DNA of 64,000 nt from Neodothiora populina (GCF_041146345.1 NW_027191413.1:1860001-1924000); one strand, 5' to 3'; counted from the first letter of the stretch, positions 1-64,000 are shown. The notes: generated by a model not told the origin, from the letters alone. A program made the numbers and translations.

Positions 1-1549
1 GTGGAAGTTTCGCAGCGGACTGGAACGATGGTCTGGCTTGATAGAGGCAAAGTGAGGAGATCTAATGATCTTGGAGCGACCTTGCTCGTAAGAAACACAC
101 CAGGATGAGAAGTCCCGAGACAGAATTTACGACGGAAGGCATGTATATTATCTAAAGCAAGCACCATTGGACAGAAGGATATGGGGTTATAAGTCCTGGT
201 GAAAGCAAGCCTCCAACGACACGAGGAAGAAAATCAACATCTCTCTCACGTCAGACCATGTCCTCCCACCGTGTTCAACACTTTAAGTAGCGTCAATCAA
301 GACACATGCACGCCCATATTCGTGGATATTCGTAGCAAGCAAGTAAACGCCAATATGTGAATTCCCTGGTAAGGTAGCCTGGTCTTGTAGACGATCATGC
401 AGCCACATCCGAATCAAGGTCTATGAGTCGAACAGAAAAGAGCCGGGGAGGCGTGGACGTCCATGATACCTTAACGATAACGCCCTAATTACCACACATA
501 TATTATACACGCAGACAGGCAAACCAATATATGCACGATGCCAATGCAATATGTGCATTGCATGGATAAAGCAGGGTATATATCGACCAAAAATGCGATT
601 TACTGGTCTGCTCGGTGCGTGCACAATCTACAGGGCAGAAGGAAAAGTGGGAAGGGGAGTTAATATATGTCAGACGACTGATAGATAGTACGGCTGCTAT
701 CCCGAAATGCTGTACATATAGTAGATATATACATACATACACACAGAACATCGAAGTCCTTGTTTATATATCATTCCATCTAGCGGTCGACAAACTAGTG
801 CGTAGCAGCATAAGTGACAGAGAAGGAAATGTCTAGCTTGAGAGGACGAGGAGCAATGAAGAGCTGAGCTGCATGTTCAGAGAGGCGGACAGCGTCAATG
901 AGGAGCTAGCTGTATGCGTGCAGACATATATACATGTACATTAAAGCTCTAGGCAGCCAACTAGCCAGCCCGAAATTTGCTCGTTTCTTCTTCTACAGTG
1001 GGAGAAAGCGATGATGGATTGATGAGTGTTTTCGAGCAGAAAGACTTATATGCAGTAGGTGATCTGTAGTCTGGTGTGAGGTAAATAATCAATTAATTGA
1101 AATGACGTGTAGAGAAGAATCGAGGATGATTTTTTTTTGGTTCTTCGTCTGTTTGCTTGTGTGCTCTTCGCTTTACCTTACACTGCCTACTCTACTCGCA
1201 TTGCCTGGGCGACGGGTGTGCAGTGGGGTTTTCTGTGTGCTGCTTAGGTGTCGAGGGGTCCTGTTCTCGCCTGCTGTTGTTGTGAGGATAGGATGGCATG
1301 TGTGCGTGGATCTGGGTGCATGTGCGTGTGTTTCTTCACTTGCACTCACGCTGTCTCTCTCTTCACTCTTCCTTACTTTGATACACTCTTGCTTTGCTTG
1401 TTCTCCCTTTCTCTGTCTCTCGCGCGTCCTCTGCATATTTACTGATAACGGAGTCTTATAACAAAACCTCTACTTCGACTCGACAATATCAAAGACGCGT
1501 GAGTTCACATAACCAAGAAACTTCTCTTCCTGCCTACAACAAAGCAAAG

Positions 1550-2212
1550 ATGCCCGTAAAGTGGGATTCAGACAAGGACAAGTTCATCCTGAACTGTCTC
1601 CTGACCGACCCTACCATCACCGTCGGCAATGGCGTTATTGACTCGATCATCACTTCATGGCGTGAGTATAATGTCCCCTGACCATGACCATACCATGAAC
1701 TTGGCGTTCCTGCGAGCGTGGAATGCCTGTCGAGTTCAACCAAAGGCAAACCAAGTGAATCAATGGACTGACCCAGAATTTCTCCCACAGCATCCGACTT
1801 CGGCGACGTGCCAACCAAAAAAGCCGTCTCGGAGCACTTCTTGAAGATCCGCAAGCAGAACAAGAAATTCACCGACGGAAACGGAACCATTACCCCTTCC
1901 GGAACACCGACCAAAGTGACCAAGGTCCGCAACACGCCATCGAAGAAGGCCGCCAACGCCACTCCTTCGAAGAAAGCAAATGGAGTCAAGACCCCGACCT
2001 CGAAGCGCAAGCGTAATGTCGATCTTGAGGACTCTGATGGAGACGACAGTGAGCAGACTATCGCGCTCAGGGCTGAGTTGGGTATTTTGGACGGTGGATC
2101 GGTTCAGGCGTCTCCCACTAAGCGCTCTAGAGCGTCTGTTAAGTATGAGGAGACGGACGACGATGGCGCTTACAACAGTGGCTCGGACTTTCATGTCGAG
2201 AGTGATGCCTGA
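1550..2212 (+). CDS. Small fungal nuclear protein: N-terminal helical (Myb/SANT-like) motif, then a Lys/Thr/Pro-rich basic region and an acidic tail; 2 exons
   Basis: ATG at 1550 (MPVKWDSDKDKFIL...ITSW). Intron 1662..1790 (GTGAGT...CTGAC...CAG) joins in frame to PSDFGDVPTKKAVSEHFLKIRK and the ORF ending at 2212. The family resemblance is from memory. Confidence 0.7.
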
Positions 2213-2548
2213 GCATGCTCGTGACTTAACAATGCCATAAGGAGGGCTCCTGGCTTGGCAGGGTAGTCGTCGAAGGTTGGGAACGCATCAAGCGCAAGAC
2301 TGCTGGATGGGCTCTTCGGCCCTCCCAGAGCTCACCCCTCAAGCTAGATTTGCAAAATAGAAACAGAAACAAGCAGTGAACTTTCACATATGGCTTTCGA
2401 GGGGACGGAAATGAAATTTGTACCTTTGTCATTATTTCATACTTACAAATGCCTTGACATGTCGACACTTGCGCCAGCCTGACTCCAAATGTAAACCCAA
2501 CAGAGAACGCCAACCACTGGCCCGAAACACCTCTCTCTTTCGATGCGC

Positions 2549-3382
2549 TCATAGACCGCCCACAGTGTTGATGTCTGCCCAGTCCTCGCCGAAGCAATCG
2601 GCGTTCTCCAACAATCGACCTCCCTCCTCCTGTTTCCTTCCCTCGAGCACAATGCTAATCATCTTCTTAGCAGCCAGCGCATCAGAGATGACGACGCGCA
2701 TACTCTCCTGCATGATGTTGTATACTGACTGACCACCCGGCAGGATCTGGCCGAACCTCAAAGCGTAGGCCTCAAAGGTGCCCGGGTCTCTGCTGTCAGC
2801 GTACTCGAACAGGCCCTTTTCGGCGGCGCCCTTGGCCTTCCTCGTCTGGGCCTGCGACCACAACGAGGCAAACTGGTTCTGCTCGGCTCCGACCATTGAT
2901 GCGTAGACGAAGCGGAAAGCATTGCCTCGGCTGTTCTTGGGCATGCTCTGCAGCTCAGAGGCGGTGGGCGCCACGTGGACGGCGAAGGCCTCGGCAGCAG
3001 CCTGTGGAAGGGCAATGTTTACGCGCTGGGCGGTCTCAAGATCCTTGAAGCTTCCAACTGGGCCTCCAATGCACCTATAACAATCAGTCAATTAACCGCA
3101 CCTTCTTACTGTACTGTCCACCACTGCAGGTGAGCAGACAACAACCTACCAGATGCAGCCTCTGACCCCCTCTTGCTTGAACAGCTCAAGCAGATGCTGA
3201 GGCCATTGCTCAAAGTCCTCGAGCACTATCTCTGTGCATTTCGGGTCTTGTGCGAGTTTTCGATCTTCTAGCGGTTTGCGGACGACGGCATATACGTGCT
3301 GGACGTAGCTGCTCTTAGCGATGCATTGACGAAGCACCTCTGAACCCAAAAAGCCCGTGGCTCCAGCGAGGATGATCTTCAT
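2549..3382 (-). CDS. NAD(P)-binding Rossmann-fold protein (atypical SDR / epimerase-like); 2 exons
   Basis: N-terminus MKIILAGATGFLGSEVL carries the GxxGxxG motif. Intron 3149..3075 (GTAGGT...TAG) restores GCIW-CIGG and joins the ORF ending at 2549. Confidence 0.8.
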
Positions 3383-4223
3383 GTTTGGATTTTATTATTC
3401 AATCCTCTAGATGGAATGAGAATGGTATCGAGTCGTCTGTTCAACAGATAAGAAAGGCTAGGAAATAATGGTGGAGGAAACAAGTCATACAGCAAGAAGG
3501 GACGACTTGCGGAGGAGGGGAAACAACTCGATTCACTGCACTGAACTGCACACTGTACTTGTATAAAACTTACACGGACGCGGGCGGATAGCGGGTTGCA
3601 TAAAACTGGAAAGCCATCAATTGAGCCTCTCCGTGCCAAGTCGGCTTCTGTGCACCGTGGCGAACCGGGAGGGGTCCAAATCGGCTCTGATCCGATCCCC
3701 CACCCGTCATTCCCGTTCACCGTACAAGTACGGATGAACTCGAGGTCGATGGATGGCACTCAGCTGGTAGAAGTGTTGTTGGTTCCTTGTATGGCATCTC
3801 CGCTGTGTGACGTCTGTTGTATTCCGATCTTATCTCCGCGACTCAACAGCACAGCGGCGGGCGGCTCTTTGACATTGGGAGGGTTTAACTCTACCGTATG
3901 CATTAAGGTACAGCAGCGCACGTGGTTTGGTGAACCTCAACCCGCCAAAGGAATGGAGTTAAATTCATAAGTAAACCAGGATTGATCCAGAAGCATGAAG
4001 ACTTGTTCTTTCTTTCTGAAAATGAGGTAATAATATTGCGCTTCGATTATAGTGTACGGGGTATCATATCAAGTCACCCTGTCATCTTCACTACGAAGCA
4101 TCCAACAGCACGGCAAAACAAAATCCAGCCAATCCCAAACGCCTTCTTGCTGTGCTCAAAGGTGGCTGCATCACTCAGCCAGTCCTAAGGGTATATGTGA
4201 TGCTCGCCATGATGCGGTCTCAT

Positions 4224-4656
4224 CTAATTGGTGCTGACCTGGTCGCGCCAGTTCATTGCCGAGTTGTGTCCACCGAAGCCTCCGGACCTGCGGAGACGTA
4301 GTGTGGGATCTTCTCTGGCAGGCCTGATAAATGACCAGACGCCGTAACTGAGGGAGCAGCCCATGATGAAGACTGCACTGCGAATCAGCTATGCTCCTTG
4401 TATTCAACCGAGTGCTTGGGAAAACTTACACAATGGGTAAATCTCAACGGGGAGTGAGGTTGCCCACTTTTTGATACTTCCACCATGTGCGGCATGTTCC
4501 TCACTGGTCTATCTAGCATCAGTAAAAGAGTTTGATCAGAGATGTAGGCAGATATGCACTCACCGCTAAAGAACTAGCCATCCTTCTGCTAGTAGTTTGG
4601 CGTAGCCATTGAGCGGCCGGCCTTGACGTTCTCGAGAGAATCTTAGAGGAAAGCAT
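4224..4656 (-). CDS. Small mitochondrial single-TM protein, NDUFA4/MLRQ (B12D)-like, about 106 aa; 3 exons
   Basis: Exons 4656-4564, 4508-4430 and 4372-4224, with GTGAGT/GTAAGT donors and CTGAT branch points. Product: Arg/Ser-rich presequence, then ...SLPVEIYPLFFIMGCSLSYGVWSFIRPAREDPTLRLRR..., matching the P-E-x-Y-P-L / TM / D-P-x-L-R pattern of this family. Confidence 0.65.
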
Positions 4657-5663
4657 TGCCAATGAGTAGTTTGCAATAATGAATGCTGTAATATAGATAT
4701 AGATATATGTACAAAGACGCGAAGTGGGTTTGTTTGAGGTGTTGTTCGATTCACTGTATTCACTTGATGTTGTTTTGATAGATGAGAGTGAAATTAGACC
4801 TCTTACCATCGCCCTTACCTTTGGTTTATATGCACGTCGACCCAGCTGAGATGCCCGACGTCTACCGAATATTCGTCGCGTGGACGTTCAGGATTATCTC
4901 GCATGGTGTAGGACTGGTGATGTCTGACCGGAAACGGTAAAGGTTGTCTCGAAGAGGCTGCGAAATTTAGGTGATGGTCTGCCGACACCACGCCACGCCA
5001 GTACCCACGCCACAGCCGGGGACGCGGATTTGCCCTTAACAACTTGCTTTTCCACCAATGCGATTCCTATCATTTCCCTGCTATTCGGGGTACGGTGCCT
5101 GGACCGACCGTTATTTGATTACTCGGGGTGGTCGATCGCCATTGATGAGCATACAATTGCCTTGTATCGATGCCGTGGTAAGCAGGTAGACCCAAAGATA
5201 GTGGAAGATGATCACCACAATTAAGCCATCAGTCACCAGTCAGCTTGGAGGATCAATGATTCCTCCTATTGACACCAGTATCCTGATAACACAAGTGAAA
5301 AGACTCAACATGATGTTGATGTCGCTCGGGATCAATCCGTTGCTTAGATGGTTTGTCAGGCGATGTGAGGGGTGGATGTTGATCATGGTCGGGGGAGTGC
5401 GGGATGGTGGAGAAGAAGTGGGTCGGGAGTCGCCGACGACAGGATATCCTACATCACCAATCACTATGTTTAGTTAAGCAGGGAAGCATGGTTTGGGATG
5501 ATGCCCCTGCCTCTCATGATGCACAATCAAAATCTACGTCAATTATATAGGAATACTGATGATCATTGTACCGTCGCAGGTGCCGGCATACCCTTCTCCT
5601 CTGCTATTGTTTTCAAACATGAAGACCGACTTTCGGCCATTCATGGATGTGAGCCTCTATCAA

Positions 5664-7936
5664 TCACAATCCAATCTCCTTCCTAAACACATCAAGAGTA
5701 GGCTCTCTCCCAAGAAACTCCTTCAAGGTTTTCTTTTCATCCTGGCTAGCGCCTTTCTCCAGTACCATGTGTCGGTATCGACGACCTACATCAACATTCA
5801 TCGGATCTGGTTGAAACGCTGATTGAAAGAGGTCTGCCGAGAAGACTTCAGAGCTACAATTGGTTGCGAGATCAGTATACCTTCGCGCTGTTCCATCGCA
5901 CAGCGACTTACTATTTGTACCCATAGTATCCAGCCTCGTTACCCCATATGAAATGCGATGTTCTGACATGGCCAAATCCCCAAGAGTATCCTGCACCAAG
6001 AGCTTCTGGCCCAGGCACCAGCCCCAGCTCGGCATGCTTTTGATTATAGACCACGGACGGATCTACAGCTGCAGTCTTAGAAGCGCTGTCCTGGCCGTAA
6101 ATCTCGAGATCAAACTTCGCCAGTGCAATCTGCCGCATATGCTCCAGTGGAGCCGTCACATCTTTCGCGTGGACAAGACTTTCTGCCATGTCTTTGGGAA
6201 GATGCATCGGTGGTAGCTGTCCCTGCGCTTCTGGGTTCTCGTGCACCCATGCCTGACTATAATCAGCTGAGAGGTGTGAATAGTGGCAAGAGATTTTCTG
6301 TAAGATGCTCGGTATCCAACACCAGTGCTCAAGCATTTGCGAGGGCATTTCTACAAAATCTCGTGCTACCTGGTGGCCATGGAAACGAGAGTATTGTGTT
6401 CGAGACAACAAATCATGCATGCCTGCTCTCGTCAAAAGTGTCTTGTGTTTAGAGTGCGTGTGACAGTCTTACCATGGCCCAGTTCATGGAAGAGCGTAAT
6501 CAGCTGCCTATGTTGCAGCAGGCTTGGCTTTGTTGCAGATGGATAATTTAGATTGCAAATGAGAGCTGTAGAGACATGGTGTCTCCTACCATTTCTGTCT
6601 GTGAAACCCTGGTGAAGCCAGTAAGTCATAGCAATTCCGCGCCTAGTGAGCTCCAACGCACAGGATTGATGTTGAAATTGGCATTATGTCCATATTTCCC
6701 CTGTCGTGGGTAGATATCAGTATAGAGGTAACCATTGAAGGCGCCGCCCTCTGCCTCGTTGTCCCAAACACTGAACAGCCGAACATCCGGATGCCATGTG
6801 AGCTTCGAGTGTGTCTCCGAGCTCACTTCCACAATGACGAGACCGAAGAGTTGTTCGAATATCTCGAGCATGCCTTCTATCACTTTTTGAGCTGGAAAGT
6901 ATGTTGATCCTCTTTCCATGTCAATCTGATGCTGTTGCTTTACCAATTGCTCATTGTAGTAGCTCACGTCCCAGACATAGAGGTTGACAGGTGTGGACTT
7001 CATTTCGTCACGCTTCAACTGCTGCAAGGCACGCATGTGCTCAATAGCAGCTGGTCTTAACCCCTCATGAAGATCATCAAGGAAACTCTCGACGCTTGAC
7101 TGCGATTCCGCCATCCGATCTTGAAGTGCATACTCCACGAAATTGCGGTGGCCGAATAATCTTGCCATCTCGTCACGTAAGATAAGGCAGTCATTGAAGA
7201 TTGCGACGTTTGCTGCCGCAATGGTCTGATCACCGATGAATACTCGTCTTCGCGTATCTTCTGAGCGAGCATATTTCAGAAGAGCAGTAACATCAGGTTT
7301 GTTGAAAGTGAGACGTCTCAGCAGTCCATCCGAGCTAAGCTGTAAACCATCCACCACAGACTGAGGGACTCCAGCCAGGTCCTCCTGATTGAACCAGAGT
7401 TCATCGTCTTTCTCGCCGAGATTCCTCATGAAATTTTGAATGCATTCTTGGATCGTACTCTTGATCGAAATGAGCTTCTTCCTCTCGTGACCAGGTGCGA
7501 GTCCGAGACCTCCATCAAGGAAGCTCCGGTGCGTCTTTTCGAGATATCGTTGAGATTCAGGATCCAGGGATGGTGCTTGCTGGACCACACACTGAACTAA
7601 GAGGAAAAGGTCTTCTCGAGCATAGAAGTCGGTCCAGTACATATCGAAGAGCTTCGAGGCATCAGAGGCTGCTTGACGTATCTTCAGATCCGGAGAAACT
7701 CCATTGAGTAGTGCTACGTACTGAGCCACCGAATCGCGCTCTCCTTCGATATAGGCTAGCTGTAGAAGGACATTGTCAAAGGTAGCCGCTTCTCTTGTGA
7801 TAGACGAGCATATCCCGTCGATTTGTTCTTGGCACGAGATGATCGTGACTTTAGCCAGCTCGACAATCTCCTCCGGACTTCGATCGTAGGTCAAAGGCGG
7901 CTGAGGGGGCTTCAGGCAAGACGATTGTAGCAACAT
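5664..7936 (-). CDS. Peptidase M3 metallo-oligopeptidase (thimet oligopeptidase / saccharolysin-like); 4 exons
   Basis: Spliced zinc motif LFHELGHGMH, plus DFVEMPSQMLEHW, YLYTDIYPRQGKYGH and AGYYGYKYSEVFSADLF; C-terminus FLGREP. Confidence 0.92.
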
Positions 7937-8599
7937 TATTTCCAGCTGGTGGTTGAGCTACTCGTACATATGAACAAGCATGAGTTTACACCTCGCGTGC
8001 AACATGTTACATTTTTATAATATTGCCGGCATGCGTGATGCCATTCGACCTGCACTTGCAATTAATCACATGCATACAGGTATGCATTTGTGCATCAAAG
8101 TGGGTATGAGGGGCTAATCATGATAGGTCATGTGCCATAGGAATGGTATCCACCGCAGTCGCTTATGGGAAAGTTGTAGTGCCATGGTCCCTGGTCCTAG
8201 ATGAATCCATCGGGGCCATATTAGTGGCAGATGGATAGAGATAAGGACATGTCGTCGGACGTTTCATGTCTGATATCTTCTCAGGCAGTCGATGGACGTT
8301 GCAGTGGACCTTCCTCATGCAGCTTTTGACAGCACAGACTACAAACCCACTCAAATCCAGTCGGCTTACAGAGAAGCGTGAAGTCTTGATGGTTTGTACA
8401 AGAGCCCGAGTTCTATCGGGTCCTAAAAGTAGGATGCATAGCATCGTCTATCTACAATTATGTCTACAAAGCATTGTAACTAGTAGTACTCGAACGTCTA
8501 GGTTCGTAGAATAAGAAGTGAACAGGTGACGTCACTGTGTAAAACGCCTTAGTAAAATAACCCAACCTCGCCCTGGCCATGCATTCTATGATGACTCGC

Positions 8600-10006
8600 T
8601 TAGGCATGCGATACCAGATCCAAGCAGCCATCGACAATTCCTTCAAGTTCTTTCACCCTGTTCTCTAGACGGTTCTTCTCCTCCTTCATATATGTCCAGA
8701 CTCGGACATCCACGTTACAAGATGTACCTTGAATGCTACTACCTCTCGAGGCAGGTCGTAGCGTGGGTTGGGCTGGTAGATCCCAGCGTTTCGGTTCGAA
8801 AACCGGACTCATGGGTCTAGAAGCGATGGACTCGGCAGTGGTGTCAGTCTCAGTGTCTTGGTAGTAGTCGCTTTCGAAGCCACTATCTGAAGCAATGGAA
8901 GACATCGTACTGGCACTGCCAGCGCTGTCACGGTAGGGTCTTCGTTTCGGGGTAAGATGAGTGGAAGAGGCATCGCTCTCTTCTGCTCGTCGTTGTTTCT
9001 CGGAAGCCAGTTCCTGAGAAATGATCTCGCACGATTTTCTCTGCTCATTTGCCTTTTTACCCATTTCATCTAGCTGTAGCTTCAGATGGCGGGCCCTTGT
9101 GTCAGCTTCCTCTGCCTCCTCTGCAGACGCCTCTCGCTCCTGTCTCGCCGTCTTTAATTCTTGCTCTTGCTGCCTGTAGGCAGTCTGCAATCTTGTGATC
9201 AAAGTCTCGGCGTTTCTCAGGAGATTGGCGAAAGAGGCGGGGTCTTCAGGGTCGAGAGCGCCGTGGGGAAAGAGAAGGGTCGTTGCGGGTGACATTAGAT
9301 CGGGATCTGCCGAGGACTGATCTTGTGTAGGTGCTGTGTCTCGTGGCTGTTGTTGCTTGAGTCCTCCGAACCAACTGAACTTCTTCGGTTGACTCGGTGG
9401 TGGTGGTTGAGGTTTGTTTTCGGTGTGGTTTGAGATCCGCGAAGGTCTGTCGCCACCTGTCAAAGCAGGCTTGTATTCCATGATGGGGTTGTAGTACTCT
9501 CGATCCTCGTCTTCAACGTCTTCGTCGAGGCGGTCGATGGACAATCTCCCGGTAGAATTGCTACTGAACAAGGGAGTGAATGGACGGCCCTTTCGGGTGC
9601 TGTCTCCTTCGATGGCTGAAGGACTGAGAGATGGAACGAAACTGGCCAGGGACTTGGCTCTTTGGTGGAAAGACTTTGTTCGTGCAAGGCCGGCGGCAGC
9701 TGGTGGACCTCTGGCACCTCCAGAGATGGCGTTGAGTAATTTGCTTCCAAAGCTTTCGATCTGACGGGTCGAGTTGCTTCTGGACAGCGATGATAAGACT
9801 GTGGTACTGCTAGGGGTGATTTTATTGTCGTATGCTGTGACTTCAGAAAATGCTTTCGAATAATTATTATAATCGGTAGCGTGATAGTCGACGGTGTGAA
9901 CTCGAGAATGAGAAGGCTGGCGCAGAGAAGAGCTGCGAGACGGTAAAGACAAGGCTGTTTCGGCAGATTTGCTCATCGTGCGTCCACTTTCACCCTCCGG
10001 AAGCAT
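8600..10006 (-). CDS. Uncharacterised fungal protein, Ser-rich disordered N-terminus with coiled-coil regions (468 aa)
   Basis: Single 468-codon ORF with heptad-like segments (NAETLITRLQTAYRQ...LKLQLDEM; EEKNRLENRVKELEGIVDGCLDLV). Confidence 0.75.
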   Translation of the reverse strand: MLPEGESGRTMSKSAETALSLPSRSSSLRQPSHSRVHTVDYHATDYNNYSKAFSEVTAYDNKITPSSTTVLSSLSRSNSTRQIESFGSKLLNAISGGARGPPAAAGLARTKSFHQRAKSLASFVPSLSPSAIEGDSTRKGRPFTPLFSSNSTGRLSIDRLDEDVEDEDREYYNPIMEYKPALTGGDRPSRISNHTENKPQPPPPSQPKKFSWFGGLKQQQPRDTAPTQDQSSADPDLMSPATTLLFPHGALDPEDPASFANLLRNAETLITRLQTAYRQQEQELKTARQEREASAEEAEEADTRARHLKLQLDEMGKKANEQRKSCEIISQELASEKQRRAEESDASSTHLTPKRRPYRDSAGSASTMSSIASDSGFESDYYQDTETDTTAESIASRPMSPVFEPKRWDLPAQPTLRPASRGSSIQGTSCNVDVRVWTYMKEEKNRLENRVKELEGIVDGCLDLVSHA

Positions 10007-10192
10007 GTGATGTGTACCTTTTACGCCCCGACTTTATGTCAAGTCACGCGGTACTACACCGAAGCTGTGCACAACACAACCAAGACTTTGATAGCGCAAG
10101 AGTGCGTTTTGGATCTGTTTCGGACCTGTGTCTCTGCAGCGCAGATATGTCCACTGCAATCTGAGGCGTCCAGTCGACTCTGTTCTGTACAG

Positions 10193-10193
<1 letters not shown>

Positions 10194-10223
<30 letters not shown>
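10194..10223. repeat. (AAC)10 microsatellite
   Basis: Direct reading; lies upstream of the 10006 gene. Confidence 0.95.
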
Positions 10224-11349
10224 CCCGCTCTTCGTTGTTGAGAGGGTCGAGCAAGATATCCCGGGATGCAGATATAGACTTCGTCCCCAGGTCCGGACCG
10301 TCGAGAGAATCCCTCGAAAGTTTGGTAGAGGTACGGGAACCTTAGTTTTTGGTTGATGTGCAAGGTGCTGTATGTTCAGGATTCGATGCCACGACGAACA
10401 CTTGTCTTACTGTAGTTTCGGATGTTTGACGGAAGTTGAGGAATCTCAGGGGGATCTTTCACAAAGTAAAGTGCTGCATAATAAGCGAAGTTTCATTCCG
10501 TATTCCTTGTCTATCTTTTAATGACTGACGTCGATCGCTAAAATTGAGTGGCACTCAAAACGCGTGGCTGAGCAGCATATCGAGAAGAGGCTGGGGAAAC
10601 CGGTTGCCGTTGTGGTGCCCATATAAACGGCCGTCCCGACCGACCCGCGCCTAGGGCACCTTACTTGTACACCTTACCTTACCCACCTTGGGCTGGTTCG
10701 CCTCGGTTTGCCTCAATGCGACCGCGGCTAGGCTGGCTACAAGTGGTCGGTGGTAACGTGCCAACCCATCGACTGTGACTCGAGACGCCTACCAAAATAG
10801 CCCCGCTCGTCGCGAGGTTCGAATGCCACGTGCTGGAAGCTGCAACGTCCGTCCGTACTCCGTTCTCACTTGTACACGGACGCGCCTTCGCCTCCGCATC
10901 TTATTGAGTCTAGCCTGCCTAGAGGTACAGTATGGGAACTTCTCAGCGTAGGTTTCGTGCTACTCAGTACTCAGCGGCGACCTGACGACTTCGTTTCGAT
11001 TTTGCGCGTCAAACATGTCTCTTGGCCTGACACCACTTGGATACGTAAGAACTATAGTCATGGGAGCATTGGAGTAGAGACATACTGGCGGTCAGCGTCC
11101 CAACAGTGCAACATTGACGCGACCATAAGCTCGGATCCTGGTAAACATATACTGTATGCTGCTCTCTAAGCAAAGGCATTGATCACCAGACGAACGATGA
11201 TCCAGTTGCCTCCTCCGACTGCCAAAAACTGTTGACGCTCAGGTCTATTTGCATAAACATGCCGACGCTTCTCCAAAGTTCGTGTGCGCCAAGGTAAACA
11301 ATAATGCACCACGGCAATACATCGACCTCCGGTGCCTTTTTTCCCTCAG

Positions 11350-13184
11350 TCAACATCTACCATCTTGGTCATAGTGCAGTTTCTGAGTAGAGGAAGACAC
11401 TTCGTGATCTAGCAAAGCACCGAGGAGCTTGGTAGAACTGGCCTCGGCCTCTTCAACCATGATTGCTGACTGAGCAGATCGTATCCTTTTACTGTACTGA
11501 AAGTGCATGCTCCGCTGGATCGGCAGCTTGTATGCTGGAAGATGCTCCGACAACGCTGCCATGGGCTCCGCGAACTGACACATTCTTCTTGCTGAAAGAT
11601 CAACGTGCCACCAGCAGTTCCCACGTAGCTTTGGAAGGTCGTGCGTCTGCACCACCATCAGATCAGACCTAGTCGGTGCGGCCGAAGAAGATGATAAAGC
11701 TTCATCACGCGTCATTGCCATAATCGAGTTGCGATACCCGACATACCGCTCACGCAGTCGGTTCGCTTCTCTGCTGTCTTTCACAGCTGGACGCAAGTTT
11801 GCCTCGATGTCTCTCTAAGTCATCCGAGGATCTTCCGCAAGCCATGCTGCGATAAGCCAACCCTGCACCGACCTGGGGATATTGGCCGGCAGCACATGGT
11901 CAAAGGCTCTGCGTGTCCACCCGTTGGCATCCTGGATGGTGTTGCCGAGACTGTCGACCAGATCAGGAACGTGGGCTTTGCTCACTGTCAAAGGCTCTAG
12001 CATTGCTGCTGAAGGTGGAAGACAGTCTGGACTCCACTCTGCCTGACTGGGCACAAAAGACATGCACTCTTCCCCACCGCTACTGATGTCACGCGTATGC
12101 ACTAGAAGGCATTACGATCTCTCCAATGGTATGTGTCGCTGATTGATGACTCACCATAAGCCGTACGGCCAAACTTCCTCTGGTTCCACAGCACATCTCG
12201 AGCATAGTGCAGCATCGGTATGTCAATGTCATCACGAGGCGCGACTTCCTTGCCTTCCAACCACATGGGCTCGTCCGGAGTATAAGAGAGCTTCAAGTCA
12301 GATCTCAGTCCTCCAATATAAGCTGCCGGTCCACAGATTGGTTGCCATGGATAGAGGCCCTCCTGATAGAGTGGCCCAGGGACCCATGCCAGGTTTATAT
12401 CTATCGTCTCGATGTTCGGTCTCTTCATTCTCTCGCTGTACACATCGATAGGCTGCATGAAGCCACGACTGCGTGCCTTCAACTTGTCTGCCAATGTGTG
12501 AAAGTAAAGAGACTGACCCGCAAAATTATACATGTCAATTTCGAAGGCTAGTTGGTTCGTAGGACCTGTCAACATCTCTGTATACTCCCGAGAGCCGTTG
12601 ACAAAGGCGTCGCGATTCTCATCACTACTTTTGGCAGCTCTTGCAAGTGGTGCTGCGATTGCGTTGCGCTCACGACATGCCGCTTTAGGCCTCCGATCTG
12701 CTTGCAGGATGTTGCTGTAAGGGCTGCCAGGAGAAGCCTTCGCCTTATAATCTAACTGTAAAGGCTGTGGCATCCCAGGGTATTGTTGTTCTGCACACCT
12801 ATACTTTATTGCGTAATTGGTGGATAGATCTGACAATGGTGGTCTTGCTACCACCATTTCAGCTATCGGCGCAGATTTTGTGCTTAGACTGTGCACACTC
12901 TGTGGCACATGTGTATGAGGGCGGCCTGTGGAAGGGTTGACTTGCAAAATTATCTGATCAATATCTTGTCGTTTACGCTTTCCGGAAGACAGGTCTTGGG
13001 ACATGGCTGTCTGGCTTGGAACCCAGTATGGAGCTTCAAAGACATTGGAGCCATTGACACTCGAATCCTGTAATAGAGCAGCTCTTGGGACAGAATCGCT
13101 AACATTCATGAAATGACGACCTGCATTTCGAGATTGGTGCCATGCTGCAATGAATTGCTGGTATTTCTCTTTCTCGGAAACCAT
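11350..13184 (-). pseudogene. Two-exon uncharacterised fungal gene interrupted by one in-frame TAG (593 aa if recoded, 438 aa if truncated): either a pseudogene or an RNA-edited/readthrough gene
   Basis: ATG at 13184. A 53-nt intron at 12154..12102 (GTGAGT...TAG) fuses ORF 13184-12102 to ORF 12102-11815. The TAG at 11817-11815 is followed in the same frame by RDIEANL and ORF 11796-11350, reading ...VQGWLIAAWLAEDPRMT*RDIEANL... Confidence 0.7.
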
Positions 13185-14027
13185 AGCTCAACTCCAAGGA
13201 GGACTTCGATGACTCGGTCACACTACGGGTCAAGACCGACGGTCACTGCAGCTTTCGTCAACGACTCGAGCGGAAGAGCGTCAGTGAAATGCTGTTCAAG
13301 CAGAGATCAGATGCTCGCAGATGACGTTACAGATTGTGTGAAGCAACAGGAAGGTGCAAAGGACCTAGGCCCGGGACACATACAATGCAGGTGCATAGGT
13401 ATTTTGGTCCTACAATAGAGTCTCGAGCAACATAGGTTGATGCTGGGACACGCCATCATTAGTCCCTTAGGTGCAACCAGCGAGAAGATGCTCATTGTTA
13501 CGATTCTATGCGTCGTCACTATAGGCACTCCTCTGCCGTAACACGCTGCGCGTTCGTCGACTCGAGTTGGGTTTGAACACGAGATGGGCACATTGTTGCT
13601 TCATTGATAAATCTTCATGCGTATGGAGAGAAAAGTCCTACATTATGAGGTGAACCTTGACATCGAACTCGAAATCTTAGGGAGCAGTTACTGTTAGTCA
13701 GTGGCGAACACGAATCTGTTCCCAGAGATTCTGGTCCTGGTCATTATCATTAGATTATTAGGTAATATGTCACTGATGGCTCTTATGCAATGTCAAGATG
13801 GTGTACTCAAGGCCTCGAATGCGGAGAATGCCTTCAAATTCAGATTATAACATGTGCAGCCCCCAGCATGCTTCTACATCTGTTCGGTTACGACGCCACT
13901 CAACCAAGAAACTATCAAATGCAATGTAAGGTATGCTCCCAATCAAAGCAAGACGGAGGATTGCATTGAGCGCCTACAGGCGGGTCGTTACTATGTGGTT
14001 TGGCTTTGCTGGCTGACCATGTCTCTC

Positions 14028-14275
14028 CTATTGAGCACCAAATCCGGCCATGTCGAGATCCGCCTTTTTGAGAAAGGCCCAGAAGCCATATCCCCGAATA
14101 CAGTCTTTATTGAACATCGTCAATAAGATGAGACCTACCAAGGTGCATGCCTGTGTTTCTGTTTCTCAAGGTTATCAACATATACTACGATCTATATTAA
14201 GTTATTGAGGTTATTGATGCCATTGCCAGTTATTGAGATCACTTTACTACACTTTTATTAATATCTATCTATTGA
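14028..14275. promoter_or_regulatory. Cluster of seven TATTGA motifs (MAT1-1-1/alpha-box-like sites) in the STE3 promoter
   Basis: CTATTGAG at 14028. TATTGA at 14108, 14203, 14212, 14231 and 14270. Reverse copy TCAATA at 14120. Confidence 0.6.
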
Positions 14276-14375
14276 TTTTGCATATATCAAATTGTTCCTC
14301 TCTGCGTACCAGCAAATTACCAAAAGAATCCCCTCATCGTCCTTTCTCTGAGCATCTTCAGCTGGCCTATCCAAC

Positions 14376-15983
14376 ATGAACGCAACAACTCCTCCAAGCA
14401 ACATTGTGCCTGCAGGGGTCTTACCGACGACCGATACTCTAACACCAGCCGGGATTGCTCTTGTGATTCTGGCGCCTGTGACCGTCTTGATCGACATCCC
14501 ACCACTGGTATGGCATATCCGCAACCGTAACACAGCCGCCGGCAGCCTCGTAGTCTGGACCGTCCTCCACAACTTCATCAGCTTCATAAACGTCCTCATC
14601 TGGCCGACCGACAACTTTGAGAGCAAGTACAATGGCGAGGGACTCTGCGATGTGGAGATCAAATTCATGGTCGCCAGAGCGGTGGCAATGCCTGCTGCAA
14701 CGCTGTGCATTATTCGCGCACTTGCCAACGTCATGAACACCAACAAGAACCTTGCCATTCCGACGGAGCAACAGCGGAGACGGATGGCAGTCATGGATCT
14801 GGTCTGGTGTCTGGGTCTTCCGGCAATCATGATGTTCTTCCACTACATCGTACAGCCGAATCGGTATTTCCTTGCTGGTGTATCAGGATGTCAACCATCG
14901 ATTTGGGCGAGTTGGCTCTCGGTCGTTCTGATCGGTCTGCCTCCTCTGTTGCTTAGTGTAGCAAATGCTTTCTACGCAGGTAAGCCATGATCGACTATTT
15001 TCTTCTCGGTCAGGCGTGAAGAAGCTAATCGAAGATTTTAGCTCTTGTCATGTGGCGTCTGTTCAGATATCGAGCGGCGTTTCACAACATCCTAGCCAGC
15101 AGCAACACGACCAAATCCCGCTTCCTAAGGCTCTTCATGATATCTCTTATATTGACTCTTGTGCTATTTCCATATGAGATTTATGCCCTCATCACCGACT
15201 TGCCACGCCATGGAACCAACGGTGGCTTCACATGGAGCGAAGTCCACAACAAAGATACCTGGAGGATCATAGTTCTGTACCACAGCACCGTGTTCTACGA
15301 TCGCTGGACAAATATAGCGTGCGGGTTCCTTTTGTTCATACTCTTCGGCATGGGAAGAGATGCGCAGAAGATGTACGCGCGATGGTTGTGTCATCTTGGC
15401 CTCGGGAAGGTGTTTCCATCATTGGTCCGAAAAGCTGGACACAATATCGGGTCTTCCTCACTTCAGGCTTCTGCGAGCAGCAAAGCAAAACTGATCATCA
15501 AGAACAAATTGAACACTTTCTCGTGAGCAGTTCTCTTTTCGCCTCAATGCAAACTCAGACTTACATATCGATAGATCAAAAGATTCGACCCTGGTGTCAA
15601 GCAAGGACTACAACCACATTGACCCAACCGATCCAACACCAGCGAAGACTGGCGACAAACATCCCAGCAAGCTGCTACCGAGATTCTTCGCCGCTTTTCG
15701 AAAAGACAGCCCATCGTCCACCGAAGACGACGAAGAAGCCGCACCAATAAGAGGAAAAAGCGACACCTTTGCGATGACGGAAATGAGCACGCATGGACAC
15801 GACGAAGCCTCATCTCTACCACCATTTAGGCGGGTGGTGGCGACGACCAGGTCAGAAGTCAGTGCGGACGCGTGGAGCGATAGGGTCGTCGGCCAGGAAG
15901 TGCTGGCGCAGAGAAACATGCTGTTGGATAAGGGAGCAGTGGTCGTCAGGAAAGATATCAGGCGGGCGAGCGAGGCTTGTTGA
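14376..15983 (+). CDS. STE3: a-factor-type pheromone receptor (STE3/PRE1 family GPCR); 3 exons
   Basis: Seven hydrophobic segments and the motifs PPLVWHIRNRN, NVLIWP, GEGLCDVEIK, HYIVQPNRY, GC, SRFLRLF and FILFGMGRDA. Introns 14980..15041 and 15523..15574. Confidence 0.93.
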
Positions 15984-16445
15984 AGTGTGGTTTTCTTCAC
16001 ATGATCTATACATTGCACCCCTTCCAGATTTTTTGATCCGATATCAGATTCTTGGAGCGGGACCCAGTACCTACTTTGCGGCATGCTCATGTTCGGGTCT
16101 GGTCATAGTGGCGTGTTCCCACTTTTCTTTATTGCCACATAGCAAGGCGTAATAATGAGTGTTATCGAGTCCATGGTGTCTATAGGGGCACCAACTGCTT
16201 CTCATCCAATGTGATGGACCTGGCCTGGAGGTGTGATAGTATCAAGGATGGATGAATAAATGAACAATCGGTTATGCACATTCAAAAAAAAATCGTGATA
16301 CGACGTTTCTGATGAGACGAGTTAGTCCATGAGCAGAGAGGGAGATGTTATCATTGAAGACGATTTGAAAAAGTCTTCTATTGCTAGAATACCCTCGCTT
16401 CCATCGCAGTAGAGACACGATGACCGATGCAGTTTTCGGTGTTCA

Positions 16446-18586
16446 TCATCGCTCATCCTCATCTTCAGATAGCTTAGTAGTGAGGTAAGCAGCGACCAGG
16501 GTCGCGCACCCACCGAACCTTAGCACCCATGCCACACTGTCATCTCCAGGGGTACCACGAGGCTTCTGCAGTACTTTGAATATGACACTCGACACCAAAG
16601 TCGCGATGACCTGCGGCGCTGCTATCGCCACATTGTGGATACCCAGGACCACTCCGGCTTGGTCTGCACCTTCCGCAGGGTCTTTTCCGTGTGTGAGCAT
16701 TTCGCCCTCGGCAGTCGCAGGTGCGGGTATCCGGCGTCTTCGGATGGCGTCGCGCTTGCTGATTTCTGCGGCGATGAGGGCAAATGGTGCCCAATTGGTC
16801 AGAGCCCAGGGAATACCGATGAACGCCACGAGGATTGTCGCAGCGGTGGTGCTGCGTACGAAGAAGGTGATCCATGTCGCAACAACGAACATGAGGTGCG
16901 AGAGGAACCATGCACGCCGCAATGTGAGGCCCTTTATTTGTAGACTGGGTATGCTGTTGCGCAGTTTTGTGAACAGGCTCTTTGACTTCTTGGAAGTAGA
17001 TGAGAGGGAGGATGAATTTGGTTGGTAAGCAAAGTAGCCGTTTGCTGACATTGAACCTGGAGTGGTTGGTGTAAATGTCTGGGATCCACGCAGCGGGGTG
17101 TGAGGCTGAGGTGGCGGCGGCTCGAAAGTCGGGGCTATCAGAAGCGGAAGCACGATTGTCGCTGCGAAATTGGTGATGGCAAATATTAGAAGGGCAAAGG
17201 TGCCCATACGAGTGGCACGTTCCCATGTCTGATCGATCTCCTCAGGCGTCATGTGCGGATTTTCCTCAAAGTAAGGCTCGACGTATATCTCGCCAACATA
17301 AGTGGTGATATAGAACAGAAACGGAAACCAGCCGATCCATGCAAAGAATTGTACTTGGCAGACCTTGCCAATCTGAGGAGGGAGGCGGCGTACGGACTTG
17401 TATAAGGAGGCAAAGAAGGCAACAACGCCAGCTTTTTGTTCTGGAGGATCGTCTTCAAGACGAGGGTCGCGTTCACTGACCGTAGCACAGGATACTGTGA
17501 CGGTGACGACAAGGGCTAGACAAGCTAGGACACACAACACCTTGAATTGAGTATTGCCGAAGAATGGCATGTAACGAGGAAGATTGACGTATCCAGACAG
17601 ATAACCAAGGATGTTGCCCACACCAGAAAGCCGGGAAGCCCATGCATTCGCATCGTTCTGTTGGTGTGTAGGAGCGTTGTCGACTATGAATGCGCGGATA
17701 CCCGCCTGAACTATTTCCAAATGAGCTTTTGCGTTCTCTGACGCTCTCTGTTACTTGTTGTTGCTTACTAGTGTTTATTGAAAAGTCTAATATGTAAATG
17801 AAAATAACTGCTACCACAATAGCCGTATTCTTGGTGGCCGGAGAGTCGGGCCCGGCGCCGAATAGAGAGAGGACGTTCGCGACGATTTCCTTCGTCCATG
17901 CTAGGCAGATCAGTGATATTATGGTGCAGAGTGCGCCGCCGACGACGAACGGCCTTCTCTTGCCCCATTTGGATCTACAGCGATCGCTTTTGATGCCAAC
18001 ATAGGGTTGGACGAGAGTCCCGGAGAGTGGACCAGCGATCCAAACAAAAGCCAGGAGACTTTTGCTTATCCCTAGACCGAGAAGGTAGGGCTTGAGATTC
18101 GTCAGCTAAGATCGCGAAACACATGTTGTGATGAGACTGCAACATACCGACCCATTGGACAGCTCAACCGACCAGGCAATCTGTAGACTAGATAAAGAGT
18201 CAGTGAGCATCGAGGATTATGGCAAAGTCTGAGTAGTATATACGGAGACAAGATTTGACCTACCCTCCAATGGAAAGTGTCAGGAGAAAGAGGTACCAAC
18301 TGCTCTTGGTCTCTTCCGGTTCGACGTCCCACTCATCAGACGAAGCAGGCGATTGCACATTCGAAAAAGCAGGCGGAGACTCGATGTCCTCCCTCGCCGG
18401 TGCTATCAACGGAGAGAACTCATCCTGTCCTCTACGAGAGTCAATTGAAGCTGGTCGTTTGCCAATCTCACCAGCAGACTGCGGACCTGAAGGTGATTCT
18501 TGACTCAATGCTGCGAGCTTGGGCTGGTGTGAAGATCGATCGGCTTGGGAGGCAGGTTGTCGCAACTCCCCTTCTGGCGTGTTCAT
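16446..18586 (-). CDS. SUT1: GPH/MFS sucrose-maltose:H+ symporter (S. pombe Sut1-like general alpha-glucoside permease); 4 exons
   Basis: Spliced motifs LTLSIGG-LQIAWSVELSNG, WIAGPLSGTLVQPYVG..SDRCRSKWGKRRPF, QFFAWIGWFPFLFY and GVVLGIHNVAIAAPQ. The start codon is the first in-frame ATG and is uncertain. Confidence 0.88.
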
Positions 18587-20115
18587 CAGGAGATAAGTAC
18601 ACCTATTGCACAAGAGCCGGAACTCGGCCAAGGACTGTGATCAAGACGTTTCGTGATGGAGTCGGTATAGCCGTTGTTCAGATGGCACTGGGGGTCAAGG
18701 ATAACAAGAAAAGGAGAAGCTGAGAATTAGATGCTGCAGGACCAGGCGAAATCTATCTGGCCTGCGATGGATGTGTCGCGTGAAGAACCAGATAGTCTAA
18801 TAGTGGCAGGTGGTCGAGGTCACAAGGCTATGTAGCAGCGTCGAGCAGGCCAAACAAGCTGAGAATGAGCGTCAGCGAAACATATAGCAAGGTACAGTCT
18901 CACGAGTAGATACATGTGCTGTACAGGAAAAAGTGCTGGACGACGCAGGTGACAAGCATCCGATATGCATGTGCTGTTCTGGAAGCTGGTGTTGGGCGTG
19001 GTGGGGTCACAACCTTGAATGGAGAGAACTGAAAGGATTATTGGGGTTGGTTTACTTGCCTTGCTTCCAAAATACATGCAGAGTGCGGTAAGGTGCAGTT
19101 CTCCTGGCTTTTGGTTGGTGATCGAGAAAGAGAAGATATTAAACTGCTAAGGTATGTTTAAGTGTGGGATATTGTATGTACAGTAATACAAGCACAGCAA
19201 AGGATGGAGCGAGGAAGCTGGTAGCTGATTGATGATATCTTTGTCCTTTGTACACCGTATATCTAAAGGACGACACACTGACGTCGTACCTCGTGCCTTA
19301 CATACAGCCCATGCGAGATGCCTCTGCTGCACGGCTCTCTGCCTGGTCATTATCCTTGGCCCTTCCGAACTCCATCGTCCCCAAAAGCGGCATGTGTAGA
19401 TCCTGAGGCTTGGTAGTCCGGAAACAGCCTAGGCTTGATATTCTCACCCTCGTGGTCGAAAGATTCAGGGTAAAGCTGTATATACTGGCTGAGCGGCAGC
19501 TCAAGTGCCTTTACAAGGCATCTGTGTCGATCAGACAAGCTAAAGCACAAGGCAAGGCAGGTCGAACACGGTACCTCTCTATTGGTATACATCCATGTCG
19601 GCATGCTGCATTTCTCTCAGATTGTCAGCGACAACGAGTCATGTCGGATATCTGAGTATTATGTGGTCGTCCTTACATGACACTTGGTGGGGTAAAGAGA
19701 GAGGGTCTAGGGCTAAGAATTAAGGTAAGGTAGACATTATTGGCGACATCAAGTGGAGCTCCAACAACTGGCCGCTTCCACAGACAAACAAAGACGACTA
19801 GTTCGGATAGCATTTGTTATCTTGGTCTTTTGTGATACAAGTATACCCTTGCCCCTGCATCTACAGCTAGCGACTTCACGATACAGGATCTGCTCATTTT
19901 TCGATCACCAGTTGGTCTGCATCAGCTGTATCAGCATAGCGCTCACTCTTACTCTACTGCAACTGCCCATCCCCACGACCGCCGTCACTTCTCTCATCTC
20001 CGTCTCCTTCTCAATCAGGCAACAGCCATAGCATAATCTGGATGCGAATGCGATAACAATTTCCAAGGCAGTGTGCTGCCCGCGCTCTAATATACACTCA
20101 TCCAATTCACCCGTT

Positions 20116-22363
20116 ATGTCTGCCGCACTTCAAGATGTCGTCTTCGAACTCATCCGTATGTATCGTGCAATTCATCGTCGGACTGATTGTCATGATGCGC
20201 CCATCTAATTCTCGGATACTGATATGCCTCGTTTTGTACAGGGCGACAAGATGACGTTGATCCAGAGGGTCAGTACTTTGCGCACCCATCACATCCATAG
20301 ACACGACCGCTGTATAAAGAATGACATTGTATTGATTGACAAGCAGAGCCCGAAGCTGGCCAGAAAGAGATATTCGCCTCGTGGTCCCTCTTCATCCTCA
20401 TCATACTCCTGATCATCGCCCTATTCACCAGCTACATGCTACAGATGAGAAAGATCCAGGCCGTCCACGAAACAGTCCTTTCCATCTTCGCCGGAATGGT
20501 TGTCGGCCTGATCTTGCGCCTGACTGCTTCTCAATCCGTCTTGGGCGCCGTCAGTTTTGACTACCAGTTCTTCTTCAATCTTCTTCTGCCGCCAATCATC
20601 CTCAACTCTGGATACGAACTACATCAAGGCAACTTCTTCCGTAATATCGGCTCCATTCTTACGTTTGCCTTTGCGGGTACTTTCATATCAGCCATGGTCC
20701 TGGGCGTGATTCTTTACCTTTGGACCCGCATTCCACTTGAAGGCCTCGACATATCTTTTGTCGAGGCAATGTCCGTTGGAGCCACTCTTTCCGCTACGGA
20801 TCCCGTTACAATTCTTGCTATCTTCAATACCTACAAAGTCGACCCTCAGCTGTACACTGTCATCTTCGGTGAATCTATCCTGAACGACGCCATTGCCATT
20901 GTGCTCTTCGAGACTGCGCAAAAGTACCGAGAGGGCGCTGCCGCTGGTCACTTGACCATTCTGAGTCTGTTTGAAAGTATCGGCGTCTTCCTACTCGTCT
21001 TCTTTGGCAGTTTGGTCATTGGTCTCGTTGTCGGCATCGGGACCAGCTTGTTGTTGAAGTACACACTGGTCCGAAGATTTCCGAAGATCGAGAGTTGTCT
21101 CGTTCTTCTCATTGCATATGCCACCTACTTCTTTTCTAATGCAGTACACATGTCTGGTAAGTTTCCGTTCGTAAAATGTCTCCCTAATCGACATCACTCA
21201 TGCGCTATACAGGCATCGTCTCTCTATTGTTCTGTGGTATCTGTATGAAACATTACGCATACCACAACATGTCACGCCGGACTCAGCTCACCACCAAATT
21301 CATATTCCAGATCATGGCTCAATTATCCGAGAACTTTATCTTTATCTATCTCGGACTCTCATTGTTCACTGAGGCTGGACTGGAGTATAAGCCATTGTTC
21401 ATCCTCGTCACAGTCGTCGGCATCTGTGTCGCGCGTTACTGCGCTGTGTTTCCCTTATCGCTGGCCATCAACACGGTCATCCGTTACAGGGCTCGCAAAC
21501 GGGGTCGCGACGTGGCAGACGTCATTCCAAAGAGCCATCAGGCTATGCTCTTCTGGGCTGGTCTGCGCGGTGCTGTCGGTGTCGCTCTTGCCGCTGGTCT
21601 GACCGGACCAAATGGATTTGCATTACGCGCGACTGTTCTCGTCGTTGTCGTCCTGACTGTCATCATCTTCGGGGGCACAACCGCGCGTATGCTCGAGATA
21701 TTGAACATCCGCACTGGAGTCGTAGATGAGATCGACAGTGACGACGAGTTCGACATTGAAGTGGTCGGTGGTGGGACTTACAAGAAAACTTCTGGCAAAG
21801 GGTTCGGGCACACTCCTCGACCCAGTGCCGCGTCGGCCATCACTCTCCATGATGTCGGGACCGACGGCGCGCAACTGAACGGAAGAGTGAGTGGCACAAT
21901 CAGAGGTCACCGAAACAGCTTGTACAGCACTGGAAATGCCAGTAGTCCACCCATCCGACCTGGCGACGGGTTGCGCAGAAACAGCAGTCGTAATGCGATG
22001 CGAGATCAAAATACTGCAGAGCAGGGGCTACTGTACGCTGAGACTCAAAGCGGATCTGTTTCTGACGACGAAGCAGCCGGTCTCGACCTGCCTCCCTCAG
22101 CGCGCCGGTCTCCCAGCAGAGATACCTTCACCGACACCAGCGAAAATGATTCATCATACCTCAGCCAGCCGGCAGAGCCGATCCCTAACGATACGGAGCC
22201 AAGTCACCTCACAGCTCGCGGGGCATTGAGTCAGCTGTTCAGCGGCACCACCGAGGATGCTGCAAATATGTTCTCTCGCTTCGACGAGGGCTTCATCAAA
22301 CCGCATTTGCTTCTTGATCCAAGCGCAGGCAATAGACATGGTCATGGGCAGGGTGGCTCTTAG
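20116..22363 (+). CDS. NHX1: Endosomal/vacuolar Na+(K+)/H+ exchanger; 4 exons
   Basis: Motifs FFNLLLPPIILNSGY, LSATDPV, FGESILNDA and WAGLRGAVGVAL. Two short 5' exons (MSAALQDVVFELI / RRQDDVDPE / EPEAGQKEIFASW) are joined by canonical introns. Confidence 0.93.
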
Positions 22364-23345
22364 ATTTCTTATTCTACTAGCAGATGACGCAATGAAATAA
22401 TCGATTGTTTTGATTCCGATCTACCTTATGATCGGACATGTATAGTATGTCCGCTTTCCAGTCTCTCGAGGTGAAGGCCGAGAGTCATGGGCGAGTCAAG
22501 CGTTGAAACACCTTCTAGCGCCAATAGTGTGTGTCTCTTAGCGCTTTTCCTCGAACGCAGGCAAAGACTGATCCCGCGTCTTCGTATTCACAGTAATGCT
22601 GTGGCGTTACGACACATGTCTGCTATTTTGTAAATCGATTAGCCGGGATAGAAAGTATGGTAAACGACAGCCGTTACAGGGGGAGCTAGCTGGCTGTGCC
22701 GGCGGACAGGACCCGTTATTCCTAGATGGCGTACCTGCGCAGAGGTTCCGACATGAAACAGCTAGTGCAAACCATGCCCCACGCCATGATTTGCTTATTT
22801 CTACCCATGGTGACTTACCTTAGAAAATTGCGAAACAGTAATCAATGTGATGATAAGTTGTGTTCTGCGGAAGTCTTATACATGTTTACGGGCCCGATTG
22901 AGCACTGGGACTTGGAAGTATTACTACGATGACAAGACCTAAGCATGTTACTCACTTGACTCACCCCTTTGAACTAGGTCCTTTCGCCCTTGCGTCCTCA
23001 GATTCCGAGTCATTCGTGTTCCGCTTCTGGACCACTCAGCCGCCCTGTTAGACTGCACGTTTTAGATTCCTTCGGGCACTGAAATTACCAATTTTTGGGT
23101 CTAACAAAACACGGCTGGGATGGACAGACAAACAATGCTGCTGTTCTTTGTTCTAAAGAACTCGTAAATGGACATCTTTCCGTGGTTATTCTGTTCCTCA
23201 ATCACTTCCATCAAACAGCGTTTCAAGTGTGAGCATAGAAGGACTAAGTACTAAAGATCTGTCGAAGAAACACATCACCTGTCTCCTTTGTTATTGAACG
23301 ATTTCCTTCTTCCCATAGTTCTGCTGATTCCACATTTACTACGCA

Positions 23346-24242
23346 ATGTCGTCCTCTCCTTCAATCGTTACCGTCCCTCGCTTGGTCATGGTGTTGTCAC
23401 TGCTATGGCCTCGAGTAGTCTCTAAAACCGATCTGACTGGCTGCACCACCACCGACGTGTCCTCGCCTGCCGGGGCGAGCGTCGCGTGGTATGTCCCTGG
23501 GACCGGCGAGCGATGCGATTTTCTTGATTGCGGCGGCGGCGCAGGTCCCCCTCGTTACGATGTACCTGGCTGTCCTATGTACACCGGTACTGCGACATAC
23601 TCGCCCAGTTATCTCGACGGCTATAATGCTCCCGCTGCCACTGCCACTCCCACTGCCACCGATACTGACACCTCGAGCATCATCATCATCATGACCCGCA
23701 GCGGCACATCAGGCATATCTTCCGTGAGCCCGGTCTATTCAGCTCATACGGAATCTGCTCAGGGAATGCTATCAGCACCGGATGCTCCAGTCATCACTTC
23801 GACAACTGGTGGATTCGATACAACGGTCACAGGATCTTCTGCCACTATCACTGTACCATCTGCCAGCCAACCTCTGATATGCGCTTTACAATCGTCGTCT
23901 GATCCGAGTTGTGGTGTCGATGTTAGTACAACAACCTATCCCGGTTCCACTGTCACATCGGCAGTGACTTCTGATTCTGGCACTACGAGCAGCAATACAG
24001 CCCAGAGCTCGAGTGGTCTAGTTGTGGGTAACAGCAGCAGCAGGAGTCTGAGCTCGCAGCAGTCATCATCCAAGGCAGGATCAAATGCCACTCCCAGTAG
24101 CACAGGGTCAGCAGTGGTCTCTTCAGCTTCTCCTACTAATGTCAATACTGGGGCTGCGGCTGCGTTCGCTACAAGATCGTCAAAGCTCGCCGCGGGTGTG
24201 GGAATGGTAGCTGCTGCGTTAGGAGCTCTAATCGCTATGTAA
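23346..24242 (+). CDS. Secreted, probably GPI-anchored cell-wall protein: Cys-rich N-domain plus Ser/Thr-rich stalk
   Basis: Signal-like N-terminus, then KTDLTGC...WYVPGTGERCDFLDCGGG...VPGCPMY, an S/T-rich region, and a hydrophobic C-terminus after NTGAA. Confidence 0.8.
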   Translation: MSSSPSIVTVPRLVMVLSLLWPRVVSKTDLTGCTTTDVSSPAGASVAWYVPGTGERCDFLDCGGGAGPPRYDVPGCPMYTGTATYSPSYLDGYNAPAATATPTATDTDTSSIIIIMTRSGTSGISSVSPVYSAHTESAQGMLSAPDAPVITSTTGGFDTTVTGSSATITVPSASQPLICALQSSSDPSCGVDVSTTTYPGSTVTSAVTSDSGTTSSNTAQSSSGLVVGNSSSRSLSSQQSSSKAGSNATPSSTGSAVVSSASPTNVNTGAAAAFATRSSKLAAGVGMVAAALGALIAM

Positions 24243-25602
24243 TCGTAATTCGCTGTCTTAGCCTAGGGAAACATAGTGCGACGTCAAGAATCTGTTCAAT
24301 TCCGTATACCTCTCCCATTGTGTCAAACTCCAACCTTAACGAAGAACTTATATAGCTGAAGCACTCGGGGCCTGTGCAAGAGGACACACCGCATCGACAC
24401 AGTACTTGAAATCACTTCACTACACTTTCGACTTCAGCATCTTTCATTACCCTTTCAACCCAATGTCTCGTTCCACGATATACTGTATCCCTAAAGTCAT
24501 CGCCATACCCCCTCCTCAAAGTGAAAGGGTATGTTGGGCAGACATGTTTATGAATACTTCCCGTACATATCAGTTCTCCTCATACTCCGATTACTGTGAC
24601 AGAAAATGGTATGCACTAGATATCTGACTGGGGTAACGGCTAGGCAAGGTACAGTAGGAGAGGCAGTCAATTGTATCGAGTTCAGCATAACCGACCGGAA
24701 GTCGCATGTACTATATAACGCGCGCCAGAAAGTTGTAATTCAGCAGACCTGTCTTGACTGGAGGTAACCAATGCCACATACTAATATCTAATGACACTTC
24801 ACTCAGGGTTCGTAGAATTCGAATTGGTTTACAAGATCATTCTATCGAAGTCCAGCAAACAGGACTTCCAGCGAGACATGGCTGGTAATATGGCATAGCT
24901 TTGACAAGCTATCAATTAAGCTTCGTAAATTGAATCTGTAAGGCTTCGCCTGTGATCTCTGCAGGGGTCGGTCCCGACTATGCCCCTGACGAGATTTGTG
25001 AGATAAATGATCCAGTGTACTGGGAATAACAGTGGTCCATATAAATTGGAGATGGTCGCGGTCGGAGATATTGCATGCTCGATCCCTGAAGGCAAGCAGC
25101 ACAAGCGTTGCATCCTTGCGACGACAAATACTTATGACTCGGACGAACCGCGATAGCTTACTATGTCTGACGGACAACACATTGCTCTCAATAGATATCT
25201 GTTACCTACAGTATAGACAAAGTCTGCCTTCGAGAATGCTTGAGAGGTGACTTCGAAACCGTTTACGCGAACTAGCTCTTCTACCGAAGCGACAGCCGCC
25301 AAGATGTTCCTGAAACACACCCAATCTCGCCTCCCTTATTTTGCATCATGAGATAAACGATCTCGAAAGTTCAAATCGCACCACTCACGGAGCTTCCTGA
25401 GCACAATTGACTCCACTACTAGTCCTGATATCGTTTACAATGCCTCCAAGCGCATCTCCAATCACTCTATGCATGAGCCATGGGCAAAAGCATACCTAGA
25501 TGTATAGTGACTATGTGGGGGTCGTTTAATTCCTAACATCAAATCTACTATACAACGGAAACTACGGCAATTACTAGGGAAAAGGCGTGAACGGAAGTGT
25601 CC

Positions 25603-25608
25603 TATAAA
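25603..25608 (+). promoter_or_regulatory. Putative TATA box of the GH45 gene
   Basis: TATAAA 195 bp upstream of the ATG, followed by a CT-rich tract. Confidence 0.45.
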
Positions 25609-25797
25609 GGACTCATGGCTCTGTACATATTGTCTCTTCGCGCCTCTCCTTCACGAAGTATCCGCTCCGGACATTCTTTCGCTTGCTTTGCATACATATT
25701 CACTCATTCACGACTTCAGAGGTCTGGTACCTAACGTGCAAATTATCTTCTGTATACAATCATTCCTACCACGCAAGATCGACTACTTATCGGAGAA

Positions 25798-27048
25798 ATG
25801 TCGTCTATCAAGTCACTCGCCTTGTTGGCCTTGACCACAGGCTTCGCATCCATCAGCAATGCACAAGCGTCTGGCTCTGGTAAAACTACACGCTACTGGG
25901 ACTGCTGCAAGGGATCTTGTGCATGGACTGGCAAAGCAGATGTCAGCAACCCAATTACCACCTGCGACATCAACGACAATCCCTTGAGCTCGTACGACAC
26001 CGCTAGCGGTTGTAATGGTGGCGACGCCTACATGTGCTCTGACCAGACCCCATGGGCACACAACGATACCCTTGCCTTTGGATTCGCAGCTGTTAACATT
26101 GCTGGAGGCTCTGAGAGCTCATGGTGCTGCGCCTGCTACAAGTAAGGCTCACCTTCTAGGCGTGAATAAGAGAACACCGAGCTGACCTTGAGAACTAGGT
26201 TGACCTTCACGTCCACTTCGATCGCAGGAAAGACTCTCATCGTGCAAGCCACCAACACTGGTGGTGATCTTGGCTCCAACCAATTCGATCTTGCTATGCC
26301 CGGCGGTGGTGTTGGCATCTTCAACGGCTGCAGTAACGAATGGGGCGCTCCCAGCTCTGGCTGGGGTGCACAGTACGGAGGTATTTCCTCGAACACTTGC
26401 TCTGACTTCCCAGCCAAGCTCAAGCCCGGATGCAACTTCCGCTGGGACTGGTTCGAGGGCGCAGACAACCCTACCGTGGATTTCGAACAGATCACTTGCC
26501 CTGCTGAGCTCACTGCAAAGTCTGGTTGCACAAGGAATGGCGAGACTCCCGTTGCCTATGCCTCTGGCTCTGACTCAGCCTCTGCTGCGTCTTCATCCCC
26601 TGCCGTCGCGCAGAAGAAGGTGGAATCCGCAGTATCCTCTGCAGCATATACTCCTGCTTCCTCTGAGTCTTCAGTCGCAGCATCATCACCATCCTCATCA
26701 CCAGTTGCGTCGTCATCGTCAGTTGCATCTAGCTCCGCGGTGGTCGCACCTGCTTCCAGCTCTGCTGCCGCTGCCAGCTCCTCAGTCGTTGCTCCTGTCT
26801 CTAGCTCTGCCGCTGCTTCGAGCTCTTCGATCGTTGCTCCTGTCTCTAGCTCTGCCGCTGCTTCGAGCTCTTCGATCGTTGCTCCTGTCTCTAGCTCTGC
26901 CGCTGCTTCCAGCTCCTCACTTGTGGCTCCTGCCTCCGGCGCTGCTGCTGCTGCAGCCGCCACCGGCGCTACTTCCGGATCCGCTTCTGGTCCTTCGGAT
27001 TCGAACGCTGACTGCCAGGTGCAATACGTTTATGAGTACGATCTTTAA
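25798..27048 (+). CDS. GH45 endo-beta-1,4-glucanase with a Ser/Ala-rich repeat tail; 2 exons
   Basis: Signal peptide, [43 protein letters not shown] and GCNFRWDWF. Intron 26142..26198. Confidence 0.95.
26743..26937 (+). repeat. Coding 45-bp tandem repeat, about 4.3 copies ([15 protein letters not shown])
   Basis: Units start at 26743, 26788, 26833, 26878 and 26923. Units 2 and 3 are identical. Confidence 0.92.
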
Positions 27049-27474
27049 GGAACAGAACAAGCATCGTCTGTTTTGCAACGAGAAAATTTCGTGGCGGTGG
27101 AGACGTCACTTCTGTTCAAACCTATCATTTTACATTCAAGTACATATGCCCATTGTTTTTATATAGAATTCATGCCAGATAAATTCAATGTGTTTTAGCT
27201 GTCGCATCTTTAGAACGCCATGTCTGTCCTATTGCTGTAGATTATGAAGTGCTTAGCTCGGTGGTTTGCATATAGAGTTGCCAAGCAATACGCACATGTC
27301 GTCTTGCACAGACTTTGTAGGGTCTAAAGTCCATAACAAGCACACTGCTAACGACTCCTGCGCATCTTCTGAATGATGCTGTTACGCACTCAGTGAATCA
27401 ATATCAAGTGCGACTTCTTACCGGTACATGAGGATTCGATCAGAGTAATACTAGGTGTTGTTTGACAATCGGGC

Positions 27475-28631
27475 ATGGGCTTCCCGTATCGCTTAAAACG
27501 CTTCATCCGAACCGCCACAATCTGGCATTGGATCACGATAATTGCATGCACCCTTGTGGTCTATCGATTCTTCACTCCAAAAGCTCAAAAAGCCATTGCC
27601 GTCCCTGAGAATGAGACCGAGCTGAACAACGAACCAGACGATGGCATCGACTGGTCTCGCTTTGCGTACTGCCAATATGTCACTGATATTGAATATCTAT
27701 GCAACAGCCTCATGATGTTCGAGTCTTTGCATCGGTTGCAGAGTAAAGCAGACCGATTGTTGCTGTATCCGTCCCAATGGGAGCTTTACCCTATGAAAGA
27801 GACTTGGCAGAGCAAGTTCTTGCACCAGGCACAAAAGGACTATGGCGTGCATATCATGCCAGTGCGTGTGCAACACTTTGACGATGGAGAGGGTACTTGG
27901 GCGGAGAGTTTCACGAAGCTCCTCGCATTCAAGCAGACGCAATACGATCGAGTCTTGTCTCTGGATTCGGATGCTACGATCTTGAAGGTAAGCTGAAGCA
28001 TCTATCTTATAAGTACATCTTGGCTGACTTCGGACTTTGAAGCCTCTGGATGACCTGTTCCTGCTTCCTCATGCACCTGTGGCGGCACCGCATGCATATT
28101 GGATAGACAACAGTAGTCTGTCATCTGCAATCATGCTCATTGAACCCTCCATGGATGAGTTCAAAAGAGTCCTCGGCGCCATGAAGAACAGGACCTCAGA
28201 CGAGTTCGACATGGACATCGTCAACGATCTGTACGCCGGCAACGCCATGCTTTTGCCAAACGAGCACTGGGTCGTATCCGGCGAGTTCAGACGGAAGCAG
28301 CATGCCTCTTATATCGGTGAAGGCAACCTCTGGGATCCGGACGCGGTCATGAATCAAGTCAAATTCGTCCACTTTTCTGACTGGCCGTTTCCCAAGCCTT
28401 GGTTACCTTCCGAACCGGCAGAGCGGAAGGCTATGTGGCCAAAATGCATACCTAAGACCGATGGAAGCGAAGATTGCAGAAATCGAAACTACTGGATGTG
28501 GCTGTACGAAGACTTCAAGAAGCGTCGCAAGGTACGTGGTCCTTACGTCTGTCAATCCTTGAATTTCAGAACTAACATGAGGGTTTCAATAGGCAGTATG
28601 CTCTAGCGTGTTTACATTGTATTTGGACTAA
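27475..28631 (+). CDS. GT8-family glycosyltransferase (Gnt1-like N-acetylglucosaminyltransferase), type II membrane protein; 3 exons
   Basis: N-terminal TM, then FAYCQYVT...YLCNSLM, SFTKLLAFKQTQYDRVLSLDSD (DXD) and VHFSDWPFPKPW. Introns 27988..28042 and 28532..28592. Confidence 0.88.
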
Positions 28632-28747
28632 GCTACTCCTCGATCATAGTTGAGCAGATCTTGTATCTCATACAATGCATAAGATCTTTCCTCATAGCGA
28701 ATTTCTTCGTTTGCCACTCCACATTACAAGATCGTCCCTCGTAAGGC

Positions 28748-31373
28748 TTATGGTAAGCTCATGAATAGTCTGAGCAAGCTGGGATAATGTGGCGAACCAA
28801 GTCCGGTCACTGGATCCCATCTGTATTGTGTCAGCTGATTCGTCTGCCTGTCACCGTGTTTCACTTACCCCTCAACAGCACTGAAGCCTGAAGAACCGCA
28901 ACCTGGGTTCGAGCCGTTCTTGATGTCTATGAGGACATTGGGATCTGTGAGAGCGTGAGTTCGTGACGTTGACATGCGGAACAACCTAACTCACTGGCAT
29001 AGAGAGTTGGATTGATGAAGCCGACTGGGCCCTTGCCCACTGCTGTACGCTCCTCATTGATCTGGTTGTATTGTCAGCCTGGATCAATTTTCAAGACTCG
29101 CAAACCTTACCAGTGTAATGATAGAGGCCCAAAGTGGAGAAGCTAGACTGGTACCATAGTAGTGGTAGTCAATACCATCAGTATATGCCCTGAACAATGC
29201 ACCATTTGCTGATACGTCAGGTATGCCCTTTGTCTCATGTCAGCGACACCTATACGGCTTCGATCTCAAGTCAACTTACCCTGCCAGCACGGTTGTAGAT
29301 TCCCCCATGCGAACCGATAGATGAATTTGTACCGTCATAAACGTAATACGGGTGAAGAGGATCATGTCTAGCAAAGTATTCGCCCACAGCTTTCTTCTGA
29401 TAGTCCGGTGTTTTGAAATAGTTGGCGAATCCACTAGAAACAACATGAGTTGCGAGGTTTTCTATGCTGTCGTCTAGGACATGCTCACCCTGCGCTAGAG
29501 AACAACGAAGCATCGCCTCCTAGATCGGCTTGTAAAGCACTCTCGGGATCGAGTACGGTCTGGTCGGCATAGAGCCTAGTAGCTCCGACTGCCGTGATGT
29601 ATGGACAGCTGAACAGCGATATATGTCAGCGTACACCTCCAGACCAGCCAGATAAACAAATGACAAACTTACTTTGCAGGGTAGTCCGGGTTATAGATGG
29701 TTTCATCTGCACCGAGGCAACCACTTGGGCTCACATCGCCTGGGTAAGAGGCCACTCCGTAATCAGAAGACGAGAACATAATGGTGTGCCCTTGGAGAGC
29801 AAGCTTCATAAACCTGTGCACAGTCATTAGGCAACTTCCACATCCAACGTCGAGGAGTGTTCACTGACTCATTGCACTGTCTTTTCTGGTAATTCGGTGG
29901 CAGGTCGTACTCTGCTTCGCCGTAAGAGCCTGTGATGACACGAGTAGGCTTGTAGACGCCGCATTGTAAAGCTCCTGTCTGCTTGTTAGCTTACTATATT
30001 CTGGCTCGGGGAAATGTTGAGCTTACCTTTGTATCCTCCGGCAGCCGGATCAGGATAGGATGGATCAATACCCGGGCTATCGCCAGTTATTCCATATGCG
30101 GTATAATTACAGTACGACTGCTACTCTTAGCCAGGGATACAAGTCTCAAAATAGAGTATGAACTTACCCCGTCCAGGGCATCGAGGAAGGTATTTAAGAA
30201 ACCCTCGTAGTCTCCGCTCAGCTCCGCTTCTGCATAGTTGAAGTCATCCGTCTGATATAGTGTAACCGTTTGCGGATAAATAAGACTGTAGGCCATGTCT
30301 AAGTCAATGTCAGATTCGCCAGTGTTGAGGGAACTATTCTGAGCTACAGGAGCTTGAGCACCATCAATGAAAGCAGGGATTGGTGCCGTGCCTTGAGGGA
30401 CATTGGGGGCATATTGCGCGAAGAAGAGATCAAGGTCCTCCTGAGCATAATAATCACCATCCTCGAAAATACCCAGTGAATTAACCGAGTCATGAAGGGT
30501 AGCATCTGGTATCATGTATAGTGCTTTGATGCACGCAGGAGTGATGTTCCGACCACAGTCCTGGAGTTGCGGAGGCAATTGATGAGCACCACCTGGCATG
30601 ACCCAAGGGTGCGGACTGTGAGGAGGAATCATATGGGGAGGACCAGGTCTGTGTTTCCAGGCTGGAGAAATCGAACGTTTGACAGTTCGCTTCTTGACAG
30701 GAGCGGATAATTTGACGCCAGGAGTGACATAATCAACATGCTTCTTTACATCACTTGGAATGTAGTAACTACCTCAAGGTTAACAAAGTATCTCGTGAGA
30801 CATACTCTTCATTGACATACTGTTCGCAGCCAATCCTAGTACTACCTGTACGCACATGCTCGTGCTCATGGTATTCGGTCTGGAAGAGTCGTTCCGCATC
30901 TTTAGCAGGAATGTCCATGGCCAACCAACCTTTGTTGTCAGATTGAACGATATCATTCTCATCGATGCCGGACGCGATCAGCCAATCTTTGACTACTTGG
31001 ACGGATTCTTCTTCGGGTGCGAATGCCTCATGAACCTGTTCAGCGGTCCAATGCTTACCAAAATTTGGAGACGAAGGGTGAGACCTTGGCCAACATTAGT
31101 AGACGTCCTTCTAAATGCATAGAGTAGTAACTATCGATGGAGGACTTACACATCCATCAAGTGATCATAACCATGCTCAAGATTGGTTTGTACTAGTCCA
31201 ATACGGATTGGCAATATTGCATCTCGGTGCACTCGGACGCTTCTTGTCCATGCTGATGGACCGTCACTTCGCTTCTCGTGCAATACATGAGAAGCACGAC
31301 CACGGTAGGTGGATGCAGCCTCGCATACGACCGAGGCCGCCACTAAATTACGCACTACTTGGGCAATCTTCAT
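28748..31373 (-). CDS. Secreted S53 sedolisin (aorsin/tripeptidyl-peptidase-like) with pro-domain; 12 exons
   Basis: Motifs GESDIDLD (catalytic Glu/Asp), SSSDYG, CPYITAVGAT, GRGIPDVSA, GTSLASP (catalytic Ser) and GWDPVTGLGSP. Eleven GT-AG introns traced in frame. Confidence 0.93.
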
Positions 31374-32504
31374 GCTGCCGCTCTTTGTGTTGTCTGGATA
31401 TAGCTACAAGAGTCCCCATTGCGACCATCGTATAATACTTATATAGATATAGCCAACTGCTCCTGATATCCTTGATATTGAGATACTGGTATGAAGCAAC
31501 GGCATACAATCGAGTAGACATGGTATCTGACCTGCCTAAGGCAGGAAAGCCTCGAGCGGTCTAGTAATTTAACGATAAGATATTGTATAAGGTCTTTTGG
31601 AGCAACTGCCCGTGGTTATCAAAGATGCATGCATGAGCGTGGGGTAGATAAACCTTGCATAAAGTATGTTCTGTACCTGGCTAATCACACTGGTTACAGT
31701 ATATCACCAGGTCGATCACGCTTATGTGCATGAAGAGGCCGCACTGGAAGACGAGGGATATTCTTCAGTCATTTCTCCAGAAGCTTCAGCTGTCTTTTCC
31801 CCCTTTGCATACTTCTCACCATTCGTGAGATGGCATAACAATCCACTATCGATGATGATGGAATGGCAGCGCAGCTGCGATTCAGGCTCGGACGCAAAGC
31901 AAGCAGCGGAGAATTCTCCTCGCATTGCAATCAGGAGGACGAGATGCAATGGTACGATACTGCCCTGTAGTACTCCGTATATTATTGCGCACTCTAGAGG
32001 ATATGTTGAGAGCGCCAATGAGAGCGCCAAAGAAACTGGAGTCGATTGACCGCCTTAATCAATCATGTTGGACAACACACTACGTGAGACATATTGTAGC
32101 ACCGTCCGACAGCAGAGTATGTCGTAGGGCTACCACGGCCCACGATCTGAACATTGGTGGCCGGAGAAATCGACATAGCCACACATATCGAGTCTTTTAC
32201 AAGAGCGCAAAGGTAATTGCAATATGCACTTACTTTACTAGATCAAGCAAGGCGTGCCAACCAATCTCCACACGGCTCTGAAGGTTGTCCCGGCGTTGGA
32301 TTGCGACCTACTTCTCCATCATTTACATCATCATCACTGACTTACGCCGAGCCGCGTTCCTCCAGCCGCGTGCCTTGTTTGAAGGTAGCGAATGGGCCAA
32401 GTTTTCCACGCGTTCAACATTCTTCGTTAACAAAATGCCGTTGACTTCCTGTGTAGGTTTGCTTGGGACAGTTCCTGCAGGTCCACTCGTTCTTTGACCT
32501 CAAC

Positions 32505-34304
32505 ATGTATACTTATAGTAATATCCGTTGCGCAACGGTTTTCGTCGCAACTACTCTATTCTCATCTACTCTCGCTCAAGATGCTGTTTCTGTCACACCT
32601 GCAGCCAAGGCGGCGCAAGCCTCTGGTTTGTCGCAGCAGCTCAGTCGTTCATATGCAGGCATGGGCATAGAGCCATCGAATTTGTTTTCATTCACTGGCG
32701 GAGATGAACCCAATCAACTATCTATCAACTTGCTCCAGAACCTGGCCAACTACTCAGGCGCTCCACCGCATCTGCGCATTGGTGGAAACACTGGTGACTA
32801 TATGATTTATAATGCATCATACAAAGGCTTCGATTTGCACCAGAATCAATATTCTACTAGTCAAGGCGGCATGTCTTCAAACCAGTATATTTTCGGGCCC
32901 GACTATCTCAAAGCTCTGGATAGATTTCCCACGGATACTCCTATAACGTATGGTCTGAATCTGGCATATGAAGGGGCTGATTACGCCGATATAATCGCCG
33001 CCGAGGCTGCAGGTGTACTCGACGAGCTGAACAACACTAAAGTTGTGTCTTTTGAGATTGGCAACGAGCCCGATCTCTATCTCGAGAACTGGGACTCCCT
33101 CAGGACTGGGCAATGGGATGGTACGACGTATACCCAGCAATTCTTGGATAGAGCTGGGATTGTCTATCGCCGTGTCCTCCAGCCGCGGGGCATGCCTTCG
33201 ACCTTCTTCGAAACCGCTTCCACAGCCTCGACAATATCAACGACCTTCACTGTCCAAGATCTCATCGATGCAGGCATGACTGCGGCAGTGAACGGCAGCA
33301 AGTTCATTTCGTCCTGGAACCAACATGACTATTTCTATTTCATCTCAGTCAGCACCTACCCCCTGACATTGGAAGCGATGATGAACTTGGATCAAACCGT
33401 CAGCCAATTCAAGTACTGGGCGTCGGAGGTTGCAACGTCCTTGAAAACGGGTTTACCATACAATCTGCGTGAGATGCAGAGTGTTGGACCAACTGGCCAG
33501 GATGGTGTCAGCAATACTTTTGGCGCCGCTCTCTGGCAGCTCAACTTCTTCTTTTACGCTGCAAGTCTCAACATTTCGAGCGTGCAGATGCACATGACAG
33601 ACAACTCCTTCTCGGCCCCATGGCAGCCTGGAAACATGAACAACGTAGGTCCCAACATTAGACCGACCTACTATGCATATGCAGCTTTCGCTCAATTGCT
33701 CGGCGCTGGAAATGGAACCACTCAAATCGCTCCTCTTTCTCTCTCGTCAGCTATGCCGAATGTCAGAGCTTACGCTGCATATGAGCAAGGGTCTCTTACT
33801 TCCGTTGTTCTTATCAACGCAAACCAGGCAAATGCGTCTTCAACGTCCAAGGCAAATCTTACCTTTGCCGTAGACTTCTCTGCGTTCGCAGGTCAAAAGG
33901 TGTTCCTTTCTTACCTCACCGCAGATGGAGCTGACGTCAAGTCCAATGCAACCTGGAACGGCATCAGTTTCGAGCAGGACAGCGTCGGAACCCCTAGCAC
34001 CTCGGAACAGAGCGCACAGGGTATTGATATCGACAGCAACGGCATCGCAACAATCCCTGTACGAGACAGCCAGGCTGTAATTGCAAGAATTGGCTCGGCA
34101 TTGGGGTCTTCTGATGAGACAACTACGCCGACATCTTCGTCAGGTAGCAGTACCACGCCCGCAGGGTCTAGCGGTACCAGCTCCGCCTCCGCCTCTGCGG
34201 CTGCTGCTTCAGCTACCAAGGCTTCGGGATCTATCGCAAGCTCCTCTGCTTCGCTGTTGATGATCTCCCTAGCCCTTATGTTCTGCTTCTTTATGGGCCA
34301 TTAG
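32505..34304 (+). CDS. GH79 beta-glucuronidase-like glycoside hydrolase, secreted, probably GPI-anchored
   Basis: Signal peptide, LRIGGNTGD, FEIGNEPDLY, a second Glu in LREMQS, GVSNTFGAALW, an S/T-rich linker and a hydrophobic C-terminus. Confidence 0.88.
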   Translation: MYTYSNIRCATVFVATTLFSSTLAQDAVSVTPAAKAAQASGLSQQLSRSYAGMGIEPSNLFSFTGGDEPNQLSINLLQNLANYSGAPPHLRIGGNTGDYMIYNASYKGFDLHQNQYSTSQGGMSSNQYIFGPDYLKALDRFPTDTPITYGLNLAYEGADYADIIAAEAAGVLDELNNTKVVSFEIGNEPDLYLENWDSLRTGQWDGTTYTQQFLDRAGIVYRRVLQPRGMPSTFFETASTASTISTTFTVQDLIDAGMTAAVNGSKFISSWNQHDYFYFISVSTYPLTLEAMMNLDQTVSQFKYWASEVATSLKTGLPYNLREMQSVGPTGQDGVSNTFGAALWQLNFFFYAASLNISSVQMHMTDNSFSAPWQPGNMNNVGPNIRPTYYAYAAFAQLLGAGNGTTQIAPLSLSSAMPNVRAYAAYEQGSLTSVVLINANQANASSTSKANLTFAVDFSAFAGQKVFLSYLTADGADVKSNATWNGISFEQDSVGTPSTSEQSAQGIDIDSNGIATIPVRDSQAVIARIGSALGSSDETTTPTSSSGSSTTPAGSSGTSSASASAAAASATKASGSIASSSASLLMISLALMFCFFMGH

Positions 34305-35146
34305 GCCCTTGTACGTGGACGTGATCACCTCACGTCTAGTCGCTTTGCCCCTCCGTTACCTATGCTTCGGCGATAATCCTAGACATTTAATAAATGACTG
34401 ATCAGACAATAATGAAAGGTCCTATAGACTGTATATAGACCCCACGAACCCAAATTTCTCGAACCTTGATATCACTCGGAAGATACTTATCATTAGTGGG
34501 ATAACAGAAGAAAGGTTGCTGAAAGCCTGACTTCCAAACCTAGCTAGCTTTTCATGTGATTCAGCAGTGTTAGACGCACGACCAGACCGCTTCTTGTCAC
34601 ACTTGCAAGCGATGAAAATGACAATCTTCGTTCCTTGGAGAAAGGACGAGAGAATAATTCTACAGGGGGCAAAGTGTACGGAGTAAAGCACAACACTACA
34701 ATAGGCACTCGAAAATAGAACGACTCGAGGGCGACCCGGTCCTGCTCGGTATCGAGCAAAGCCGGGCGCAAGGCTATTCTTGCCTAATGTGCACCTCAGT
34801 CATCTCCCTATCTGTCGTTCTCCGCCAACCTTATCGTCCGGCCTACTGTACCTGGTTCATTCGGCCTAGTTTAGTTGATCAAGGTGTCCGTCGGCGGACA
34901 TTATTATAATCGATAGCGAGACGAGATACAGATACAATCTTCCCCTCCTCTCTTCTTATATGGACCCGTGTTGTAGATAATCCCAGTCTTTGATAGATTC
35001 GTCACCCAACTCTAGTTCGCGTACATGGAGACAGTCGAGTGAGCTCTTCGATATCCCCATTTCGTTGATAAAGGGCAAGATCAGTCCCGCCGCCATTTCC
35101 TCCCAACTGCCATTTGCGCCATTTGCGATACATACAGTCGACCAAG

Positions 35147-35227
35147 ATGTTACAGATCCAATGCTCAGGCACGCCGTTCGAAGTGAGTTTCCGCAGAGAT
35201 CAGCCTTCATCCCATCGAACGGCCCAC

Positions 35228-35258
<31 letters not shown>

Positions 35259-36772
35259 TTCTCCAGCCTGATCTTGAACCACCCCCAAGCATAGCCGAAC
35301 GCCACCCTCCTCCATATCTCACACAACAAGACGTGCAGAGCGAGAGACACACACGAAGACTGATAAGAAATCAGATAGGCCACCACCACGGCTCGGCGGC
35401 GAAAGAGCTGATCGAGCGCTGCATAGCCTTCTACACGACGCTGTTCCAGGACTCTGCGAAGCTGACATGGTCGCAAGTGCGGGACGTGGCCACGCGGGAG
35501 TTTGAGCCGAGGATCAGGACTAATTGGCCTGCGTATTATGAGGAGATGAGAGGTGAGGACGCTTTGTTCTGACTTTTGTTCACTACTGCTTTTTCGTGTT
35601 GTTGTCTATGCTACTGTTTGGGTGTCTCTGGATGTTTGGGATTGGAGTGGGAGTGGTTGAGTAGTGAGACAAACGACGATTGTGTCAAGAAGCGTATGGC
35701 TGATATGTATATCCAAAAACACAGGTATAGCTGCGGGGGCAGGCAAGCAGGTCTCGGACATCATAGCGCTGAACGTGCGAACCGAGATAACTTTCGGCCT
35801 GTTCAGCGACGGGTGCACTGCGCTTTCGTGGCGCGAAGGGGAGGCTAGCTTCCTGGCTCAGAATTGGGACGTGAGTTCATCCCAGCACTGCACCCTTCTT
35901 CTCTCGCTCTCTCTCTCTCCTCCCGTGTGCCCTCAAGTAGATATCCAGCGTCAGCTTGTGAGAGCTACATAGCTAACGACGTGGCTGCACGCAACGCACA
36001 GTGGATGCGCCAACAAAAAGAGAACCTCGTCATCCTAACCATCGAGCAAGCGGGCAAGCCGACGATCAAAACCGTCGCAGAAGCAGGTATGCTGGCCAAG
36101 ATCGGGCTCAATAGCTCTGGCGTGGGCGTATGTCTCAATGCGATCCGCGCAAAGGGTATGTATCCCAGTCGACTGCCGTGTCATTTGGGTCTGCGCATGG
36201 TGCTGGAAAGCGAGTCTCGAGACGAGGCGATTGCGAAGCTGGAGGGGTTTGGGATCGCCTCGAGTTGTCATATGCTTGTTGCTGATCGGACTGGAGGGAT
36301 TGGGGTTGAGTGGTGAGTTCCCAGACTGGTTTCTTTATATTCTGAACCTTTCCGCTTCCTTGTTTCTCAAGAGAAAGACAAGTCGATAATGCACCAGGCT
36401 GACCAAAGACACAGGAGCCACATCGACGTTGCGAAGCTGGCGATGAACGATGCTAACCAGGTGTTCCACTCCAACCACTTTCTGCTTCCACACACAGGCG
36501 TCACAGAAACGGTCTGGCTTGAGGACAGCAGAGTGCGCATCAAGCGTGTCGAGGAGCTGTGCTCGAAGCTCGAAGGCACACTTTGCCTCCGATCCGTGCA
36601 AAGCATTTTCACAGATGAGAGTAACTACCCGTACTCGATATGTCGAGCGCAGGAGCAAGGAAATCACTCAGAGACGCTGTTTAATATTGTCATGGACTTG
36701 ACGAACAGTGCGGCCAAAGTGATCGAGGGTAGACCGACTGAGCCTGAGGCGTTTTACGAACTTTCCTTTTAG
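35147..36772 (+). CDS. Peptidase C45 / acyl-CoA:6-APA acyltransferase-like Ntn hydrolase (IAT-like); 5 exons
   Basis: Spliced CSGTPFE-IGHHHG, LNVRTEI, DG/CT autoprocessing site, AQNWDW, EAGMLAKIGLNSSGVGVCLNA, HSNHFL and ETLFNIVMDL. Confidence 0.88.
35229..35258. repeat. (AGC)10 microsatellite inside intron 1 (35183..35374) of the C45 gene
   Basis: Direct reading. Confidence 0.95.
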
Positions 36773-36845
36773 TGAATATTCTTGTGTTTATTCAATACCA
36801 GTATAAATTGACATCTACCTATTCTTTGTCATGTATAGACTTTTC

Positions 36846-38392
36846 CTAGTTTGTCAGTACAATGTCCTCGACTCTATAATGGTCTGCGACAATTCTGTAG
36901 AGATAGCTGGGTGCATGACCGCCCCTGTTTAAACACCGTCAGCGATTGCGTTCAAGGAAAGTCACAATGCAAGAGACTCACAAGTTCGTGATGTAGAGAT
37001 CCACCAGATCGGCGCTGACGTAATCGTAGATGGGGTTGACGACCTCGACATTCTCCACCACATCGCCTTCGTCGAATCCAATCACCTTGCCTGGGTCTCC
37101 GTACTCGACAAGCTCCTCCATATCGAACGGATAGACCGGACTGAGCTTGTAAACACCACTGACCACAACAACGGGTGTCTGATGCACCTTTGCCGCCTGA
37201 GCGATCGTCAGAGCACCAGCAGCTGCGATTAGCCCTCCGTTGGCCAAGACGGTGTGAGGTGCGAGAATGACCTTGTTGATGCGTGACATGAGCGCAAACA
37301 CGGCCGAGTCTGGAATGACGATGACTGTGATACCCATGGAAGTCAGCGGCTTCCATCTGTCCTCGGGCTCGTCGTCGTCGTCGTCTTTCTTTCCACCAGT
37401 CATAATCGTTGCATGGGTGTCCACGTGGTCGTTGGGAAATGCTTCAGCATGAACAACAGTAAACTTGCGCTTTCGTGCCGCGTTGATCAGGAACTTTTGC
37501 ACAGTAGTCGATGATGTGTGAGTGAGGATGATTTCGTTCGCGTGGATGTGCTCCAGCGCCGAAGCGGCAATCTGATCATCGACAACTTCTAGTTCGTCGA
37601 GAAGCTCCTTGATGCCATCAATAACCTCGGCTTTGATGTCCACCTTAGGTTCCGTTGGTGGAGTGGCAAAACCTCTCGTCGAGGAAGCGGACTTGTGCAC
37701 TGGTGATTGACTACCAGGAGGTGGAGTTGGGACCGGAGAAGCCTCATCTGGATGCGAAAGAAGTCCGAATAAAGAAGTAACGTGAGGTCCAGGAGTAGCA
37801 TAAGACGTGTGAGAGCTCAGGAGCGGTGGTCTAGCATGACCCATGCTTGACGAGTCAGAGCCTGCGGGCGAAGCATCACGGCTCGCCACTTGCATGTGAT
37901 GTGGTAGTGAATTGGCCTGGCTGAGATTAGAGAACCCCGACAGGCCAGGTCGTTGGAAAGAGTCGTTGTGGCCGGGCTGTGGCGATGTGGGGGCTCCAGC
38001 ATCGCTGTCGGCGCCTTCCTCGACAACTTCGCGGATGAGACCCAAGACTCGTCGAACAATGTTTCCGACTGCCATTTCTCGAGGCTGAGCCGCGATCAGA
38101 CGCTGTCCGACCTTTCGCACACGCTCAATTAGAGATCCGGCATCCCGCACACGAGAAGTCGCCACAACTCGCAGGAGGAGCTGTGTCGTCGCGATAGCGC
38201 ATGGCCTTGAGTTCCTGATCTGACGTCTCTTCAGTAATCTTTATTTTGTTAGTTATGGCAACTATCAACATAGCAGATATAAAGATCTTCGTACGAGATG
38301 AAGTGCTCGATAGAGGTCTCCACATCGGCATGTTTGAGGGACTTTAGAAATGAAGATAATCCAGGCTGTGCAGACATGACTGCAGCGGGCAT
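36846..38392 (-). CDS. GCD7: Translation initiation factor eIF2B beta subunit; 3 exons
   Basis: Motifs AQPREMAVGNIVRRVL, ALEHIHANEIILT, IPDSAVFALMSRINKVIL, VYKLSPVYP and LYITNL-GGHAPSYLYRIVADHY. Confidence 0.93.
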
Positions 38393-38857
38393 TATGATGA
38401 GTTGCTCAGATTATTCAAAGGTCTCCCAGCCTACAAATAACGAGTGCAAGCAAGCCAGTCAGAAATTGTCCTCGTCAGAAATGGAAGTCTATGGATGCTT
38501 GGCTTTCCAACTTCTTGGTGAATGATTAGTACAGTCGGGCAATTACGTGAACCAGTGAGATGGTGCAGATGTCGTTGTCAAGTGTTGTGTTCTCAGACGG
38601 TATATCAATTCATCACAGCACAAATTCCTGCATGTGATATGACTGTGACTGGAGATTCAGAGCGCAACGCATCGATGCCACACCGGCTGAACCTCGGAAT
38701 TGTTTCTTTCTGCCCCGCGGCGCGTCAGACGCGGGACCCTTGAAACAACAAAAAACACCTTGATATATTGGTCCAGTGATTTGTTTAGTAGTTGACTTGA
38801 CAGAATATAAAAAGAAAAGAGGAGAGATAGAGTCCCCCCTTGTCGACGCACAGAAAC

Positions 38858-39863
38858 ATGGCAATGTCGTTGAAACCAGGTCTGACGCCTGCAGAAGTTG
38901 CATTCATATGCGAAATGGAAATGGTGACGGTGATACCGCGTCAACGTCTTGATACGCTCGAGTTGCTAGGAGTGAGTTGCACCCAGCTGTACGTTCCTCG
39001 TCAGTCAGTCGTTACATAGCACATACCATAGAGAGGAATGTGAAAAGGACTGCTGCGACTCAATCTGACAATTTCTTCCATCTCCTCTTGAAACAGGGAC
39101 CCACACAACCACTGAACCCTCCGTTTCCAACCTCTCTGCCCCTCTGGCTAGCACTACTACTCAAACGACAACGACGAGCGAACATATCTCCGCCGGCATG
39201 GCTATCTCCCTCGGCACTATCGGCGATTCTAGAAATCGAAGTCGAGCACGACGAGGCCTTCTCGCCGCCTCCAAACCTGCCTCACCGCACAACAAACCAC
39301 TCTTCTGACCTCGGATCAACGACAAATTACCTCGACATAGCAGATCTGGAACTCGCGCCTCCCTTCTTACAATCATGCACCACGGCCGCATCGCCAGAGG
39401 CTTTGCCGTACCATTGGCTCGAACTCAGCCACATGCTGCTGTCTGCCGCGCCCGACGACTTCGAGGAACCGGATACCGTGCGCCGCTTACTGCGCGATCT
39501 GAGAGAGGTGCGCATGGCGAAGCTGCGCAAGGGAATCAAGGTCCTTGATGCGGGGGGTGGTGTGCAGATGAATGGTGCTGGCGGGATGGAGATTGCTGAG
39601 AGCAGGAATTTCATTGTCGGCGTTGTGGATGGGTTGAGGTATGTTTTTTGTAATATCTTTTCCTCTGGTGTTGAGGTCTCTGGTGCTTCGACTTGCACTG
39701 GTCTCCCTGCCTGCTCACGATCTATTGGTTCGTAGAGACTTACCTAGAACAAAACAGGAAACTAGGAGCGTCGCGCGAACAAGCGCGCAGAGAACGAGAA
39801 GACGACGAAGGAGACGACTACGCAAAAGATAACGACGATGACGACGACGAAGACATGCTATAA
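38858..39863 (+). CDS. PSF2: GINS complex subunit Psf2; 3 exons
   Basis: [60 protein letters not shown] and [14 protein letters not shown]. Confidence 0.93.
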
Positions 39864-40354
39864 CGCAACAATCTTGTTCATCATGTTGATGTGGGCCTCG
39901 GGAAAGGAAGAAAAAAGACCTTCACCCAACCCATGATTGCCTGGATGATAGAATATACCCAAGCCGTCCGTCACGCTTCAGCTCGAAGGAAGAAAAGAAA
40001 ATATTTCATGATCATCAAAGCTCACGAATGCAAGAGTACGAAAAGCTGCGCAAGTGAACGTCAGAAGACTCACTCGGGCCGCATGCATCCATCTCAGGAC
40101 AATCCCCTAATGTGGTTATAGGCTGAGAGCAAGCTCATCACAGCACTGTGCAGAGAAATTCCAGTCACGAAGAGAATATTGATAGTATGGTTGATCGATT
40201 GACCTTTCTCTATAGCTCTTCTTCCCTGCTCTTCGAATTGTAAGGACCCAAAAAAGAATGAAAAGTTCAAAAAGATGTTTATGGTGGGGGATCGTTGTAC
40301 ATAGTTAGCGTCTACAGTAGAAAGAACAGCATGACTGGTCAGTTCTTCTTCTTT

Positions 40355-40376
40355 TGCTGCTGCTGCTGCTGCTGCT
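40355..40376. repeat. (TGC)7 microsatellite in the PSF2-SAK1 3' intergenic region
   Basis: Direct reading. Confidence 0.9.
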
Positions 40377-40831
40377 CCAAGCAAGAAGAGAAAACAAAGA
40401 GCATGAAAAAGGGGCAGAAATTTACAGTCTTCCTTTGCCGGCTCACCCTCCTTTCTAATCATCGCATTGAGAACATGAAACAGAAAGCAAGAAAATGGGA
40501 TCTAGCGCCGCGCTCAATGTTTGTGTCAGATGCTCATATTGGTGGAGAAAAGGTTGACATGTCTTTTGTTGTGAGAAGACAGGCGGCCAGCCAGTCCACA
40601 GCAGCCCACTCACCAGTCAACCAGCCAACCAGCCAACCAGCCCAAGCCAGGCCAGACTGCGTTCATCCCTTGGCTATGACCACCATGCACCCAGAGCCCG
40701 TAATAAATGTCATATATAAACCCACGAGGACCAAGAGGGTGTAATGTAAAATAGACCGAAGAAGTAAAATAGGAAGAAGAGTAGAGAAGAGAAAAAGGTT
40801 TGACACCAGCAAATAAATAACACCATCACCG

Positions 40832-43800
40832 TCATGAGCGTTCTTGGCTCTTGTTGCCATCGTCTTCGTTGCTGATGACCTTTTTCATGGTATTGTTACT
40901 GCCGCTGCGTGATGACTTCTTGGAAAATGCCGATGATCCTGTTTCCCTTCTCTGGCGATGCTGCGATTTCAAACTGCTGCTTCCGAAGCTCTGTCGTATA
41001 CTGCGTGGCATGGATCGACGACGGACCATCTGGAGACCCTCATCGTCGTCGGATGAGTCCTCGTAGTCATCTTCGTCTTCCTCGCTTTCTATTGCATCAT
41101 CACCTACGTATCCGTCGTCTTCAAGGTTGGAAAAGGGCCGTAACTTCATTGCATCACCCACCGTCAAGGGTTCTCCGCCCACGACTAGCGTTTTGCGGTC
41201 GTCAGTGGCGGCGTCCGAATCCACTGTGGTGACAGATGGGATAGAGGGATTCGAGAAAGTCATCCATGTACCCGTGCGGAATCGATCTTCTGACGAGCTG
41301 GGCGTCATGATTGGTAAACCACTCGAAGTGCGGCTTGTTGGACTCGTCTCCATGGATGGGCCACTTGAGACACCCTCTTGGTGCAGCTTCACATTTCTTC
41401 GGTATTCGATCTCATCGTCGGGGCTCGGCGGACAAGTCGTAGGGCTCATTGGTCTCACATTGTTGCCGAACGATGCTCTTTCTCGACTCTCCTTGGCTCG
41501 CTTGCGCAGGTATTCGTCCTCGGCGCGGCGAAAACCCTCTTCCGTAGAGTCATTGGCGATCATCCTGGGACTCTTGGACGAACCTTTCGGAGCCATGCCG
41601 GCATCGAGCATTCGCCGTGCAGCCAGAGAAGCGGAAGACGCCTTTTGAGCTAGACTGAGACTATCACGATGGCCTGCGACAGAGTGGGACCGGGAGTGTA
41701 CCGGACTGGTTAACGCGCTTCCGACAGCACTTGTTGGTGCACTTCCAGCGGTAGCGAAGCATTGCAGTGCTTGGGGAGGATTGACGTGGCCAGACGCTTG
41801 CATGTTATTCACGGCTATACTAGGGCCGGCATGTGGGTCCATCGGGTCTGTAGGCTCGCGGTTGGTGTAGTACTCTGTTTCATCCACACTGCGCCCGGCG
41901 GCGCTCCTGTCTCTGACAGTTTTCAGTATCCGCCGTCCAGCACCGCTCAACAAGCCCCCAAGGTTCGATACGGTGGACGTCTCGCTTAAGCTCAGAAGAT
42001 TGGGCGACGAGGGAGGTGAGCCAACTTTCGGTGAAGACATTGTGCCACCCTGTCGGATGGTTCGTGCCGAGGTCGCGGTTGACATGGCTGCCCTGGACCT
42101 CTCGGAATTTGCCCATAGAGTGTCAGACGAGCGCGATATATCTTTGAAGTCAGGCGACAGCGCGGTAGGGGTAGTTGCGGTCGTGTCGCCCGGTGACTGG
42201 ATCGGACTGGCGGTGACACTTTGGGCTAAGGGGTGCTCGCGTTCACGCGAAGCTTGTAGTGCAGTAAATATAGACTCGTCTCCGCGTAAGCTGTTTCGCC
42301 TGCCCTCACCACCGGGAGTGGTGATCGGCGAAGGCACCGATGAAGCATTGGATCCAGATGTAGACGGCGCTCTTGGTCGTGCAGTAGCCGATGACGCGCG
42401 CCCCAGTCCGCTCATAAGACCTCCGACTGTTTTCTTCAGGCCTGAGCGTATACGCTCGACAAGTTTAACAGGCACGACGGCGTCCTGTAATTCTTCTTTA
42501 GATACCTGGATCTTCTTGCCTTGTGCTTGCCGTGATGGATCCGTGTCGCTCAACCAGAGTTCTTTGTTTTGGATGTCCTGCAAAACCCAGGGATGATGGC
42601 GTACTTCTTCTAACGTTATTCGCTGCTCAGGATCCTTGATCAGCAGTCTATGTAAAAGGTCGAGGAGTGAATCGTCAAGTTCTTCGTAAACAAGCTCGTA
42701 CTCGGAGCGTCTGCCAGATGCGGCAGGTGGAAAATAGCGGCCGTGAGAGGAAGGTCGTGATTTTGGTCGTGGGTCTACAGGTCGCAATCGTTTGTGCGGG
42801 ATGTAGATGTCTTCGTCAGCTATTCGTCTCATGACAACGTACTCGCTGTCAACAAAAGGTGTTCGTCCAAAAAGCATGCAAAATAGGGTGATTCCCAAAG
42901 CCCACACATCAATGGCCTTACCGACCGAAGGGATCGTCTCGCCATCCAGTGGCATGTCTGTGTAGCATAATTCGGGAGCATAGAACGCAGCGGTGCCGAC
43001 GGTTTTAGCAAGCTCTTTGGCTTCGTCGAAATCCTGTGCGTCGGACTCGGAGAGGTTCTCTGCTTGTTCGTCGTTGATGGGGCGTCCAAGGTACGAGACA
43101 CCGAAATCGGATATCTTGGTCCGATGCTCGTACGTCTGTAACAAGTTCGGAGGCTTGATGTCGCGGTGTATGATGCCTTGCCAGTGCAGGTACTGCAACC
43201 CAAGAACGGTATCCCTGAATGCGACTCTTGCAGCAGGCAGTGTCATACACGGCACGTGCAGAAGTTCAGGGTGGATGTCCGAATCCAGTATCTCGATGGC
43301 TGCAGATGCGTATTTGTTGCTGGCCCCGTAGTGGGAGAGACCACGCGCACCGAAGGATTGCACACTGCTTGCCAAGCTAGGGGTTCGCAGGATGTCAACC
43401 CCTTCGTAAGATCCATACATGGTCCCTTCAAGGTTAGCAGAGTCGGCGAATTGATCTAGTCGCGGAATCTCAAGAGTTGGCGCACTTGACTGGATAGGCG
43501 TGGGAAGATCCAGTGGTTCGCTTTCAGCGCGAGGCGCGGGCGTTGCCACCCTAGAGAGTGCTTCCATGCTGGTTTCCTCGGTCGTCGTCGACATTTTGGA
43601 ACCACGCTCGATGTCGGACTCGTCGTCGTCGGAGTCGCCTCCAAACTCAAAACTCCACGCCTCAGGGCCACTGCCACCGGCAAGTCTCTGTCGTCTGAGT
43701 TTGCGAAGCTGTCGCCGTTGCTGTTTTAGTCGCCTCGCTCTAGCTTCATCCAGGATGGCCCGATCTATCGCTTCGGCTTCCTCGTCGTCGAACAGGCCTT

Positions 43801-44974
43801 CTGATTCTCTATCGTAACGGCGACACTCGATGAGTGCTATTTCCTTGGGCGCTGATGCTCGCCACACAATCTCGCCTAGCTCGACGCGCTCAAGAACAAT
43901 GTAGACTTTCTTGCGTGCGGGGTCGTCTATGACTTCCAGCAAAGCGACGATGTTGGGATGACGGGCCTTTTTCAGAATGGCAACTTCTTTCTTGACCTTG
44001 TCTTCAGCGTTACCGAGTTTGCCGAGCCTGCGCTTTTTTGAGTACCTCTCAACAATCTTTATTGCGACATACTCATTGGTCTGAAGATTGCGACCCAGCT
44101 TGACCTTTCCGTGCGTACCTCTACCGAGCTCGTCGATGATTTCATAGTTGTTGATCAGTTTCCGTCCCGAGATGGGATCGATGTCGACATCCGCTATATG
44201 AGTTTCTTTGGGTGCCTGACGATGGGTGAAATGTAAGAATGGACTGGCGTAAAAGCCCTGTTCATCCGGACCCAGATCAGACGGCGGCGTGGCCGGAGGA
44301 GCAGAGGGGTTGAAAAGACCGGGAGTGACAGCGGGCGAGTGACCGGCAGACCTCGTGGCAGATTGGTGTAGCGATGCAATAGCCTGGCGGAAAGTTTGTG
44401 GTTGAGCAGGATGATAAGTCTGGGTGCGCAAAGTAGGCGGCAGATGGGGCGGAGGGTAGCGCTGTTGTTGCAGAGCGGAAAAAGCCTGGTTGGGATAGGC
44501 GGGTCCCGAAGACGATGCAGGGTATTTGGAGGTGACGATTGAAAGGTTCGCAGGAGGATGGAAATAATCAAAGTTACGCGCAGTCACTGTTACATTGCTC
44601 TGTGTGCTCGCTGTCGACTCGTGTGACTGATCTCTCTGCACACCGGGTCTTCCCATAATGTCCGGGTAATCTGCCACGCGACGCATCGCCTCGGGTGATG
44701 TGGTATCATTGGTCCGTCCGCGTTCGGTTGAGGATGAAGAAGTCGCCGAGTAGGATGAGTGCGAGACAGGCGAAGAAGTCCGACTGTGTATCGACCGAGG
44801 CTTGAAGTATCCATTGTCAGAGGCTCCATCGTTCAAGGCATCAGAATGCGTCGACCGCGGAGGACTGGTGGAAGTAGGTCGGGAGGGGTTGTTTGATCGC
44901 GGTGTCTGCGTGCCATCATACCCGCTGCCGGGTCTTGATTGTGTCTCGGCCTCTGGCCCATGCTCTTCTTCCAT
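40832..44974 (-). CDS. SAK1: Snf1-activating / CaMKK-family Ser/Thr kinase (Sak1/Ssp1-like), intronless
   Basis: INNYEIIDELGRGTHGKVKLG, VAIK, KEVAILKK, IIHRDIKPPNLL, ISDFGVS, LAKTVGTAAFYAPE and DVWALG. First ATG is at 44974; the ORF track starts at a GTG. Confidence 0.9.
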   Translation of the reverse strand: MEEEHGPEAETQSRPGSGYDGTQTPRSNNPSRPTSTSPPRSTHSDALNDGASDNGYFKPRSIHSRTSSPVSHSSYSATSSSSTERGRTNDTTSPEAMRRVADYPDIMGRPGVQRDQSHESTASTQSNVTVTARNFDYFHPPANLSIVTSKYPASSSGPAYPNQAFSALQQQRYPPPHLPPTLRTQTYHPAQPQTFRQAIASLHQSATRSAGHSPAVTPGLFNPSAPPATPPSDLGPDEQGFYASPFLHFTHRQAPKETHIADVDIDPISGRKLINNYEIIDELGRGTHGKVKLGRNLQTNEYVAIKIVERYSKKRRLGKLGNAEDKVKKEVAILKKARHPNIVALLEVIDDPARKKVYIVLERVELGEIVWRASAPKEIALIECRRYDRESEGLFDDEEAEAIDRAILDEARARRLKQQRRQLRKLRRQRLAGGSGPEAWSFEFGGDSDDDESDIERGSKMSTTTEETSMEALSRVATPAPRAESEPLDLPTPIQSSAPTLEIPRLDQFADSANLEGTMYGSYEGVDILRTPSLASSVQSFGARGLSHYGASNKYASAAIEILDSDIHPELLHVPCMTLPAARVAFRDTVLGLQYLHWQGIIHRDIKPPNLLQTYEHRTKISDFGVSYLGRPINDEQAENLSESDAQDFDEAKELAKTVGTAAFYAPELCYTDMPLDGETIPSVGKAIDVWALGITLFCMLFGRTPFVDSEYVVMRRIADEDIYIPHKRLRPVDPRPKSRPSSHGRYFPPAASGRRSEYELVYEELDDSLLDLLHRLLIKDPEQRITLEEVRHHPWVLQDIQNKELWLSDTDPSRQAQGKKIQVSKEELQDAVVPVKLVERIRSGLKKTVGGLMSGLGRASSATARPRAPSTSGSNASSVPSPITTPGGEGRRNSLRGDESIFTALQASREREHPLAQSVTASPIQSPGDTTATTPTALSPDFKDISRSSDTLWANSERSRAAMSTATSARTIRQGGTMSSPKVGSPPSSPNLLSLSETSTVSNLGGLLSGAGRRILKTVRDRSAAGRSVDETEYYTNREPTDPMDPHAGPSIAVNNMQASGHVNPPQALQCFATAGSAPTSAVGSALTSPVHSRSHSVAGHRDSLSLAQKASSASLAARRMLDAGMAPKGSSKSPRMIANDSTEEGFRRAEDEYLRKRAKESRERASFGNNVRPMSPTTCPPSPDDEIEYRRNVKLHQEGVSSGPSMETSPTSRTSSGLPIMTPSSSEDRFRTGTWMTFSNPSIPSVTTVDSDAATDDRKTLVVGGEPLTVGDAMKLRPFSNLEDDGYVGDDAIESEEDEDDYEDSSDDDEGLQMVRRRSMPRSIRQSFGSSSLKSQHRQRRETGSSAFSKKSSRSGSNNTMKKVISNEDDGNKSQERS

Positions 44975-47464
44975 GGCCACTTGAAACAGCGGAAGTCCAG
45001 TGAGTCGCAGCCAGAGCGTGCGTGGTGTTGCGTGCGAGTCCACGGTGGCTCAGTCACACGAGGTGTTGACCAGACTGATGTCACTCGCACAGTCAAAAGC
45101 CAGCGGCGGGGCTGGTTCCGATCTCTTGGTATCGTGAGTCGCCAATTTACTGAAGGGGGAAATGATTCATGTCGAACAAGAGATTGTGGCAATCGACGGC
45201 TCAGCGGACCGGAAGGAAGTGAAGATAGAGACAAATACCGGTGGGTAGGAGGTGGTGCCCGCCAGCGCTGTTCGGGGGACAAGCTTGGATAGACGACGCA
45301 ATAAGGAAAGGTGAAGTAACTTTGGGCGTCCGCGGTCGTGTGTGCCTGAGGTTAAGGTAAGGTACTTTACTTTACCCTAGCGACAGTGACAGCGACAGCG
45401 GTGACGATACTTGTAGAATGCCGAACTTTCTAGGCCGGGGTGGCAGACGATCAGATCAGCCCATGCAGATACAGAGGGACAGTTCACTTTTCTTCCGAGA
45501 GGCTTCTAATGTCTCTCTTATGGCACACCTGCACAATCAAAGCAACTTCCACAACAGCACCGACTGCCCGCAACAATTGGGTAGAGCGAAGTCGCGGAAT
45601 CGAGGTGGGCTCCCGAACCCTTGAGAAGCGCTGACTGTCCGTCGATGCCGGGGCGTTGAGAGCAGGTCCGTGCCAACTTTGGTACAAGTACAGTGAGTCG
45701 TGTACAGCACTTTTTAGGGTAAGGTAAAGTGGGTGAAGTGAGGTAGCGTACTGTAGGGTAAAGGCAGGCTGCAAGATGAGGACGAACAGCAGACAAACAG
45801 CTAGAAAGACAGCGCAGGTGCAAGTACGATATATGTAGTAGGTATTGCACGAACATCACAGTGAGGAGGGTGGGTAGCAATGACGCTTGGAGTGACTGCT
45901 CGTGCGCGCAGCCCCATACACCACATGGAAGCAGTGAGCGAGCGCACCGCACGCAGAGCCCGGCAACAGGAGCAGCAATAAATGCGAAATGTGTACACTC
46001 AGTAATGTGAGGTAGGATCGCTTGAACTAAAAGATGAGGTACAGTACGCTGTGGGGCGTACCTACTGTACTTACCTGTACAGTAGTACTTTACTTCCTAC
46101 CTGTGCAAGCGCAAAGAGCAAAAGTTAAAACTGCATGCGATGGTAAAGCAGCCCTCTATGGCTCTGGGGCTACATCACCTTACCTTGACACAACCGGTAC
46201 AGGGATACTTTCGATGAGTGCCTCTTCGGGCATGGTAGAGCGCTACCCCTCCCGCCTCCACGCTTGGATTCTTGTTATATTAAAGACTCGTGCTAGCCAC
46301 GGTGTTCACCAGAGCCATGTCCTTGTCAAACAATAGGCACCAACAAAAGTGCTCTTACATTCCGCCAAGATTTTGATGGATTGACAGTGAGGGGGCCAAT
46401 GATGGCGATGGGTAAACGGAGTTGGCTGCACGGGTGGCTGCATGCCAAATGGCCAACCGCCGTGTGGTGAAGTTTTTTTTTTCCACCGATCCCCAAAGCC
46501 TCATCAATGGTCAACCCCTGATGTTGAGTGACCCGTGTGCATGTCGCGCATGCCAGCTTTTGCCTTGATACTGTGGGTCTTTGCCTAAATTGCACATTGT
46601 CAACGAGATCGTACGACTCGTGGCATAATGCCAATGTTAGCGGCCCAATCTAAGTAGCGAACCCCGTATCTAGCAAATTTGATGAGAACGCCTCAGTCGA
46701 AGTGTGGTGTCCGTTTCGAGACAGACTCATCTTGCGTGGAGATGCTCGACCAAGAACAATCTACAATTCTCATATATTGCATTATATCCAGTTGCAGGTG
46801 ACGCCATTGGCCACAGTCCGCATTGGAGAAGTGCGACTGAAATCTGTACCTGTCATGGCACCCACCTGCTTGGAACAGTGTCCCGCGTGCAGTCTACTGC
46901 TTCATCGACGATCCCTTCCTTTTGCTGTGCACTGCTCGGGTCTATACTTTGCTCGCGTGCTCGAGGCTTAAACTCGCAATCAAGCACCAGCACGGTAATC
47001 GCAGACACTTTCACAGATGACCTGCCGCGGCCAACATCCTTTCTATAATCCGCATATAGTGCTACACTTTTTACTAGATGCAAATGAGCTAAGGAAGCCG
47101 TGGCGGGGTATAGATTGTGGAGTACATTGCCTAGTACAATAGCATCGATCCTCCAATAGCGCAAGCCTCTTTCACTCAGGCGGGTACTCCCGCAAGTTTT
47201 CTTCGATAATTCTATGGATGATACAGGTAAGGTACCTAGGAAAGGCACGCACATTGCTGTGCGTCACGTAAGCATCGCTTATTTGCAAGTTTGCCCAACC
47301 TTTAGTATTTTGCCTAATGCAGCTTGCCGATGGAGCGAAGATTGAGGCACAATTTGTGTCGTCTTTCGAAGTGTCTTGCTGCAGGCCACTGTGATGTAAA
47401 GCAGCGATACGCCCACAAAGAAACAATACGCACGGTACTTTTTATTCCTCATGCTCCTAGTACA

Positions 47465-49564
47465 TCACATGCCTGGAGGCGGTGGCACCTTTCACAGTCA
47501 GTCCTGGACCCGTGCCATTTTAAGATCGACAGAACTGTCGAGCATGAGACTTACGGCATTGTAACCACTCGCACCGGGTGGAGGAGGAGGAGGAGGGGCA
47601 TTGTCAGTCGGTGGCTGGAGAGTGCGTCAGTCTTCTGCGTCACCATCGTTCATGGACTTGAGCCTACTGGTGGAGCCGCATTGTCAGATGGCGGTGGTGG
47701 AGGAGGCTGTTCGCCATTTTGCGGTGTACCTGTTGCTTGAGGCATGCCGTAATACTCCATATACATCTTCATGTACGCTTCATAGCCACCGTACGCAGCA
47801 TAGGGATCCTGTCCGGTTTGTTGATAGTACTGAGCGTAAGCTTGTGTGTAGTCGGGGGTGGCCGATTGCATGGCGTTCGGACTCATGGCGGCACCAGTCG
47901 CCGGTGCTGCGGCAGCAGGTGAGTTGTATCCACCGTAGCCACCGCCATAACCACCACTCTGTCCACCATACCCACCTCCATGACCACCGCCTCCGTGGCC
48001 GCCGCCGTAGCCGCCACGCTCACGATCTCCATAACCGCCGCCGCCGCCGCCGCCGCCACCTCTGTGTCCACGATCGCCGTAATCACCGCCTCCGCGAGGA
48101 CCGCGCTCCTTGAAGGCTTCATACTGGCTGCGAACGTTGTTCAGAAGGTCGAGACAAAGCTCTTTGGCGCGTTGAACTTCATTGGGATCAGGACCTCTGA
48201 TGCATCGTCAGCTGCGTGTCCTAGACGAGACTTACAAGGACTGGAGTAGCAAGACTTACGCCACATGCAAATACATCTGCTCGTCGCTTTCTCTTCCGGT
48301 TTCGTGCTCCATGAATCCGGAGCCACGACCCTTGATCTGGACACGACATCTCGTTTCTTGCTGAATGTGCTTGACGTATGACCCACCTTGTCCAACAACT
48401 TGAGCGCGCAGGTTGAAGCCAGGAATAGGTTCAAGGTCGACGGGAATCTTCTCCTCGGGCCATTTGCGCTATTACTTTGTCAGCTAATTGGTTTCAAATG
48501 GAGTTATGAATGAATCGCACTCGTCCAAGAGAGTCGCGCTCGACTTGTTCCGGCTCGCGACGACGGAAGCGTCTTTCATCAACAAGATTGGGAAGTTCCT
48601 GCTTCATTAGTTCTTCAATCTCGGCGACGGCTTTCTCTAAACCCTCTCTAGTAGTACTAGTGATGTGGAGATACAGAGGCGGATTCTGCGACACTGTCAG
48701 CTGGATCTCATATTTGCGAGAGGGGTGCATAACACATACGGCAGCAGTGGCCATACTCTTGTCTGGGTAGTAGTTGCCCCTTGTAGTGACATCTTCAGAC
48801 ACATAAGCAGTTATTCGTTACACGTTAGTCGAATGAGTGAGCATACCGGCGCCTGTCTTCTCTTTGATCTAAATGTCACACAAGTAAGGTCAGCATCTGC
48901 AAAACGGGGAGACTGTGGGCTGTTGCGCTAGACGTGAGCATTCTCTCCATTTGACAATAATCTGCTTGAGAATCAAAAGAACAAGAAAACCTCTGGTCTT
49001 AAAACAGACAATCTTTCGTGCCTAGGATTATCAGTGGGTTGCAGCAGTGTGTATTTACCATCTTCTGGGTTGAGCCTTTGGTCAGAGTGTATCGATTACG
49101 AAGGTCATTGACCTCGACGTCTCGGATGTAGTCTCCGTCTTGGGTGTATATGTCCTGGTTCAGCGGGGTTGGTCCGGCAGAGGGTGATTTTGCGCCACCT
49201 GGGCTCTCGGTCTAGTGGAGAAGAGGAAGGATGTCAGCCATGTCTTCTGATGTATAGAACTGTGAACCAAAGGCAGAAGAGTGAGTGATACCGAACGGAT
49301 TGGGGGAACGTCTACGTGCTGAACACCCTTGCGAGCCTGGATCTGAGCATTGATTCTGGCAGCAGCGGCAGCGGCAGCGGCAGCGGGATCCTTGGACTCG
49401 TTTGTTGCTGGACTTCCAGAGTTGCGTGCAATCGGACTACGACTGCGTCGTGTCTCGGACTCCCTGTTGGAGGGTGAGCGGGAGCGACGGTCGAATCGCG
49501 ATCGACGGGGTGGTTCGGGGTCGGTCTGATCGAAGCGCGACCGCTTACGAGGTTCCTCAGACAT
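47465..49564 (-). CDS. KH-domain RNA-binding protein (KHDC4/Blom7-like) with RS-rich N-terminus and RGG/Pro-rich C-terminus; multi-exon
   Basis: DVEVNDLRNRYTLTKGSTQKM-IKEKTGA-DVTTRGNYYPDK, FNLRAQVVGQGGSYVKHIQQETRCRVQIKGRGSGF; the protein ends GYNA-VPPPPGM. Confidence 0.85.
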
Positions 49565-49946
49565 TGCGACGGTCTACTTGGTGATGTGCTGCTCGTAGAA
49601 TGCCACGCGCAACAGAAAAAGAACAAAGTCTGGAAGATAATTAAGGTATACAAAGCAGACGCGGCCGCGACCGACGTCTGGAAGACATGCCGGGCATAAA
49701 AAAAGCCAAGAGCTGACTCGCGCTTGCATCCGTGGTTATGCCACTTCACGTGTGATTTGCGATTTGTGATTCATACAAGTGAAGTGGAAGGGCTTCGGAT
49801 GAAAGCGACATCGGCCGTGGGGAAAGTCAACCAGTCAGCGGCCGGACTTTTTGCCTGCTTTGCTTTCGATAAAGGTTTGGAAGGGAGTGGTCATCCTACC
49901 TAGGTATCCTTTGTATGTGGTCAGGTTCAACTTGTCACACAAGCAA

Positions 49947-50995
49947 ATGGCCTCGAAAAGACTATGGACCGCGTGGTCCAATGAGGCGTCCTTGACCAAA
50001 CTCGTACAGAGATGCCTTCCCAGGCAGAGATTGGCGTCGGTGGTTCCTTCCCGCAGCTCGTCGTCTTCGACCTCAGCTATCGCATACAAGGCGCTGCACC
50101 GTCGCGTCAACCCATTGCCTCCGGCATCGACCATCCCTTCCGTCTCCCCAGCTGCTGCTGTTTCCAGCATCATCTATGAGACCCCTCTTCCTTCCCAGGC
50201 TCCTCCCAAGCGCCATGTGCTGAACTGTCTGGTGCAGAACGAGCCGGGTGTCCTTTCCCGTGTGTCTGGTATCCTCGCAGCAAGAGGCTTCAACATCGAC
50301 AGTCTTGTTGTCTGCAACACCGAGGTCGAGGATCTCTCTCGCATGACCATTGTCCTTCAGGGTCAGGATGGCGTCGTCGAGCAAGCTCGCCGCCAGCTCG
50401 AGGATCTCGTGCCCGTCTGGGCTGTTCTGGACTACACGGCTGCACCGCTCGTCCAACGCGAGCTGCTGTTGGCCAAGGTCAGCATCCTCGGTCCAGAGTA
50501 CTTCGAGGAACTTCTCGCGCACCACAGGGAGATGACGGATGCCGAGGCACAGCTGCAGAGCCACGACCTCAGCCCGGAGGAGATTGAGGCGCACAAGAAG
50601 GCGCAGAACGAGGCTCTGCGCCAGGACTTCCACCCCAGCCGATTGCCCCCCAGCGAGGCTCTGAGACACAAGCACCAGCATCTCGAGACCATCACTCACC
50701 TGACTCATCAATTCGGCGGCAAAGTGCTCGATATCAGCAATAATAACTGCATTGTTGAAGTGTCAGCAAAGCCTTCGAGGATTGACTCATTCATGAAGCT
50801 CATTGCTCCATTTGGCATTCTGGAGAGTGCCAGAACTGGTGAGTCACACTCGGGGATTGGCAAAATGGTCTTTTACATGACTGACATTTCACAGGTTTAA
50901 TGGCTCTTCCGAGATCACCTCTCAACGAACCTGATGAGCTCGAGGAGAAGGAGGCAGAGGATGTTGTCGATGCAAGCACCTTGCCTCCAGGTTAA
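49947..50995 (+). CDS. ILV6: Acetolactate synthase small (regulatory) subunit, mitochondrial; 2 exons
   Basis: HVLNCLVQNEPGVLSRVSGILAARGFNIDSLVV, ESART-GLMALPRSPL; ends DASTLPPG. Confidence 0.96.
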
Positions 50996-51108
50996 GCTGC
51001 TCGGCAATCGCTATCTAGGAGTACGGAATCGGGTTCAAGACACAGAGATGGCAGGCACGCGGGCATCAACATGGGGTTGTGGCATTACATTTGTATTATC
51101 GGATTGTA

Positions 51109-52282
51109 TCAGATCTTTCCCTTGTTCACTACAAAGGCTTCCAGTGCAGCTGTGAAGGAGTAAGCATGAATCAAGGAACGAGTCAAACGACATGTATCCG
51201 GCAAACTCACCGACGGCAGCCCAGAGTCTGTTTTCGGCTTCTTGGAAGACCAGACTCTTTGGGCTGTAGAAGACCTCATCGCTCACTTCTTCGGGGTGAC
51301 GAGGCAAACAGTGCATGAATTGCCAGCTCTGCTTGGCGCCTCCCCTATCTGCCAATTCCTTGGTGATCTGGAAGCCCTCGAAGGCCTTCATGCGCTTGAT
51401 GCTCTCCTCCTCTTGACCCATTGAGACCCAGGTGTCAGTGACAAGGATATCTGCATCCTTGACGGCTTCCTCTGGGACAGTGGTTTCGGTAAGGGAGCCG
51501 GGGTTGGGTGCGCTCTTGGCAGCAGCTTGGATGATGTCGCGCATAGAAGCAGGGATCTCGTAGCCCTTGGGTGTCGCTACCGCGACGTCGACGCCGAGCT
51601 TGGCGGCGCCAATGGCGAGGTCAAACAGCACGTTGTTGGCGTCTCCAACCCAAGCAATCTTCTTTCCCTCCAAGCCTAAGCTGTCGGCGGCGGTCGTCTG
51701 TGCAGTGGGGAAAGCTTCGTGGATGGTGAGGAAGTCGGCGATGGTCTGAAGAGGATGGTAGAGATCGCTCAGGGCGTTGATGACAGGGACGGACGAGTGT
51801 TTGGCCAGATCGGCGACGTCGCTGTGGCCATTGACTCGTGCGACGATGCATGAGACCATGGAAGAGATGACGACCGACGTGTCGTAGAGAGACTCATTGA
51901 CGCCTAGCTGGATGTCGTCCTTGCCTAGGAACATGGGGTGACCGCCCATGAGAGCGACAGCAGCTTCTGTGCTCACGCGCGTCCTGGTCGATCTCTTGCT
52001 GAAGGTCAAGGCCACCGACTGCCCGGTGAGGGTGTCTTTCAGAGAGGCGGGAACATTGCCAGACTTGACGGCGGTCTTGTGAGATGCAGCACTTCGGACA
52101 AGCTTGGTCAACTCTGAGGGAGTCAGATCAGCAATTGACATCAAGTGTCTTGGAGCGAATGGTGAAGTAGCTGGCGTGCTTGGTGTAGCCGACGAGGTGG
52201 CATATCGCCTGACGAGGGACGCGGCGGTCTTGCTCTGCAGCCTCAATGACGAAGCTGCGTGCAGAGATGGTAGAGGAGCCAT
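51109..52282 (-). CDS. ARG3: Ornithine carbamoyltransferase, mitochondrial; 2 exons
   Basis: FSKRSTRTR, HPLQ, TDTWVSMG, FMHCLP and EAENR; presequence-like N-terminus. Confidence 0.96.
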
Positions 52283-52985
52283 TCTTGGGCAAAAAAAAGA
52301 GACAGAAGAAAACAAGGACAAATCAACGTCCAATGAGTATATATCGACAGCTGCTGTATGGTACAGCACTTGTATGCCTGTGTTGGTTCCGATGTGTCAT
52401 AAGCTTTTCTGCTTACCTTTGTGTCTTTGCTATTTCTTCCGCACAGACCCCCTCGCGCCTTATCGCAGTGATAAGATGACTATGATCAGATAAGATTACA
52501 AGCTCCACTTCTTCGAGTCACGCAATGTGCAAGCAAGATCGATCACCCGACTCGTATCGTGTCATCGACAGATCACCTTGGTCGTGCATGACTTAGATAT
52601 TGAGATGAACTAGCAGCCATGGTAGTACATGTGTTCGTCGAGAACGTCATATGGACACCTCCAGCATAAGGTATTCATCCACTCGTAGCATCTGCAGAAG
52701 ATAGCTTAGCTTACATGTTACCTTTCTTGGCATATCGATATCGGCTAAGAGGTACAAGCAAGGTACGGTACCCTTAGGGCTACTTCTCCGCCCTCTCCTC
52801 CACACCTTCCGTCGTTCATAGTGCATTGCATCACCACCTGCCGTATACCACACTCATATCACATCCTTCTTCATTTGTCCACAATCCCTCTACAAATACA
52901 CATCTGCGCTGAGCGCACAATGGCCAGACTGACACGGCAGTCATCCACAAAGGCGCAGTAAAGCGCAATAGATCCATTATCAGTC

Positions 52986-55799
52986 ATGTCCGAGCACGCT
53001 TCCATACCTCCTAACTCCGAGTCGACGTCGGCAGGTCCAGCATCGCCCGCCCGTTCGACTCGTTCACACAAATCATCTTCGGTCGGGACGGGAACAGAAT
53101 ACACAGATACCCATGCTTCCGAGTACACTCCGCTCTTAGCTCGGCCCGATGGCGATGAAGAAGAGGCAGACGAAGCTCAGAACGATGACAGCGAGCGGTC
53201 GTTCTCGGCCGCCGCTCTATTGCGCACATTCCAAGGCAAACACTCCAGAGCTTCTCGCAGATGGCCCAGTTTGCTAGCACTGCTGTTGCTGTGTTTACTT
53301 GTGCTCCTCATAATAGTCTTTGCTTTCTTTGCTCCTGCTGTGGTTCAGCAGTATGCCATGCAGGCCGCCACCTTCGAGCCGACCAGCCTGTCTATTCATT
53401 CCTTTACTTCAGATGGGGTAAAAGCGCGCATCCAGGGCGATTTTACCATGGACGCCTCCAAGGTCAAGAAGAAGCCAGTGAGAGATCTGGGCCGTTTTGG
53501 AACCTGGATTGCGAGGAAGGTCGAGACGGGACAGTCCCAGGTGCAGGTCATCCTACCGGAATATGGCGACATTGTGCTAGGCACGGCCGAGATTCCTCAT
53601 CTTCTTCTCGATATACGGAACACACACACGACCCACATCGACGTCCTTGCAGACCTGCATCCAGGCGATGTGGATGGCATCCGGCGCATGGCCGTCGACT
53701 GGCTCGATGGCAGACTTGGTCAACTACGCGTTCGAGGCGAGGCTTCTGTGCCATTGAAGTCTGGACTTCTCAATCTTGGTCGCCAGACCATCTCCCAGAC
53801 TCTGCTATTTGCCGGCCAGCACATACCAACTATGCCTGAATACAGGATTCACAAGTTGAATCTTCATGAGGTGGACTTGCCCGATGCTCGAAGAGGCATC
53901 CAAGGCAATGTCTCCATATCTGTCCGCAATCCTTATCCCTTGGACTTCGTCGTGCCACCTTTGGGATTTGTCCTACTCGTGGACAACTGCGCCGCCGCCG
54001 ATCCTTATATTGAGCTAGCAGACGCAACCACCGACGAGCTGCATGTCGAGCCCAAGCGCACCATTGATGTCAATGCCAGCGCCTTCGTACGTCGCCTACC
54101 CGACTCCTTCACTCAAGCATGTCCAGGGACCCATGAGTCTCCCATGGATGCTTTCCTTGCTTCTTATATCCGTGGTAAGGACACTACAGTGTATGTACGT
54201 GGCTCCGACTCGCCGTCTCTGGACACCCCTCGTTGGATCATCGACCTCGTGTCGGACATTATTGTTCCTGTGCCAGTGCCAGGACATAGCTTTGGTCAAT
54301 TGATCAAGAACTTCACACTTGCGAATGTGAACTTTGGCCTACCCAATCCTCTCGCCGAAACCGGCACGCCAGAAGCAAGCCCACGGATATCAGCAGAGGT
54401 TAAAGCTCTCATCTCACTCCCAGAGGAGATGAACTTCAACCTTGACGTGAACGCAATCTCTGCAGATGCCGATGTCTTCTATCATGGTTCGAAGCTTGGC
54501 CGTCTTGACTTGAGCAAATGGCAAGCTGCAAACTCCACTCGCGTCGAGAGTACAGACGATGAAGGTCCACTGCTCGCCGTGCGGTCCGCGATAGAAGATG
54601 TGCCACTAGAGATAACGGACGACGATGTGTTTTCTGATGTTATTCAGGCCATGCTGTTCGGTGGAAAGAGCGTCATCTTGGCGATCAAGGCCAACGTCAA
54701 CGTGAAGCTAAACACAGCACTCGGAGATCTCGTTGTGAGGAAGGTCCCGGCCGAAGGCGTAGTGCCGGTCAAACGTTCGTGATTCTCTATTGTATTCTCT
54801 CCTTCGTATGCGTTAGTGGGCTTATATAGCTAATACCAGGTTGATCAGCCATCAATCGAGGAAACATTGGTGCATTCAAACCTGAGATAAGCAATCTTCA
54901 GATCCTCGAGACCGGGAAGAGCTCCATCACTTTCTCGGCGCTTGTCAATTTCACCAATCCGACGGAATACTCGGCCGTGGTACCTTACGTTGACATTCAC
55001 ATCTTGACAAACGGCACGCTGCTGGGACACGCTACAGCCAAGACGCTGAGCATCGGACCTGGAATGAACACGAATATCCCAGTCACTGCGGTGTGGGACC
55101 CAATGGTCATGGGAGGACAGCATGCTCGGGCGGTGGGGATTGAGTTTCTGTCCCAGTACATTTCAGGTATGTCAACAGAAATGAATTAGTAAATTGATGG
55201 CTGACGTTCAACAGGCTACAATACCACCATTACTCTCAGAACCTACGAGGGCACAATACCTTCGCAGCCAGCCTTGGGACGAGCCTTGGAGGATTTCCAA
55301 GTCGACTTGCCTACACCCAACCTGCGTGGGCCCCCGCGGGATGGTGAAGGTGACGGCAATGGCGATGGCGAGGAAGGACCTCATTTCATTGAGGACGCTA
55401 CGGTATGTCACAAGCAACTATAGGAGTAGAATTGTCACTTCTAACGGCGCGCCGCTGCAGATGCACCTATTCACAAGTACAGCGACGTTCACGCTTCTAT
55501 CACCACTGAAGACGTCGACGTTGTACGTCACGTCCATCAATGCCACCGCATTCTATCGCGGTGACGAAGTCGGTCACATCGATTACGATTTGCCGTTCGC
55601 CGTTCCTCCTGGCGCAACAAAGTCGCCGAGACTACCAGTGCAGTGGAACTTGGGCAGTGTAGGATACGATGCGGTTCGTCGCGCCCTTGGAGGCACGCTG
55701 AGGCTGGCGGCGAGAGCAGTGGTTGGCATCAAGATTGGGGATTGGGAGGAGCGGATATGGTATCGGGGCCGTGGTATCGGCGCGAACATACGCTTGTAA
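52986..55799 (+). CDS. Type II membrane protein with repeated beta-rich domains (Tag1/DUF3712-like, probably vacuolar); 4 exons
   Basis: Dileucine-like sorting motif EYTPLL, a single TM, VRNPYPLDFVVPPLGF, NFTNPTEYSAVVPYVDI, and C-terminal GIGANIRL. Introns traced in frame. Confidence 0.78.
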
Positions 55800-56243
55800 T
55801 TCGGCTACGAAGATTGAAGTGTGAGTTTAGTGATTTATGAAGGGCGTTTTGGGGGGTTTCGTGGTTATCAACTGGCCCTTTCGTGCGCGCATGCAGCGCA
55901 TTCTTCTTGATTATGACGATGTTGCGACTGTTGTCTCTAATGATACCGATGTGCGGTATTACAGCTTAACAGATACAATGGACGAGCATATGGCCTACTG
56001 TAGTGTGTGATCATGGACTGTGCAATTAAGAGGGAGATCGATCAATCAATCACAGCTCGGTTCGGCCCGCGCGAAAATCGCCAGCATGTGATTTCGCGGG
56101 GAAATGCGGAGATATCAGACCTTGTGGAGTGACTCTCGGGGGGGATATATTGTGTATCTTGTGTATCTTGTGCAATCTTGTGTTTCCCATTCGACAATAA
56201 CATATTCGATCTCGGGGATCTACGGGGTTATTTGTCTGTTATC

Positions 56244-57943
56244 ATGGAGGTGAGAAAACGCAAAGTGACAGGGTCAATGACCGGCAGGGACAACCCTTGC
56301 TGATATTCTGATCTTAGCCACAGACGAAGGATATCACGCGGTCCACTTCTCGATCGAGAAGGTCCCATACCAACCTCTCGAACCTGCGTCTCGCGCCTCT
56401 CTCAACCAATGTCTCAAGCAATGATAAAAACAGCAGAGTCCTTGTTCTTGTCTCTGATGATCCAGACATGAGCTACCAGGTCCACCACAGCTCTTACATC
56501 CAGGACAGATCGGCGCCCTCGACCCCAGGCATCCTCGGTCGAAGCTCGAGTCGACACAAGCTGAGCGGTGGACTGAGTCGTCGACTGTCTATTCACACTA
56601 CCGAAAGCGGAGTTCCCACGTATGCTGCTGTGGCTATCAATCGTGACGGCACGCCTCTGAATGGGCTGCGCCCTGACGCGACGCGTCTAGTCGAGATCCC
56701 CAAGGCGAAAAGCGATGCTGCTTTGCTCTACGCCGACAGAGATGCTGCGGCTACTACTGCTACTGCTGCCCATTCTGCTAACCTTCACACGCACTTTGCT
56801 CCTTACACCAGCGGAGACAGACACTTGCTGCCTTTACGCCACCATCGACGCTCTCACACTAGTGGTGGTGCTCGGTCACGAAACGACGGGGCAAGCGAGG
56901 ACAACTGGCTGACGCGCGCTGCTCTCACGACAACGAGTATCCTGCGCGAGTCGAAAGGTCAATCATGGCTCTCCTCGCACCAGTCCTCGACGTCGTTGAT
57001 CGGCGCCGCAGAGCGCGATCACAGCACCTATCACTCTCCATATACCTCCTTTTCCGCCTCGGCGTCTGACAACGAAGACGAGTCTACGCAGCAGTCGCGC
57101 GCGAGCCTGGCTTCACTGGATCGTTCATCACACAGGAACAATTCCTTCTTCGCAGACGACGAGTTGAGCCCCGACACGCCTCGTCGGCCACACTACTTTC
57201 ACGCACTAGACACCAATCCGACGAGCAGCAAGAGCGCAAGCAGTCCCTGGGGAAGCCGCTTCGGCAGCCGCGCAGCCAGTGCACGGAACAGTCGACGAGG
57301 CAGCCATGTAGATCTGCTTCACCACGCCGAGTCCAACGACGACAACGATGGCCTCCGCACTCCGACGTTCGTATCTGCTGCTGCATCCCCGGCTCTGCAT
57401 CGTCACCACATCGCTGCTACAGCCGACGATTACTTCTCCACTCCGCGCCAAACACCCTCGGCCGCAGCGACGAAAGCAGCAGGCATGGAGCCGGACTTTG
57501 TGAACCTACAAGAAAGCGACGTGCTAGACAACGAAGACGACTACGAAGAAGACGCAGAGGTCGAAGTCGCGAGACTGACGCGCGAGCAGAGAGAGCGCTT
57601 GACTCAGAGGTCGTTGTTCGGTGGGTTCGTGGATAGGCTTGTGGGGTGGAGTCTATTTGATGTTGATGAAGACACTAATGACGATGCTGATGCTGATGTT
57701 GGTGATGGAAGTAAGACGGGGCTCCACAATGGCAGAATTGAGAGTAGCGGGAAGAAGCAAGAATATGACGATGGCAATGGTCAAGTCGTAAAGGATGGGG
57801 TCACAAGGAAGCAACTCCAGGTCCCGGGATTAGCAGGTGAAGAAGAAGCAACCAATACAGAGGCCAGCGGTGGAGAAGACGGCGAGGGCGGATGGCAAGA
57901 TGCCGCGTGGTTGCTCAGTCTGGCATCAAAGGTGATTTTATGA
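56244..57943 (+). CDS. Conserved uncharacterised fungal protein (DUF3984-like), with a 6-nt first coding exon
   Basis: ATG GAG at 56244-56249, then intron 56250..56317 (GTGAGA...CTGAT...TAG), then in-frame RSRRSHTNLSNLRLAPLS leading into the 491-aa ORF (SAPSTPGIL, ESKGQSWL, WQDAAWLLSLASKV). Confidence 0.75.
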
Positions 57944-58115
57944 TGCATGATCCGAAGTTTTGATATTCTCTTTTTGCTTTGCTCGAAACCTGCTTCTGGT
58001 TTCGGATATCGGACGAGTAATCTTTTGAATCCATCCAACGATGCATGATTCTCTCCTCCATTTCCACGCAAATCCAGAAACCGCATCCTTGTATCTGCAC
58101 TTGCCAGCGCTCTCC

Positions 58116-60124
58116 TTATGTCTCACTCCCCATGTCCTTCTTGAGCACAACCACATCTCCCTGCCTCCTCCAGTCATCGTGCCAGTGAGTGTTAAAGACC
58201 TCCCACCCGGTCGAATACCTACTGCCCTCCAGGAAATCAGCCATGACGGGACTCAGCTGCTCGAAGAAAACCAGATAATCAGGCCACGGCATGCCCGCCT
58301 CCTCCATCCCCTTTTGCGTATCTTCGGTTGCATTACCACTTCTAGAAATCAAAGACAAATCCTGCATATTCTCCCTCAGCCACGCTCGCGGGTCCTGGTA
58401 GAAGACATCCGCTTCGTCGAGGTACGTTGCCCGCTGATCAAGAGGAACGTCGATCGGGGGTTCGCATGTCAGCATGCGCGCTTCTATGCCTTCGTAGACT
58501 AAGTGGCTTCTCCACGGCGTGCTGTGGCAGGGCATGAGGAACAAGACCGTCATTTTGCCCGTTTTCTTGTTGTCTTCCTTTGTAAATGCGTCGAGGGCGG
58601 GGAGGTAGTGCGTTTCGTATTCTGCTCGTAAGGTCGTCACGACGTCTAACACTCCTCTTTGGTGGACTGTACAGATGTACCATGCGAGTATGAGGTCGAG
58701 CACGACTATGCTGCACAGCACGAGCCGTTTCAGGGTGTTGAGGGGAAGACGACGACCGGCGCAGAAGAGCCAGAAGGGTTCGGCGCTGAGGACGTGTAGG
58801 AGGGGGAGGAGAGGATAGATGAAGCGCACTTCTTTGTGGGCGATGAGGCTCATCGAGGTCATGAAGATTAGGATTGTCAGTGTAAGGGTTTCCAGGGTCG
58901 AGGATCTCTTGTCGATACTCGGGATCGCGGCTGGTGTGTTCCGAATGGATGATTTGGTTCGTCCAGAGAGACAGACTCGATATATGCCCCATGCTGCAAA
59001 GGGAAGAGATGTCGTCAATAGCAAAGGTAGACCCTCGGTGATGTAGTAGTCGGGTCGATTGCGGCCGTAGAAAACCGCGAGTGATTGCACGACATTGAAA
59101 TGCACAAAGCGAAGAGGGGGAAATGTCCATTCGCCATAATAGAGACGGTCAGCCGTTACAGAAACAGCGACTACTCCCAGGCCAGATGGGATCGCGGCCT
59201 TGGTCTCGACGAGCAGAGCTCTGATGGTAGCTGTAAACCGGAAGCGTGCTGCATAGGCTGCCGTGCAGATCACAACGACCAGCCAGATTATGATATTTGT
59301 CGGCCGGAGAATCGTTGCTACTGCGGCAAAGACGAAAGCAATGCACATTCTGTGGTGATCTCTGTTTAGTGAGACCATTCGGGTCTGGCATACTGGATGC
59401 AACCAACCTATTGTGTTCCTGCCGCGTGTCATGCTCGTCAACCCCGAGTGACGCATCAAAGGGCCACCAGTAGAGTGCCACCGCCGTCAGAGTAGTCTCG
59501 AGCGAGTTTGACAATGTACGTGTGGAGCAAAACAATTGCCACGGACTCAGCACGGTGAGGGGCAGCTGAGATAAGAGAAGTGAGCAATTCTGTTATTGGA
59601 TCTCACACTATGCAAAACGAGATGATGTGGCACCTACAACGTGAAAGGCGGGTGTTCTCCCACGCCCATACACCTTTACAGCTAATGCAACGGTGTAATA
59701 ATCTGTCAATGCAGCAAAAACCGCCTGGACCAGCTTCGGTGCAGCGAGCAGCATCTCAGTACGGAGAGGTGGAAGTATACCAAAAGCAGACGAGAGTGCA
59801 TCGACTATACGATACACAGCAGCAAACAAGAGAGGGTGTAGAGAAGAGCGTAGCCTTTGTCGCCATTCCTGATTGGGGTGCAAATCTCAGAATAATAATC
59901 TTACAGTGTTGGAGGTTTCTACGATATGTAGTCTGTCTTACCCAGGTTATAGATGCTCCGCTATCGCCGCCAAAAGCAGCATTCCATGCGGGCTCGAGCG
60001 ATTGATAGTACTCGTCTGGCTGGAAAAAGGTCGAGAGCTGGGTTGCGTTGAAGACTCGGAAGGCCAGCAGCATCCAGAATAGCTTATCACGCAGCAGTGA
60101 CACCCTTCTTGCAGAGGGGTCCAT
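58116..60124 (-). CDS. GPI10: GPI mannosyltransferase 3 (PIG-B, GT22); 3 exons
   Basis: [68 protein letters not shown] and LTCEPP. Confidence 0.93.
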
Positions 60125-60492
60125 TTTGCAAGGGTGCCGTGGAACTATGGCAAGTTCTGCTAAATAAGCACGCCGGGTGCTATGTGGTTGTTGATATTCG
60201 AGAACCCCTTATAAGCATTTTAGATGAACACTCTGTATCAATACGAGACGCATGTATTCATAGCTCCATCGTGACAGATATCGGAAACAACAACGACAGC
60301 GACACGCGACGATGAATAGCAGATTCGAGATGCAATGTTGATTTTGAGAGAGAAATCATTGTCTACCACCAGGTCGCCGCTATAGACGATGCATGCCAAG
60401 GCCAGGGAGCGATGACAACGACGACGTCAGCGATTAACATTTCTGGTATAATGTTTTCCCGTACAGAATGCTTTATCATCGAGCGCATTCTC

Positions 60493-61684
60493 ATGCAGGT
60501 ATTACGCTCATTTCGAATCGCTGAGTTCTGCCTGCCACGAAGACAGTGCGTCGTTCGATATACAATTCATTCGTTCAACACTCCACGACTCGTCAGAATG
60601 GCTTCCACACCGACCAATACCGCCGCCGCCACTGCACCGGCAGTCGATCCTCTCTCGACAGGCCTGAGTGCAATAGACGATGACACAAAGACACTGAGAT
60701 ATGCTGATGTTGGTTCGCGCCCCCGAGATTCCACACCCGACTCTCAAACCACGACACTGACTCTCGGCGCATTTACAGATCGGTATCAACCTGAGTGATC
60801 CCATATTTCGAGGCGAATACCACGGCAAAAAAGCCCACGAAGATGATCTCGCTCACGTTATCCAACGCGCTCTGAGGGCAGGCTGTCGCAAATTCATGAT
60901 CACCGGTTCAGATCTCCCCGAGTCGCAAAAGGCACTCGAACTGGCGGAAGCGTATCCCGGTCTTTGCTATGCGACCGTGGGCGTGCATCCCTGCTCCTCG
61001 AAGAGCTTCGACGAGTATCCTGAAGGGCGAGCTGCGTTGCTAGCAGCGATCCGCGAATTGGCGCTGAAAGCAAAAGCTGCGGGCACAGCGGCTGCTTTTG
61101 GCGAGTTCGGGCTCGACTATGACAGGCTCCACTACGCCGACAAAGAGACGCAGATCAAGGCGTTCAAGGCTCAGCTAGACGTCGCTGTCGAGTTGCAATT
61201 ACCTCTGTTCTTACATCAACGCGCTGCCGCCGAGGACTTCGAGGCGATCATGCGTGAGCGACTCGACGAGCTACCCAAACGAGGATGCGTGCACAGCTTC
61301 ACAGGAACATTAGAAGAGATGAAGCGGATCGTGGACATGGGTTTCGATGTGGGCATTAACGGTTGCAGTCTCAAGACCGAAGACAATGTCGCAGTCGTCA
61401 AGGAAGTGCCGTTAGAGAGACTACAGATCGAGACCGACGGTCCATGGTGTGAGATGAGACCTTCGCACGCAGGGTCGAAATATCTCAAGGACGCACCGGC
61501 GTTGCCCAAAGCCGTCAAGAAGGAGAAGTGGACGGCAGAAACCATGGTCAAGGGCAGAAACGAGCCGTGCGCGATCAGCAGTGTGGCATATGCAATCGCC
61601 AACATCAAAGGAATACCTGTCGAGGAAGTATGCAAAGCGGCATGGGACAATTCAATCAAGATGTTTGGCCTCGGCGAGCGATGA
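60493..61684 (+). CDS. TatD-family deoxyribonuclease (TATDN1/Tat-D-like); 2 exons; alternative start at 60598
   Basis: YAD-IGINLSDP across intron 60709..60778, then TVGVHP, GEFGLDYDR, LPLFLHQR, VHSFTG, IETDGPWCE and VKGRNEP. Confidence 0.92.
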
Positions 61685-62039
61685 TTGAAGTATTCATATC
61701 TTTCTTCGTCTCATATCTGTATCAGGTGCAACACCCTAGTATACACTGTGGCTCACATAGAATAGAAAGAGGATTCAAAAACACAATATGTATATCTGCA
61801 TCGCTTATCGTATGCAGCGGATTTTAATTGCTATCCTGCCTTGCATCTTCTCCAGGTATACTAACAATTAACCAGCCTGGTTGACTGCCTCTCCAACGCG
61901 CCGCGGCCTTCTCTCCCACCCCGCACACACATACAGGCAACCTAAGGTAACTTTTGCCCCACTCACTCACTCCGTGGATCCACTTGCCTCCCTTAACCAA
62001 GATACTTGTACATGCAGCGGGAGAACTGTACGTCAGCAC

Positions 62040-62069
<30 letters not shown>
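62040..62069. repeat. (CAA)10 microsatellite running into an ATG at 62069
   Basis: Direct reading. Confidence 0.95.
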
Positions 62070-62071
<2 letters not shown>

Positions 62072-62793
62072 ACCTTATCCATGGCTTATATCTCAGAAGA
62101 CCCCCTCGAAGAGCAGAGCATCACAGCTGACAGTACTGTACAAATCGCCTCTCGGCAATCATTACAGCGAGCCAAAGCCCAGCCTGCGGCTATGACTTTG
62201 TATGAGGAAGTCCCGTGACAGACGCCAAGCACGCGGTAGCTACGATACTTCTGTACCTACACAGTACATACAGTATAGTCGATGTGGGGTCACACTCGAC
62301 CATCACTGACCACCAGGCATTCCTGTTCAATTGCCGATGATAGAAGATCAGACGATTGTCGGGGATTGGAATGACTTGCCTTGCCTTACTCTTGCTCGTT
62401 ACTTGCTATCGAACTGGGCGAGGGAAGTAGGTGATGGGGAATTGCTCAATAAGACTTTGGACAGGTTTTGAGTCTGTCTCTTTACAATACTACCCGGGGA
62501 AAGGGCAGATCGGTGGCAACTCAGGCAAAAGAGGGTTCGGTGATAGATGGCGCGGAGAACCGGACCACCTTGGTGGACTACTGAGGAGCGAAGCGGCTAT
62601 TGAGTTCTCGTAGTCTTATGATATATATCGGTGATTGAATTCATTTTTTGCTTTGTCTTGTATGTCGTGTTCTGCTATTTGTGCTTTTAATGTGAAGACG
62701 ACTGACGACCGAGATCTTGTATTCACGCCTGCTTATCCCGGATATACACACATAGATCTAGTTTCCCGGGCAAGGCAATACATTCAATTCAAG

Positions 62794-64000
62794 ATGAGCA
62801 ACAAATCATCCTCGAACCCCAATAACCACTACCAAAAGCCGCCGCCAGAGAAGACGTCAGAGTACGCATCCGCCGACAAACCGCCTCTATCCACCATTCT
62901 GAACCTTGACGACTTTGAGACGGTAGCCTCAAGGACGCTCGATAAGAAAACATGGGCGTTCTACAGCTCGGCGGCGACGGACCTGCACACCCTGACGCAG
63001 AACCGATCGTTCTTCTCGCGCATCTGGATGCGCCCGCGCGTGTTGCGCAATGTCAGCAGTGTGGACACGAGCACGAAGATGTTGGGTCATGATATTGGGG
63101 CGCCGTTCTTCGTCAGTCCTGCTGCGCTGGCTAAGCTGGTCCATCCGGATGGTGAATTGGCTATCGCGAGGGGGTGTGCGAGACCGGAGACGGTGATCCC
63201 GCAGTGTGTCTCTACCAATGCGTCGTATGCGCTTGAGGATATCGTTGCTGCTGCACCTACAGGAGATGGCGGTGGCGAGGGACAGAAGCATCCCTTCTTC
63301 TTTCAGCTCTATGTTAACAAGGATCGCAAACAGTCGGAAGAGCTGCTGAGGAAAGTAAGAAAGCTAGGAGTATCCACTGTCTTTCTCACTGTCGATGCAC
63401 CAGTGCCAGGTAAACGGGAGGCGGACGAGCGCGTGCAATCGGACGAAAGCATGAGTGCGCCAATGTCAGGGGCCAAAGCAGTAAATGACAAGAAAGGCGG
63501 AGGACTGGGTCGAATCATGGGAAGCTACATCGACAGCAGTCTCAGCTGGGACGACTTGCCGTGGTTGAAGAGTGTGTGGGACGGCAAGATCGTGCTCAAA
63601 GGCATCCAAGGCGCTGCAGATGCAAAGCAAGCAGCGGACGCAGGCGTCGACGGCATAATCCTGAGCAACCACGGTGGCAGGAGTCTGGACACCTCACCGC
63701 CTTCGATAATGGCATTGCTGGAGTGTCGACGATGTTGTCCAGAGATCTTCGACAACATCGAAGTCTATGTCGATGGAGGCATTCGAAGAGGCACAGATGT
63801 GTTAAAGTGTTTGTGTCTGGGTGCTACAGCTGTGGGCCTTGGCAGGTCTCCTTTATACGCCGTCAACTACGGCGAGGAGGGTGTAGCCCATCTCATTGAC
63901 AGTAAGCCACTTTGCTTTCCCTTTGTTCATGACAATGCCACAATACTTACGTCGTATGCAGCCTTGAAAGATGAGATTGAAACTAGCATGAAGATGCTTG
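62794..64000 (+). CDS. FMN-dependent alpha-hydroxy acid dehydrogenase (flavocytochrome b2 / L-lactate dehydrogenase-type flavin domain); 3' end beyond the window
   Basis: KPPLSTILNLDDFE, WAFYSSAATD, MRPRVLRNV, FQLYVNKDR, TVDAPVPGKREADER, SNHGGRSLD and DGGIRRGTD. Absent from the ORF track because there is no stop codon in the window. Confidence 0.92.
   Translation, partial: MSNKSSSNPNNHYQKPPPEKTSEYASADKPPLSTILNLDDFETVASRTLDKKTWAFYSSAATDLHTLTQNRSFFSRIWMRPRVLRNVSSVDTSTKMLGHDIGAPFFVSPAALAKLVHPDGELAIARGCARPETVIPQCVSTNASYALEDIVAAAPTGDGGGEGQKHPFFFQLYVNKDRKQSEELLRKVRKLGVSTVFLTVDAPVPGKREADERVQSDESMSAPMSGAKAVNDKKGGGLGRIMGSYIDSSLSWDDLPWLKSVWDGKIVLKGIQGAADAKQAADAGVDGIILSNHGGRSLDTSPPSIMALLECRRCCPEIFDNIEVYVDGGIRRGTDVLKCLCLGATAVGLGRSPLYAVNYGEEGVAHLIDSKPLCFPFVHDNATILTSYAALKDEIETSMKML

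Follow-up and report, generated by a model that had tools for sequence, protein, structure and literature searches.

A single in-frame TAG at a tryptophan codon of a gene next to STE3 in Neodothiora populina: probably a young nonsense allele, less likely an edited stop

A minus-strand gene adjoining the pheromone receptor gene STE3 of Neodothiora populina is open from start to end except for one in-frame TAG. Does this codon mark the recent loss of the gene, or is it corrected in the mRNA? The first-pass annotation of the window, i.e. the whole stretch of 64,000 nucleotides analyzed here (GCF_041146345.1 NW_027191413.1:1860001-1924000), favored the second answer and proposed that UAG is converted to UGG (Trp) by A-to-I editing. 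Its guess that the organism was dothideomycete-like was correct: N. populina belongs to the Dothideales (Dothideomycetes), and PMC8375349 describes the species from cankers on Populus tremuloides stems.

Reading the minus strand, we found that the three open reading frame fragments picked out earlier are one gene, and every coordinate given for them was right. The features of this gene are as follows:

11350..13184, minus strand: read-through reading frame, gene AAFC00_002981 (Neodothiora populina); 593 codons plus final stop, one intron
12155..13184, minus strand: exon 1; ATG at 13184-13182, 343 codons plus 1 nt; equals the N-terminus of deposited protein P0019
12102..12154, minus strand: intron of 53 nt, GTGAGT...CTAG; junction TAY-V-HTRD in P0002 and P0019
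11818..12101, minus strand: exon 2 up to the stop; block FVPSQAEW...LPP...LEP...AFDHVLP...GWLIAAWLAEDPR
11815..11817, minus strand: in-frame TAG, codon 439; candidate editing site is the A at 11816; the 3 closest relatives all have W
11353..11814, minus strand: open stretch 3' of the TAG, 154 codons; homologous to relatives (RDIEA..., NCWWHVDL...MCQ), 40-43% identity
11350..11352, minus strand: final TGA of the read-through frame, from the sequence reading

The spliced reading is 1782 nt long, corresponding to 593 codons and the final stop, with the TAG as codon 439; exon 2 contributes 94 whole codons before it, or 95 when the junction-spanning codon is counted. The canonical intron called in the first pass (12154..12102) is borne out by use of the same junction in the deposited proteins, and the lone TAG at 11817-11815 is indeed followed by 154 sense codons without frameshift or second stop. 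Two deposited proteins, both named hypothetical protein AAFC00_002981 from Neodothiora populina, contain ...RTAY-V-HTRD... and end ...AEDPRMT at the TAG. The longer one (P0019, 438 residues) equals the first-pass model exactly as far as the TAG, indicating that the deposited annotation begins and splices the gene in the same way and ends translation at the TAG. The shorter one (P0002, 301 residues) is identical to the window sequence, ends at the TAG and clusters with the P0019 isoform.

In the 462 nt 3' of the TAG, the coding frame contained no stop, versus 4 to 10 stops in each of the other five frames. A single stop between open stretches of at least 90 and at least 150 codons occurred 5 times in the window; of 20 shuffles, 17 contained no such instance and 3 contained one. 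The open frame around the TAG is more than chance. Note that one of the other four instances, the TAG at 35846, belongs to a non-coding frame of an acyltransferase gene (AAT family).

The first-pass annotation had proposed looking for the TAG in sequencing data. We found it in the contigs of two sequencing runs, X1 (depth 6) and X2 (depth 39), with no differing letters across the whole gene. Because the assembly may itself derive from these runs, which would then not be independent of it, their agreement rules out an assembly slip more than it gives independent confirmation. X1 retains both the 53-nt intron and the STE3 intron and was therefore read as DNA; its use as RNA data was rejected on the same grounds. 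Its coverage has gaps at 10500-11022 and 13834-14213. A search for sequencing runs of any kind listed three, X1, X2 and X3, with no RNA run among them; their contigs are without joints and hence carry no splicing information. X3, a run labelled as a different organism, contains a 178-nt contig that is identical to window 13126-13251 (126 bases, spanning the start codon) and then continues into unlike, GC-rich sequence.

A search with exon 2, the TAG being read as W, against 1.84 billion representative proteins returned 17 matches, with P0002 as the best. At the protein level, the codon column of these 17 homologues holds W in six cases, Y in four, P, I, M, A and N in one each and a gap in one; one protein ends there. 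The first pass had noted a resemblance to a fungal motif with an aromatic residue at the stop position, and W or Y is indeed present in 10 of the 17. It had also suggested an alignment of orthologues at the stop codon. All three of the closest relatives (P0003, P0021 and P0004; 44-47% identity) have W at this codon, again at the protein level, and are open across it. They read AEDPRLQWRDIEAH, AEDPRLQWRDIEAH and AEDPRIQWRDIEAR, versus AEDPRMT-stop-RDIEAN in the window. When relatives were aligned to the window by tblastn, the matches crossed the stop uninterrupted (P0003 at 12081..11458; P0021 at 12054..11392), and no second copy of the gene was detected within the window.

The conserved block of the family is FVPSQA.W...LPP...LEP...G.P.R.F.H.LP..I...V.GW....W..D.R, followed by the stop/W codon and then.DI..RM. 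A second motif further downstream, NCWWHVDL...MCQ in the window, is common to distant members, and by eye the 343 residues of exon 1 share a motif with the longer members P0009 and P0014. One family member comes from Zalaria obscura, likewise of the Dothideales. Pfam assigned no family to the window pieces or to any of the aligned family members (0 of 18), the PDB sequence search gave a best E of 0.66, Foldseek found no match at E<=0.001, and VIA-align found no usable fold (best Z 2.6). OmpR-type or winged-helix DNA-binding domains account for several of the weak VIA-align rows, at Z 2.1-2.5, which is much too low for a fold to be assigned. The neighbour cluster in the ESM Atlas is labelled Ascomycota, and the Atlas gave no family. 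A search of metagenome contigs for related loci yielded 229 pattern matches and no relatives, and an exact search with 26 nt adjoining the TAG had no matches. Protein searches returned none of 5297 candidates for "longer" forms, none of 35 for "shorter" forms, and four "near" forms including the window's own protein. The gene family is Pezizomycotina-restricted and fast-diverging, with no known function.

We then compared protein identity on the two sides of the stop. Before the stop, the window protein is identical to the three close relatives at 35/62, 35/62 and 36/62 positions, and the relatives are identical to one another at 37/62, 32/62 and 37/62. After the stop, the corresponding values are 44/110, 46/110 and 48/111 (0.40-0.43) for the window protein and 51/110, 42/109 and 46/109 (0.39-0.46) among the relatives. 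Judged by these identities, the 154-codon tail is no more diverged than would be expected of a working gene. Neither further disabling lesions nor faster divergence at the protein level was found in the 154 codons after the TAG, although a very young pseudogene would show none yet; the lack of decay is thus as compatible with a very young mutation as with continued selection.

The first-pass annotation had pointed out that a nonsense mutation here could be of the RIP type. TGG>TAG does correspond to CpA>TpA, but the RIP indices of the gene (TpA/ApT 0.59, (CpA+TpG)/(ApC+GpT) 1.50; window, 0.67 and 1.25) are normal, and nothing else points to RIP. With normal indices and a single copy in the window, a RIP origin of the TAG was rejected.

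In an AlphaFold2 model of exon 2 (mean pLDDT 69.8, 18 sequences), the most confident part comprises residues ~41-130. Residue 95, the TAG, is placed between a helix at 80-89 and helices at 95-100 and 109-125, in a block with pLDDT of 76-92. The stop is thus predicted to fall within the best-modelled stretch, after the first of three helices, so that truncation would cut a domain and not a mere tail.

One homologue bears on the site in another way. P0006 (132 residues, from a 1055-nt contig; 40% identical to the window protein) aligns to window 12069..11821 and closes with ...WRIACWFREDLRIQ, exactly one codon short of the W/TAG column. An intron would make the next codon begin with GT, and this end therefore cannot come from an intron; either a stop codon follows or the contig ends here. 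In the former case, the family would hold a second stop at one site. Such a pattern is reported for edited sites in PMC10776026, which describes edited stops in Sordariomycetes as having often arisen several times independently at one site. If the contig simply ends there, the coincidence of this end with the W/TAG column may be due to chance.

The sequence context of the TAG was given correctly in the first pass as UU[A]GAG. In Fusarium graminearum, the editing preferences described in PMC9600606 are C/U at -2, U at -1, A/G at +1, G at +2, A/G at +3 and A/G at +4, with +2 the least important. The site, UU[A]GAGA, has the preferred base at five of these six positions (-2, -1, +1, +3 and +4) and a disfavoured A at +2. 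Note that U at -1 and G at +1 are given in any TAG. Hairpin-loop placement was assessed by folding with 30 nt on each side of the A, as in PMC9600606, and the following structure was predicted:

11802..11829, minus strand: predicted imperfect RNA hairpin, CCUCG-G-AUG-A-CUU / AGA loop / GAG-A-CAU-CGAGG; the A of UAG is the first loop base

A fold of 41 nt had a predicted energy of -9.2 kcal/mol (z -1.36), and 20 of 200 shuffles folded as well; at 61 and 101 nt the z values were -0.90 and -2.62, respectively. Within the window, hairpin-loop placement of the A was also seen for random TAGs (140 of 400) and for context-matched TAGs (46 of 137). Since about a third of control TAGs have this placement, the cis features discriminate poorly. 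On our own reading of the model, opening the weak U-G and U-A closing pairs would give a 7-base loop, UUAGAGA, with the A in third place, like A34 of an anticodon loop.

Among the papers cited here, sexual-stage mRNA editing is reported only in Sordariomycetes and Pyronema (PMC11156358, PMC11087585, PMC10776026), and N. populina, as a member of the Dothideales, lies outside these lineages. PMC11087585 describes the editing enzyme as Tad2-Tad3 together with the sexual-stage factor Ame1, with Ame1-Tad3 binding having evolved in Sordariomycetes and residues at the Tad3 interface being decisive; it takes editing in Pyronema as an independent origin and flags lineages with Ame1 duplication for study. 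The range of reported editors and the Sordariomycete nature of the Ame1-Tad3 contact make the prior for editing in a Dothideales fungus low. In the passages cited from PMC11156358, genome-wide editing was not found in Aspergillus nidulans (Eurotiomycetes) or Botrytis cinerea (Leotiomycetes), and which classes of filamentous ascomycetes edit their mRNAs is called still undetermined; PMC7306014 describes pseudothecial fungi as not having been examined for editing by 2020. Our literature search found no report of A-to-I mRNA editing in Dothideomycetes or pseudothecial fungi.

About 70 genes of F. graminearum need UAG>UGG correction according to PMC11156358. The TAG stops at its edited sites are described in PMC10776026 as deriving mainly from TGG and as having arisen within Sordariomycetes, and its edited pseudogenes as mostly Pezizomycotina-restricted. 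AAFC00_002981 resembles these PSC (restorative) editing pseudogenes (PUK1, AMD1, FgAMA1, FgRID and FgBUD14 among 71 genes; PMC10776026, PMC11156358) in its single UAG, intact frame and ancestral Trp, in the U at -1, the purines at +1, +3 and +4 and the A in a predicted hairpin loop, and in being restricted to filamentous ascomycetes, with no known function and a second member that may stop at the same site. Unlike them, its host is a dothideomycete outside the reported editors, and the gene is known here from sequence alone; the likeness is further limited by the frequency of the same cis features among control TAGs in the window. Stop-loss editing of the Sordariomycete DBF2, as described in PMC13123824, likewise involves a UAG in a hairpin loop and Trp after editing. 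However, in DBF2 the canonical stop is edited and a short destabilizing tail is added, whereas correction of the internal stop of AAFC00_002981 would restore 154 conserved codons.

In our assessment, the TAG of AAFC00_002981 is probably a young TGG>TAG nonsense allele. A recent G>A transition would have turned the ancestral Trp codon TGG into TAG, where the ribosome would terminate, in line with the deposited annotation. This would leave a protein of 438 residues lacking the last 155, and with the cut inside the best-modelled domain the most likely outcome would be loss of function and an early-stage pseudogene. What was directly observed is the lesion and where it lies, the W of the relatives, and the lack of further lesions. 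W at the codon in P0003, P0021 and P0004 and the end of both deposited isoforms at the TAG speak for a nonsense allele, as does the mutational target: of 62 stop-creating transitions available in the gene, 13 are of the W>TAG kind. Loss-of-function alleles are common in fast-diverging families without Pfam or PDB relatives. As in an early nonsense allele or unitary pseudogene, a single G>A affects a Trp codon, the gene evolves fast and is lineage-restricted, and the annotation takes the codon as the stop; unlike in a typical decaying pseudogene, the downstream part carries no further lesion and has not diverged in excess. We count against a nonsense allele this absence of second lesions in 154 codons, the tail identity matching that among relatives, the five favorable neighbours out of six, the A in the predicted loop and the end of P0006 at the same codon. 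The main competing reading is that N. populina corrects UAG to UGG by stage-specific A-to-I mRNA editing. A tRNA-type adenosine deaminase would convert UAG to UIG, read as Trp, to yield the 593-residue protein, most plausibly in the sexual stage, the gene being off otherwise. Such editing would suit a UAG at an ancestral W, TGG being the main source of edited TAGs in F. graminearum (PMC10776026), a neighbourhood whose sole misfit is at the least important position (PMC9600606), and a family as Pezizomycotina-restricted as the edited pseudogenes of that species (PMC10776026). It would also suit the lack of decay behind the stop and the end of P0006, as well as the 1191-nt upstream region shared with an intact STE3 (see below), which would be compatible with mating-stage expression. 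Reviews leave some room for it, given the undetermined range of editing classes (PMC11156358) and the pseudothecial fungi not examined by 2020 (PMC7306014). Against it, the loop placement recurs in the control TAGs, the hairpin is not unusually stable at 41 and 61 nt, two of the preferred neighbours are inherent to any TAG, and the known system is traced to a Sordariomycete ancestor, with no editing found in Eurotiomycetes or Leotiomycetes in the cited passages (PMC11087585, PMC11156358, PMC10776026). Given the low prior for the class and the unspecific cis features, we rank the young nonsense allele first and editing second, the latter being unlikely on the present evidence.

The remaining explanations would make the TAG a working stop, a leaky one, part of an intron or an artifact. 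That the 438-residue protein is functional as a shortened form would agree with the two deposited isoforms and with the retention of all 343 residues of exon 1, including the motif shared with P0009 and P0014. We consider this improbable: two of the three helices of the best-modelled stretch and the NCWWHVDL...MCQ motif would be lost, the relatives that reach the site all continue, P0006 excepted, and an open homologous tail of 154 codons behind a working stop would be a coincidence or very recent. Translational readthrough of UAG by a near-cognate tRNA, giving some full-length protein, would explain the open conserved frame behind the stop, but only that, and we give it a very slight chance. 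Known leaky readthrough contexts include UAG-CARYYA and UGA-CUAG, and UAG-AGA-GAC is unlike either, though this comparison is a weak test. The TAG might also serve as the AG of an in-frame acceptor and be spliced out. Two in-frame candidate introns end at 11815, one with donor GTGCAG at 11868 (54 nt) and one with donor GTGAGC at 11985 (171 nt), but splicing of the former would take out the most conserved block (VQGWLIAAWLAEDPRMT), splicing of the latter even more, and the relatives are all colinear across both, with no gap. GTGCAG moreover departs from the usual fungal donor, GTRAGT. A precedent exists in FgBUD14, where editing is combined with alternative splicing of a stop-holding intron (PMC11156358). 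An intron removing the TAG was nevertheless rejected on homology and is the least credible of the explanations considered. A sequencing or assembly error is unlikely, with two runs in agreement over the whole gene. A mutation acquired in culture by the sequenced isolate is conceivable, since the assembly may have been built from these same runs; records exist for one isolate, and both members of the protein cluster come from the same genome. Taken together, error and culture mutation are about as improbable as readthrough.

Should the young nonsense allele be the right reading and editing be false, AAFC00_002981 would represent the truncated allele of a gene that was once longer, and the deposited proteins, of 438 and 301 residues, would each show only part of an ancestral product of 593 residues. 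Were editing true, this gene would be the first such case in Dothideomycetes and would place restorative editing in a third class of filamentous ascomycetes, implying either a further independent origin or one older than currently held; P0006 would then mark a parallel case, the second edited stop of the family. In either case, window position 11816 offers one concrete dothideomycete base at which cDNA can be compared with DNA when asking whether the class edits. On a genome-wide scale, editing would show itself if TAG clearly outnumbered TGA at conserved Trp codons, as G>A transitions create the two stops with equal frequency.

STE3, which the first-pass annotation had placed next to the gene, was confirmed by Pfam PF02076 (E 1.4e-56 and 8.2e-25 for its two exons, which match the two halves of the model). 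It is transcribed divergently from AAFC00_002981, with 1191 nt between the two ATGs. Together with STE3, we list the other genes of the window that were recognized by Pfam:

14376..15526, plus strand: STE3 pheromone-receptor gene, apparently intact; exon 1 14376-14979, intron 14980-15041 (62 nt), exon 2 to the stop at 15526
5911-7957, minus strand: M3 peptidase
20340-22363, plus strand: Na/H exchanger
32457-34304, plus strand: GH79 C-terminal domain protein
35700-36770, plus strand: acyl-CoA:6-aminopenicillanic-acid acyltransferase family gene with introns (PF03417)
36978-38240, minus strand: eIF-2B family protein
40832-45049, minus strand: large protein kinase

The open reading frames at 8600-10033 and 16446-17750 had no Pfam match. 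Further single stops between long open stretches were seen at 10034-10036 (minus strand), 36314-36316 (plus strand) and 59149-59151 (minus strand), the one at 36314 overlapping a GTGAGT donor. At 13806-13890, in the upstream region shared by STE3 and AAFC00_002981, the contigs of the deep run split into several short alternative records, some with a one-base gap. The segment contains a run of five C, and the breaks probably reflect a length variant or sequencing noise.
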